A stretch of DNA of 64,000 bases. Origin: Camelus dromedarius. Its lineage: Eukaryota. Each line of letters opens with the position of its first letter. The first letter of the stretch is position 1. The notes beneath the pieces are model-generated. The model saw only the letters and a program-made list of their open reading frames with translations, did not search any database and was not told the DNA's origin. Of this stretch, positions 1 to 64,000 are shown one piece after another. A program made the position numbers and the translations under genes. Location of the stretch: assembly GCF_036321535.1 (NCBI RefSeq), contig NC_087440.1, positions 29,512,001-29,576,000 on the forward strand, given 5' to 3'.

Positions 1-89
1 ACGGCTTCTCGGAAACATGAAGAGCAATAAGGACAATCAGTAACTAGATGATAATGAAACATGGGTAACTTGGCCAAGCCTATTTGCTA

Positions 90-305
90 AGGGAAGAACT
101 ATTGAAATATAAATAAAGTGGAGTTTAGTTAATAATAATGTACCAGTATTGGCTCATTAGTTGTGACAAATGTACCTCATAATGTAAGCAGTTAACACTA
201 AGGGAAATGATGTGAGGTATACAAAAACTGTCCGTACTGTCTTTGCAAATATTCTGTAAATTTAAAACTATCCTAAATTTTAATAAAATATTTAAATTAA
301 AAAAC
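90..305 (+). mobile_element. Old L1 (L1MC-like) 3' end
   Basis: gagtttagttaataataatgtacc...gtactgtctttgcaaatattctgtaaatttaaaactatcc resembles L1MC 3' termini. Confidence 0.6.
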
Positions 306-580
306 AATGATATAAAAACCTTAAACGTATGATGGTAACTAGAACATTTTTTTAAAACTTCAAATGTGATTTTTTTACATAATTTTGAGGACACACATAT
401 CACAAAACATGACATTTCTTATGTCAAGGCTAGTTTCGGTGTGAATGGGTAGTTACTAAGGGTTTAATTGTCATACAGCAGGGGTCTGGGGTCAGAAGCT
501 CTTTCTGTCTGATTCTCTAGGATAAAACAATTGTACAATCTTCTTTCAGCTTTTATTTTCCATTTAACAGAACAATTAGC

Positions 581-810
581 AATGACGGTAACATAACCAG
601 TCAGTGTTTATTGAGTTCTGACCATATGTAGACACACTTTAATTAAGCTTTACAAGTATTATTTTGTTTAGTTTTCCTGACAACCCTGTGAGGCAGATAT
701 TTTAGTGTCCTCATTGTCCAAAGAGATACTGAGAAATTAAGTTGTCCTCTGGTAAGTAGTGAAGCTGGATCATGAGGAGGATGTGTGACTCCAGAGTCCA
801 CACTTTTGAC
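581..810 (-). mobile_element. MIR SINE
   Basis: Degenerate match to the reverse MIR core (tttattgag..acaaccctgtgagg..tgactccagagtcc). Confidence 0.6.
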
Positions 811-959
811 CTCTCTCCTCTACTCCCCCCAGTCATCTGGGCTCACAGATTGTCTTAGAATGCTATTCACCTTCCCCTGGTGGATATTGAGAGACTTTGT
901 AATTAGACATTTGGGTGATCTATTGATGTCTGGGGCAATACCCAAATTGGCAAGATACC

Positions 960-1060
960 TACAACACTGTCAAGCACGCTAGGCACTCAGCAAATAGCTG
1001 TTAAAGAATGGATAATAAGTTAACAATGAATTCATGAATGAGTAATGAATGAATGAATAT
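960..1060 (+). mobile_element. L2 3' tail
   Basis: taggcactcagcaaata followed by (tgaa)n. Confidence 0.55.
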
Positions 1061-3194
1061 TTAAAGATCCAAAAATCACTAAGAGTTATTTATTGAGAAA
1101 CATCTGCCAGGAAATGTTTTCTCCAGATGAGGAGTACATATTGGGATGGCATGCTGATTTCTCACCAATAGCACTTCCTAGTTTCTAGGACTCTTAGAGG
1201 GAGTAATTGAGCAACGGGAAAACCTTCTACTTCCCAAAACTCCCACTAAATGACTCTTTGTAAAACTGTATTGGAGGCTACTTGGGAAGTAACTAGTCAA
1301 TAAATATTCAGGCCATTTCCATGTAGTTTTGCACAATTTACTCAAAGCTGGGACAAGGGAAAGAGGAGGGTGGTAGTATTACAATTTTGGACCACTAACC
1401 CTACAACAACAAATAAAACCCTGCTTTTCCTGACTGTTACTGTCTTCCTTGCTGTGTTATTACTATTATTTCCCCTACTATATTGGCTCATTCACGATGT
1501 GTAGTTTACAGCTAGGCTATAAATGTACATTCTTAGCATGTGCTCTGGAAATGTGAAGTCAATAATTCTCCTGTGATTTCATGAATCAGACTTGTCTTTG
1601 TCTCCTTTCAGTTATTTCAGTGCCCCAAAGGACCCCAAGAGCTGGAAAGAAGGGGCAGACCTACCTCAAATATCTGAGGGACCCAAAGCAAAAGTCCAAA
1701 TAGAAATTTTTAAAAAATAGAGCCCATGTACCATATGACTAAAAGTTGTATATCCAAGTAAAAAATTTAAATGAATTTAAATTTCCTCATACTCAGAAAA
1801 TAATGTTCTTGTACTCTTGTAATTACTTGAAGGCCTGTTTCAAATTTCAGATCAAATTTGAAGTCCATCAGACATGGCATTGTAGAAAGAGCCAGCTTTG
1901 GCCCTCACTCCTAGCCCACCTTTTCTGGTTCCAAATCCCAACACAAGAAGTCTGTCAGGTGCGAATGTGGATTCTGCAGCCCAAATGTCCAAGTTCTGGC
2001 CACACACTTTATACAGTGTCCCTCAGCCTAAAGGAGTATATACAGTGATATGGTCTAACCTCAGGAGGACAGACTTAAAGAAGAAGCTCAGACAGGCTTT
2101 GGAAGTGAGCTCAGGGCATGTGAACCTTGAACTCTGTAGATAATATCAATCACGTACAGTCCCTGAAGAACAGAGATGTTAGCAGCTTATTAATAAAAAT
2201 TTTACTATAGACAATTGATTAAGCAAGCATCAGAGAATTAAAAATGCAAAAGGGAATATCTTGCTTTTCTGAGTATTAATGCTGTCAATCTCAGATATCA
2301 ACAGGACATTTAAAATGATTTCCCAAGCCCTTAAATTTTGCTACGGAAGAGGGACATTAGAAAAAGGGGGTGTTGCAACCAGCTGATACAAAAAGAAAGC
2401 CTGGAGCTTCATGTCCCTGCAGTGTGCCTGGCTGACTCACAGCACCACTAAATCCTTCTGTCAGCCAACACGCTGCTCTGACTGGTGGTTTCTACCTGTC
2501 TGCCCTTCTGGATATTTATTGCAAGCAGCGGGTCTCTGTTGAAGTGTTATGGAGTAAAAGGGAGAGAGGAGACTGTGATCTGTACTAGGAATGCTGCTCA
2601 CTCTCAGTCATCCTCTAAAGAAATCACCCAAGTAGTAGCTTTGTTCTTGGTCTTTGAGAAGTTCTTCTATAGCCATGCATTCACACATACATACAAACAT
2701 ATATACATACATACAGTTTCTTAAATATAAAGTCACTAACTCCCAGCACAAAAATGAAAATCCATTCTTTATTGCAATGTGAAGAAAGCTCTTACATGAT
2801 GAGGGGTATTGCACGTTACCAAGTAAATCCTAGTATTAGGTAGCACTTCAGACATTTTTCCCCTGAGGTTTGTTTTTCAGCTAAGTAATCAGAAAAGCCT
2901 CCCCGCAGCGCTTGATTAGGAAATGAAGTGAACAAATATAAAAATATTCCTGAAAGTCCATCATTATATTATTATTCAGTAAATAGAATAAACACCTTTC
3001 TATGGGCATAAAATGTTGCAAAGAGCCTCATGTCAGAGATAGATAATCTTAAATATAAACTTTTATGTGAATCTTTTTAGGGATCTCCTAGGTCTTGAGA
3101 TCCTATACAGGTATAGTTGAAATAAAGCAAGTAGTCTGTCTAATTGGGATAAATACTATTTCTGGGGAGAAAAAAATTAACTTAGACTAAATTA

Positions 3195-3305
3195 TCTAAG
3201 GTTTCCAGCTTTCTTGGTTAATTACACTTTTTCTAAGTGATCTTGGGCAAGATCACTTTACAAATCTGAGCTGATTTGTAAAAATGAAGTTGAATAACAT
3301 TACCT
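3195..3305 (+). mobile_element. MIR fragment
   Basis: gtgatcttgggcaagatcac..ctgatttgtaaaaatg. Confidence 0.5.
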
Positions 3306-4195
3306 ATTGCTCAAAGCACTTTTGAGACCCAGAGACAGTAACTATGAGTAACTCGAGTACCTCAAGGCCAGGAACCAAGTAGGTGAGCGCTTTAAACCAC
3401 AGCTCATTTCTTTCTTTCTCTTTTCCTTTAGAGTTCAGAGCTCTTACACATTGTGCTCCATGAAGAGACAGCTTGTCAATCACCCCCACTATAATTCAAC
3501 TCAAAGAAAACCTCAGGGTGAAATGGAACGCCCCTTCTGGAGAAGCCTCTGCAGCAGAACACCAAGAGCACCCCCAGACTTCCTTTCCTTCACACATAAG
3601 CTTTGTTAAGAGCCTCTGTTCATTCAGGTAAGTTGCTGATCTTCATTTCTGAAATTTGGCACAATACACAACACAGTTCCTGGGTGAACACTAATACGCA
3701 GAGTGATCAGTGAGGTTTTGTTAGAGAGGCGGCAAGAGGGACTTGCGCTGTTTCAGAAGATACTTGGATGAGACATCAGAAGGAACTTCCAGACACCGGG
3801 GACTAAACCCTGGAGGAGTTGGACACAAAAAGGGGTGTAATATCTTCTTTCATTTGAATGGAGTTTCAAAGAGAAATGAACTGAATAAAAGAAGGCCACT
3901 TATAGACAAAAGGATAGAAGAGTTGATCTTTCAAGGGCTCCTGCTGACCCTAGGACTCGATTAATTCCTGTTATCATTTGTGGACCGGTGAGCACTCCTG
4001 AGTTCCCTGCTTAATATTTAACACCTGAGAAAGCCGCCTGTACCTCCCAACTATGGTCAAGAGCAATGCATTGTAATTCTGATGCTGTCTTCTCTTTTAG
4101 ACCAAAGTCACCAACTTGGTTTTCATGCATGTACTCAGCTACAGATGGAGTTAAGAGTACCCTAAGAAAAGATTTTCTAAATCACCTCTTCCTGT

Positions 4196-5143
4196 TCATT
4201 CTTGGACATGGCAGCAGGATGTCACATGTTTTTTTCTCAGCTTCTTCATGGCTGTCTTCATATCAGCATTTCTGAAGGTGTAGATGAAGGGGTTCAACAT
4301 AGGTGTGATCACTGTGTAGAAGACAGAGAAAACCTTATCCACAGAGAAGCTGCAGAAAGGCCTCAGGTAGATGAACACACACGGCACAAAGATCAGGCTG
4401 ACCACCGTCAGGTGGGAGGCACAGGTAGCGAGCGCCTTGCTCTGGCCCTGGCGGAGGCGAGTTCTCAGGGTAATCAGGATGACCGCATAAGAGATCAGCA
4501 AGACCAAGAAGCAGACAAGGGAGAGCAGACCGCTGTTCGAGACCATCAGCACCTCCACCACATACGTGTCCATGCAGGCCAGCTTGATGACCTGTGGGAC
4601 ATCACAGTAGAAGTTGTCCAGTTCATTGAGGCCACAGAAGGGCAGCTGAATGACCAGTGTGACCTGTGTGATGGAGTGGACGAAGCCCCCACACCAGCAG
4701 GCAAAAACCAACTGAAAGCAGAGCTGGCGGTTCATGACTGCCAGGTAGTGCAAAGGACTGCATATGGCAACATACCTATCGTAGGCCATGACGGTCAGCA
4801 CAAACATCTCACTGGCTCCCAGAAAGTGCAGGAAGTAAATCTGGGCCAGGCACCCGGAAAAAGAGATGATCTTGCCCTCCTGTAGGAAATCTCCTAACAT
4901 CTTGGGCACAGTAACACAGCTCAGGCATAGGTCAATGAAGGACAGATGGCCCAAAAAATAGTACATAGGCGACTGGAGCAGGTGAGTGTCGGCTCGCACT
5001 GTTACCATTATCAAGAGGTTTCCCAGGACAGTAGCCACATGAAACAACAAAAATATTAAGAAGAGAAAGAGCTGCAGCTCCCAGGAGGATGACAGGCCCA
5101 GAAGAACAAATTCTGTCACCTTAGAATCATTTTCTTTTTTCAT
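4196..5143 (-). CDS. OR4Q3: Olfactory receptor OR4Q3 ortholog, intact, 315 aa
   Basis: OR motifs SPMYYFL, MAYDRYVAIC, KALATCASH, PMLNPFIY. Very close to human OR4Q3 as I recall it (MKKE..TEFVLLGLSSSWELQLF, HLLQSPMYYFLGHLSFIDLCLSCVTVPKMLGDF). The ORF track begins at a TTG (5146); the true ATG is 5143-5141. Confidence 0.93.
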   Translation of the reverse strand: MKKENDSKVTEFVLLGLSSSWELQLFLFLIFLLFHVATVLGNLLIMVTVRADTHLLQSPMYYFLGHLSFIDLCLSCVTVPKMLGDFLQEGKIISFSGCLAQIYFLHFLGASEMFVLTVMAYDRYVAICSPLHYLAVMNRQLCFQLVFACWCGGFVHSITQVTLVIQLPFCGLNELDNFYCDVPQVIKLACMDTYVVEVLMVSNSGLLSLVCFLVLLISYAVILITLRTRLRQGQSKALATCASHLTVVSLIFVPCVFIYLRPFCSFSVDKVFSVFYTVITPMLNPFIYTFRNADMKTAMKKLRKKHVTSCCHVQE

Positions 5144-5159
5144 CAAGTCAAGAATACCA

Positions 5160-5185
5160 AGTGACCTAGAGAAAGAAGAGTAAAA
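5160..5185 (-). promoter_or_regulatory. Splice acceptor of the OR4Q3 coding exon
   Basis: Minus strand ttttactcttctttctctag|gtcac; AG at 5167-5166, 22 nt upstream of the ATG; typical OR layout. Confidence 0.7.
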
Positions 5186-5382
5186 TTGGGATGTGGGAGG
5201 TTTAAGTTAGACAAAAGGCAAAAATATATGAGTTATCAGATTCTGGGTGTGGTGTTATAGAGTCATTTTTCAAGATGAAAAAACTTAAGAAAGTTCTGTG
5301 AAGTAGATTAATTAAGAATGTATAAAATTAATCCAGATTACTGCAAGACATTTTTAAGCCCTAGTCTATGATCTACCTCTTT

Positions 5383-5497
5383 TTAATTTTATTTTGTATT
5401 GGTTTATAACATTATATAAGTTTTATGTATACAACATTATATTTCAAATTCTGTATACACTACAGTGTACTCATCTCCAAACGTTTAGTTTCCATCT
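5383..5497 (-). mobile_element. Short 5'-truncated L1 3' end with a perfect 14-bp TSD
   Basis: TSD tgatctacctcttt at 5369-5382 and 5498-5511, followed by aaag (L1 endonuclease-type site). Confidence 0.75.
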
Positions 5498-5937
5498 TGA
5501 TCTACCTCTTTAAAGTAATATTTAACATTGGGAGACTTCAGTACAATAAGTGTTTTTGTATAGTTTCTAGGAGGTTAGTGTAATAGGATTTGACTAATTG
5601 TCAAATATCAACACCTTTAAATTTCGTAGGACAAAAACAGGCAATCCTGTGTCTTAGTTATTTGAGTTGTAGTTAAGGTATACACTGAATTCTGGTCATT
5701 CATGGATTTTCTTACAGACTCAAGAAATTTTCTGCCTTCAGATAATAGGAAAACATAATGTCACCAAATATGGCAAGTTCGCTTTCAGGGTTAATAAAAT
5801 TGCTGTGTTTAGTAGAAATATTTCTGACTTCTACATTTCTGAAGTCTCTGATCACAACAAGAAATTTAGCCTCTGAATATTCTGTGAGAAATGAAAAGAG
5901 CATTGTACCCATCAGCATGAAGGGATGCCCATCTCTT

Positions 5938-6591
5938 TTTTTTTTTTTCTATTTTTAAATTGGATTTTTATTCATATTACATATAATTATGCAATATACA
6001 TTTTATAGTTCACCCTGAACTGATTGCATTATTTTTATTAGGTTTTAAATACCAAAATATATAAAAGCTTCAATGTCAGAAATAAACTTGAATGCTATAT
6101 GTATTTTTTTCTTTTTTTCATATTAAAGCTTTTATTTATACTTACTATTATGATTAGCGTTATTAAATCCTTCTTTCATCATTTTTTAAAACATTTTTTA
6201 TTGAGTTACAGTCATTTTAAAATGTTGTGTCAAATTCCAGTGTAGAGCACAATTTTTCAGTTATATATGAACATACAAATATTCAGTGTCACTTTTTTTT
6301 TTTTGCTGTGAGCTACCACAAGATCTTGTATATATTTCCCTGTGCTATACAGTATAATCTTGTTAATCTATTCTACATATGCCTGTCAGTATCTATGAAT
6401 TTTGAAATCCCAATCTGTCCCTTCCCACCCCCTGCCCCCTTGGCAACCACAAGTTTGTATTCTATGTCTATGAGTCTGTTTCTGCTTTGTATTTATGTTC
6501 CTTTTTTTAGATTCCACATATAAGCGATCTCATATGGTATTTTTCTTTCTCTTCCTGGCTTACTTCACTTAGAATGACATTCTCCAGGAAC
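5938..6591 (-). mobile_element. Young camelid-type L1 3' end (about 6181-6591) plus about 240 bp of 3'-transduced sequence
   Basis: 18-bp TSD aagggatgc[c/a]catctctt at 5920-5937 and 6592-6609; poly(T) 5936-5948; L1 part nearly identical to 51350-51740. Confidence 0.8.
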
Positions 6592-7914
6592 AAGGGATGC
6601 ACATCTCTTAAAACCACCTTCTACCACAGCATAGTTACCCAAGCCAGACCGCTGCTGGGGCCTGGGAAGCAACATTCAAACATGCCAGCTCCATTAGCAC
6701 ATTCCTTGCTGTAGAATCAGACCCTACGAAGTATATCATGTTTCACATCCTAAGAAAAACCGAAGAATCTGCAAAAGTCCATTTTAAATATTTTTAATTA
6801 TTTTGGCAAAATGATTCAAAAGAATTGAAAGTGCTTAAAAAGAAATTAAAATCTTTATGGAAGGACCCAATGCAGTAAGGAGAGAAGAGGACAAAATCAA
6901 GCTCCTTAAATAATCAAGGGCTATTTATGGACACCTGGGCAGCTATTCTCTAGATTTCCTAAGCAGGGAACCACGGAGGTCTACGTGGAAAATACCACCA
7001 AAGGGAGTAAAGTTCTCCTTGTGGGAATTGTGGAGTTTTTTCCAAACAATGTAGTGTATTATACTTTGCCATTTGTCTATCTTTGTATTGAACTAAAAGC
7101 ATTCTCAGAGGAAGAAACTTGACCATACGATGGAGAATGACTTGCTAGCGGGAGTTTAAATGCCATGTGAACTTCTTTTGGAGGTAACGGGTATGTTTTC
7201 TAATTTCTTCTGAAACACCAAGAAATGGACTCCATTCATTGGAGATGGCACCCATGATGGTATCCCTACTGAGAAGGGCAAATCTTTCTGCTCCAGACAT
7301 TTGGGCTTTGTTTGAAATACTGCATTTTAAATTGCATTGGGAGAAAGTGAATATTTAGCAAAAAGTAACTGAAATAATTCAAGAACTGGAAAATCGATTG
7401 TAGGAGGGACTATGGTAGAATAAGGTAGGCTTAAGACAGTACTGCCATGAATCCAGTGCCTTCTGTTACATAAAACTGATCTTGCCTTATTCAAACCTTG
7501 TAATCACCTTACAAGATACTACCAAACCTAGAATTCACTGATACTGGGGGAATTTCATTATTCTGTGAATGATTCTAAGTGTATAAACCTAGAACAACAA
7601 AACTCAAATGATTCCTTGAATTTAAAAATGATAAATATCAGTGTATAGAAAAAAGGAGTATGAACAACAGGAGGTATAAAAATGGTTTCAAAGCCAGAAA
7701 GAGAAGCAAGGAAGGGGAGTAGAACTTTGAATAAACATCTGAGAAACTTACATCCTTGCACACCAGGAACTATGTGGATTCAAAGAAGGAACATGTTACC
7801 CTGCTATTCACCCCACCAGCCACTTCTTCATAGTCTCAGGCCAGCAAAATGGGAAATTCTCAGATGACCATCAAAGTTGCCCAGTCTGTGCACTAACAGC
7901 TTCCTTATAAGTCA

Positions 7915-8145
7915 AGCCCTAATTGAGGGCTGGCTGTGAGGTTGGAAAGATCTCCTGCCCCGAGGGCTCTTGGCTATTATCTAAGGCTTTTACGCTCCTT
8001 ATGCCACCACTCAGCCTAATGAGCCCTGGGATTCCCTAGGCTGCTGTTTAAGTTGTCTGAATCTCCATCCCTGCTAGAAAACTGACCAGGGGCTTTCAAG
8101 ACTCTGAAACAATCAGACCATATTGCACAACGCATCATACTTACC
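7915..8145. promoter_or_regulatory. Candidate OR promoter/enhancer (homeodomain plus O/E-like sites) with a minus-strand splice donor
   Basis: TAATTG 7920-7925; CCCgaGGG 7959-7966; TAATGA 8017-8022 directly followed by gCCCTGGGA and tCCCTAGG; minus-strand TG|GTAAGT at 8144. Confidence 0.4.
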
Positions 8146-11124
8146 ACATCTCTGAGATCCTATGAATAGTAAATACTAAGTTAAACAAAATTACACCCTT
8201 CTAGAGTTAGATGAGCCTTAGATGGGCTTGTTACACAACATTTTTAACATGATATGAAAAGGTCACATTTATACTTGGATTTCACTTTAGGATAAGGATG
8301 GGAAGTAAAGCCTACCAGCAGGATAATATTAGACAGTTCTGTTTTGCAAAAGGAGTTCTCGTGACAGTCCAGTTGTTTGAGTTTTCCCTTCTACTGCAAA
8401 GTGACAGCTCAAGGGAAAGATGAGATGCACACTGGTGGGTATAGGATCCACCTTGGCTTAGAAGATGCAGGCACCATAAGGGTCAGTGTCTCCCGTCACA
8501 ACTGCATCAGCACAGCTTCCAGGGTCCGTACAAGGGACATGCCCAGTCATCAGAGTCACGGCTCTAGGAGTGCCCAGACCCATGGCTTCTCACTAAGGAT
8601 TAACTGATCATTAATCATCTTACTCCAGATAAAAATTTATCCAATCATTTTTATCTTAAGAAATATTTCCTAGTAAAATAGTTGACATTCCACCATTTTT
8701 AGATTTTCAGTGAACAGAGCTAAGAAATTAACCCCAAATAAAATTTATTTAGAAAAAAACTATCGCAGTTACTTTAAACTAAGGAAAATAAAGTTTACTT
8801 TCCCTCAGATGCCTTTAACTTTCTGTTCCATCTCAAGTTTTGTCTTTTATCATTTTATTTCACATCCTGACACAACCAGACATTTATGTTTTAAGATAAA
8901 TTACTCTTCTTTGCTCATAATAAATAAAAACGTATCCATTATCTTGCATACACATTTGTACTTCCTTGCCACTCAGCGAGTAGAGTCTCAACCACCCATA
9001 TTAATTACAACTGTTAACCAAAGAAAAAGAGGAGATTGATACTCAAGAATTTCTGTCACACACAAGCATCTCAGCAGATGAGCAGTGAGCACACATTTTA
9101 GGAATGCATACAGTCACAGACATCACTTTTTGTTTCTTAAAGAGGTAAAAATAAACATACCTTAACATGGTCTAAAGGTAGCCAAACACCCTCTCAAACT
9201 GTTATCTGATAGTCATTCTACAATATAAAAATAGGAGGCAAATTAAAACTATGCCTGATAATCAATGTTTTCTTATCCTATCTTATTAAAAATTATCTAA
9301 GGTATCCAAAGATTTTTTCATTAATTATTAATTTAGTATTAGTCCATGGTCTTAAAGTTAACAAAGATATTGGAAATTACATATATGATGACATATTACA
9401 GAGCCACACAATGACAGATGATAACAAAAACATCTTCCAGAAATAAAATTCAATTTAATTGAACACATAATTTTACATTCTTAATAATGCTAAACATTAG
9501 AAGTAATGTCAGCTCATCTGATCAGTGAAACCAGTATAGCAAGTTTATTAAGTTCAGATTAACTAGTTCTTCTATGTGAAAACAAAGTCTTACCCCCCCC
9601 CCAAAAGCACACTTGCATTATATTCCGAACTTCTAAAATGAGGAAGAAAAACAAACCACTCTTTCTAAACCAAAATGACCACACCACTCTGATTTGTCCA
9701 GCAGTTTATTCTGAATACCTGAACTTGGATTCTTACATAGAAATGCTCTGAGCTAGAAGTTTTCTTTAGAAGTTTGTTTTTCTTAAAAGGCTAACACATT
9801 TAGTTTATAAATTCAATTCCTCTCTTCTCTGGAAGTTCCCTTATTTTAAATTTATGGAAGCATTTATTATTCTCTATAACTAATTGGAATTATATCTCTG
9901 TTAAATTGAAGACATTTTATTATCTGATTTATGAGTTTCTTCTTGGAGTAAGAAAATAGTTGACATTCATGTAAGGAGGATAAAATATTTTATAATTTTT
10001 AGATACACAGAGAATGTTCACCTTCAGTTTATAAATTTGAAGGTTAAAACAATTATGAACACAGATAACCTGTGAACACTCCTACAGAAAAAAATAAACA
10101 AAAAATGAACAGTGCAGGGAGGCACTCTCTTGGAAATGCATATTTATTTAATTTAAAAAAAAATGTTACCCATTGTTCAGGTAAAACATGTACAGACCAG
10201 ACGGCTCTGGCCCCCACTATTTCCCATTCACTCTGAAATTCAGAGCCCCCAGCATAAGAATCATGGAGAGATGCCTGCAAGTCTATTTCTCTACTTCACT
10301 TTTTGAAGCTTGCGCAGACTTCCAGATGCAAATACTGGACACACAGAGAGGATCTCAGTCTCTAATGGGAGAAAGAGATGACAGCCAGAGGTTTGCCCTG
10401 GCGACAGTACTGCTTCCATGACCTCTCACCAAAATAGATCACATCTTCCAGATTCTTGTCTGAAATATAATGCCCAAGAAAGGGGCCCTTATCTGTCTCC
10501 AAGTAGCAAACAGTCTTGACATATAGATACAGATCTTTCTAACTTTTGAAAAATAAATATATTTTAGACAGATAAATGACTAGCAATCTTTGACACATAA
10601 CTGTGAAAATGAAACTCATCTAGTTCTTCTGATTAATTATAAAACCTCTAGAATCAGACAAGTCAAGGAGACAAAAAAGATCTCAAAGGCAAACTTTTTG
10701 TGATGTTTCTTGATCCAAGGGCTCCTCTTGATCCAGTGCCGACTTTTTCAGACAAGCAGATCTTGACAGTTTCACGAGATGGGCTTGTTATATTATTCTT
10801 TTATTCTCATCTTTGTCTCATTTCCAAGTTTCTTATAAAATTTCTTAGTATAGCAATATCTAATTATATTGGTGTTTGTAAATTTATTGTCATCAGCAGG
10901 AAAACGTTTCTGAGCAACATCTCTGTAAGGAATGTGAAATGTTACAGTGCATACTTTCCAACTGCACCTAAAAGAACAGAATACACATATGAAAATTTTG
11001 TAAAAAACAATAGAAGGCAATTTTGTAAATGCTAAAAGAAGGCCTTGAACATCATTTCTCAAACTATATTCTATACAATATTAATCCTGGAGTTGCTCTG
11101 AGAAAAAAAATGAAAATGAAAACA

Positions 11125-11310
11125 AATCCTCTGGGTTCAAATAAGTTTGGAAATCACTTCACCACAGTATGTCATTTAGGAGAGTCATTATGCATCTTAA
11201 CATAGCAAAGGCTCTGAGACACCCTAGAGGAAACCAGACCTATTTAACTTTATTTAAACTAGCATTTGTCATATTTATTTTAACGCCAACCTCCTTTCCC
11301 TAATGCCTGT
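11125..11310. mobile_element. hAT-Charlie-type DNA transposon remnant (Charlie4z-like)
   Basis: caaataagtttggaaat..aaaggctctgaga..cctatttaactttatttaa; subfamily name from memory. Confidence 0.45.
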
Positions 11311-11344
11311 TAATATCTCATGGAAATGGACTTACAAGAATATG

Positions 11345-12360
11345 TATTTTCATTCAACAAACATTTATTGAACTGCAAATATATGCTAGGCCCTGTGCTA
11401 ATGGTTACAGTAATTGTGGTTTTGAACAGGGTAGAAGAGGCGCCATCCTTCATGGAGTAAATATTCTAATATAGAAGATAGACAATGCACAAAATAATTG
11501 CAGATTTTGATAACTGTTATGAATGAATAAAATAGGGTAACATGAGAGCAAGTGAGAGGGGCCAACTTTAGATGTCGTGGTGACAAAAATACCATGGACA
11601 AGGGGGAGTATGGCATAAATTGGAATAGGTAGAATTCAGAACCTTCAGAGTCTTATAGGTCATGGTGAGGAGTTTTAACTTTATTGTAAGAAGAGTGAAA
11701 AGAATTTGAAAGAATTTTTTTAAGTTACTGAAATTATTTTTTAAATATTCGTATACAATTACTCTGGAAGGATCAAATAGGGGAAAAAGGAAAGCAGGTA
11801 ACAGCAAGACTGTTTGCTACTTGGAGACTGATAAGGACCCCTTTCTTGGGCAAAAAAGACTGATAATAGCTTCCACCAGTGCGTTGTCAAAGGAAATAGG
11901 CATAAACGGATAGATTAGATATTTTTACAAGATTAGTCATTTTTAAGCATGGGCTAATGTGAAAGCAGTAGAAATGAAGAGTAATGGACAGACTAAAATA
12001 AAATTTAAGCAATAGAAGTGACAAGGATTGCCTTAATTCTAGGAGTGGAAAACTAAATTGTTTAGAATGACTATCATCAGAAAAAAAGACTGATAAAAAA
12101 ACATCAAAAAGCTAACAAGATAGAGGTAAACAACACTGTTGGATTCTTTGGGTAATTCAGAACCAAGAGAGGTAAGCAATACACTGGAGCACCAAACCTT
12201 TATTTTCCCTGAGAGCATTCCTAATTGTGGCAAATTTGGGATTCGTTTCAGTAGTTTTGCAAAGACAGAAGTTAGGGTCTTCTCCAGGTGGGGTCCTTAT
12301 AGGGAGATACTCTTCATCTCAAGCTGGGACACAAAGAGCTATAGCTTCAGGATAAGTGGA
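11345..12360 (-). mobile_element. L2 remnant
   Basis: ttcattcaacaaacatttattga tail and typical L2 body (cttataggtcatggtgaggagttttaactttatt). Confidence 0.6.
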
Positions 12361-13480
12361 AAACAGAACTAAGCATGCTTCTCATTACAGTTTTAGGGAA
12401 CTGTAGGGAAGGGGTGCCTTGATAATAAGTAGAGAGGAAGGAAAAAAAAGTCCTTAAGTAGCTGGGGCTATGGAGAGACCCTCATAAGAAATCCAAAAAC
12501 AGTATCATAATGGATTTACCTTATGCACTAGAAACAAAGGTCTCACATTCTTTAAGTTGTCCCTTTTTTCTTCCTCACAAGAAAGAAGCGTATTTTGTAA
12601 ATGTTCTACATTTCTCTGGTGATTGATTATATGGCTTAGTTTTACAGAATAAAGGACAATTCATAATTAGCTTTGAGTTCAGGAGACACAGCCACATGCT
12701 CATTTCACACAACTACTTATTTTCCCTCGTTCCTCTCCCAAAGGCATCTAATCTAATCACAGAAGGTAAAGGCAGATGCTGGCCTGAGGGACTAGCCTGC
12801 CCAAAGGACTACTGAGTTGAGAAGCCATCTTTTTAAATACACAAGGAAACAAATCTTTGGAATTACTGACCAAAAATAGAGAATAGAGTCCTCCCCCAAA
12901 CTCCATTTTTAGATAAAATTTTTTATGTAGATGATACTTGAATCCTTTCTTCCAAATTAAAAATTGGTAACTCCTCCCAAAGTCTCATCTACGTCACCCT
13001 CCAGACATCTCCCCTGACGAGACGCTAGCAGTCACTGCAAAGTTAATTGTACAAAAGGGGGTTTGTTTCTCAGTGAAGGTTCTGGGAATCCACTTTTGAG
13101 ACTGAAGCTGAGAGAAAGGACTCAGTTCCTCCTGAGCATAGATCCCAGGTCTGCAGAAATCACATCTTGTCCCTATCCTTTTTTTCCCTCAAGAAATAAC
13201 CCTCATTTTGTTGTTGTTGTTCTTGATTTTCCTGGTAAAAGACCTGAGGGACAAAATCCAAATAGCTTCGGTTCCTGGGCAAAGCTGTGGTGTTTGTCAT
13301 TAACTGAAGTAAGTATAGATGAAACAGTTTTCTAAAACCTTAATTTTTCTAGCTTTTCCACAACTCCAAGTAAGTTGCAGTATGCTCTACTTTGAAAATA
13401 AAAGTTGAATTATTACTAGTAATTCATAGAAGATGATGTCAAACACAAGTAAAAGCACTGTTTCTCCAGTTCCATTTTAG

Positions 13481-13565
13481 GAGCTGTATCTGCACAGGTT
13501 TCAGAGAGACACAGAACTGAAGACAAAAGCTACAGGAAACAGTTACCATCCACTAGGAAGTCCAG
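13481..13565 (+). other. Predicted non-coding 5'UTR exon of the OR at 16002
   Basis: Acceptor tccattttag|g at 13480, donor cag|gtacgt at 13566, 85 bp with no ATG; further GTAAGT donors at 13309 and 13370. Confidence 0.4.
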
Positions 13566-14631
13566 GTACGTTAAGAAATATGGAAAAGCAGATTAATTTG
13601 GGGATGTTTCACAAATTTGTTTTAAAACTAAAAGAATACTAGCTGTTTTGTGTTCTACTTTTGCTTGCACGTTTATTTAATTGTCTAATTAGTGAGTAGC
13701 CAGAGCTGGAGTAGACACAGTAACGCTTTTATCTGATAAACTAGATTCTGTGGTATCACTGCAAGCTGAAAGAAGCAGACACAGAAAGAAAACTGGGCCA
13801 AGCCAGGGTAATGACTGGCAGGGAGAAATTTGGAGTTCTTCTGAAGGAAGTGTCAGACATAAATGTGATCAATACCAATACCAGAATGCTCCCCAGTAAA
13901 GGTGAAGTATTCCTTTACCTTAAGTAAGGAAATCAAATTAAACTACTGTAGGTCTTTCTTTTTCCAAGGTTGCTATATGTTTACTTCATTATATTGATCT
14001 CGTTGGAAACCAGATCATTAAATGTTTTGGAAGATCGTCAACTCAGTCTAGACCAGAATACCAACCCCTGTTTCTTCTTAAATGCCAAGTCAGTAGTCTC
14101 ACTGGCTGCTTCCTTCCATTATGTTTCCCTTTTTCCAAGGACTTCATGGAGTCTTTTTCTTCCAGTAATACCTTTAGAGAAATTTGAATTAAAGAATCAA
14201 GTGCCATAAGGGGACCATAAGAACAGAGAAAAGCAAAATTGCTCAAAGGAAACGTGGGTCCAAAAATGCTGTGTTACTGAGTGGTTTAGTCTTGAGTGCA
14301 AAGGAGAGTATCGGGGCTACATCTACCCACCCTGGGACCTTGGCCAAGGGTGTCTGCACAGCTTATGCATCTGGAGTGTGGCCTCAGTTGATGATTAGAG
14401 CACTTGGCGGCACAGGAAATCAAGTCGTTCTTGGAAAGCAAATTGGGCGGTCCCTTGCTTTTGTTCCCGAGTGTCTTCTCAGTACTTTCATGTGTCCTCT
14501 AAATATTCACATAGGTCATTTGAGGACATTTCCTTTTTCTTTGTGGACAACTGAGAAAAATGAAAAGGTTTCAAAAGGGGGCCAGCACATGTGTATTTCT
14601 GAGGTACCTGGGTCAACTTCAGAATCTCACA

Positions 14632-14743
14632 TAGGGTGACCGACTGTCCCTGTTTCCCGGAGTCTGAGGGTTTCCCAAATCACAAGACTTTCAGTGCTAA
14701 GACTGGGACAGTCCCAGGCAGACAGGCATATTTGGTTACTCTA
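14632..14743. mobile_element. MER96-like hAT-Tip100 MITE
   Basis: Terminal inverted repeats tagggtgacc/ggttactcta, internal gactttcagtgctaa..gggacagtccc, decayed 8-bp flanks atctcaca/gtcttata. Confidence 0.7.
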
Positions 14744-15102
14744 GTCTTATACCATATTCATCTACCATCTCCCCTTTTTGCCATGCCCTTGCTCTCATCT
14801 GTGCCCACCACCACCCTCCCAGCTTCAAGGTCCAATGAAATGGTTCTTTTCTTGCATATATGAAATGATTAAGGCTTCCGGGTAGAAGGTTAACTGAATT
14901 TAAAATTCAAATGGGGGCAGAAATAATGATTTAATCATTTATTAAGCAATTACAATGTACATATTGCTTAAAAGATAATGTACTAGATACTGAAAAAAAA
15001 ATTCAAAGATAATTAACACTTGGCCTCTATTCTCAGAGGTTACAGTTTAGTATATTAAGACATGCCAAAAAAGTGATACAAAGTGTAAAGTATAAATTCT
15101 TT

Positions 15103-15300
15103 TTTTATTTAAGTATAATCGGTTTACAATGTATTAATTTCTGATGTACAACATAATGATTCAGTTATACATATGTATTCCATTTTATATTCTTTCATTA
15201 TTGGCTATTACAGGGTACTAAATACAGTGCTGTACAGGAGGACCTTGCTGTTTATCTATTTTATATATAGTAGTTGGTATCCACAAATCCCAAACTCCCA
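15103..15300 (-). mobile_element. 5'-truncated L1 3' end
   Basis: L1 3'UTR wording; TSD-like gt[a/g]taaattcttt on both sides. Confidence 0.7.
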
Positions 15301-15379
15301 AGTGTAAATTCTTTAGTGTAGAAATACACTGTAGCTTTTAGAATGTTAATTCTCATTCCTTTTAGCTTAAAAAATAATG

Positions 15380-15957
15380 ATTCATTTCTTTAATGTTGAT
15401 CCAGAAAATATGTTGGCATGCCGATGAAGTGAACTGCACTGTGCTAGGCATTTGTAATATGGAAATGAAAAATACTACCTCTGAGTTCATGAAGCTCAGA
15501 ATGGTAAATAGAAAAGTGACCAGTTACAATAGGGCATATTATAAGTGTACACACATATACACTGGATGTTATGGCAAAACAAAGAATTAGTATATGATGG
15601 TGGAGTCCAGCAATACTTCATGAAAGAGGTAATTAGGGAACAGTGTAAACTGCAAATACAAATTATCCAGGCCAAAAAAAGAGTAAGTAAATAAATATGT
15701 AAGAAGATGGATAAAGAGAAAGGAAGAGATCCAGAAGGTATGGGCAAATAGAGAAGGAAAGAAGGAAGGAAGAAGGGAATGAAGGAGCAACAGAAATCTA
15801 AGAGAGAACACCATGTGATTCAGCAGAAATGCAACAATTCTTTTCTTCCTGGGATATAGGACTCAAGAGGACACAAGGAAAGAGATGAGATTAAATAAGT
15901 AGTTAAGGATCAGATTATGAAGGGCCTTGTATGTTATGCTCAGTTGTTTGGATTTAG
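15380..15957 (-). mobile_element. L2 remnant ending just before the OR11 acceptor
   Basis: gcactgtgctaggc, cagattatgaagggccttgtatgttatgct. Confidence 0.55.
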
Positions 15958-15974
15958 CTGCATAATGATAATGT

Positions 15975-15987
15975 TTCATTGCAGCAG
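15975..15987 (+). promoter_or_regulatory. Tandem (CAGCAG) splice acceptor of the 16002 coding exon
   Basis: ttcattgcag/cag just upstream of the ATG. Confidence 0.55.
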
Positions 15988-16001
15988 AGCTTACAGACTA
16001 A

Positions 16002-16988
16002 ATGAACATCTCTGGATCAGGATCCCATTCTGAATCAGTGAGTGAATTCATCCTTCTGGGCTTTCCCTGCAGCAGGGAAATCCAGGTCATCCTGTGTATG
16101 TTCTTCTCCATCATCTACCTTCTGACACTCGTGGGAAACGGAGCCATTATCTGTGCTGTGTGTTGGGACCAGCATCTCCACACCCCCATGTACATCCTGC
16201 TGGGGAATTTTGCCTTCCTGGAGATCTGGTATGTCAACTCCACTGTTCCAAACACACTGGTCAACTTCCTCTCAGAGACCAAGGCCATCTCTTTCACTGG
16301 TTGCTTCCTTCAATTATATTTTTTCTTTTCCATGGGCTCCACTGAGTGCTTCTTTCTCTCAGCAATGTCCTTTGATCGATACTTTGCCATCTGTCATCCT
16401 CTGCATTATGCCACAGTTATGACTGGACAGCGTTGTTTCAACCTAGTGATTTCCTGTTGGGTGTGCGGCTTTCTCTGGTATCTGGTGCCTGTTATTCTCA
16501 TCTCCCGACTGCCTTTTTGTGGCCCAAATGTGATTGACCACTTTGTATGTGACTCAGGCCCATTGCTGACCCTTTCATGTGTTCCTGCCCCCATGCCCAA
16601 ACTCACCAGCTACACACTAAGCTCCCTCATCATCCTCCTTAGCTTCCTTTTCATCCTCATCTCCTACGCTCTGGTTCTACTCGCTGTGCTTCGGTTGCCC
16701 TCGGCATCCAGTCGACATAAGGCCTTTTCAACCTGTGGGTCCCATTTGGCTGTAGTGCTGCTGTTCTACGGGACCATTATGGTGATGCACGTGAGCCCTG
16801 GGTCCAGCCACTCTGCCCTGATGCCAAAGATGATGACCTTGTTCTATGCAATGGTGACTCCACTCTTCAACCCTTTGATTTACTGTCTCAGGAATAAGGA
16901 TATGAAAAATGCTCTCTGGAAAGTTCTGGAAAAGTTTAAAATTTCTTTAAAAGTCTTTGGCAGCAGGCCCAGGAGGAATATGGAATAA
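16002..16988 (+). CDS. Olfactory receptor family 11, intact, 328 aa (OR11K-like by position; OR11G/H-related)
   Basis: LHTPMYILLGNF, FDRYFAIC, KAFSTCGSHL, PLFNPLIY; N-terminal NIS glycosylation site; acceptor ttcattgcag about 17 nt upstream of the ATG. Confidence 0.92.
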   Translation: MNISGSGSHSESVSEFILLGFPCSREIQVILCMFFSIIYLLTLVGNGAIICAVCWDQHLHTPMYILLGNFAFLEIWYVNSTVPNTLVNFLSETKAISFTGCFLQLYFFFSMGSTECFFLSAMSFDRYFAICHPLHYATVMTGQRCFNLVISCWVCGFLWYLVPVILISRLPFCGPNVIDHFVCDSGPLLTLSCVPAPMPKLTSYTLSSLIILLSFLFILISYALVLLAVLRLPSASSRHKAFSTCGSHLAVVLLFYGTIMVMHVSPGSSHSALMPKMMTLFYAMVTPLFNPLIYCLRNKDMKNALWKVLEKFKISLKVFGSRPRRNME

Positions 16989-17029
16989 TCTAGTGTAGTG
17001 TGATGTGGGTAAAATGACCATCCTTTTAC

Positions 17030-17290
17030 TTTCGCTCATTTGTATAGTCATTCATTCAATAAATAATAACTGAATGCGTGCTAGATACTGTGCTTAGCAC
17101 CAGATTATGAAAATAATTATTAAAATAAATCAGACGCAGTCTCTTCCCTCAAATAACACTCTACTCATGGAGACAGATGGGTAAGAAAATAATTACCATA
17201 AAATACAACTAAGTGTTCTAATCAATATATGTACAAGTTGTCACAGGAACACAAACTAAAAAAACAACAAATTTTGCCTGGGGTGGTGGG
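17030..17290 (-). mobile_element. L2 3' fragment
   Basis: tcattcattcaataaata..actgtgcttagcac..gtctcttccctc. Confidence 0.55.
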
Positions 17291-17449
17291 CAGTAGGAAT
17301 TAGTGTTAGGGACAACGTCAGTCAGCATCATATTAGACCTGTGTATTTTGTGATGGGTTAGGGGAGAGTGTCTTTTATTTCTGTTTAACTTCTAGCTAGA
17401 TTTCTTTTTCAGTCTTACTGTGATATCTTTGAAAGGATATGGAACTTTA

Positions 17450-17650
17450 AATTAGAAGGTCTGGATAGGAACTCAATTCTTCCATTTTAATCAACTATGT
17501 GAATTTGGCAGGTCACTTTATTTCAACTAAAATTGGAATGGTAATTATCACTCCCAGGGAACAATTAGTATGATGGTTTACTGAGATCATTGGTATAAAA
17601 GTTCCTAAAACACCTCTATTACATGGAAAGCATGAAATAAATATTACCTG
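17450..17650 (+). mobile_element. MIR
   Basis: actatgtgaatttggcaggtcac..aaaattggaatggtaat. Confidence 0.45.
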
Positions 17651-18293
17651 AATATGAATATGGATGTGAATTCTGTCTTCTTTTGTTCTTCATCAGAATC
17701 AAAAAAAAAAATCTCAGATCCCCCATGAAAGTCACCTCCTATAAATTTTGGTAAAGCCCTTTTACAACAGATCTACTACTCAACTTTTCTTGAGACAGAA
17801 TACATTATGTTTCCTCCATTTATATCCAAAATAAAGTTTAGTCTTGGTTTGGGGGGGTGTGTGTGCATGCATGCACAATATTCTAGAGAATTAGTCTTCA
17901 AAACGGGATCTTACATACCCCTGGGGATACACAAAGACTTTCCAATAGGTGCACAAACATGCATAGTTCAATTTCCAGATCCTCGACTTACATACATACA
18001 TTTTCCTAAAGATGCTGTCCCTAAGGGCATACCTGTTATTAAAGCTCAAATGGCCTTATTTCACACATCCTCTCTCACAACTGGTCTTCTCCCACTGCAA
18101 GTATAAAGTCTGCCTATTCTGACCTTAATATTTTATATTGTTTGGATAGATCAACTTCTAGTTGGGACATTGAATAATTTGAAATACTGATACCTCTCTA
18201 TTGTGAAAGTGAGTGAATTTAACTGTGAGGTAATAAATCCTTTTGTCACCGGTGGTTTACAATTATTTCTCTCAAACACAATTAAAAGAGGGT

Positions 18294-18680
18294 GTCTTGT
18301 TTTGGGTTGTCCCCAAAGAAGAAACAGACAAAGACTTGGGTGCAGGTAGTTTATTGGAAAGTGGTTTCAGGTAGCAGGAATGAGGAATAAGAAGCTACTA
18401 TAATCAATGAGAATTTGATTCCACTGGAACGTCTGAGAATTGCCCATTGGAATGGCATGGAGCTAAGGCATTTATCAACTAACGGTGGTTGCACTTGGAA
18501 ACACTGACTACTCACGTTTCCAAAATATGTTGGCTGGTGCACCAAACCAGTAAGTGCAACTTCAGAAAATGGCCTTGGGAAGAAAGCAGAAAGATACATG
18601 GACAGGGGAAGAGGTAGGAAGGATGCTGTCAAACTGATTCTGAGCTCCCAAGGGACTACCCACCACCTCTGCAACTAAGA
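18294..18680. mobile_element. Old ERVL-class LTR (LTR16/LTR33-like)
   Basis: tgtcttgttttgggttgtcccc..gacttgggtgcaggtagtttattgg; subfamily uncertain. Confidence 0.5.
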
Positions 18681-18756
18681 TCAGCAGAAGGCTCAAAAAC
18701 ATTCACTACAGAGTCTATTTAATTGTCTTGTTAGCAGATTACAAATAATTTTGTAG

Positions 18757-18965
18757 TTAAAAGGCAGCATGTGGTGGTGGTAAGAATCAGACTGCTTGAA
18801 TTCAAATGCTGGCTCCACCAACTGCATGACTTTAAATATGCCTCCCTTATCTCATATTTAAAGTGGCAGTACTAACAGAACTTTCTTCATAGTGCTAGTG
18901 CTGTTGAGGGGATAAAATGAATTAATCTGCTTATCAGAGAGTCTAGCAAAAAGTAAATACCAAAA
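18757..18965 (+). mobile_element. MIR
   Basis: cagactgcttgaattcaaatgctggctccacca..gtgctgttgaggggataaaatga. Confidence 0.55.
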
Positions 18966-19654
18966 TACCTCCATCATTATAATATTTCATGCATTGTTCA
19001 CAGGGAATTCATTCTGAGTATAGGTTTTAATTTGGAAGATAATTTTCCATCCAAAAGAAAACTGCCAACTACTAGATTGTAGCTGAAAACATGGGCAGTA
19101 GAATAAAGAGTTAACTAGTCAAAACACTCTACAATCAGATTAGACAAAGAAAGAGTATAGAGTATAGCAATAATGTAGACATTACTGAATCACAAAGCAG
19201 AGATGTCAGTGTGTTGAAGGAAAAGCAGGCTTTTTCAGCAACATGACTGACAAACTCTATCTTAACATGAGTTATGAGTGAATGCACATGCAAACACTGA
19301 ATTACCTATTAAAAAAAAAAAACCAATGTCCTATGTAAAGAACATAGGATATGCAGAAAATCATTAGTATAGTCAAGACATAGTAAAATAAAAAAATACA
19401 TGCAGCACAGAAAAAAGAATATTGCTATATGTTATTATCATAGCCACTTATTTCATGAGAAAGAACTAGAATTGGATATCAGATTTCCACTTTAAATAGT
19501 GTATTGTATAATACATTTAGTTTATTGAACATATATCTAAAATTGTATTTCTATTTCTTATTTTGATGTATAGGCTGGTCTTTCACAGCTAATCTGTTTT
19601 CTGTCTCTTTTTCAAACTCCTGATTAACCTCCCCACCTCACTTGTTGCTACAGA

Positions 19655-19846
19655 TCATTGATTCTCAACTAGGAGTATACCTCAAAATCAATGGGACCTT
19701 TTTTTTCAACTTACACAAGCCTGAACCCTGTCCCTGGAGATTTTAATGCAGAGGATGAAGGATGGGTCTCGAGCATGCTGATTTTATAAGAAAATCTCTG
19801 TAGATCTTACGGTCTTATGTGCACACACCCCAGTTGAGAACTGCAA
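19655..19846. mobile_element. MER5A-like hAT-Charlie
   Basis: Inverted ends gattctcaact / agttgagaact with a MER5-like interior. Confidence 0.55.
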
Positions 19847-20416
19847 TTTTTGATAGATAGCCAAGTGTACTTTACATGACTTTTGTGATCAAGATCTTGA
19901 TACACAGAACAACGAAACCAGGTAAGGAGCCTCCCTTAGAGAACACTGCCTAGCCAGGCTTATTTGAGTCTAGGTCTGCACTTCTTTTACATAATATTTA
20001 AACCTGAAAATTGAATAACAAAATGTTGCACACCCCACCCCAAGCCTAGAAGTGTGTAAGTCTGAGACTAAGGTAGAATGTATGTGTAATATGTAACATG
20101 TCAGAATAGGAAAAAGTCTATCTAAGCCACCCTTTTATTGGAGGAATTTCTAGTCTGTCTACTCTAGGAAACAAAATCTTGGAGGCCATTGTCAGAGTCC
20201 ATCTAAATTAGATTTCTGTCTGAAATAATTCTTTTAACATGAAAATTCAGTGTTGATTAAAAGACTAATTTGGAATTACTAAACCACCACCATAAATGTA
20301 CTACGTACTGTTTACCAAGCAGTTAGTTTAAGTAGAATTATAAATGCAAATTTTAAAATTATAAGTATAGTTCTAGAGTTAAGTGCTGACCCCTTCTCAT
20401 CAAGGAATTGGTGGAT

Positions 20417-20730
20417 GTGATTTTAAAAGGGATTGTTTCTTTACTTTCTTTTCCTGCTAATTCTATGTTAGTGTAACAAGTGCAACTGATTTCTGTATGT
20501 TACTCTTGTATCCTGCTACCTTGCCGAAGTCTTGTATCAGCTCCAGTAGTTTTTGTGTGACCCCTTGCGGATATATGATTTATACATACTTTCTCTCTTC
20601 TGTAGATTTTATTTACTTTCTTGATTGAATACTTTGACACACATGAGATTTTAGTTTTCATAAAGTCCATTTAATCTGTTTTTTCTTTTGTTAACTGTGC
20701 TTTTGTGTCATTTCAAAGAAACTATTGCCT
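20417..20730 (-). mobile_element. Two L1 ORF2-region fragments
   Basis: 20417-20575 aligns by eye with 53186-53340; the following piece resembles older L1. Confidence 0.6.
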
Positions 20731-21389
20731 ACAATAAATAAATAACTAAATAGTAAATAATAAATAGAACTTTGCTCTGGGAATGTACTATATATTTATA
20801 GGATTGTATCATCTGAATTTTTTTTTTTTTTTCATTCATAGCCTGGGGAAACTGAAGTCCTGAGGAGGAGGGTGGTATGAGATGTGACTAGCAGACACAG
20901 ATCACATTATGCAGGGCCCTTAGGTCTTGGAAAACATTCACATTTTTTATTAGATCCTAACAATAATGGATAGCCTTTGGGAGTTTTTATAGTATGTCTG
21001 TTTGTTATATGTAAAATGCTGTGTTTTACATAAATTATGAATTCTGTCCTTAATTTATCATGAGAATGAGGTGGTATTTTACAGAAAGTGGCTGAGAGAA
21101 GTTATGCTCCTTCTCAGAAATACTAACACCATCCACTGCCCTCTTTTCATGGGCCTGAGTTTTAAGTCCATGGGTTCTTCTCTAAGCTTCTAAGTTTTAA
21201 TCATGACAAACTCTTTCCTTAATTTCTCCAGCCCCAGAGCTGGTACTTTTTTCTTCAGTTGAATTTTTTTTTAAATAATCTCTCAGTGTTTTAGAATGAG
21301 CATTATTTTTAGTTCTTCAATACCTAGTTAACCATCTCTAAATGATACTATTGTATTAAAAGAACTGGTATAGTTCTTGTCTCCTAATT

Positions 21390-24008
21390 TAGAAACTGAT
21401 AACAAGAAATTGGTCCCAGGAAACAGACCCTCAAATACATGGCTTTGAAATTAGCTCGGTCTTGTCTTTGGGAGTGACCTCAGTGCTGAGCTCCCTGCCG
21501 ATGTGAAATAGGATGCTAGTCACCCCACTGCAGGCAAGCAGTGGCATCATGACTGTCATGTTGATTATATTAAAGTGCCAACTGGAGCAAGGGACTATTG
21601 CGTCTGACCAGTTTGTTACTGATGATAAATACAGGGAATGTGGCATGTGGTAGATTCTTCTGAATGGTTACAGAAAGAAAGGACAAGCTCAGATTTTTAA
21701 ATGTTCATTTCAAGTTATAGTCTGAGAACCAGAAAAATTCTATGGCAGCTCTTAAATAATATCTTGTTTATTGTAGTTACAGACATAATCTTGCTGAAAT
21801 CAGTCACAAAAGTTAATTTTGTAGGTTGCAGAATTTTAATTTAATTTGTGAAGTTTGTGAAATTAAGGCTATTGCTTAGTAAGGAATGGGAATTACAGGG
21901 AATTAAATATGCACACAGTCTTCCAAACTTCCAGAGACGTGTGCATTTTTTTTTTTTTAATGCTGGTTTTCTAGGAGTTGCCCTTGGATCAAATTAGCCT
22001 ATTTTTCAGGCAGTATTTGTTCAAAGGTGTGATTATATCCCTAAGGGTACAATGGTTAGTGTTCTAGTGGGCTCTTGTAGTTATTAAATACCAAAACTTG
22101 GGCCTCAGTGATTGTGTGATCTAAGCTACCCATCTGCTGGGTCACAACCTCCTCAGAGCTTTCCGAGCATAACCAAACTATCCCCTATACTCATGGAGGA
22201 AGGGAGAGAAGAAAGAGGCAGACCCCTCTTGGTTAGTAGCTGCAGGTTTAATAAGCAAAGGATCTGACTCCCCAGGGCTTGTCTTGGGTGGCTGTAAGAA
22301 GAATAGATTTCTGCACCCACCCCACCAAATCATAAAAGTTTACGTAGGGACCTTAGCGGGGCTCAGACATGCACTAAGTCCAGGTGATCTCAAGACCACA
22401 CTACTACACGCAAGGCTGTGTCCTTGGGACAGCTTACAGCGCAGGGCAGGCAAGTGGAACGCAGTCCAAGGACAGGGGAGGGAAAAAATAGCCTCCGATT
22501 GCCTTGTTCCAGTTTGGGGGTCAAACTGGTGTTCACTTCTTCCTAATGACCTCCCTCAACACCATCATGAAGTGGATGCTGTCTCATTCTTCAAGCCATT
22601 AAATGGAGATGCAGAAACTGCATTATATCATCAAGGGAAATGGTACACAGAAGATCAGGCTTAGCAGGTCCAGCAGCTTAAGAACATTGAATTAGCTTAT
22701 GACTCAGTTCCTTCAACAGCTTCTACTGTCCAATTGCCTCCTATCCCTCAGTGTACATACATAGAGAATTCTGTATAACCAGTGGATTAAAATTTTTCAG
22801 TTTGGGCCGATTTTACAGCTGGTTTTGTATGATATGTTGGTAAAAACTAGAAGAGAAAGTCTGCAGCTGTACAGCCCCAGTTTAGTGAAGTATTATGGTT
22901 AAATATTACTTATGGTTAGTACTATGATTATGGCCATGAAAAACAGTGATGAGGAGAAATTCTCCCTTTGGGAAGAAATGCAAGCAGTGCATGCAGTTGT
23001 CCGCTTTGTTTGGCTAGAAGCATCGATGTATATTCATTCATGAAAAGTTACTAGTGGTTTGGTTAGATAGTCAGGGCTTAGAGTAAATAGAATGGAAGTC
23101 TGGTGGTAAGAATTCCTGGGGAAGAATTCTGGGAATAGATCTCTCAAAATGGGCACAGATTATGAAAATATATGTGACCTATGTGAATGCTCACCACAGG
23201 GTATCCACTACAGAGGAAGCTTTAGAAATCAGGTAGGCAAATGACAAGTTCTGCGCATGCTAACCTTTTTTTTTTTTTTTTTTTTTTGAGCCACCCTCAG
23301 TGCTTGCTTAATGGGCTTCTGTACAAAATGACCAAGGTCAGAGATCATGTTTTTTTAAATAACAAGGAATTCCTCACAAAAGTTCTGTTTATCAGTATTC
23401 ACAAGCCCCTTTAAGGCTGAGCCACTAACATGGCACAGTTTACTGTGGGGATCAGCCAGTCACCTGGAGGCAGGTCAACTATACTGAGACCACCCCATCA
23501 TGGAGGAAGTAGAATTTTGACTTCACTAGAATAAACATGTATTCTGGAATGCATTTTTTCCCTAACTATAATACTTCAGCTTGCACTACCATCCATATAG
23601 TTAAGAAACACTTTACCACAATCATGTATTCTGCACAACATTGCATTTGATCAAGAAATTTAACAGTAAAACAAATGTAGCAATGGGCTTATGACCGTGG
23701 AATTTACTGATCTTAACATATACTTGATCACCCATAAACAGCTGGTCTAATAGAATGGTGGAATGGCAAACTGAAGACTCCTTCATGGGTCTTTTGGGAG
23801 ATGAGATCTTCATTCTCTGATTGTGGAATCAAGATGCAGAAGTGGCACTAGATCCTCGCACCATTATACCTAATAACCCACTCACCAAAGTTTTGCTTCC
23901 CACCCCTACCATTTTGAGCTCTGCTGGGTCAGAAGGGATGCTTCCACCAGAGCAGAAAATATTTTCATTAAATTGGAAATTATGAATTATGACTGGCTAT
24001 GTGAGCTT
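21390..24008 (+). mobile_element. Decayed ERVL (class III) internal sequence: gag, RNase H/integrase and dUTPase-like remnants
   Basis: gtgaatgctcaccacaggg, ggggatcagccagtcacctggaggcagg, ttgatcaagaaa, gaatggtggaatggc, gggatgcttccaccag match ERVL pol tracts; no ORF survives. Confidence 0.75.
22113..22535 (-). mobile_element. Probable solo LTR nested in the ERVL remnant
   Basis: GC-richer block interrupting ERVL similarity, with a minus-strand ATTAAA; boundaries approximate and no clear TSD. Confidence 0.45.
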
Positions 24009-24184
24009 GGCTAGAGAATGTGTATAACTACAGCTCTTCTAGATTAGTATCTGTGAGGATGGTAGAAACTGGTGAGAATTAAGGGGAATTTGCCTTGCTG
24101 ATAAATGTGTAAGTGACTAAAATGTTTGAGTTGAGAGCATGGAATACTTGGATTTTGTTGTGGCAAATTATATTACAAGGCAAT

Positions 24185-24384
24185 ATAAGTGATTTACCTG
24201 ATTTCTTTAAGAAATTCTTCTTTCTTTACATTCTTTCTCTATGCTTCTGAGTTCTCAGTATAAGGGGAGGGGAAACTACTGCTCAGGAGGAGGTAATGAT
24301 TTTCCTTGTTCACCTGCTCTCCTTGGCACCATCCTTGACATTTCAAAGGATAAAAAAGCTGCAACACCCCAAAAGTAAAACAAA
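24185..24384 (+). repeat. Left arm of an inverted repeat pair (partner 28125-28318)
   Basis: Reverse complement aligns by hand at about 90% identity to 28125-28318. Confidence 0.9.
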
Positions 24385-25824
24385 GCTAATTTACACTGCA
24401 TAATCAAATTAGCTTGCAAATTATGCCATTTCCAATATGTTTTTTTGTTAGGTTGATAAAGATACCCTGGTGTTTTATTCTTTGCATACTGTACTTTTTC
24501 ACTTTCTTTGTAGAAAATAATTTTCTATTGTGTTGTGTAGTGTCATTTAATGAATGAATACTCTTGAAAATAAGTTTATCTTTGAATCCTTAAGTGCAGG
24601 GAAAAAATGAGGTTGTGTTATCTTGAGAACTTTAATTCATATTTCTGGGCCTAATTTTCTTATTCATAATTTGAGAATAATAATAAGTGCATTTAAAATA
24701 ATATGTATAACATAATGGCTTAGAGTAGCCATTCAAGGATGATAAATACATTATTGTTTTTCTGCTGTTTTTTTGTATTTTGTTCCCACAGTAAGAGAAA
24801 TAAAAACTGCATCTGTGCCATGTTTTTATTTTAGGAATTTCATTGTTGATTCTTACAAGTGAATTTTAATTCACTTAATTTATAATTTTAAATTATAAAT
24901 TAAAGAAAGTAAATTTTATTTATAATTTGAATTTTCAGGAGTTTGTTTTTAACGATAAAGGTTATACTTGGATAAACCATGACTGATAAATATTATGGGT
25001 ATTTGAATGGAAAGATTGGCCTCTATATATACATTAAAATGTATTTGTTGAATGTTGATTATATATTAACCACTACTAAGTTTCAGTAATTAACTAGGTA
25101 AGGCATAGCCCCTTAAGGAGCTTGTATTTCAAGACTTTTACACAAATGATTAATAATAATCATTTAAAATATAAATATTACTCCTTGAGATTGAGATAAA
25201 CAAAAGAAATATCATTAGGTTTTACTTTTTTTTACACTTTTATTTAAGAGTTAATGGAAACCAAACACAGAATAACCTCTGATGTTATTCTGACCTCCAC
25301 TATTATTCCTATGTAGTGTACACTGTTATTTCATTCTCTCTTTATTTCTCCCCTACAGCTTTTCATTATTATTTTGATAGAGAGTTAAATAATAATTCGG
25401 TTTTCTCTTGAAAAGAGGTTAAGTGAAAGATTTGACAGAAGGAGTCAGTGTCACAGAAATGCTCTCAAATTGGAGTTAGGAGAAAATTCAAGAGAAGTTT
25501 ATTAAGATGCTACCCATCAGGATGGATGTATGACTTGGTAGAATGAATTCAGCTTCTCATTTAACATAGTTAAAGGCACAGGAAGACTGATTAGATAATC
25601 CCCACACAAAGAAGGATTATAAGTATTTGAATTTTATGGAAATATTTCATGGTGCTCTACTGGTTGATTAATAAATGTTGAAATTCCTTAAATTTTATTA
25701 ACTCTATTCCTGTACTTGGAGACAGGCGTAACATGTAGATATAAACTGAGTGCCTAGAATTCTCAACCTCTTTTATAGGTCAGTATATTGTCAACTGAAG
25801 TGCTTACAGTGAGGTTTCTGGGCA

Positions 25825-26763
25825 TTAAATATTTCCCTTGGAATGCACGTAGTAGTTTCTGAATCTCTTTACAGCATTTTTAATCTCTTTATTTCTCAGG
25901 GTATAAATGGCTGGATTCAGGAGAGGTGTAATAACAGAGTAAAACACAGCAAGAAATTTATCCACCCAGGTGATGCTGAGTGGCCACACGTAGATGAAGA
26001 TGCAGGGCCCAAAGAAGAGCACCACCACTGTGATATGGGCAGTGCAGGTAGAGAGGGCCCTGGAAGCACCAGTTTTAGAGCTTTGGCGAACAGCGAGAAG
26101 AATATATGTGTAGGATATCAGCAATACTATAAAGCAGGTCATGGCCAGTACCCCACTGTCAGCATTCATCAATATTCCCAAGTTATAGGAATCTATGCAG
26201 GCAAGCTTGATTACCAGTGGTATATCACAGAAGAAGCTGTCAATTTCCCTGGGGCCACAGAAGGGCAGTCGCATAATCACAACCATTTGACTCATGGCAT
26301 GCACAAAGCCAATGGTCCAGGAAGTCGCCACGAGCCCAAAGCTTTTTTGCAGATTCATGATGGTCAAATAGTGGAGTGGCTTGCAGATGGCCACGTAGCG
26401 GTCATAGGCCATTACCACCAATAGCACCATCTCACCTCCTCCAAATAAATGCACAAAGAGGATCTGGCACATGCAGCCTCCAAAGGAAATAATCTTGTTC
26501 TCCGTGACAAAGTCTGTAATCATCTTAGGGGTGGTGACTGAAGAAAGCCACATGTCAACAAAGGACAGATTAGCCAACAAGAAGTACATGGGGGAATGCA
26601 GATGAGTGTCAATGATGATTAAGACCATGATGGCAATATTTCCACATACAATGAGCAGGTAAAGCGTAAAAAATATCAATAAGAGTAACACCTGCATATC
26701 CCATGACCAGCAAAGTCCCAGAAGCACAAATTCTGACACTACAGACAGATTTCCTTCAACCAT
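25825..26763 (-). CDS. Olfactory receptor family 4 (OR4K/OR4F/OR4L-related), intact, 312 aa
   Basis: LHSPMYFLLANLS, MAYDRYVAICKPLHY, RALSTCTAH, PLLNPAIYTLRN; NLS glycosylation site; minus-strand acceptor ctgtccttctctctag 26 nt upstream of the ATG. Confidence 0.93.
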   Translation of the reverse strand: MVEGNLSVVSEFVLLGLCWSWDMQVLLLLIFFTLYLLIVCGNIAIMVLIIIDTHLHSPMYFLLANLSFVDMWLSSVTTPKMITDFVTENKIISFGGCMCQILFVHLFGGGEMVLLVVMAYDRYVAICKPLHYLTIMNLQKSFGLVATSWTIGFVHAMSQMVVIMRLPFCGPREIDSFFCDIPLVIKLACIDSYNLGILMNADSGVLAMTCFIVLLISYTYILLAVRQSSKTGASRALSTCTAHITVVVLFFGPCIFIYVWPLSITWVDKFLAVFYSVITPLLNPAIYTLRNKEIKNAVKRFRNYYVHSKGNI

Positions 26764-26784
26764 TTTATTCAGCGTGTCCTCTAA

Positions 26785-26806
26785 AATACCTAGAGAGAAG
26801 GACAGA
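26785..26806 (-). promoter_or_regulatory. Splice acceptor of the second OR4 coding exon
   Basis: Pyrimidine tract plus AG at 26791-26790 on the minus strand. Confidence 0.65.
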
Positions 26807-27411
26807 CTGTCAGTGAGTGGGATGAGAAAGGGTACCTTGTTTTTAGAATTCAGTTGAAATTCTATCGAATTGAAATTTAAATTTCATTAAAGTTAGCATC
26901 TTTACCTGTAAGTGAAAAGTATAACTGGGAAGACAAATCTTGGCAAAATAATCATGGCATTATGCCCAAAAGAGAAGTAAAATGCCTAAAACTGGCTTTC
27001 GAAGATAGGATTCTTATGCGTGATTAATTGAGAGGGTGCTCTCACAAGGAGGAAGTGAGAAAGGCGAACAGCAAAATGCAAGGCTGAGAAAAGATTGTGG
27101 TGTCACCTAGAAATTAGCTTCAGTCCACTACTCCAGTGAAGAGAATCTGGGTAGGGCACCAGCAATTGCTGTTATAACTTAATAACTAAAATTTAAGTCA
27201 TCTACTTAGGAAAATGATGGTAAACAGATACTGAAATCCAGAACAAAGGACATGGCACAAAATTACATTTTCTCTCTATTAAGCATATGATTCCTTCAAG
27301 CTTCAGGTGAACCTCTTCTATAAGACATCATAAAATTAAATGTTTACTTTATTACTCTAAAATATATGTTGGAGCAACCTTTCTGAAGGAAGCTATATAG
27401 TAGGTCATATG

Positions 27412-27582
27412 GTGGGGGAGGATATAGCTCAAGTTGTAGATTGCATGCTTAGCATGCATGAGGCCCTGGATTCAGTCTCCAGTACTTCCTTTGAAAATAA
27501 ATAAATCTAATTACCTCCCCCTAGCCAAAATAAAATAGTTAAATAATACAATAATAAACAAATCTTTTAAAAAAATTTTAAA
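27412..27582 (+). mobile_element. Camelid-type tRNA-derived SINE
   Basis: tRNA-like head (tagctcaagttgtag..ggattcagtctcc), A-rich tail, TSD-like agtaggtcatatg (27399-27411) / agaaggtcatgtg (27583-27595). Confidence 0.8.
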
Positions 27583-28124
27583 AGAAGGTCATGTGATAAA
27601 AACCATGGCATGATAATTCAAATGCAGTATCAGGCACATAATTTATCATTGGTTAGGATTACAATTAAATGGAATTCACTTAGTAAACTAAATCCATTAC
27701 CCACCCACCCCAAAAAAAAGTCAGTGGAGAATTATGTGAAAGAGGGACTAACCAAAGGGGAAGGTCACTCAGACTCAGGTTCTGACTTGATCAACTCGAA
27801 TGGAAGCTCCTTATAACTCAAGCTTATCAACAGAAAATATTTACCTTCAATTATATCAATGGGTGTTTTGAAATACTGCCAAAAATTTAAAATATATCTT
27901 TTCTAAAATGAGAATAAGCTACAGATGTGTAAGCAAAGTATGTCTTTGACTGTTAGTACTGACTGAACATGAAGTTAAAACTTCAGAGATCACCAGCTAT
28001 TCAAGTCTAAATATAAAAACATATTGCCTATGTTTATCCTTAAGTAAATTGAGAATTCCTCTTAAGCTGGATGGTAGAAAGATAATTGCATCTCTCTCTT
28101 CCCCCTTTATTTATTTCCCTTGGT

Positions 28125-28318
28125 TTTGTTTTACTTTGGGGGTGTTGCAGCTTCTTTTATCCTTTGAAATGTCAAGGATGGTGCCAAGGAGAGCTGGTGA
28201 ACAAGGAAAACTGTTGCCTCTTCAGTAGTTTCCCACCCGTTATACTGAGAACTCAGAATCATAGAGAAAGGATGTAAAGAAAGAAGAATTTCTTAAAGAA
28301 ACTAGGTAAATCACTCAT
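28125..28318 (-). repeat. Right arm of the inverted repeat pair
   Basis: For example atcctttgaaatgtcaaggatggtgccaaggagagc is the exact reverse complement of the left-arm tract gctctccttggcaccatccttgacatttcaaaggat. Confidence 0.9.
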
Positions 28319-28749
28319 TTGTGGTAAAAAGGGGAACATTTAGTAATATTCTCACAACGTACAAACATATTGCCATAATGGAAATTTGTTTAATTTCTAA
28401 AGAAAATATTTTGATATTGCACCCGATAGATTTATGTCCCCTGAGAAACTTGAATAGTGTGATCTTTATCTTGAAACTTAACTTTGTCAAGATAAATCTT
28501 TCCAGGATTAGTTTTTAGTAATTAGTTTTGCACCTGCTGAAATAAGGAACATAGACGACAGCTAATAAAAGCAGAATTTCAACTGTGTTTGAGACAAGAA
28601 TTTGCTAAAAGATGTATGTGTACATTGCTGGAGAACAGTGTACCAATAATAGCAACTCATATTTTTGCATCAGTTTTGAAATTGTTAATATTCATGATAC
28701 TGGTAGACTAATTACTCTATTAATATTAACCCAGTATTTAGGATAAATA

Positions 28750-28950
28750 GTAGAATAACCATGGACTTAGTCAGATCTAGTCTGAACTCTAACTGGATTA
28801 CTGTTGACCCTGTGACCTTGAGCTTAATTTATTTGTTTCCATTTCCTCGTCTGTAGAAAGAGAACACTCAATCTAATAGACTTGCTAAGTCAGAAAATAC
28901 ACAGAAAGCATTCAAAAGTTTTCTGGTACTCAGTGCCTGTTTAATAAATA
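28750..28950 (+). mobile_element. MIR
   Basis: ctgtgaccttgagc..tttcctcgtctgtagaa. Confidence 0.55.
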
Positions 28951-30072
28951 TATTTATTTCCCTTCTTAATTCATTAAAATGCAGTTTAAAGTCCGAAGCT
29001 TACTGGCAACAATCTCAGTGAGCAGCCAGCCACCTTCTGTAAGCAAGAGACATGCAGCCCCTTTCTTTAAAACACCGACTGCTTATATTTCTCTAAAGTG
29101 ATAAGCAGATGCTTAGCAACTCTGTAGGATGTAGGTGCAAGGGCGATAGCAGACTTGCTTCTTGCTTCCCATGAGCTTAACAACTTTTTCACCTTTCACG
29201 TCTGCTTTTGTCTAGGAGGGGTTTAATATTTTAAGAAGACCTACAAGAGCAGTAGCACATTCTTTTAAAGCACCTTTGAAATTCTGTAACTCAGGGTGAA
29301 TTTTCACCCAAAAAACATCAGTGATAACTTTAGGATTAGTAACACTGAAAAATTAGGAGTTACTCTTTTTGAACTATTTAAAATATAGCCACATATATTT
29401 CATCCCTATCTAGATGTGATGTCCTTCCATTAACTTTTTTGATAAGAATAGTACTAAAACTGTGAGATTCTCAACATGTATAATTTTACAAAGAGAAACT
29501 TGGACTTGGAGAATGTAATAGATGGCCTGAGATACACGCTGGGTGAGGTACACAGAGAGATAGTTCACCTTCCTTCCACTACCTAAAGCTGCCTTCCTTT
29601 TTTCTCAGGTTATGAGTTTTAATCCTATTAAATCCTATTAATCCGATAGTAACTGAGTTTTATATCACTTCTCATTGGATATGTAACTTTTTAAACTTTT
29701 ATCTCTATGCTAAAAGTTATCTTAGTATGCAGTACTCTCTCTGATATAAAATACTTTATCTTCTTAAGTGGCAAGGATCATTTAGCCAAGATAGCTGGAG
29801 GTTGCTAATAACCAGAGCTGTGACATCCCAAGGCAGACCTGGGAGCATCTCTGAGGCACAGCATCATGGTGGTGTGTACACGGTTGTTAAAGAGACCATA
29901 GAAATTCTAATAGGAATAGAATGGGAGGAGAAAATCCATAAATTATCTCTTTAAAGGTCAGAAGCTAAACAAGCCACACATAAATCCAAGCATAGAGGCC
30001 ATGCGTGAAACAGATATACAAATATTTTTTAAATTATTGTTTTTTAAAAAGAGTCACAAAGAATATGAACTA

Positions 30073-30310
30073 ACTTACTAGACACAAATTTTCTCTAGGA
30101 CCAGGTTACTTTTCACTCTTCTCTTCTGATAGATGCTTGAGATAACACCCACTGCTGAGCAGAGGCAGTATCTACGGAAGAAGTCTCCCTCAGCCTGACA
30201 TACATTCACCACCGGAAGGAATCCCTTGGGTGAAATTTTCCTATTCTCTGTTTTGGACAGAACAAGAATCATGAAAATAATTCACATTGGACATCTCTTG
30301 GGGACTTCTT
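30073..30310 (-). promoter_or_regulatory. Candidate first exon/promoter of the second OR4 gene
   Basis: Minus-strand donor CTA|GTAAGT at 30078; O/E-like TCCCTTGGGT at 30222-30231 and a weaker site near 30293-30304. Confidence 0.35.
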
Positions 30311-30769
30311 TACTAAGAGTGATAACTTTTGTATATTCTGGAAATCAGAACAGGGAGACAAGAAAAATCACATGTAAAGCAACTAAGCATTAAACATCAG
30401 TGGAGTTTTTAATTATTTTTCATTTAACCTGTAAGTACTAAGGAGACGTCTTCTGCAGTTAATCTCCAACTAGATCAAAATAATCAGATTCAGTTAACGT
30501 TTAGTTCCAACTGCAAGAAAAATCATATTCTGACCAATGTGATGTATGACCACCAATAGAAAACCCTGCCACGGATGGCATGCTCTACTGCACGCCTAAT
30601 GTTCTATAAATAGACAGGTGATCTTGGTCAGTTGGCTAATTTGTTTCAGTATTATCTATGATTACTTAAGATCCTGCTAGTTATGCACTGGCTGTCAAAT
30701 TTACTAAGATACCAGATTTTTTAAAAAGAACATTGATAATAGAGTAAAATACATTTATTTTGATCTTTT

Positions 30770-31945
30770 AGATTTTTTAAATAACTTTATTGTAGTGTGA
30801 TTAACATATGACAAACTGCATATATTTTAAGTGTACAATTTGATGAATTTTCATATATGTATTCGACCATGAAAACATCACAGTCAAGACAGTGAACACA
30901 TCCATCAGCCTCTAAAAGCTGTTTTATGTTTCTTGATAATCATTCCCCTTTCCCATCCCTCCTTACAGCCTCCCTGCCCAGATGACTGCTAATCTGCTTT
31001 CTATTACATTACTTTGAATTTTCTAGAGTTTTATAAAAGTTGAGTCATGTAGTGTGTACTTTTCATTGTCTGACTTCTTTCACTCAACATACTGATTTTG
31101 ATATTTATCATGTTTTTGTACGTACCAGTAGTGCATTCCTTCTTATTGCTGAGTAGTATTCCATTGTATGTATATGCCACAATTTGTTAAGCAATTCATC
31201 TGCTGAGGGACTTTTCAGTTGTTTCCAGTTTTTGGCTCTTATAAATAAAATTGCTTTGAACATTTATGTATTTATATCTACGTATGACTTGAATCCTTTA
31301 AATTTTATTGACACTTACATCGTGGCCCAGAATATGGCCTTACTTAGTAAATGATCAGTGTGCACTTCAAAAGAATGCGTATTCTGATGTTTTTGGACGA
31401 AGTGATCTATAAAGATGAATTATGTCTGATTGGTTCATAGTGTGTTTCAGGTCTTCTACATCTCTGATGAGTTTTTGTCTGCCCGTGCATTCCCATCAGC
31501 AGTGAATGAGAGTTCGTATTGCTCTATGTCCTTGTCAGCATTTGATGTTGTCAGTGTTTTGCATTTAGTTACTGTAATAGGTGTGAAGTGATAGATGGTT
31601 GTTTTAATTGTAATTTCCTAATGATACATGATGTTGAGCATCTTTTCCTATGTTTTTTGCCGTCTATAGATATTCTTTAGTGAGATTTTTGTTTCAGGTT
31701 TTTGCCCATTTTTTAATTAGGTTGCTCGCTTTCTTACTGTTGAGTTTTAAGGGCTTCTTGTGTGTTTTAGATAGCAATCCTTTATCAGCTATGTCTTTTG
31801 AAAATATTTTCTCCTAGGGTGTCTTGTATGCTCATTCTCTCGCGTCTTTCACAGAACGGAAGCTTTTAGCTTTCACAAAGTCCACTTTTCAATGATTTCT
31901 TTCATAGAATATGCCTTTGGTGTTGTATTTCAAAAGTTATTGCTG
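30770..31945 (-). mobile_element. Fragmented old L1 (L1MA/L1MB-like)
   Basis: 3'UTR (aactttattg..gtgtacaatttgatgaatttt) followed by ORF2-region pieces. Confidence 0.7.
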
Positions 31946-32330
31946 AGGAGGGTTCAAGATGGTGGCTTACGAAGATCCTAAACTCACCTTATCACATGAA
32001 CACAATAAATCTACAATACTTAATGGAATAATTCCCTCAAAAAGGGACCTGGAAACTAGATGAAGAGCCTCCACAACAAAAGGTAAAAGGAGAGTATGGA
32101 GACAGGTAGTCGAGTCAAACCTTACCAAGGGGAAAAACATACCCCAGCTGTGGAGTCCACAATTGGAGGGGATTACAGAGGTATGGGTCTTTCCCCTGTG
32201 GAGTGAGTGACTCAAGCTCCACATCAGATCCTGACCTGGAGAGAAAAGCCCCTGAAACACCTGGCTTTGAAATCCAGTGAGGAATACGCCCAGGAAAACT
32301 ATAGAACTGAAGAGAATGGAAAACTCACTC
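31946..32330 (+). mobile_element. Isolated L1 5'UTR fragment
   Basis: Begins gaggagggttcaagatggtgg, the CpG-decayed form of the L1 5' start. Confidence 0.6.
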
Positions 32331-32655
32331 TTTTTTATTTTTATTTTTTAATTTTAATTCTTGATATTCACTTTACTTTTTATTGAATGAAAGATTATTT
32401 AAATTCTATATTGCTTTACGATTTTCAGAGTTTCACACACACGATTTCATATAATCCCATACTAACCGCTTTGTTTAATCCCCTGCTTCTACATTGCCCC
32501 ACCCCCTTCCCTCTCCCCACTGGTAACCACTAGTTTGTTCTCTGTATCTGTGATTCTATTTCTGTTTTGTAATATTCACTAGTTTGGTGTGATTTTTAGA
32601 ATCCACATACCAGTAATATCATACAGTATTTGCCTTTCTCTGTCTGACTTATTTC
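32331..32655 (-). mobile_element. L1 3' end
   Basis: T-rich tail, ccctctccccactggtaaccactagtttgttctctgtatctgtga. Confidence 0.75.
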
Positions 32656-33084
32656 TGAAGTATTTCAGTCAATTAACTTAAATATTGATATTTCTTGCCC
32701 TTTTCTTTCATATCTAAAGAATTCTACCATGCTGTCCTTCCAAAAGTTATTTCTAAATTCTCCGCATTTTTATCATCAATGCCTTACACTCTACTATACC
32801 TCAATATTTGCCTCATTGGGTTCTCAGCACATCACCTCTGTATCCTCCAACAGATGCATGATATTTGAAATGTTCCTAAAGTTGAAATCAAAACTTTTGG
32901 TGACACGTTGTATCTTATTGCTCTTCAAACTTTGTCTTCTAGAAGATTTTTGGAGTCCCTGTTTCCGATGGGCAAGTGACTTACACAGAATGGTGCCTCA
33001 AAGAAGTTGTTACTGCTCTTTACTGATTCCTCAGAGAATGTGCAATAGTTTAACTCTTTAAAGAATCACTGGCTTGGGCAAGAA

Positions 33085-34236
33085 CTTTCCTAATGCTACG
33101 GAGACCAAGTCCCAGGAGAACCTGTGATAAAGAAAGTGCAATCGCAATTTTTGTGTACAAAAATCTCTCTATCCAGCTGGAGTTGGAAGGCGATGATTCA
33201 TCAAACAGGCCCTTAGAGATTTGGTCAATATCAAAACCATGATAGCTTCATCTTTTGAGCCTGGCAGCGATTTCTCAGAGCACTGGTGTGAAGAATAGAT
33301 GGGAAAAAATTCCTTTTGAAAATTTTGTGTTTGTGCCTAAAATATAAACCCTCACAACTTTTAGGACTCACATTCCTGCAAAATTTCAAAGAAGGCAGAT
33401 CCCTGACATCTTTTTCATGAGAATGTAGGATGAAGGAAGTTTACTTATGACAAAAGAAAGCATCTGACTTCTTTCATCTAGTGGAAGATTTTTATTTTAA
33501 ACAAGCATATAAGGAAAATGAATCCCAAAATTTTGTGGAAAAAAATTCTTCAAAAAATAAACTCCCATATTTGGCTTTTATTTTGCAAACTTCTGTTTAA
33601 GTGAAAGATTAAGTGCAATCTTAAAGCCCCTGTACTCTACAGAAGACACTGCAACATCACAATATTAAAAGTCAGTGTTGGTAAGTAACCTTATAGCATA
33701 ACATTTTTAAGATGCCTAAGCTAACAACAACAGGAATGCAGAGATACTGGCTTTAAAATGATTATTATCAACTTACTACGAAATATGTTCATTTCTTTTT
33801 CATATTTGAATAATATACTAAGTAACATATTTAACTGAGATGTAAATAGAAAAATAACTTTCTGTACTGAGTCTATTGCACCGTAATATGGGTTTAGGGT
33901 AAGAAACTAGTATGTTTATTAAGCATTAATTTCGTGCTATATGCTATGCAGAAACTGTCATAGATCATCCCTGCCACCCCACAAAAAATAAGCTTACAAA
34001 ACGCATTTAACATTCTATCCTAGTAAAGGAGAGATTTAGAAGCAGGCAAACATTTATTTCTGTGCAGCCAGTTGCCTACTGTGCCCAAAACTCAGAGTAT
34101 ATAGCCAAGAACAAGTAGACTATGTTCTCTTCCTAAGTGATGATTCTTTTGAAAAATGAGTATTCTCTTCATTCCTAAACAGGAACATGTTTGAAACTAG
34201 TCCTAACTGATAAACACATGTCTCTTGACCTTGCAG
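33085..34236 (+). promoter_or_regulatory. Candidate promoter, 5'UTR donor and acceptor for the OR11H12-like gene
   Basis: O/E-like TCCCAGGAGA 33110-33119, donor TG|GTAAGT at 33681, acceptor cttgcag ending at 34236. Confidence 0.35.
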
Positions 34237-34248
34237 GTTACTGAACCA

Positions 34249-35196
34249 ATGAATACCTCTGAGCCAGATTCCAGCTTCCCTTTTGTAAGAGAATTTATAC
34301 TCCTAGATTTTTCTTGTGAGTGGAAAATTCAGATCCTCCTCTTCTCACTCTTCCTTACAACATATGCTCTGACCATAACAGGGAATGGGTCTATTGTTTG
34401 TGCATTATGGTGTGACCAGCGACTCCACATCCCCATGTACATATTCCTGGGTAATTTCTCCTTTCTAGAGATCTGGTATGTCTCTTCTACAGTCCCCAAG
34501 ATGTTGGTCAACTTCCTCTCAGATAAAAAGACCATCTCCTTTGTTGGATGTTTCTTCCAATTTTATTTCTTTTTTTCTTTGGGAACAACTGAATGCTTAC
34601 TTTTGGCCACCATGGCCTTTGATCGGTACCTTGCTATCTGCCACCCCTTGCACTACCCTAATATCATGACTGGGCATCTCTGTACCANNNNNNNNNNNNN
34701 NNNNNNNNNNNNNNNNNNNNNNNNNNNNNNNNNNNNNNNNNNNNNNNNNNNNNNNNNNNNNNNNNNNNNNNNNNNNNNNNNNNNNNNNNNNNNNNNNNNN
34801 NNNNNNNNNNNNNNNNNNNNNNNNNNNGTCTCTGCTCCAAAAACCCAACTGCTTTGCTACACTCTAAGCTCATTAGTTATCTTTGGTAACTTCCTCTTCA
34901 TCCTTGGGTCCTATACTCTTGTCCTGTTAGCAGTGTTGCGAATGCCTTCAGCCAATGGGAGACGGAAGGCCTTCTCTACCTGTGGGTCCCATTTGGCTGT
35001 GGTATCCCTCTTCTATGGCTCTCTGATGGTGATGTATGTGAGCCCAGGACTTGGACATTCTGCTGGGATGCAGAAAGTTGCAACTTTGTTCTATGCTATG
35101 GTGACCCCACTCTTCAACCCCCTCATCTATAGCCTACGGAATAAGGAGATAAAGGCAGCCTTGAGGAAAGTTCTGGGGAGTTTCAACACAATCTAA
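34249..35196 (+). CDS. OR11H12: Olfactory receptor OR11H12/OR11H1/OR11H2-like, 315 aa from ATG 34249, with 140 Ns internally
   Basis: Matches recalled human OR11H12 over long tracts (TTYALTITGNG, EIWYVSSTVPKMLVNFLS, CYTLSSLVIFGNFLF, YVSPGLGHS, KEIKAALRKVLGS). The ORF-track start 34225 is a TTG inside the acceptor; frame is preserved across the N-run. Intactness inside the Ns cannot be seen. Confidence 0.85.
   Translation: MNTSEPDSSFPFVREFILLDFSCEWKIQILLFSLFLTTYALTITGNGSIVCALWCDQRLHIPMYIFLGNFSFLEIWYVSSTVPKMLVNFLSDKKTISFVGCFFQFYFFFSLGTTECLLLATMAFDRYLAICHPLHYPNIMTGHLCTXXXXXXXXXXXXXXXXXXXXXXXXXXXXXXXXXXXXXXXXXXXXXXXVSAPKTQLLCYTLSSLVIFGNFLFILGSYTLVLLAVLRMPSANGRRKAFSTCGSHLAVVSLFYGSLMVMYVSPGLGHSAGMQKVATLFYAMVTPLFNPLIYSLRNKEIKAALRKVLGSFNTI
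34688..34827. other. N-run, 140 nt, inside the OR11H12-like CDS
   Basis: Counted from the sequence. Confidence 0.95.
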
Positions 35197-37459
35197 GACA
35201 TACTAGATGATCCCTCCATTATCAGGTCAGTATAGTCCAACCAAAAGCAACCAGAATTATATTATCATCCAAATCTTCAGATGTGGATTTAATGATATTA
35301 ACTTCTATCAGCCTACAAAATTAAGGCTCTATGGGGCCACTTATAATCATAAAGTACTGAGATTATATAGATAAATGGAAATGTTGGATTCCTCTTGGCA
35401 CTTAGACTGCATATTAAATAAGAAATGTACACATTTGGGTGTTTTTTGGATAGTTCTTAAGATTCATCTGTGATAAAAATTTCTAAATTCTATTTGATAA
35501 TTTAGATGAACAGTTCCAGAGTCAATAAAATTATATTTATGTCATTTTGCTTGTTTAGTTAGCTGGTTGTAAATAAAAGAAGGAAATACATTCTTTCCGA
35601 TTGTGGTTCTTATTATATTTGGCTTTATTATTTTCCTCGTAAATAAACCCTTAAAAGCAATCATGCAAAATTTCTGTTGGACAGTAGCAGTATGCTAGCT
35701 TAGTAACATACAGACATATGTTACTTCCTTGATACACTACCTCTTTCTAAGCCCCTAAAGGGTAGGTTCTAATTCTTTATATAACAGCGTCAAAGTGTTC
35801 TTTGAAATGCAGTATTCTGAGGACTAATAGTTTCACCAAAATGAAGTAGCACCAAAAATTTGATTGGTCAGGCAATGGGATTTTACGTAGTAGAATATCT
35901 CCTTCTAAAAACTGGAGAAGGAAATGATCTTGGGGATAAATTACTTAAGTTCAAAAAAATAAATAAATAAATGACAGTTCATTGTTATTTCTTGCTGAAA
36001 CAGTGTTAAAATAACATTAAGGAAAAATTTTAAAGAAGGATCCAGAATTCAATCCCTATAACTATTTTAACTGGTATGTATGTTTTACATAATATAATGT
36101 CAAATTTATTCCATACTGTGGCAAGTTTTTATAATGAATTTTAGGAACTATAATACTACATTCAAGTAATATGGCATGGATTGTAAATTTTTATGTGGTG
36201 AGGTGAATATTTTCCTAGGAGGAGAACTATCCTTCCCAATAGCTTGTATCTGACTTGTGAAAGACAAAATAAGAGGGATTAGGAGAAAAATGAATGTCAC
36301 CACTATACAATAGTGACCACTTAAAGAATGACTACTCAGGGAATCAGACCATCCTTCTATCCATTACCAAGTCTTTCTTTGAACATTATTTCCATTCTTT
36401 TATACCTTAATAAAATCGTTACAAAGATTTGCCATAATTAGAAATTGAAAACCTAAATTAGGACTCATCATTTAATCCAAAACCAAAACTGCCCCAGGAA
36501 ATTCAGGATGTTAGAATATTATGTGTATTTAACAATTTCCCCTATAGGGTTTTTACCTTAGGACAGTTTCCTGGCAAAGAGATGAATTACTCCGTTCTAA
36601 AGGTAGGAATGCATTTGTGAGTTTTGAAATGGACATCCCAGGTAAGACAACTGTTTGTTCTTTTCATGCGAGAAGATCTCAGGCTCTTTCTCAGATCTGT
36701 GCCATATAATCTCTCACTTAGGGAGGATGTTTTCTAACTCTGTATCCTTCTCCTGATTATGTGAGTTTTAAATTTCCTGAGATGAGATAAGGAATGGGCT
36801 CAAGAAGAACAGGTAGTCAAGGCAGGAAATATTTCTACCATAATGTGAGACTCCCTACCATGGGTTAAGAAGTCAATATATTTGTGCAACCACTGGTTTT
36901 CAGTGATCTCTTCTTACAACCCCAAATACTAGGACAGCTGCACAACTCTTTCCATAGTATAACATTACAACTTGTATACAACATTTTTAAAGATCAAACT
37001 GCATTCCAAAGAGAGAGAGAGAGGTGGAAGGATAAAAAGCGTTAAGAATGGCAGTTAGAAGGCTGTGTTTGTTTGTTTGTTTGTTTGTTTGTTTCTGAAC
37101 ATTTAAACTTTCAAAAGAACATGACAAGGCAATATTTTAAAATAATTGTCCTGGTTATCGGTTTCCTCAGGGAAAATGAAAAAGAAAGTCGGTATTTTTT
37201 ACTTTCAAGTATCAGTTATGGTGTTTTATTAGCTGCTTTTAAATTCTTGTTAAGCTGACCAAACACTGAATCTAACTCCCTCACAAAGTAAAATTTACTT
37301 ATAAAAACAAACATTATATATGTTCAAAGTTTCAGGGAAAATAAGGGCATGGGGCACATGGGAAAACAATATTACAAGAAAAGAAAAAGTCGATTTCAGT
37401 TTAACAAATTTTAGAGGTGCAATTCACCACTATGGGGTTTGCTCTTATCAATAATAAAA

Positions 37460-37680
37460 GGAATAATAATTAACGTTTGAGCCACTTGTTTTGTGCCAGG
37501 CACTGTCCTAACCCTTTTACATACAAGACTTTATTTAACTACTCATGACAGCCCAAAGAGATCAATTCAGTATCACTGCATCTCCAATTCACTAAGGATG
37601 AAACAGGTACAAGGAGGAACTTACTTAATTGGAGATGGTGTTTGATCCCAGGCAGGCTAACTAGAGGGCCCACACTTTTC
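37460..37680 (-). mobile_element. MIR
   Basis: tgtgccaggcactgtcctaac..tttgatcccaggcag. Confidence 0.55.
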
Positions 37681-37699
37681 TACTTCTGTAGGGGAGAAG

Positions 37700-37870
37700 G
37701 GCCAACACTCTGGAATCAGACCAAATGATTTCTGATCTAAGTACTAGCACTAACTGTGTGAGCGTATGCAAGTTATTTGGACTTTCTTTTTTTATTTGTT
37801 TTAATCTACATTGAGCCAAGGATAATGCTTTCACCACAGTGTGGCTGCGATGAATAAATGAGGCAAGGCT
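37700..37870 (+). mobile_element. MIR (opposite orientation to its neighbour)
   Basis: ctctggaatcagac..actaactgtgtgagc..gcaagttattt. Confidence 0.5.
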
Positions 37871-38344
37871 AATCAGAAGAGGATCTTAGTGTTAGGGACA
37901 GCCAAGCAGGAATAACTCTCAGCAGGGACCTGTAGGCCATCACATCACTGGAGGACACGATCAGAAAGGCAGGCTGAAGCCAATGCTTAGTTCAAGCCCA
38001 TTTTTTCACACTAAAAATGATAGATGAAGAAACCAAATGCCAATGTAATGACATATTAGAAAGCACTTGAAAACAAGGTATTCATTCAAAAACAATTCTG
38101 ATACCTGCTAGTTTTCTCAACACAAAGCATCCCCTCGTTTGAGGAAAGAATACACAAAAATGTTTTCTAGAATCACAACTGCAATTTCATAATGAATTTA
38201 TTCTGCTTGATGAAAGGAATGATGTAAAAAATTTACTTTATTTTAGCAAAATGGAGCAAAACATCAATGTGCTATTTATCAGTGCTCTGACACTAGGTTG
38301 AAATCATATTTGCAACTCATCAAAACTCCAAAAATTCAAAGAAT

Positions 38345-38535
38345 TTCCCTAACTCATGAGACTTTCTCAATAACAGTACTACGTGGGTAAGAAGAATAGT
38401 TTTGATCTTATATTACACATGGAAAATCTAAGTACATAAAGGTTAAGTGATTTATCACTCGGCACAGCTAGTACCTCGGAAAGTCTGGATCTGGCCCCAG
38501 TTCCTTGAGTCACACTCCAGTTCTCTACACTCTCT
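38345..38535 (-). mobile_element. MIR
   Basis: aaggttaagtgattt..cacagctagt. Confidence 0.5.
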
Positions 38536-38739
38536 ACTGCCTTCCAGTGATCTCAAATCTATGACAACTTATCTTGCTACCAAATTAAAATAGGCAACAT
38601 GGCAAACATCTTTAAAATATACAAACATATGATTTATAACCAAAAAAATTTGCTAAAGAAAAAATTCACAGATTCCCAGAAAATTGTATAAAAAGTGCCC
38701 CCAAAGAGAAGGATAGAAATATCACCCACCCACTAAAAA

Positions 38740-38995
38740 TCATGCTTCAAAGAATATTTAGTTCTATGGGAAAAAAACTCATGACATAATGTCAAACAAA
38801 AATATTGACAAACTGCATGTAGTATAATTCCATTTTTTTAAAAGTTGCATATATGCATGATATAGAAAGAGAGTGAAAACTAAACTGTAAACTAGAAATG
38901 AGGTTGTAGATGAATTTAACTTCTTACATTTTTCTGTAATATTCATTTTTTCTAAAATAAGACTATATTACTTCCAAATAATAAAAATAAACTAA
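38740..38995 (+). mobile_element. Old L1 (L1ME-like) 3' end
   Basis: actgcatgtagtataattccattttt..tatattacttcc..aataataaaa. Confidence 0.45.
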
Positions 38996-39094
38996 ATTCT
39001 CCTTTCGAAAGTAAAAACATTTAGTGTTGACCAGTTTAACATATTCTCTACTTTTATGGTGGCACAATGGGAGCTTTAAAGGAAGCATGAACGC

Positions 39095-39699
39095 TGAAAT
39101 CTGGATAAACAGAGGACACAGAGTGAAAAGCCATCACGGACAATCTGTTTCAGAGACTACCTGTCATATAAATGAGCCAGAGAGGGCTTCTATATAGTGG
39201 CCGCTAGGTTATAACTTCTTCACAGCAGGCTGAATTCTTTAAGTTCCAAAGCACAATAGGGGCCAAAATTTTTACATATCCAACTGTTTCATATGTGGTC
39301 CAAATAAGCAGGTTTTTAGCCATTTAGATCCTGCCTGTTTTGCATATCCCAGGAAACTGTGCCCAACATCTGGCCATGAACCAAATAAAGACCCCAAGTT
39401 ACTGCTGCCCTTCAGAAGTCTTTGGCGCAGTCCTCACCCTCCCCAGGGTGACATCACCTAGACAAGTAAGCCTTCTCTCTGTTCCCCTTCTTTCTCCTGG
39501 GAGTTCCTTAGCCCTCCTTCCTTTCTGAGTAGTGGCCCCTATGCCTACAGCCTCTAGAAGGTCTCCTGCTGTGAGGGACTTCCCCTGCATGCACATCTGT
39601 CAAAGGAGTCTCACCAAATAAAACTCTATATGCTACTGTAACTCAGGGCCAGACGTTTTTCCCTACTCAGCCCTGAAATCCCCTGACCCACCCTGCACA
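39095..39699 (+). mobile_element. Probable ERV1-type solo LTR
   Basis: TG...CA-bounded GC-richer block with AATAAA near 39619 and LTR-like U3/R wording; ends approximate. Confidence 0.55.
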
Positions 39700-40382
39700 C
39701 TCCTTGTAGAACCACCTTCGCCTAAACTAAGAAGCCACTCAATTTTAGGCTCAGAGGGTGAAAGGGTTCCACACACAATTTTTTTTGGGGGGGGGGAATA
39801 ACAATTTCTTCAATTAATAGAGTTGAACTATTTGTAGTCTCAAGACATAACTCTGGGACTTTGTTGACCAAGCCACAGTCCAGAATTCCCTTTTTTTGCC
39901 CTTTGTCCCCCAGTAACCCTTACAAATACCATTTATTTTTTATCAGTGTTAATGAAACCTCAAGTTTACATTAACCTTACTATTACCCATTACACTTTTT
40001 TATGTTGCTGACATTACCTGGATAGGTTTTCTTTTCTTTTCTTTTCTTTTTTTTTTGATACATCTTAAATGCATATAATCGAATTTCACTATTGAAATTT
40101 GCTTTTGATGCTTAAATCCCCTCTACCACTTTTCAGTATTCTGATGAAATCCATGATAGATATTACTCTTCTAAAGCAGTTAATTTCACCACTGGATAGG
40201 ATTCTGTTTCAGAGGTATTATCCACATTGAATTACAGTGTGTCTCCCTATAACTGTTAACTGTTATTATTTTTAATTCTGTACCTTGGAGAATAAATGGG
40301 ACAAATTGAATTGCTCTATTAAATGATCACCCTTCTTCTGTTCAAATGGAGTCTTTTATTCTCCAATTTAAATATCTCAGTT

Positions 40383-41368
40383 CTGAGAAAATATTTGCAG
40401 AGACCGACAAGGGATTAATTTCCAAAATATACAAACAGTTCATACAGCTTAATATAAAAAAAAAACCCAATCAAAAAATGGGTAGAAGATCTAAATAGAC
40501 ATTACTCCAAAAAAGACATACAGAAGGCCAACAGGCACATGAAAACATGTTCAACATCGCTAACTAAACTACAATGAGGTATCACCTCATACCAGTCAGA
40601 ATGGCCATCATTAAGAAGTCTACAAATAATAAATGCAGGAGAGGATGTGGAGAAAAAGGAACACTCCTACACTGTTGGTGAGAATGTAGTTTGGTGCATA
40701 GCCAATATGGAGAACAGTATGGAGATTCCTTAAAAAAAACTAAAAATGGAGTTACCATATGATCAAGCAATCCCACTTCTGGACATATATCCAGAAAAAA
40801 CTATAACTCAAAAAAGGTACATNNNNNNNNNNNNNNNNNNNNNNNNNNNNNNNNNNNNNNNNNNNNNNNNNNNNNNNNNNNNNNNNNNNNNNNNNNNNNN
40901 NNNNNNNNNNNNNNNNNNNNNNNNNNNNNNNNNNNNNNNNNNNNNNNNNNNNNNNNNNNNNNNNNNNNNNNNNNNNNNNNNNNNNNNNNNNNNNNNNNNN
41001 NNNNNNNNNNNNNNNNNNNNNNNNNNNNNNNNNNNNNNNNNNNNNNNNNNNNNNNNNNNNTATTGAGTAAAGTAAGTCAGACAGAGAAGACAAATATCAT
41101 ATGATATCACTTATTTGTGGGATCTAAAAAAGTCACAAATGAACTTATTTACAAACCAGAAATAGACTTACAGACATAGAAAACAAGCTACGGTTACCAA
41201 ACGGAGAAGGGGTGAGGGTGGGGGAAAAATTAGGAGTTTGGGATTTGCAGATAACAAACTACTATGTATAAAATAGATAAACAGCAAGGACCTACTGTAA
41301 AGTTCCTACAAGGAACTATATTCAATATCTTGTAATAACCTATAATGGAAAAGAATCTGAAAAGAATA
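40383..41368 (+). mobile_element. 5'-truncated L1 (ORF2 C-terminus plus 3'UTR)
   Basis: cacctcataccagtcagaatggccatcattaagaagtctacaaataataaatgc; 3'UTR with ggggtgagggtgggg. Confidence 0.85.
40823..41060. other. N-run, 238 nt, inside an L1
   Basis: Counted from the sequence. Confidence 0.95.
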
Positions 41369-43222
41369 CTTCTAAATCCCTCTAAGCTGCTTTCTCCAAA
41401 TTCACCGTAGTTTGCTCATGTTCTTCTTAAATTATGAGACCTAGAATTTTTGAAAGGCTCTGTATCTGTATAGAGATATCTACATCAGTATCAAACAGGA
41501 TTAGATCATCACCTTCATTTAAAAATTCTAAAGTCACATTATTAGTTGTGGTGATCATAATGTTGACTTAAATGTTTACTTTCCTCCGGCTAAAGTGAGA
41601 TTGAAAGGACAAATTCACAAAACAAGCAGAAGAACAGGTTACAGTCAAGTATGAATGTAACTGTTCTTACAGATCCAAAAATCTCAGCATTACTACAGCA
41701 TACTTGGGGTTGATATTGGTGTAGAATCATGGAAAGAAGGGAACAGATAAAGCCTTTGAAGTGGTTCGTAAATTCTTTGTAACAACTAACCTGTCTTTAT
41801 TTATATCCTTTGGCTTCCTAGAACCCTTTACTCCTACATTTTCATTCCTAAATCCAGTATCATCTCTATGGAGGGAAAATATAGCTTCATTACTATAAAA
41901 ATACACACAGATGCTGCTGGTTATACTTAATATTCGGATCCAAAGCTTAAGGCCAACTTATTCTTCAGCTTAGACCCAGGCCTCATCATCTTCCCTTTTC
42001 CCCAAGAGGCTGGACCAATTTAAATCTCACTTAAAGAAATACTTTCTGAGATGTGGCCAAAACTTTCTCATTGTTATTCTTAGATGAGGCCACTGGGAGA
42101 AGCTGGGCAATCCAGGAGGGTGAGACCCAGTCTTGGCATATTTATTACAAAGTGTGAGGGGAACAGGAGCTCAGTGGTAAGGCCTGGCTGCACACAGAGC
42201 GCTGTGGAGCACCCCCTCCGAGATGGGATGTCGAGGACAGAAAAGCCACAGCTCAGAACGTGTTTGCTCCATACTCTCCTTTACAGATAGGGGTGTAATT
42301 GGTTCTTCCCAAACCAGGAAAGACCACAGTACCATTTACAACCGCATATAACCACCTTTTCAAGTTGTTTAAGCAATATGCTCATTTTCTGGGCTTCAAA
42401 TCATTGCTATATTTGACAATATTGTCTTCCAACACTCACCCCCTTTTAGAAGCCACCTAAGATACTTGGGTGCCAGCACCACTGTGTTTGGCTTTGCTGC
42501 ACATTTTCTCCCACTGACATGAGAGACGAGGAAACCGAAGCTGACTGCATACTCCAGGAGAGAGAAACCTAAATTTGGACGTCTCCTCTCTACTGGATTC
42601 TGTAATTCTCATGCAAACACTTCAGGTAACTCACAGCTCAGAATTTTTTATAATGTCTTTTTCACTTTCCTTTAACCCTGTGCTGTAGTTTCTCCACATG
42701 AAAATGTAAATTAGAATCGCTCCCTTATAATGGAAACTGGTTAGAATCTCAATTATATAACATAGCCTCCAGTATCAGAACTTGTGTAATTAAATGTTGG
42801 GTTATATGTATTTTATCCATAAAAGCATAAGTGAACATGTTTAAATAAAATAACTGTACATTTCTTAAATTGAGATGTTAGCTGAACCACATGGGCCAGG
42901 AATAAACTGTGGAATGACAGCTTTATTCTATATCTCATTACTTATTCAAGTCATATATACCAGATTTCCTGACCCTGCAGATGATGCAGAAGAAAATATG
43001 AGGCAGTAAGAGAAGAACATTTTTGATCAGCCACACAGGAAAAACATGTTACAGACCATAAACACATTTTCTTTAGGAGAGGGAAGTCAAAAACAGTTTG
43101 CTTACCTATTTAAAAATATAAGGAAAGAATTATAAAAGTTATTCAATAAAAATATGTTACAATACAGACCATTAGATATAGAAAAAGACTGAGAGAGTAG
43201 ATAGCAAAAAAGTGTGCGCGTG

Positions 43223-43244
43223 CACACACACACACACACACACA
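43223..43244. repeat. (CA)11 microsatellite
   Basis: Read directly. Confidence 0.9.
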
Positions 43245-43544
43245 CCCTTAGGGCATGATTATAACTTAACAGCAAGAAAGCACTGAGCACAAAGCAGAGT
43301 GGATGAGGGGCACATAAGGAAAGATGAGGTGATTCAGACAGAAAGGCGGCTTCAATGGGGTTGTCTCAAGCAGGCTCCTGTCATGAATCTCCTGCTGTTC
43401 ACTTGGACTGAGGCTGTGTCCCCATACAAGTCTTGTTGCCTTGCTTTTGTTTTTAGCAAACTGTAGATTCCAGTCGTTGCATTTTTTTTTTTTTACATTT
43501 TTCCCTGACTAGAAGCAATTGTTTTCCTAATTGGCATGTTCATT

Positions 43545-44460
43545 GATTGAGACAATAAATATTTAATGAGCACTGCTAATTTATCTTGAACACTGTCCTA
43601 GGTTCAGGGAATACATCAGTGAGCAAAGTAATGTCCTCTTATATTCAGGTGGTTGGGACAGAAAATACATTCTACGTATATAATACAGTGCCAGGTGGTG
43701 ATGTGCTTTGTAGAAAACTAAAGCAGAATTGGGAAACAGAGTAGCAGAGATGGGCTAAATCAGAAAGGCCTCGCTGAGTCTCTGACTTTTACCAGAAAAC
43801 TGAATGAAGTAACAAATTAAGTCATGCGAATATTGGCAAGAAGGAGTGACAGGCATTCCAGACCTTGATACCGTCCACACTTGGCGTATCAGGTATCAGC
43901 ACGGCTGGATGGGGTCCACAGAGGGAAAAGCGGTAGGAAATGAGGACGTGGAGGAAGGTCTCAGGGCCTTATAGACTGAGGTAAGGAATTTGGAGTTGTA
44001 TTAGGAGGTTGAGAGCAAGTAGTTGACATGATCAGATTCTCTAAAGCTATGTTTTGAACATGGGGCCTAAAGGATCTGTTGACGGTTTGGATGTAGAATA
44101 CTGAGAAGGGTGGGAAGGTTGTGGCCAAATTTGTGGCCTGAGCAACTGAGTGATGGAGGTGCCATTGAATGATACAGCACAGAAGTAAGGACCAGCCAGT
44201 TTGGGGTGAGTACAACCAAAATTTTAGTCATGGGCATCTTGCATTTTAGGTACCTTCCATAGCAAATGGAGATGCTGAGTAAGAAATTGGGTAGATAAAT
44301 CCAGGTTGCAGAAAAGACTTCACAGCTCGGGAGAGAAAATTTGGCTTCATCTCACATGGATAGTTTTTATGTCAAGGAACTAGCTGACAGGTCACTTACA
44401 GAGAGAGCATAATTGGAGAAGGAAAAATATCAAGAACCGTGTCTTGAAAAAAAACATTTA
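43545..44460 (-). mobile_element. L2 remnant
   Basis: aataaatatttaatgagcac tail; ggcctgagcaactgagtgatggaggtgccatt. Confidence 0.65.
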
Positions 44461-45210
44461 CAGTTCAAGGCAACCGGAAGGAACTCTTATCATAGGCACC
44501 CTGGATAACCGATAGAAAAAGTAATGAGAATGAATAGTCCATGCGCAGATCTTTAATTAATGTAATTCAAATCTCAAAGTGCTTTTAATAATATATGCCA
44601 CTGTAGTTATTTTTGTTCTGTGTGTCAAGATAGAGAGAGAGAGCACCATCGTGAGGTACCTTCCCAGGATGTGATAAATTTCACCTGAGGACTGAAGGCC
44701 ATGTACTCTAGTTGGGGTAAATTTCAGCTAAAAGAGTAATCATGTTGTTCTGGAGTCTGACCCCCATTCGTACCAATTTCATTTTTAAATTATTTATTTA
44801 AGGTGATAGTGCATGGAACTTACTCTTCTTCCACAAAAAACTTTTATTACAAAGAGGACCAAGTTAAAAAGAGAGAGTACTTTGGAGAATTGTGCAGATG
44901 TCACTAAACACTGAGCAAAATTAACAGTGCAAATTGTGGAATTTTTTTCACAGAGATATTTATACGTAAGATGGAACACAAATGTCACAATTGACCTTGC
45001 TGTAAGCAATCACTGATAAAATGTTGTTTTCCTTACCTCTTTTCCAACATTCCCAATACTACATAAACAGAAACCCCATCTAAAACTATGCATGTGATGT
45101 TATTAAAGATTACAGTAGTAAACAAACTCTTGCTTTATGGCTATACATTCCTGCAATGTTTTCTTGTCTCTTTTTACACAGATTTTAATTGTTTAAACCC
45201 CCATATATCC

Positions 45211-45258
<48 letters not shown>
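45211..45258. repeat. (TAGA)12 perfect tetranucleotide STR
   Basis: Read directly. Confidence 0.95.
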
Positions 45259-45259
<1 letters not shown>

Positions 45260-45615
45260 TATATATAACATTCATCCCCAGGTGGATGTTTCTGAGCTAA
45301 GCCTCTGAATGGCAAGGAGCATCTACCTTGGTTTATGTAGTGCTGAGGACGTGACACAAAGGCTGATGTTTAATGGACCATGATGGGCATGGTGAGCATG
45401 TTGACAAGGCTATAACAAGCAGCTACACCTACAAGTTTCTTATTTCTTCCCAGTGTCACATTGGGACAAAGAATGCTGGAAATCTTTAAGCACTCTAAAA
45501 CTATGCTGCTATTTGAACTGTAAAGTCATTCAGAGAACATCTTCATGAGAAAACTTCTGTAAAGTCATTTGTAACATGGTAATGTCTTGCTATTGCAGTT
45601 TTAGGGGAAAAAATA

Positions 45616-46584
45616 GTGAACAACGCAGGAAGGAATAATCACTCTGACCCTGTGAGTGAATTCATTCTTCTTGGATTCCCTTGTACCTGGGAGACTCAGA
45701 TCCTCCTCTTTGCATTCTTCTCTGTGATCTATGTGCTGACACTAATTGGAAACCTGTCCATTATCTGTGCTGTGTGGTGGGACCACCACCTCCACACCCC
45801 CATGTACACCCTGCTGGCCAATTTTTCGTTCCTGGAGATGTGGTATGTCACCTCCACTGTCCCCAGTATGCTAGCCAGCTTCCTCTCTGAGACCAAGACC
45901 ATCTCCTTCATGGGCTGCTTCCTCCAGTTCTACTTCTTCTTCTCCATGGGCACCACTGAGACCTTCTTCTTGTCTGCCATGGCCTTTGACAGGTACCTTG
46001 CTATCTGCAGGCCCCTGCACTACCCCACTGTCATGACAGTTCAGCGCTGCATCAGAATGGGAGCCTGCTGCTGGCTGTGTGGCTTCTCCTGTTTTCTCCT
46101 CCCAGTTTATCTCATCTCCCAGCTTCCTTTTTGTGGCCTCAATACTATTGATCACTTTTTATGTGACCCAGGACCCCTTATGAAGCTGTCCTGTGTGCCA
46201 GCTCCTGCCACTGAGATCACCTGTGCTGTCTTTAACTCAGTCCTAATTTTCTCCACTTTCGTGTTCATTACCAGCTCCTACACCCTGGTGATCAGAGTGG
46301 TACTGAGGGTCCCCTCAGCAGAAGGCTGGCGTAAAGCCTTCTCCACATGTGGCTCCCATCTGGCTGTGGTGTCCCTGTTCTATGGCTCCATCATGGTGAT
46401 GTATGTGAGCCCAACAGCCGGCAATCCAGCAGGGATTCAGAAAATTGTGACCTTATTTTATTCTGTGATGACGCCACTTTTCAGTCCCTTGATCTACAGC
46501 CTCCGGAATAAAGAGATGAAAGAGGTCCTGAGAAGACTGTTTAGGATCATGATATCTGGTCAAGGACAGCCTCTCAAACACTAG
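45616..46584 (+). CDS. Olfactory receptor family 11 (possibly OR11J-like by position), open 322-codon frame beginning with GTG; candidate start-loss pseudogene
   Basis: All OR motifs present (LHTPMY, MAFDRYLAIC, KAFSTCGSHL). In-frame TAA at 45580-45582 and no in-frame ATG until 45802 (the PMY motif). Confidence 0.85.
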   Translation: MNNAGRNNHSDPVSEFILLGFPCTWETQILLFAFFSVIYVLTLIGNLSIICAVWWDHHLHTPMYTLLANFSFLEMWYVTSTVPSMLASFLSETKTISFMGCFLQFYFFFSMGTTETFFLSAMAFDRYLAICRPLHYPTVMTVQRCIRMGACCWLCGFSCFLLPVYLISQLPFCGLNTIDHFLCDPGPLMKLSCVPAPATEITCAVFNSVLIFSTFVFITSSYTLVIRVVLRVPSAEGWRKAFSTCGSHLAVVSLFYGSIMVMYVSPTAGNPAGIQKIVTLFYSVMTPLFSPLIYSLRNKEMKEVLRRLFRIMISGQGQPLKH

Positions 46585-46874
46585 AATCCAAATATATGTA
46601 GGACATATAGTGATAAAAAATTATAGGAGGTTTGGTTTTAAGTAAATTCCTATAGTCCCTGGAATATTTGCAGGGATGCATCTCAATGAAGCAAATAGCA
46701 AATAAGACCTTACCAGAAAGTGCATAGATCTTGTATACTAGGCTTTATTATATTCATGTCTCTTTTCTTGTCTGCATGGGAACAGGAAAATGCCAGACAT
46801 TCTCAAGCATTTTTCAAGAAAAAACAATATATAACCCAGATGTCAACCGCTCAGTTTCTACCTTTTGCAAATTT

Positions 46875-46880
46875 CACACA

Positions 46881-46918
<38 letters not shown>
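46875..46918. repeat. (CA)n microsatellite, 18 pure units plus a short interrupted part
   Basis: Read directly. Confidence 0.95.
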
Positions 46919-46921
<3 letters not shown>

Positions 46922-48449
46922 CCATACAAGCAGGGTCATGTGTGCTTCCCTCCTCTCACTCCTAATCCACCTGCTGTCTTATTTTGATCACATCAGTCTG
47001 CATGGGAGACTCATGCCCTTCAACATTTTATCCAGAATCAAAGTCATTCTAGCTTTGTGTAGGTTTCTAAACTTGACTGTAGGGTGGGGTTGAGAATGAC
47101 CACCGTGCTGAACACCCAGTCACTTTCTCATATTATACCTCATGCTGCCTCTTTCTCTTCATTTCTCATCCTCTCCCTACCACCCACACAAGTGACCAGA
47201 ACATCTCTCCCTTCCTTATTCAGAATAATTTTGTCCATATGTGGGACCTTTGGGGTTTGAGATTCGTCCTCAAGTGCTTATAGAAAAACTTCTTCTTAGC
47301 AAAACCAATTTTTGAACAGGATCTTGTGAAAATAGTTTTCTCCAACTGGTTACTGTTTGGGTTCTTTTAGGGTGATGCAATTTGATATATTCCTTCCTTA
47401 TTATTAGTACCACCCAGGAAAACTCAATACAAAAGAATAAATATACTGAAACAAAACAGAAATAAGATTATTGGAAATACGATTACCTGGCAAAAAAAAA
47501 AAACCTAATGAAGCAATAATAACTTGTATTTTAAATGCTTTATGATTTTTTTAAAGTGCTTTTCTCCCTGTATGTATTAGAATGAAAATTAGCCATGCAG
47601 AGAGGATAATGTGTGTGAGTCTGAGGACAGAAATAAGATAGTATAGCCAATGTCTGAAATGAGGTATATTACTCTCCAGTTAATCTTCAAAGTGGCCTGA
47701 AATCATCTTATTCCATCTAAGAAAATAATTCTTACTTTGAGAAGGCACAATCTTATCTACTAATGAAATTGCACCCAGTTCCACAGGAGCACAAAAAAAG
47801 ACCAGATTCACTAGTCTATCTTCGTTTTAGCTACGCAAGGGAAATAAAAGTCAGGCTCTACATAAAGTAATAGTATGACTTAGTTTAAAGCTTGAGTGCA
47901 AGGCTATTCTGCAAAGCCCTTTGCGTAAATCACAAAGCAGCAGCTCCTCAGCATAGGTCTTAATCAGAAGTTCTTTTATGTCCCACTTCCTCTGGGGAAA
48001 CTCTCACACACATCAAGGGGCACATTTCTGCTCCCAGGGCACAGGCTGGGTGGCAGGCACCACTTTCTCTTTTGGACAGGCTCCCTTATGCCAGGAACAA
48101 CCTGCAGACCCTTACACAGTATCCCTCAATAGAGGAGAGAGGAAGTGAGCATGCAGCCTTCCTCATCTTCTCTCATTAGAAGTACTGAATAAAAGGGGGG
48201 AGGCAACTGTTTAATCCTCCAATTCTCCCAAAAGAAAGAGGGAGAAGTTAGGGATTAAAAGACAGCCCATTAATACTCATCGGTTATCTCCTGAATTGAA
48301 ACTCAGAAATCTTCTCAGCCCAGTACTTATTTCTTTGCCTATTTTTTTACCAAGTGCTAGCAGATATTTTTCATGATGTGAGTTTTCACAAAAATAATTT
48401 CAAAAAATGATTAAAAGCAGTAAGAAACTTTAAAATGGTGGCCTCATGC

Positions 48450-48720
48450 AAAGTAAAAATATAAAAAATAATAATCAGAAAGAATGTAATGGAAAGAAAA
48501 TGCCATTCATAATAACAACAAAATGTAGTACACCTCTAAATAAACTCACCAAAAATCTGTGAAGTGTATACAAGGAAAACCGCAAATACTTAACTTTAAA
48601 CAGGAAAAGAAAATGAATAAATGGAGATACCTACCATGTTTCTATATGTAATGAGTAAATGATGTAAATCTGTCATTTTATCCCAAATAAATTTATAGAT
48701 TTAAGGAAAATAAAATAATG
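48450..48720 (+). mobile_element. Old L1 ORF2 fragment
   Basis: gccattcataataacaacaaaat..tatacaaggaaaac..aataaatggagatacc. Confidence 0.45.
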
Positions 48721-49948
48721 ATAATAACATTAAGGTCATACATGTCCAAATGTTCAGTTATTAGAGATTAAGTGAATTATCATATGTTCAAATTACAGAA
48801 TATTGTACAGATATCAAACAGATATTCAAAATCATATTTTGAAATATAACTGATGAGTTGGGAAAATGTTAACAATATATTGCTGCTTAATCTTTTTTTC
48901 CAAAATAGAAAAGACTTACATAAGTGTTTCCAAACTTATTTTGTAATTAAGAAAATACAGGAAGGAATTACATAGAAAATTTCACAGTTGCAATCTTTTA
49001 GTAAAATTATAGGTGATTTTGCTCTGCTTCTTGATATGTTTTACAAATTTACTATGATAAGCTTGTCATTTTCTTCTTACCAAATTTTTTTTAAAATGTT
49101 AACTCAAAAATATCAACTTGACAGTGTTAAAGAAGATGTATTCTTTATATCTAATTCTCTCAGAGTGAAATGGGGGGATCTTGCTTCAGGAAGTGAAGCA
49201 AAATGGGACTCTGGTCTGGAGTCTCGGTGCTACTAGCTGAAGCAGCCACTGGTGAACTTTCAGCAGCAAAATCTGGAAAGAACTTGGATGATAGACCCCG
49301 TCCTCAAAACTAAAACTGGCTCAGAACTGATATACCTTCAAGAACAAAATAAAGCATACATAAAATGCACAGATACACAAGCAAACTTTTTATATCTTGT
49401 ATTTCCTATAAATGTTCTTGGAGATTTTACTTGCTGCCTAGAGCTCATTTAGGACACAAGTGCTGCATGTGTAGTTTTTGAGACATCGTCAGTGTCCTTT
49501 TAATAGCACAGTGGCTTAAACTAATCACATAAATAGACTTAAGTATGACAGAAGTTTCCGCTTCTTGGTTTTGGGCGCTCTCCTCCAACCTGTCCTCCTT
49601 TATATAATCTGCATTTTCTCTTATCTATCTCAATTCCTCAAGCTTCCTCACAGAAAGTCAGCCCTGGAGAATAATCTGAAATTGTAAATAAATTACACAG
49701 TCACCAGTAAATAAGTTGTTAAGACCATTATAGTATGTACACATGATAGAATGTCTTACCAGTAAGAAGATAGTTTTAAAGACTGTCCCAAAATATGAGT
49801 AAAGACTTAAGAGATGCTATTAAGTGAGAAAAATAAGATTCAAAATTGTTATAGTATAATTAGAAAAGAATTAGAAATGAAAAAAATGGGGAATATGCAG
49901 TAAGGTATTAATAACAATTTGACTTAGGTGGACTAGTGGTGCCATTAA

Positions 49949-50473
49949 TTTAACAGGGAAGAATAAATCTGACTCCATGTTAGATCTCTTCCTTTAGCTC
50001 TAACCCAGAGCTCCCATTTCCTGTGCTCAGTCATGCTGGTTCTTCACCTTTTGCAAAGGAATGTTGCCTATAGCCTGAAATATACAGGATAACCCATTCT
50101 CAAGCTTCTAACCTTTAAGGGTATAACACTTTTCCATTCATGTAAAGATAAAAAGTTGCAGAACAGAGAATAACATTCGTGTTGTTGGAGGTTTACAGGA
50201 ACATCATGACCTGACCTACCTACATGGACAGCTGAAAGAACAAAGGATTTTGACACTAAGAAGTTTGAAACAACCAACTACACCCTCTCCCTTTTTTAGT
50301 ATAAAAGGAGCCTGAATTCTGACTTGGGTAAGATGGTTCTCCAGGACATTAGTCTGCCATCTTCTCTGTCTGCTGGCTTTCCGTATAAAATCATTATTCC
50401 TGGCCCCAACACCTTGTCTCTCGATTTATTGGCTTGTCATGCAGTGAGCAGAGTGAGTTTGGACTCGGCAACA
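49949..50473 (+). mobile_element. ERV1-type solo LTR, 525 bp
   Basis: 4-bp TSD ttaa (49945-49948, 50474-50477), start t[t]taacaggg, TATA box (tataaaa) near 50300, end ctcggcaaca. Confidence 0.75.
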
Positions 50474-51979
50474 TTAATACTGTTTTCTATATTTCTGTAT
50501 TTGCCAATTTTCTGACATAGTGTAAATGCAAAGAGCAAATAACTATCAGTGGTACACAACTTAAAATGATTAACACTTGTATGTGCAAAAGGCACTAATG
50601 GTGTTATTTCTGGGAATACAGTGCATAGAAGAGGTATTTTGAGAGATTTGGTCTGGTGAGTCTCAGGCCTTTGAAACTGTCTCCCTAAAACAGTCTCCTC
50701 CTCAAGAGTAGTCAGTATCAGCCCTGTGTGGGGGAAATTGACACAACTTGTGTATTTCAATAAGCTGTTTCCTCAATAGTTGTGTCATTAGCTTTCTCTG
50801 TATCATTCAAAGCCACTCTATTTATGCATCCAGGAACTTTTCCTGATTTTCCTCTTGATTTTCATTACATAACACAAGCTGCCTGAGACTGTCTTTAACA
50901 GTTTAGGCACAAATGAATGATATTATTGACCCAGAACTACATCCCACCCTAGAAACCAACTTCTGTTCACATTGTTATTATAGGAACTCCCTGAGCTATG
51001 GCTTAATATTGATAAAATGCACACTATCTCCCCATCTCACACATACTCAAAGGTGGTATTTAGATACTATAATCATGTATTTTCTCTATCCCACAATATT
51101 CTTTCCCTCCTTGGAAACATTCTTTCACTCACTTACTCATTTTTTAAAAATTTACTCATCTCCCAAACATTTATTGGGTGTCTCTTATGTGCCAAGTGTT
51201 GGGCCCAGGCTTGGGCAAATAAGGAAGTTCAAAATACTCACAGACTTTAGAGACTAAAAAAGGAAGACAATGATGGATATATGAAGTATATACATGACTA
51301 TGAGAGTATACTCCTGAACAAAACTACATGAGTTTTTGTTTTTTGTTTTTTAACATTTTTTTATTGAGTAATAGTCATTTTACAATGTTGTGTCAAATTC
51401 CAGTGTAGAGCACAATTTTTTGGTTATACATGAACATACATACATTCATTGTCACATTTTCTTTCGCTGTGAGCTACCACAAGATCTTGTATATATTTCC
51501 CTGTGCTATACAGTATAATCTTGTTTATCTATTCTACATTTTGAAATCCCTGTTTGTCCCTTCCCACCCCCTGCCCCCTTGGCAACCACAAGTTTGTATT
51601 CTATGTCTATGAGTCTGTTTCTGTTTTGTATTTATGTTTTTGTTTTTGTTTTTGTTTTTTAGATTCCACATATGAGCGATCTCATATGATATTTTTCTTT
51701 CTTTTTCTGGCTTAGTTCACTTAGAATAACATTCTCCAGGAACATCCATTTTGCTGCAAATGGCGTTATGTTGTCAGTTTTTATGGCTGAATAGTATTCC
51801 ATTGTAGAAATATACCACTTCTTCTTTATCCGGTCATCTATTGATGGACATTTAGGCTGTTTCCATGTCTTGGCTATTGTAAATAGTGCTGCTATGAATA
51901 TTGGGTTGCAGGTGTCATTTTGAAGTAGGGCTCCTTCTGGATATATGCCCAGGAGTGGGATTCCTGGGTCATATGGTAA

Positions 51980-52220
51980 NNNNNNNNNNNNNNNNNNNNN
52001 NNNNNNNNNNNNNNNNNNNNNNNNNNNNNNNNNNNNNNNNNNNNNNNNNNNNNNNNNNNNNNNNNNNNNNNNNNNNNNNNNNNNNNNNNNNNNNNNNNNN
52101 NNNNNNNNNNNNNNNNNNNNNNNNNNNNNNNNNNNNNNNNNNNNNNNNNNNNNNNNNNNNNNNNNNNNNNNNNNNNNNNNNNNNNNNNNNNNNNNNNNNN
52201 NNNNNNNNNNNNNNNNNNNN
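51980..52220. other. N-run, 241 nt, inside an L1
   Basis: Counted from the sequence. Confidence 0.95.
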
Positions 52221-52965
52221 TTTGTATTTCTTCCTTGGAGAATTGCCTGTTTAGGTCTTTTGCCCCTTTTTGAATTGGGTTGTTTGTTTCTTATTAAGTC
52301 ATATGAGCTGCTTATATATTCTGGAGATCAAGCCTTTGTCAGTTTCATTTGCAAAAATTTTCTCCCATTCCATAGGTTGTCGTTTTGTTTTATTTATGGT
52401 TTCCTTTGCTGTGCAGAAGGTTGTAAGTTTAATTAGGTCCCACTGTTTATTCTTGCTTTTATTTCTATTGCTTGGGTAGACTGTCCTAGGAGAAGATTTT
52501 TGAGATGTATGTCAGATAATGTTTTGCCTATATTTTCTTCTAGGAGGTTTATTGTATGTTGTCTTATGTTTAAGTCTTTAATCCATTTTGAGTTGATTTT
52601 TGTATATGGTGTAAGGGAGTGTTCTAGCTTCATTGTTTTACATGCTGCTGTCCAGTTTTCCCAACACCATTTGCTGAAGAGACTGTCTTTATTCCAATGT
52701 ATATTCTTGCCTCCTTTGTCAAAGATGAGTTGACCAAAAGTTTGTGGGTTCATTTCTGGGCTCTCTATTCTGTTCCATTGGTCTATATGTCTGTTTTGGT
52801 ACCAATACCATGCTGTCTTGATGACTGTAGCTCTGTAGTATTGTCTGAAGTCTGGGAGAGTTATTCCTCCAACCTCTTTCTTTTTCTTCAGTAATGTTTT
52901 GGCAATTCTAGGTCTTTTGCAGTTCCATATAAATTTTATTATGATTTGTTCTAGTTCTGTGAAAT

Positions 52966-53126
52966 NNNNNNNNNNNNNNNNNNNNNNNNNNNNNNNNNNN
53001 NNNNNNNNNNNNNNNNNNNNNNNNNNNNNNNNNNNNNNNNNNNNNNNNNNNNNNNNNNNNNNNNNNNNNNNNNNNNNNNNNNNNNNNNNNNNNNNNNNNN
53101 NNNNNNNNNNNNNNNNNNNNNNNNNN
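52966..53126. other. N-run, 161 nt, inside L1 ORF2
   Basis: Counted from the sequence. Confidence 0.95.
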
Positions 53127-53600
53127 GTGTATAATTTTTTCACCTCCTTGGTTAGATTTACTCCCAGATATTTTATTACTTTGTGTGCTATTTTAAAGAG
53201 GATTGTTTCTTTACTTTCTTTTTCTGTTGATTCATCATTAGTGTAAAGAAATGCAACTGATTTTTAACATTAATCTTGTAACCTGCTACCTTGATGAATT
53301 CTTCAATCAGCTCTAGTAGTTTTTGTGTGGACCTTTTAGGGTTTTATATATATAGTAACATGTCATCAGCATATAGTGACACTTTTACCTCTTCTTTTTC
53401 AATTTGGATCCCTTTTATTTCTCTTTCTTGCCTGATTGCTGTGGCTAGGATTTCCAAGACTATGTTGAATAGGAGTGGTGATAGTGGGTAGCCTTGTCTT
53501 GTCCCAGATTTTAGTGGGAAGCTTTTGAGTTTTTCACCATTGAATACTATGCTGGCTGTAGGTTTGTCATATATAGCTTTTATTATGTTGATATATGTTC

Positions 53601-53944
53601 NNNNNNNNNNNNNNNNNNNNNNNNNNNNNNNNNNNNNNNNNNNNNNNNNNNNNNNNNNNNNNNNNNNNNNNNNNNNNNNNNNNNNNNNNNNNNNNNNNNN
53701 NNNNNNNNNNNNNNNNNNNNNNNNNNNNNNNNNNNNNNNNNNNNNNNNNNNNNNNNNNNNNNNNNNNNNNNNNNNNNNNNNNNNNNNNNNNNNNNNNNNN
53801 NNNNNNNNNNNNNNNNNNNNNNNNNNNNNNNNNNNNNNNNNNNNNNNNNNNNNNNNNNNNNNNNNNNNNNNNNNNNNNNNNNNNNNNNNNNNNNNNNNNN
53901 NNNNNNNNNNNNNNNNNNNNNNNNNNNNNNNNNNNNNNNNNNNN
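53601..53944. other. N-run, 344 nt, at the L1 5' truncation end
   Basis: Counted from the sequence. Confidence 0.95.
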
Positions 53945-53950
53945 AATGAG

Positions 53951-54220
53951 CAAAACTACAGGAGTTTTGATATCAGCTCACCACTTAACTAGCTGTGTTA
54001 GCTTCAGAAGATTACATAACCACTCAGTGTCTCAAATCCTCATTTATAATGGGTATACAAAATTTACACTATATTGTAAGAATTTAGTAAAATTACTTGG
54101 GAAGGGAATTCCTCACAAAGTGCACATTGAAAAAGGTAGATAGATAGATAATAACAATAGATTAGTTTAGAGAATTAATGTAAGTTAGTAATTACAGAAT
54201 GTTTAGAACAAGGTCTGGCT
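53951..54220 (+). mobile_element. MIR (5' part at about 51285-51336, split off by the L1)
   Basis: cagctcaccacttaactagctgtgt..tctcaaatcctcatttataatggg. Confidence 0.6.
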
Positions 54221-54224
54221 TTAA

Positions 54225-55105
54225 AGAAAAAGTAGAAAAAATCTTTTAAGAATCATATGTGGTTTATAAAGAAAAAATACAGAAAATTCAACAAAATTGA
54301 TAAACTTTAGTTATAGTGACAGAGAAAGAAGAGAAAAACTCAAATAACATACATCATAAATTAAAGTGTGGACATTACTACCAACTTTACAGAAATAAAG
54401 ATTATAAAAGCCAACAAATTATATAACCTAGATGAAATCAACAAATCCCTAAAACACACAAACTATCAAATGTATATCTCAAAAAGATATAGACATCTGA
54501 ATAGACCAATAACAAGTAAGGAGATTAAAAGCGTAATCAGAAACCTAGAACAAAAATAACTCAAGGACCAGATGGCTTCACTGGTGAACTCTACCTAACA
54601 CTGAAAGAAGAGATCTTTCTCAAACTCTTCAAAAAATAGGAATAAGCATTTCATAATTCATTCAAAAATCTAGTATTATCCTAATACCAAAGCCAGAAAA
54701 AGACATGACAAGATAAGAAAACCACAGACCAATATCCCTAATGAATATAGATGCAAAAATCATCAACAAATACTGGCAAACAGAATTCACTAGCATATTA
54801 AAAGAATTATACACCATGACCAAGTGGGATTTATCCCAGGAATGCAAAGACAGTTCAACTTATGAAAATCAAGTAATATAATACACTGCATTAGTAGCTT
54901 GAGGGGAGCAAACCACATGATCATCTCAACAGAAGCAGAAAAAGCATTTGATAAAAGCCAACACCCTTTCATGGCAAAAACACTCAACAAACTAGGAATA
55001 AAAAGGAATTTCCTCAAACTGACAAAGAATATTTATGAAAAACTCACAGCTAACATTATATTCAATGATCCCCCTAAGTCCAAGAGCAAGATCAGATGTT
55101 TTCAG
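54225..55105 (+). mobile_element. Older L1 ORF2 remnant
   Basis: ggaccagatggcttcactggtgaactctac, accatgaccaagtgggatttatcccaggaatgcaa; multiple stops. Confidence 0.8.
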
Positions 55106-55139
55106 AATAAATTTCTTAAATCTTTAAAGTAACAACAGA

Positions 55140-55610
55140 TTCCCAACAGAAAAATGGACAAGACTTAAAAAAGTCATTTCACAAAAAAGAGTATATCCAA
55201 ATATAACACAGGATGTGTCTAAATGTTAAAAAAAAAAAAAAAATGACATAGCCAAGGACCAGCAAATAATGCAAAATAATGGGGTTGTCATCTACTACTC
55301 ATGAGAGGGTACATTTGGCAAACATTTTGGAATACTTTCTGACGTTATCTGTTAAAGTTTAACATAGGTGTCCCCTTGAATTCATCATTTTACATATATA
55401 TATATATTATATATGTATATTATATATAATATAAATACCTGCAAATATACACCAAGAGATATGCAGAATACTATTCATTGCAGTGTTATTCATTACAGCC
55501 CCAAACTAGAAGCAACTCAAATGTCCCAACAATAGGGTAAAGACTTGTGGTATATTCATTCAAAGAACTATTATACAGCAAGGAAAAATGAGCTACAGTT
55601 ATATGAAAAA
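55140..55610 (+). mobile_element. Old L1 (L1ME-like) ORF2 end/3' region
   Basis: cagccccaaactagaagcaactcaaatgtcc. Confidence 0.55.
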
Positions 55611-55649
55611 CCACATTTTTTTTTCATTTTGAAATGAAAAAAAAAAAAA

Positions 55650-56222
55650 GGCCAGATCTTTTAATTATTCCCTCAAACACTTCCAGTGATCCCTTCTTAC
55701 AGTGCAAGCCAAAGTCTTTACAATAGCCTACAAAGCCCTGACTGATCTGCCCTCACCCTGTTTCCTCTCTGCTGTCATGTCCCATTGCTTACACTGCTAC
55801 AGCCACACCAGCCTCCTTGCTCTTTCTCCAACATGTTATACTTTCTTTGGCCTCTGTCTTCTATAATTAAATATTCTTTTTGCCTGGAATACAGTTCTCC
55901 CAGATATCAAAAAATATTTGTCCTTTCACTTTTAAGACATTGTTTAACTCACCTTCTGTGAGGCTTTCCTTAGCACTCTATTTAAAATTATAATCCCATC
56001 ATTCTAGCATTCTTTCCTCCTTCCCTGCTTTCTTTTCTTCTCCATATTATTTTCTAATATACATGTAATTATCTTATTTAGGTTATTTATTTTCTTCTTC
56101 TTCCAATAAAATGTAGATACCATGAAGACAGGAGTTTGGGGGTGAGTTCTACAATATCCCTGGTATCTGAAATAGTGATTGGCATATGATAGGTATTCAA
56201 TAAATATTTGTGGAATAACTGA
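55650..56222 (+). mobile_element. L2a-like 3' portion
   Basis: caatagcctacaaagccctg..taggtattcaataaatatttgtggaat. Confidence 0.7.
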
Positions 56223-56249
56223 AAGCCAATTAAATTTCTTAAGCTGCCA

Positions 56250-56620
56250 ACTTTTCCCCTGGTTTACTGACATATAATTGACATGTAACATTGTATAAGT
56301 TTAAGGTATATAACCTGATGATTTGATATACATATGTAGTAAAATGATTACCACAATAAGGTTAGTTGATACCTCTGTTGCCTCACATAATTACCTTTTT
56401 TTTGGAGGTGGGTGGTCATGAGAAGATGTAAGATCTACTTTCTTGGCACCTTTCAAGTATATAATATAGTTTGCTAACTGTAGTCACCATCTGTACATTA
56501 AACTTACTCATCTTATAGCTGGAAGTTCGTATCCTTTGACCAACATCTCCGCATTTCCTTCACCCTGCCAGCCCCTGGCAGTTCACTATTCTACTTTCTA
56601 TTTCTATGAGTTTGAGTTGT
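56250..56620 (-). mobile_element. L1MA9-like 3' end
   Basis: atgattaccacaataaggttagtt..cctttgaccaacatctcc. Confidence 0.7.
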
Positions 56621-58454
56621 AAGTTCTTTTTGTTCTAAATAAAATGCATCTCAAATATCTCTAACAAACTATGCAAGTACAGATATCTGATGGACAAAGA
56701 ATGATTTCTTCTTCTTCAAAATAGATACAGGGAACCCAGTGGTAAAGCTTCCTATTGTAACTATTATGACAATCCCAATTATTATTTAATTATTCCCCAG
56801 GAACCTTCAATTATACATGGATAGTAGAGAACTTAAAAAATTGAATCAAATTCCACATCTTCGCTATTCTTTGGAGAATACTAAGACTTGGTGTTTGATT
56901 ATAAGTAAATGAAAATTTTAAATGATCTCCTCTTTTAAACAAATACTAACAAATCATCAAGAGAGAAAGTCCCCAGTCCCAAAAGATCATGACACAAGGA
57001 AGTATGCGTATATATTACCTTCATCTGTGCTTTCGTCTTGACCATGAACATGTGCCTTGAAGCTGGAGAAAAATATCTTGTAGGGTTCACCTTTTGCATT
57101 GCATGAAAGATTACAAACTGGATCATCCAATTTCTTGGAAGTCCCTCACATGCCTTTTGCTCCATGGAGTAATACTTTGTTTCCCATCTCTGAACGTCTT
57201 CTCAGCATTCATCTGAGGGATGAAAGGGAAACTGTAACATGTGAGCCATGTGTGCTCCAATTTTTTTCAAAAAGAATTTAATAGGAAGCGTTTTCTTATC
57301 TTCAAGAAAACTGAAAATACTATGATGAAATGCTGGCCAAAAAAAAAAAAATAAAGCCTAAAAATACAGGTTCCCTTCTTGTTTCCTTAAGTTCTGGAAG
57401 ATATTTTTCACTTAGTTATCTCTCTAAAAGGTAAATAAGAGGTATAAACAAAGAGGCTTAAGATTTCGAGTGAAGATGCGTATTAACTCATAAATTGCTG
57501 GAGAAGAATTTATTTGGGTGATTTCTGTTGCTTGGTGAGTAAAGGAAATATGACAAATCTTTCATTTCAGAGATATCTTCTTTCCCAACACCATATATTT
57601 GCCTTTCAGTTCAGTTAGATTAATGAGCCCTGCTTTAATGTGTACTTATTCTTTCTGAAGGAACGGTTTTTTTCAGCATGTATGAGTTTTTGTTGTACAT
57701 ACAAGATTTACTCTAAATCTGTCATTGGACAATTGCTATCCCCAGTAAATATTCCAAAACAAAAAGGGTAAGTATCAATAATGATTCAAAACAAATCCTT
57801 TGTCAACGACATTTCTCTACGGAAACTAAATTACGTGAGATGGCTGACACTATTATCATGAGTGAAAAGGACACAGGAATGTCTAAAGGACAGAGAAATA
57901 ATCCACTGGAATATAAATATATCTTTCAAACAAGGTATTAGGAGACATGATTCCTCAAAAGTTCTGTTAGGATAAGTGAATTCTTTCTTTAAAAATATTA
58001 ACAGATTTTTAGACAACACATAGAGCCAAGCATTTAGCTGGCTTAATTTACTACATCCATATTTATACAATCCAAAGGGCAATGAGGATCTATAAATAGT
58101 AGCTCTTCCAATTTAGGTGCCATCTCAGTTGTCAAATAAAACAGTCAACCATCTAGGGGGTCTGACTTAGGAACCCTGATACTATCTCCCTATACAGAAA
58201 GATGTCAATAACTTCCCTGACTCTAAGTCTTGGATTCCCACCTTGAAAAGACTTCCTTGATTTATTAAATATTCTTTATAAAATTCAAAAATATTTCCAG
58301 TATTGGAAAACAAATCAAAGTTGAGCAAAACTGTATTAAAAGTTTACTATTAACTTCTTTATTATAAGCTCCATAAGCGGAAGACCTGTCATATCCATAG
58401 CTGTTTCTCCAGCGCTTAAAAGACTACTTGACACAAGGAAGATGTTAATAAAAT

Positions 58455-58975
58455 GTTTTGGCTGAGTAATATTCCATTACACTGGACTGTTACTGGTATA
58501 ATAATCTTCCTCATCCATTCATCTCTTAATGGACACTTGGGTTGCTTCCATACCTGCCATTTGCAGCAATACAGAAGGACCTAGAGAGTATTCTGCCCAG
58601 TGAAATAAAGTCAGACAAAGACAAATACTATATGATACCAGTTATATGTGGAATCTAAAATAATAATAAAAATAATAATAATCAAGAATATATAACAAAA
58701 CAGAAACAGACTCATAGATATAGAAAACAAACTAATGTTTAATAATGGGGAGAGGGAAAGTGGGAGGGGGAAGGATAATGTTAGAAGTATAGGATCCCGA
58801 AATACAAACTAGTATGTATACAATAGATAAGCAACAAGGATATACCATATAGCCTGGAGAATTATAGCCATTATTGTGTAATAACTTCTAATGTAGTATA
58901 ATCTGTAAAATTACTGAATCACTATGCTGGACCTGAAATAATACAATACTGTCAATCAAAAAGGAAAAAGAAATA
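58455..58975 (+). mobile_element. L1 3' end with an inverted 5' segment (twin-priming type)
   Basis: 58455-58554 is antisense L1 (tggctgagtaatattccatt..ttgggttgcttccata) joined to sense L1 from tgccatttgcagc to the A-rich tail. Confidence 0.7.
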
Positions 58976-59232
58976 ATTTTGAATGAATTATTTTGGCTCA
59001 TGTAATAGGTCAGAGTAAGGTTCTGAGGAAACAAGAGAACTGAGTTTTGACTCAATAACAACTACTTGGGATGGAAGCCACCAAGGGGCGAGAAATGAGA
59101 AGTTTCTTGCTTTAGAGTTGCCCAGGTGGGAAAGGCCTAAATGGGGCTTAGTGAGATGTAAAAAGACACCAGAATTCTGCCTAAAATGAAGAACATGAAA
59201 AAGGGCTGTGAATAAAGGAATATGGAAATCAC

Positions 59233-59270
59233 CACACACACACACACTATATATATATATATATATATAT
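59233..59270. repeat. Compound (CA)n(TA)n microsatellite
   Basis: Read directly. Confidence 0.9.
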
Positions 59271-59894
59271 GTCTTTCCACTTTTTTTGCAGCTCACTTGA
59301 CCATGGGTACCATATACAGGCACACTGAACTTGACCCATCACTGAGACAGATGGCTCATCCTTACATCAACTGCCATAATGGGCATATTACACCTTGAGT
59401 AAGCTGGAGGAACTGAAAGTGCGAATGAGAATTAATTTATGTTCTGTCATGGCACTTCATTGAGACAGAGTGTTTTACAATATCTTGACTTCATTTTTAT
59501 CATATGAGTTATAAATAATAATCGGATATTCATAGTATAATTGAAAGAACTTCACATGCACAGACAGACACATATAGTATCAGTAGTGCAGGTAAACAGC
59601 TGAAAAAGCAGACTAATACAGTTAGTTTGTCAGAATCACAGTTTATACTCTTTAGCATTCTTAGAAAGGTAAAAAATTGTCTCTAATTCATGTTTTCCCT
59701 CTTTTCAATTATTGTGACTTTTAAAAACAATATATGCTCAGGTGCTGGGTCATGAGAGTCACCATTTTGTTGCTTAAGGAAAAATCTGTTTACAACTTTA
59801 TGAAATAAAAGGTAAAGAAATTAGGTGTTTTCAGGAAGAATCAGCATAGTCCATTCAAGTGCAGTAACCATGTCATCTCCGTGTCTTCCAGACC

Positions 59895-60848
59895 ATGAAT
59901 GTGTCCGAAAGAGAAACCACCCGCTTCGTTAGCCACTTTATCCTCATGGGCTTCCCCTCAAGCCCAGAGATGCAGCTCCTCTACTTCGGGTTCTTCTCAG
60001 CAGCCTATACACTGACCCTGGTGGGGAACACAGCCATTGTCTGTGCCGTGTGGTGGGACCAGCGCCTTCACACTCCCATGTACATCCTCTTGGGGAATTT
60101 CTCTTTCCTGGAAATATGTTATGTCACCACAACCATCCCTAACATGTTGGTCAACTTCCTGTCCACGATCAAGTCCATCTCCTTTGTGAGCTGCTTTGCA
60201 CAGTTCTACTTCTTCTTCTCCTTTGGGTGTGACGAGGGCTTCTACCTTTGCATCATGGCCTTTGACAGGTACCTTGCCATCTGCCGTCCGCTGCATTACT
60301 CACGCATCATGACTAAACAGCTGTACACTGGTCTTGTCATCTTTGGCTGGTCCTGTGGCTTCATCCTCTTCCTAACCCCAGTTGTTCTCATTTCACACTT
60401 GCCCTATTGTGGCCCAAATATCATAGACCATTTTTTGTGTGATCCTGTCCCGTTGATGATGCTGTCCTGTTCTGAAGACACCACCACACAATTCATTTAC
60501 TCCACTGTCAATGCTATTTTCATGATTGGCACCTTTCTCTTCATCCTTTGCTCTTACGCTCTGGTGATTCTGGCTGTGCTGAGGATGCCCTCAGCAGCGA
60601 GCAAACGCAAGGCTTTCTCCACTTGTGCTTCTCATCTGGCTGTGGTAGTTCTGTTTTTTGGTCCTGTTATGGTGATGTATGTTAGTCCTGGGTCAGGACA
60701 CTCAGTAGAAATGCAAAAAATCATTACTTTGTTTTATTCTGTGATAACACCCCTCTGCAATCCTCTAATCTACAGTCTCCGGAACAAGGAGATGAAGGCT
60801 GCCCTAAGGAGAGCTTTTGGGACTGAAATACCTGTTCATAAAACATAA
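59895..60848 (+). CDS. Olfactory receptor family 11, intact, 317 aa
   Basis: LHTPMYILLGNFS, MAFDRYLAICRPLHY, KAFSTCASHL, PLCNPLIYSLRN; NVS glycosylation site; acceptor tcttccag directly before accATG. Confidence 0.93.
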   Translation: MNVSERETTRFVSHFILMGFPSSPEMQLLYFGFFSAAYTLTLVGNTAIVCAVWWDQRLHTPMYILLGNFSFLEICYVTTTIPNMLVNFLSTIKSISFVSCFAQFYFFFSFGCDEGFYLCIMAFDRYLAICRPLHYSRIMTKQLYTGLVIFGWSCGFILFLTPVVLISHLPYCGPNIIDHFLCDPVPLMMLSCSEDTTTQFIYSTVNAIFMIGTFLFILCSYALVILAVLRMPSAASKRKAFSTCASHLAVVVLFFGPVMVMYVSPGSGHSVEMQKIITLFYSVITPLCNPLIYSLRNKEMKAALRRAFGTEIPVHKT

Positions 60849-61084
60849 ATCAGGCATCATAGTGAGCAAAGTCCCAACAGGACTTATCTCAAGGATATGA
60901 GCAAGACAGTTCTCCAGAAAACTGAATAATTTGGGTTAGGGAACTGTTACAATAAAGCCCATTATCCAACCTTGACAGGATAACTTCCTTTTCTCCCAGA
61001 TCGTCTCATGGGACTATTACTCCACTGAATGTTTTGAGGACAGTTACTTCATCTATTATATACAGCAGTGCTCTGGAGCAAATT

Positions 61085-61190
61085 ATTACCAATGCTACGT
61101 TAGTAAATCAGAAAAGTAACAGTTTCAGCGAGGTTCAAGAATTTCTTTAACATCACACAACTAGTAAATGATAATGGAACCAGAAGTTTA
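61085..61190 (-). mobile_element. MIR fragment
   Basis: gaggttcaagaattt..cacacaactagtaaatg. Confidence 0.45.
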
Positions 61191-61824
61191 CTGCAGCAGA
61201 TGGTTTTTGGCAAGCTTCTATTTTCAGCTGCAGTTGTATTGAATAGTTCTGCATGAATTTTAACTCATACTAACTGCGTCCTCCTTGAAAGAAAACACCA
61301 CGTATCTCAAATTTCTGTCTCAGAGATTCTCAGAAGTCACCAGAGCCCCACAGCCTATACCTAAGGGCAGCCTTGAAATGTTACAGTATCAGTACAGATG
61401 GATGACTGCATCAAACATTTTTTTTTCTGGAAGATTTTCCCTATGCATTTCAGAGGCCCTAAAATACAGTCTCCTTCTGCAGTAACCAAAGAGGTGACAC
61501 AGCCGTTGTCAAAGCAACGAAGAACCAACAGAAGTTTTTATAAGCAAGTCATTGAGGGAGGAAGTTAAAAATGAGTGTCCAATGTAGTATGAAAGGATTA
61601 GTGGGTCTAAGACTTCCAGGTACATCACTGCTGCTTCCAAAATGAAGAATCAGAGTAACCTTAAGTTAGCACTAGAAGAAGAAACTGGAAGCAAGGGCAA
61701 CAGTAAAAGGACCTTGTTAATGCTACCAGACGTGTTTGCCCCCAAGTTACTTTCTGCGGGAACTAGTGAACTTGAATAGGGTTAGTGGGCTACTTCCAGT
61801 CTCGCTGCCTCTGTCAGCGCAAAG

Positions 61825-61920
61825 CTGTATTGTACAGCACGGGGAATATAGCCAAGATTTTGTAATAACTGTACATGAAAAGTAACCTTTAAAAATTGTG
61901 TAAAAATTAAAAAAAATAAA
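61825..61920 (+). mobile_element. Short L1 3' terminus
   Basis: gtacagcacggggaatatagccaagattttgtaataact..aaaaattaaaaaaaataaa. Confidence 0.65.
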
Positions 61921-62234
61921 ATGGTACAATTGTCTTCAAAAGAATTAGTATTATATTAGATAACGAACATGAAATCGGCTGGCCCGGGAATTAGCACCAT
62001 CACCTAAACACAATATAAAGCTGGGTAGAGTGTATCCACTGAGACAGGGGAAGAAAATTTAAATATATAAAAAGACATGGAATCCTTGTGGTTGAGGGTG
62101 TGATAGGAGGCTCTGAATGTTAAATGAGAACTTAGGTTTTCTTATACTCATGAAATCTGAAAGCCATGAGACAGTTCCAACAGGCATCAGCCCTTGCTGC
62201 CCGGAGTCTGCAGGGGGACTAGCTACCAACTTTT

Positions 62235-62290
62235 TTTTTTTTTTAACTTTTTTTTTTAATTGAGTTATAGTCATTCTACAATGTTGTGTG
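62235..62290 (-). mobile_element. Extremely truncated (56 bp) young L1
   Basis: Perfect TSD accaactttt at 62225-62234 and 62291-62300, followed by aa; attgagttatagtcattctacaatgttgtgt matches the L1 ends at 6200 and 51362. Confidence 0.8.
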
Positions 62291-64000
62291 ACCAACTTTT
62301 AACACCATTGCACTGAGTGATAAAGATTGGCAGGGAGGTTACTTTTAGTGGATCCTTGAAAAGATACTCAAGATTTGAAAATTTATTCAAGTGAACTTTT
62401 GATATCATTTGAAGAAACACATTCAAGGGAAGGGAAGCTCCAGGAGCCTTGAAGCATCTGGTGACATCCAACACTGAGCTGGTTTTTCAAATCCAGAACC
62501 TGTCTGGAGATGTCAAGTGAGCAGCAAACGGAGGGGTCCATTAATAGGTGACAGTCTCACTGATGGATTCAGGGAGGCTTTTTCACCTTGGAGCTCATCA
62601 CTGAAAGTAAAACACACTTGGGGATTGAGTGATGCACTGTGATTGTCCCTGCTGCTCCTGAGGGATGGCCCCAGGGACAATATGTGGCCAGAAAAGGATG
62701 CAAAATAAAATGAAGGGAGAGTTTCTTGGCACTTTACTCTTTTTGCAGCTGAAGAGAATCCTTTGTGAGGCTCAAACTGGCAGAGTGTCACCAGGAACCC
62801 CAAAACCCTGCACATCTAGGATCTCTAAGAGGGCGCAGGTGGTAGCCCCTTGACTGTCTGCTGCGATGTCCACTGTGTGTATTATTGCTACAAAAAGGGG
62901 GCTGTGAATGTTCTTTTGTATTTTTATCTATAAATATATTTTCTATTATAGACAAAGTAGTATATAAAATGACATATTTTTTACAAAGCTTTCAGCCTTC
63001 CTCACGGGACATCTCAAATGTCTGTCCAAGATACAGTTGTTTAAAAATCCCATCAGAAAAATCGGAGCCAACACTTCGCCATTTTACATATCTTTCAGAT
63101 AAAAAGACGACAGAAGCCAATGGGCTTCCAATCACTTCAAAGGAGAGAAAACACTTGTAGGTAATGGGTATTTATTTTCATCAAGTATAAGTAAGATCGA
63201 AAGATTCCTATATTTGCAGTGAAAGGAAAAATCAACATGTAGTCCCAGGCAAAATCCACAGTGATCCAAGGCAGGGAGGGAGGGACCCTTGGTGTGTTGA
63301 ACTTAGAACAGTGAGGCAGGAACAGAGGGATTTTCAAAGACCAAGAAGTCTGGCCCTGAACTGGGAAAGGAAGGAAGAACATTCACAATAGTTCCAACCT
63401 GTATTACAGGTAAGAATTTGAAAGAAAATCTACTGCTTCCTTCTCTTTTTCTTTGCATGATATTTTCTTTTCTTCTACTTCAAATTTTGATTAACACCTG
63501 ATCATTCAAGAGCCACTCCCAAAACCTCAAAAGCTGCTTCTCAAGGGTTCCTTATTCTCACCTTAATTTTGAGTTGAGTTTGCACTGATTCTAATCAAGA
63601 GTGAAAGGGAGATTTCTCATTCAAATACAACACCCCTGAAACATACCTTCTGTCCACTCTTGTTTTTTCCTTATCATACTTCATTGCCTTATGTTTGTGC
63701 AGTCCTGCCCCCAAGTTACCTCAGCTGTAGAAGTAAAATTATGGTCACACCAAAGAGTGTGGTAGCTCTTACTCTACACACTTTAACTAAATAACAAATA
63801 ATGAAAATTTAGGTAATCTAATTCTGGTTTAAAGCATCATATCACCCCTTCCAATCACTGAATTTCCAGTCAAAACCTGGTATAACCTTGGATTTATGGT
63901 ATACAGTTTTCCATTTTAACTCGCCCATCTGTTGTATGCAATGTTTGATCTTTCTGAAGGAATACCAAAATCTTTTCATATTTGATCTCCCTTTAGCCTT

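Follow-up and report, generated by a model that had tools for sequence, protein, structure and literature searches.

In the 64,000-nucleotide stretch of Camelus dromedarius DNA analysed here (the window), an intact olfactory receptor gene is enclosed by two arms of an inverted repeat, of which the downstream one (arm A) likely arose in one event in the camelid stem lineage, a microhomology-mediated template switch or a templated insertion, with the upstream one (arm B) as the template. The features concerned are as follows.

25825–26763, minus strand: olfactory receptor gene, OR4K14-like, single exon, 312 aa, intact ORF
24185–24389, plus strand: arm A, the derived inverted copy of arm B (blastn and repeat search; camelid-only)
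28120–28318, minus strand: arm B, the ancestral template; ordinary sequence upstream of the gene, at 1.36 kb from the ATG
24185–24274 / 28229–28318: inverted block 1, 89–91% complementary
24287–24355 / 28155–28223: inverted block 2, 89–91% complementary
24352–24389 / 28120–28157: inverted block 3, 89–91% complementary
27409–27587, strand not applicable: SINE-like dispersed repeat in the interval between the gene and arm B; 3902 first-look candidates, 81–88% identity
20559–31678, strand not applicable: duplicated unit of ~11 kb, common to paralogues D and C

Inverted repeat around an OR4K14-like gene

The two arms are reverse complements of each other with 89% identity (E = 2e-69), and the repeat search of the window resolved them into the three adjoining inverted blocks. 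The sensitive blastn search of the segment against the whole window gave a single match (24185–24384 against 28318–28125; 89.1% over 201 columns, E = 1.8e-69), and no arm-to-arm homology was detected past the arm ends. These values agree with the inverted repeats of ~195 bp and ~90% identity that had been described earlier from the letters of the window (the sequence-only reading), which had also correctly placed the arms 1.44 kb downstream (arm A, from the stop codon) and 1.36 kb upstream (arm B, from the ATG) of an intact OR4 coding exon. In a protein search with residues 131–312, the C-terminal 182 aa were 99% identical to "olfactory receptor 4K14-like [Camelus dromedarius]", and the best matches were "olfactory receptor 4K14-like" proteins across mammals carrying Pfam 7tm_4 (PF13853). 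The gene thus encodes an intact single-exon 7-TM receptor of OR4K, with OR4K14 as the closest named relatives of the residues searched. The neighbouring receptor genes are of another family, with 40–44% amino-acid identity. The SINE-like repeat at 27409–27587 has thousands of genomic copies and is unrelated to the arms.

Two paralogues of the region were found, D in direct orientation (C5:29.234–29.246 Mb) and C in inverted orientation (C5:29.409–29.415 Mb). A tree from the 3' part of the gene places the window gene, C and D together inside a camelid clade without an order among them, which is compatible both with gene conversion between the window gene and paralogue C and with its absence. 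The whole genome (2.3 Gb) contains three copies of the arm, of which two are arms A and B and the third is the equivalent stretch upstream in paralogue C, an older paralogue; the arm is therefore not a known dispersed repeat, as the sequence-only reading had held together with the lack of a poly(A) tail and of a target-site duplication, and its own counter-proposal of a multi-copy dispersed repeat does not agree with this count. Both arms were present at equivalent positions in the independent Bactrian camel and alpaca assemblies. Furthermore, 0.92–0.96 of the sampled words from a 296-bp stretch across both arm-A junctions were found in 18 non-source runs from at least six studies. Because the arms recur in the other assemblies and the junction words in non-source runs, the two-arm arrangement is not an assembly slip.

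Ancestral and derived states at the two arms

The counterpart of arm B was found as one direct copy, upstream of the gene and embedded in continuous homology, in pig, goat, rhinoceros, otter and paralogue C (including that of alpaca), each with this one arm. Among the species compared, arm A was found only in dromedary, Bactrian camel and alpaca. The cross-species comparison that the sequence-only reading had proposed thus divides on the number of arms, alpaca having two and pig, together with rhinoceros, otter and goat, one, but not on orientation, which is the same in alpaca, pig, rhinoceros and otter. The arm-A site was delimited by two flanks.

23637–24184, strand not applicable: flank on the outer side of arm A; paralogue D, rhinoceros, otter and pig are collinear here
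24390–24731, strand not applicable: flank on the inner side of arm A; paralogue D and the outgroups are collinear here

In rhinoceros the alignments are interrupted precisely at the arm-A borders, the outer one starting at 24184 and the inner one ending at 24388. Between the flanks, paralogue D, pig, rhinoceros and otter contain a ~300-bp single-copy filler that is unrelated to the arm, and the filler of paralogue D has homologues at this position in pig (73%, E = 6e-53), rhinoceros (80%) and otter (78%). The camelid orthologues (dromedary, Bactrian camel and alpaca) have, in place of this filler, arm B copied in inverted orientation, with the flanks still collinear. The junction alignments revealed no target-site duplication at arm A, sequence having been replaced and not added. 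These comparisons show that the arms differ in age, arm B being ancestral and arm A a later camelid-only patch, and they place the patch before the separation of the three camelids.

The source of the patch was examined in a tree of 12 arm copies, in which A and B were joined with support of 95/90 and C was joined to this pair with 93/93, which places A as sister to B. Shared derived sites numbered four for A and B, and none for either A and C or B and C. These results show arm B to be the source. An origin of arm A from paralogue C had been considered on the basis of a "GCT" shared at the right end and was rejected, since rhinoceros has GCT too and this state is therefore ancestral.

Junctions and proposed event

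Alignments of the target site and of the source located a short microhomology at the outer end of arm A and one of at most 2 bp at the inner end.

24188–24190, plus strand: outer junction microhomology AGT (target-site and source alignments)
24388–24389, plus strand: inner junction microhomology AA, 0–2 bp (target-site and source alignments)

At the outer junction the match is wider, the target flank ATAAGT agreeing with the template ATGAGT at five of six positions. At the inner junction the template reads ..GCTAA|GGG, and the target reads ..CCCAA|TTTACA in rhinoceros and pig and ..CAG|TTTA.. in paralogue D and otter (CTCAG/CCCAG); the figure of 0–2 bp for the microhomology depends on the inferred ancestral base. 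The tract copied without ambiguity spans 24191–24387 in arm A.

In the event that we propose, a DNA 3' end at ...ATAAGT would have left its template ~1.4 kb to the downstream side of the receptor gene, where a fork had stalled or a break had occurred, and re-annealed through AGT to the opposite strand ~3.9 kb off, in the upstream region of the gene. About 200 nt of this region would then have been copied before the return to the original template ~300 bp beyond the leaving point, with 0–2 bp of microhomology (AA). The outcome would be a 300-bp deletion filled with a reverse-complement copy of the upstream sequence and, with it, an inverted repeat around the gene. Arm A has the features of a template switch, as it is a reverse-complement copy of sequence ~3.7–3.9 kb away on the same chromosome that replaced ancestral sequence between collinear flanks; with a template at that distance instead of tens to hundreds of nucleotides, and a patch of ~200 nt, it is not of the short-range kind. 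As to the enzymology, we infer either a replicative switch or break repair.

The same end product, a deletion with a foreign patch and little homology at the junctions, is expected if the repair of a break downstream of the gene used a piece of a local transcript, copied into DNA by reverse transcription (RNA- or cDNA-templated insertion). The region may be transcribed, since about half of the locus words occur in some RNA runs. We consider such a patch improbable, as the arm ends lie off splice signals, a poly(A) tract is absent, the template lies in cis just 3.9 kb off, and inverted orientation is a hallmark of DNA strand switching (PMC8421209).

Rates of change and possible constraint

A three-way count made without outgroups gave private changes of 5 for A, 15 for B and 16 for C. 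Slow evolution of arm A was nevertheless rejected, as the relative-rate test with outgroups reduced the contrast to 5 derived changes in A against 8–9 in B (p = 0.4–0.6, no rate difference), and part of the excess in arm B is a clustered change and a 6-bp deletion specific to Camelus. Two further candidates were also rejected. The arm is not a conserved promoter block, since its cross-species identity of 0.75–0.83 equals that of neighbouring sequence and forms no conservation peak, and it is not an exon, since B and C have an AG before the arm but no GT after it.

Arm A differs between dromedary and alpaca at 2 of 205 positions (99%), against ~5.5 expected from the flanks (97.3%), a contrast that is not significant by a Poisson estimate (p ~0.09); arm A may be under mild constraint. 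This identity, the retention of the repeat in both Camelini and Lamini and the intact gene would fit a repeat with a present function that selection maintains, be it an antisense promoter copy, a dsRNA stem or a substrate for inversion switching. Such a function appears very improbable, because arm A is not slowed against B, the arms have diverged to 89% and are no more conserved across mammals than their neighbours, the orientation is the same in all three camelids, and the excess of identity amounts to 2 against ~5.5 changes. In the specific form of co-option, the inverted upstream copy, which faces the gene 1.4 kb past its stop, would drive antisense transcription or, within a long primary transcript, pair with arm B into a 200-bp double-stranded stem around the exon; we regard this as highly unlikely, and if true it would mean a camelid-private control of this receptor that has been selected for tens of millions of years. 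We infer instead that the repeat has been selectively neutral and drifting since the event, which was probably neutral for the biology of the locus.

Collinearity and the remaining alternatives

The sequence-only reading had taken the 4.1-kb segment as a rearrangement cassette, inverted through staggered breaks or inserted as a unit, which would account for an OR4 gene amid OR11 genes, and the inverted repeats do enclose the entire gene at nearly symmetric distances. Paralogues D and C, pig, rhinoceros and otter are, however, collinear with the window in one orientation, both inside the arms and beyond them, and the inter-arm orientation is identical in dromedary, Bactrian camel and alpaca, so that the segment is reversed in none of them. 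Moreover, just one stretch was duplicated and not one per breakpoint, and arm B is older than arm A. The duplicated unit is ~11 kb in length (about 20559–31678), and its edges therefore lie far outside the arms, by ~3.4–3.6 kb. A cassette is thus extremely improbable. What stands of that reading is that a rearrangement made the repeat, template switching being among the sources it had named; what falls is the inversion or insertion of the segment as a unit and, with the edges of the unit outside the arms, the explanation of the gene's position by the repeat. The comparison with the paralogues indicates that the place of the gene among receptors of another family reflects the older ~11-kb duplication.

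It was also considered that the ancestral filler descended from an inverted copy of the arm that had long since decayed (a quasi-palindrome), which the camelid event merely "corrected", as a multiple aligner had matched an 8-mer common to both, along with a few G/A runs. Local alignments of filler and arm in both orientations in four species gave z values of only 0.2–1.4 against dinucleotide shuffles, which makes this exceedingly unlikely. A low-copy transposable element, or its terminal inverted repeats, inserted twice might have been suggested by the sharp ends and the two copies of similar length, and is next to impossible given that the three copies in 2.3 Gb, none of them dispersed, all lie within one paralogous family, that arm B aligns without interruption to orthologous sequence of four non-camelid species, that arm A replaces sequence without a target-site duplication, and that the two ends did not arrive together.

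Comparison with known systems

The locus is a case from nature for which the ancestral state, the template, the junctions and the lineage could all be recovered. Read as a template switch, it would show that this process can, in a mammalian germline, reach a template almost 4 kb away and produce an inverted copy of ~200 nt, which is well beyond the range that current detectors scan, and that inverted repeats flanking a gene can arise de novo without a transposon or an inversion. It also advises caution, as inverted repeats that bracket genes in olfactory-receptor clusters need not be cassette boundaries.

Staggered-break inversions, studied in Drosophila, leave inverted duplications at the breakpoints that bracket a chromosomal segment. 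The camelid repeat likewise brackets a segment, but here the segment is not inverted, the duplication involves a single sequence, and the copy comes with a deletion. With DNA transposons and MITEs it shares two inverted arms and sharp ends; unlike them, it has neither a target-site duplication nor a family of copies, its arms are of different age, and one of them is single-copy sequence with orthologues across Laurasiatheria.

Short-range template-switch mutations are described by a four-point model (Walker et al, 2021, PMC7954356; Loytynoja, 2022, PMC9435742), in which the order 1-4-3-2 is the common pattern giving a single inverted repeat, and the catalogued switches copied tens of nucleotides, with the template at a distance of tens to hundreds (PMC7954356). 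As in these, the stretch between leaving and return was overwritten by a nearby reverse complement, creating a new inverted repeat; unlike in these, ~200 nt came from ~3.7–3.9 kb away and 300 bp were lost, so that the camelid event is far larger and of longer range than those catalogued (PMC7954356). The templated insertions of MMBIR/FoSTeS (MMB-TI; Osia et al, 2021, PMC8421209) are inverted relative to a nearby template and have junction microhomology; the camelid insertion resembles them in its orientation, and it has AGT at one junction and 0–2 bp at the other. Those were detected as variants in somatic cells or the germline, by a tool that limits the distance of the template to 100 bp (PMC8421209), whereas the camelid event is germline, fixed, tens of millions of years old and drew on a template at kilobase range. 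On this comparison, its signature is consistent with the published one of an inverted insertion near its template, flanking microhomology (here AGT and 0–2 bp) and the 1-4-3-2 pattern (PMC8421209, PMC7954356), and the event is a structural mutation of ordinary, known type but unusual size.

An inverted repeat brackets an intact olfactory receptor gene

The inverted repeat that the sequence-only reading had described around an olfactory receptor (OR) gene was borne out. Arm A, downstream of the gene (24185-24389, +), and arm B, upstream of it (28120-28318, -), gave a single match of 201 columns with 89.1% identity (E 1.8e-69) when 22000-30500 was compared with the whole window by sensitive blastn, and this search found no homology beyond the arms on either side. 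The repeat search of the window resolved the repeat into three adjoining complementary blocks of 89-91% each. The intact coding exon between the arms and its distances from them (1.44 and 1.36 kb) also held, and the best protein matches of residues 131-312 of the ORF, "olfactory receptor 4K14-like," mark it as an OR4K14-like gene. The five runs of N in the window total 1124 bases, none inside the feature.

Features of the window
24185-24274 / 28229-28318, inverted: inverted-repeat block 1 (repeat search)
24287-24355 / 28155-28223, inverted: inverted-repeat block 2 (repeat search)
24352-24389 / 28120-28157, inverted: inverted-repeat block 3 (repeat search)
25825-26763, -: intact ORF of 312 aa, between arms A and B
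34688-34827, 40823-41060, 51980-52220, 52966-53126, 53601-53944: runs of N

An AT-rich near-palindrome (36 bp, 78% complementary, 1-nt spacer) at 24853-24925, between arm A and the gene, is low-complexity sequence and probably arose by chance.

Genome-wide, arm A matched three places only, namely itself, arm B (89%) and C5:29411723-29411912 (88%; C5 is NC_087440.1, of which the window is 29512001-29576000), the last lying 124 kb away inside paralogue C, and a multi-copy dispersed repeat was thus rejected. The one genuine dispersed element in the 1.6 kb searched near arm B was a SINE at ~27409-27587, and the arm itself is unrepeated. Both arms occupy the same places in independent Bactrian camel and alpaca assemblies, and 18 runs other than the source, drawn from at least six studies, contained 0.92-0.96 of the sampled words of a 296-bp stretch over both arm-A junctions; misassembly was therefore rejected.

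The segment between the arms was not moved as a unit

Two further dromedary copies of the unit were compared with the window. Paralogue C (C5:29.409-29.415 Mb) carries the gene together with its flanks in inverted orientation, with a single arm at arm B's position and the window's 20926-25418 absent. Window 20559-31678 and paralogue D (C5:29.234-29.246 Mb) are collinear in the same orientation, except that D is missing the arm-B block, 26920-28483. On either side of arm A, 23637-24184 and 24390-24731 match D at ~78%, and exactly between these flanks D carries ~300 bp of unrelated sequence, single-copy in the genome (the filler). Because one orientation relative to C and D held inside and outside the arms, the 4.1-kb segment has not been inverted, nor was it inserted in one piece; the observation of the repeat is confirmed, and its reading as a rearrangement cassette is refuted.

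Window-to-C matches
20559-20925: 76%
25419-27373: 91%
27636-29028: 78%, block includes arm B
29256-30833: 83%

A single in-frame stop (..LLTVH*SSK.., L006:6320-7000 = C5:29.413 Mb) makes the dromedary paralogue C a pseudogene. In alpaca the orthologous gene (P0121, L011) is intact at 312 aa, and the stop thus appears to be a Camelus-side loss. Paralogue D (C5:29.241 Mb) is annotated as a 306-aa OR4K14, shortened near its N-terminus by two in-frame deletions (4 and 2 aa); ~1.4 kb was also lost from its upstream sequence, the arm copy included, and an insertion downstream added 2 kb (D index 12093-14064).

A single upstream arm is the ancestral state

Outgroup and camelid loci were taken via proteins from the homologue search, with the gene at 10001-10939 (+) in each. 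The alpaca and Bactrian loci were judged window orthologues because their neighbouring genes match. Two arms were present in camel and alpaca and a single direct one in pig, goat, rhinoceros and otter.

Arms in other species
Alpaca, window orthologue (L012): both arms, B 8461-8665, A inverted 12581-12377
Bactrian camel, window orthologue (L013): both arms, B 8445-8643, A inverted 12579-12375
Alpaca orthologue of paralogue C (L011), pig (L010), rhinoceros (L014), goat (L015) and otter (L016): upstream arm only, direct
Filler homologue at arm A's site, pig: 14272-14584 (73%, E 6e-53)
Filler homologue at arm A's site, rhinoceros: 12384-12671 (80%)
Filler homologue at arm A's site, otter: 12334-12613 (78%)

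In single-arm species, the arm is embedded in continuous alignment. The window is collinear with pig, rhinoceros and otter over the whole unit, including both blocks absent from C and D, and the gaps in C and D are therefore deletions. Window-rhinoceros alignments end at 24388 and resume at 24184. The filler homologues at arm A's site indicate that the filler is ancestral in Laurasiatheria; in the lineage to camels and alpaca it gave way to upstream sequence copied in inverted orientation. The pig arm is split by a ~260-bp pig-specific insertion with an A-rich tail (L010:8422-8678), which we take to resemble a PRE-1 SINE.

Arm A derives from arm B after the segmental duplication

Twelve arm copies were aligned for an ML tree, in which the copies of pig, goat, rhinoceros and otter fell outside the camelid ones. 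Four derived states are common to A and B and absent from C and all outgroups, no site in this alignment favoured A+C or B+C, and the tree was ((A,B) 95/90, C) 93/93; A was therefore copied in cis from B after the duplication separating the window copy (W) from C. The "GCT" at the right end of A, as in C, is ancestral, being the same in rhinoceros, and carries no A-from-C signal. Outgroup-polarised derived changes were 5 in A versus 8-9 in B (p 0.4-0.6), hence the arms evolve at comparable rates; an unusually conservative arm A was rejected as an artefact of a three-taxon count that is gone once outgroups polarise the changes. With A+B stems of 0.02-0.04 versus tips of ~0.005-0.015, the event dates to about two to three times the depth of the camel/alpaca divergence, on the camelid stem, as a rough estimate from ~13 substitutions. 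Arm B has a tight cluster of changes at 28155-28200 in all camelids and an extra 6-bp deletion in Camelus, absent in alpaca; taken together, they have the appearance of one or two complex mutations and not of substitutions that arose separately.

The OR4 gene does lie among another family, sharing 54% identity with the OR at 4196-5146 and 40-44% with the window's four other ORs; the arms do not explain this. The unit common to window, D and C spans ~20559-31678, and D-otter collinearity runs ~1.8 kb past the end of the window's homology, so D is likely the parental locus and the window copy an ~11-kb duplicate; this older segmental duplication explains the gene's location. The gene-region tree unites W, C and D in a camelid clade (95/94); in the upstream-flank tree, C is placed with D (100/99), whereas W falls near the base of artiodactyls. 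The arms lie ~3.4-3.6 kb inside the duplication edges and are younger than the duplication.

The repeat reads as a neutral scar

In 50-bp bins, arm B was 0.75-0.83 identical to its counterparts in pig, rhinoceros, goat and otter, in line with the 2 kb around it, and was not a conservation peak in these four species. No splice signals matching the arm ends were found. Dromedary-alpaca identity of arm A was 99.0% versus 97.3% for its 10-kb surroundings (2 changes versus ~5.5 expected, not significant), and the orientation was the same in all three camelids. On these grounds the repeat is read as a probable neutral scar; a functional role is unlikely, and nothing supports it. Of the sampled words of 23800-28700 (4.9 kb), 0.52 were present in two RNA-seq runs with the label "reproductive system metagenome" (X15, X16), which could be receptor-locus transcription in tissue other than the nose or carry-over of genomic DNA.

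Junctions and comparison with known template switches

At the outer junction the window has ...ATAAGT|GATTT, the target flank of D ...ATAAGT|TGCAT and the template ...ATGAGT|GATTT, with microhomology of AGT exact and 5/6 over ATAAGT/ATGAGT. The inner junction reads GCTAA|TTTACA in the window, GCTAA|GGG in the template and CCCAA|TTTACA in the target (rhinoceros, pig), with 0-2 bp (AA). Filler and arm showed no similarity in either orientation (z 0.2-1.4 versus shuffles), so an old quasi-palindrome at the target site was rejected and the event was not a correction of one. A patch made from cDNA is a less likely alternative to DNA copying. In DNA copying, the 3' end would come from a fork that had stalled or from a break after resection, either being compatible with the sequence.

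The feature is a well-resolved, unusually large case of a known mutation class, of low biological interest for the locus and of some methodological interest for template-switch range. A deletion filled with an inverted nearby copy and junction microhomology is the signature of MMBIR-type templated insertions (PMC8421209), and arm A is alike in the deletion and the inverted nearby copy, with microhomology of AGT at the outer junction and 0-2 bp at the inner one. In the four-point template-switch model (PMC7954356), a single inverted repeat results from the point order 1-4-3-2, and arm A fits this pattern; the catalogued class covers tens to hundreds of nt, whereas here ~200 nt came from 3.7-3.9 kb away.
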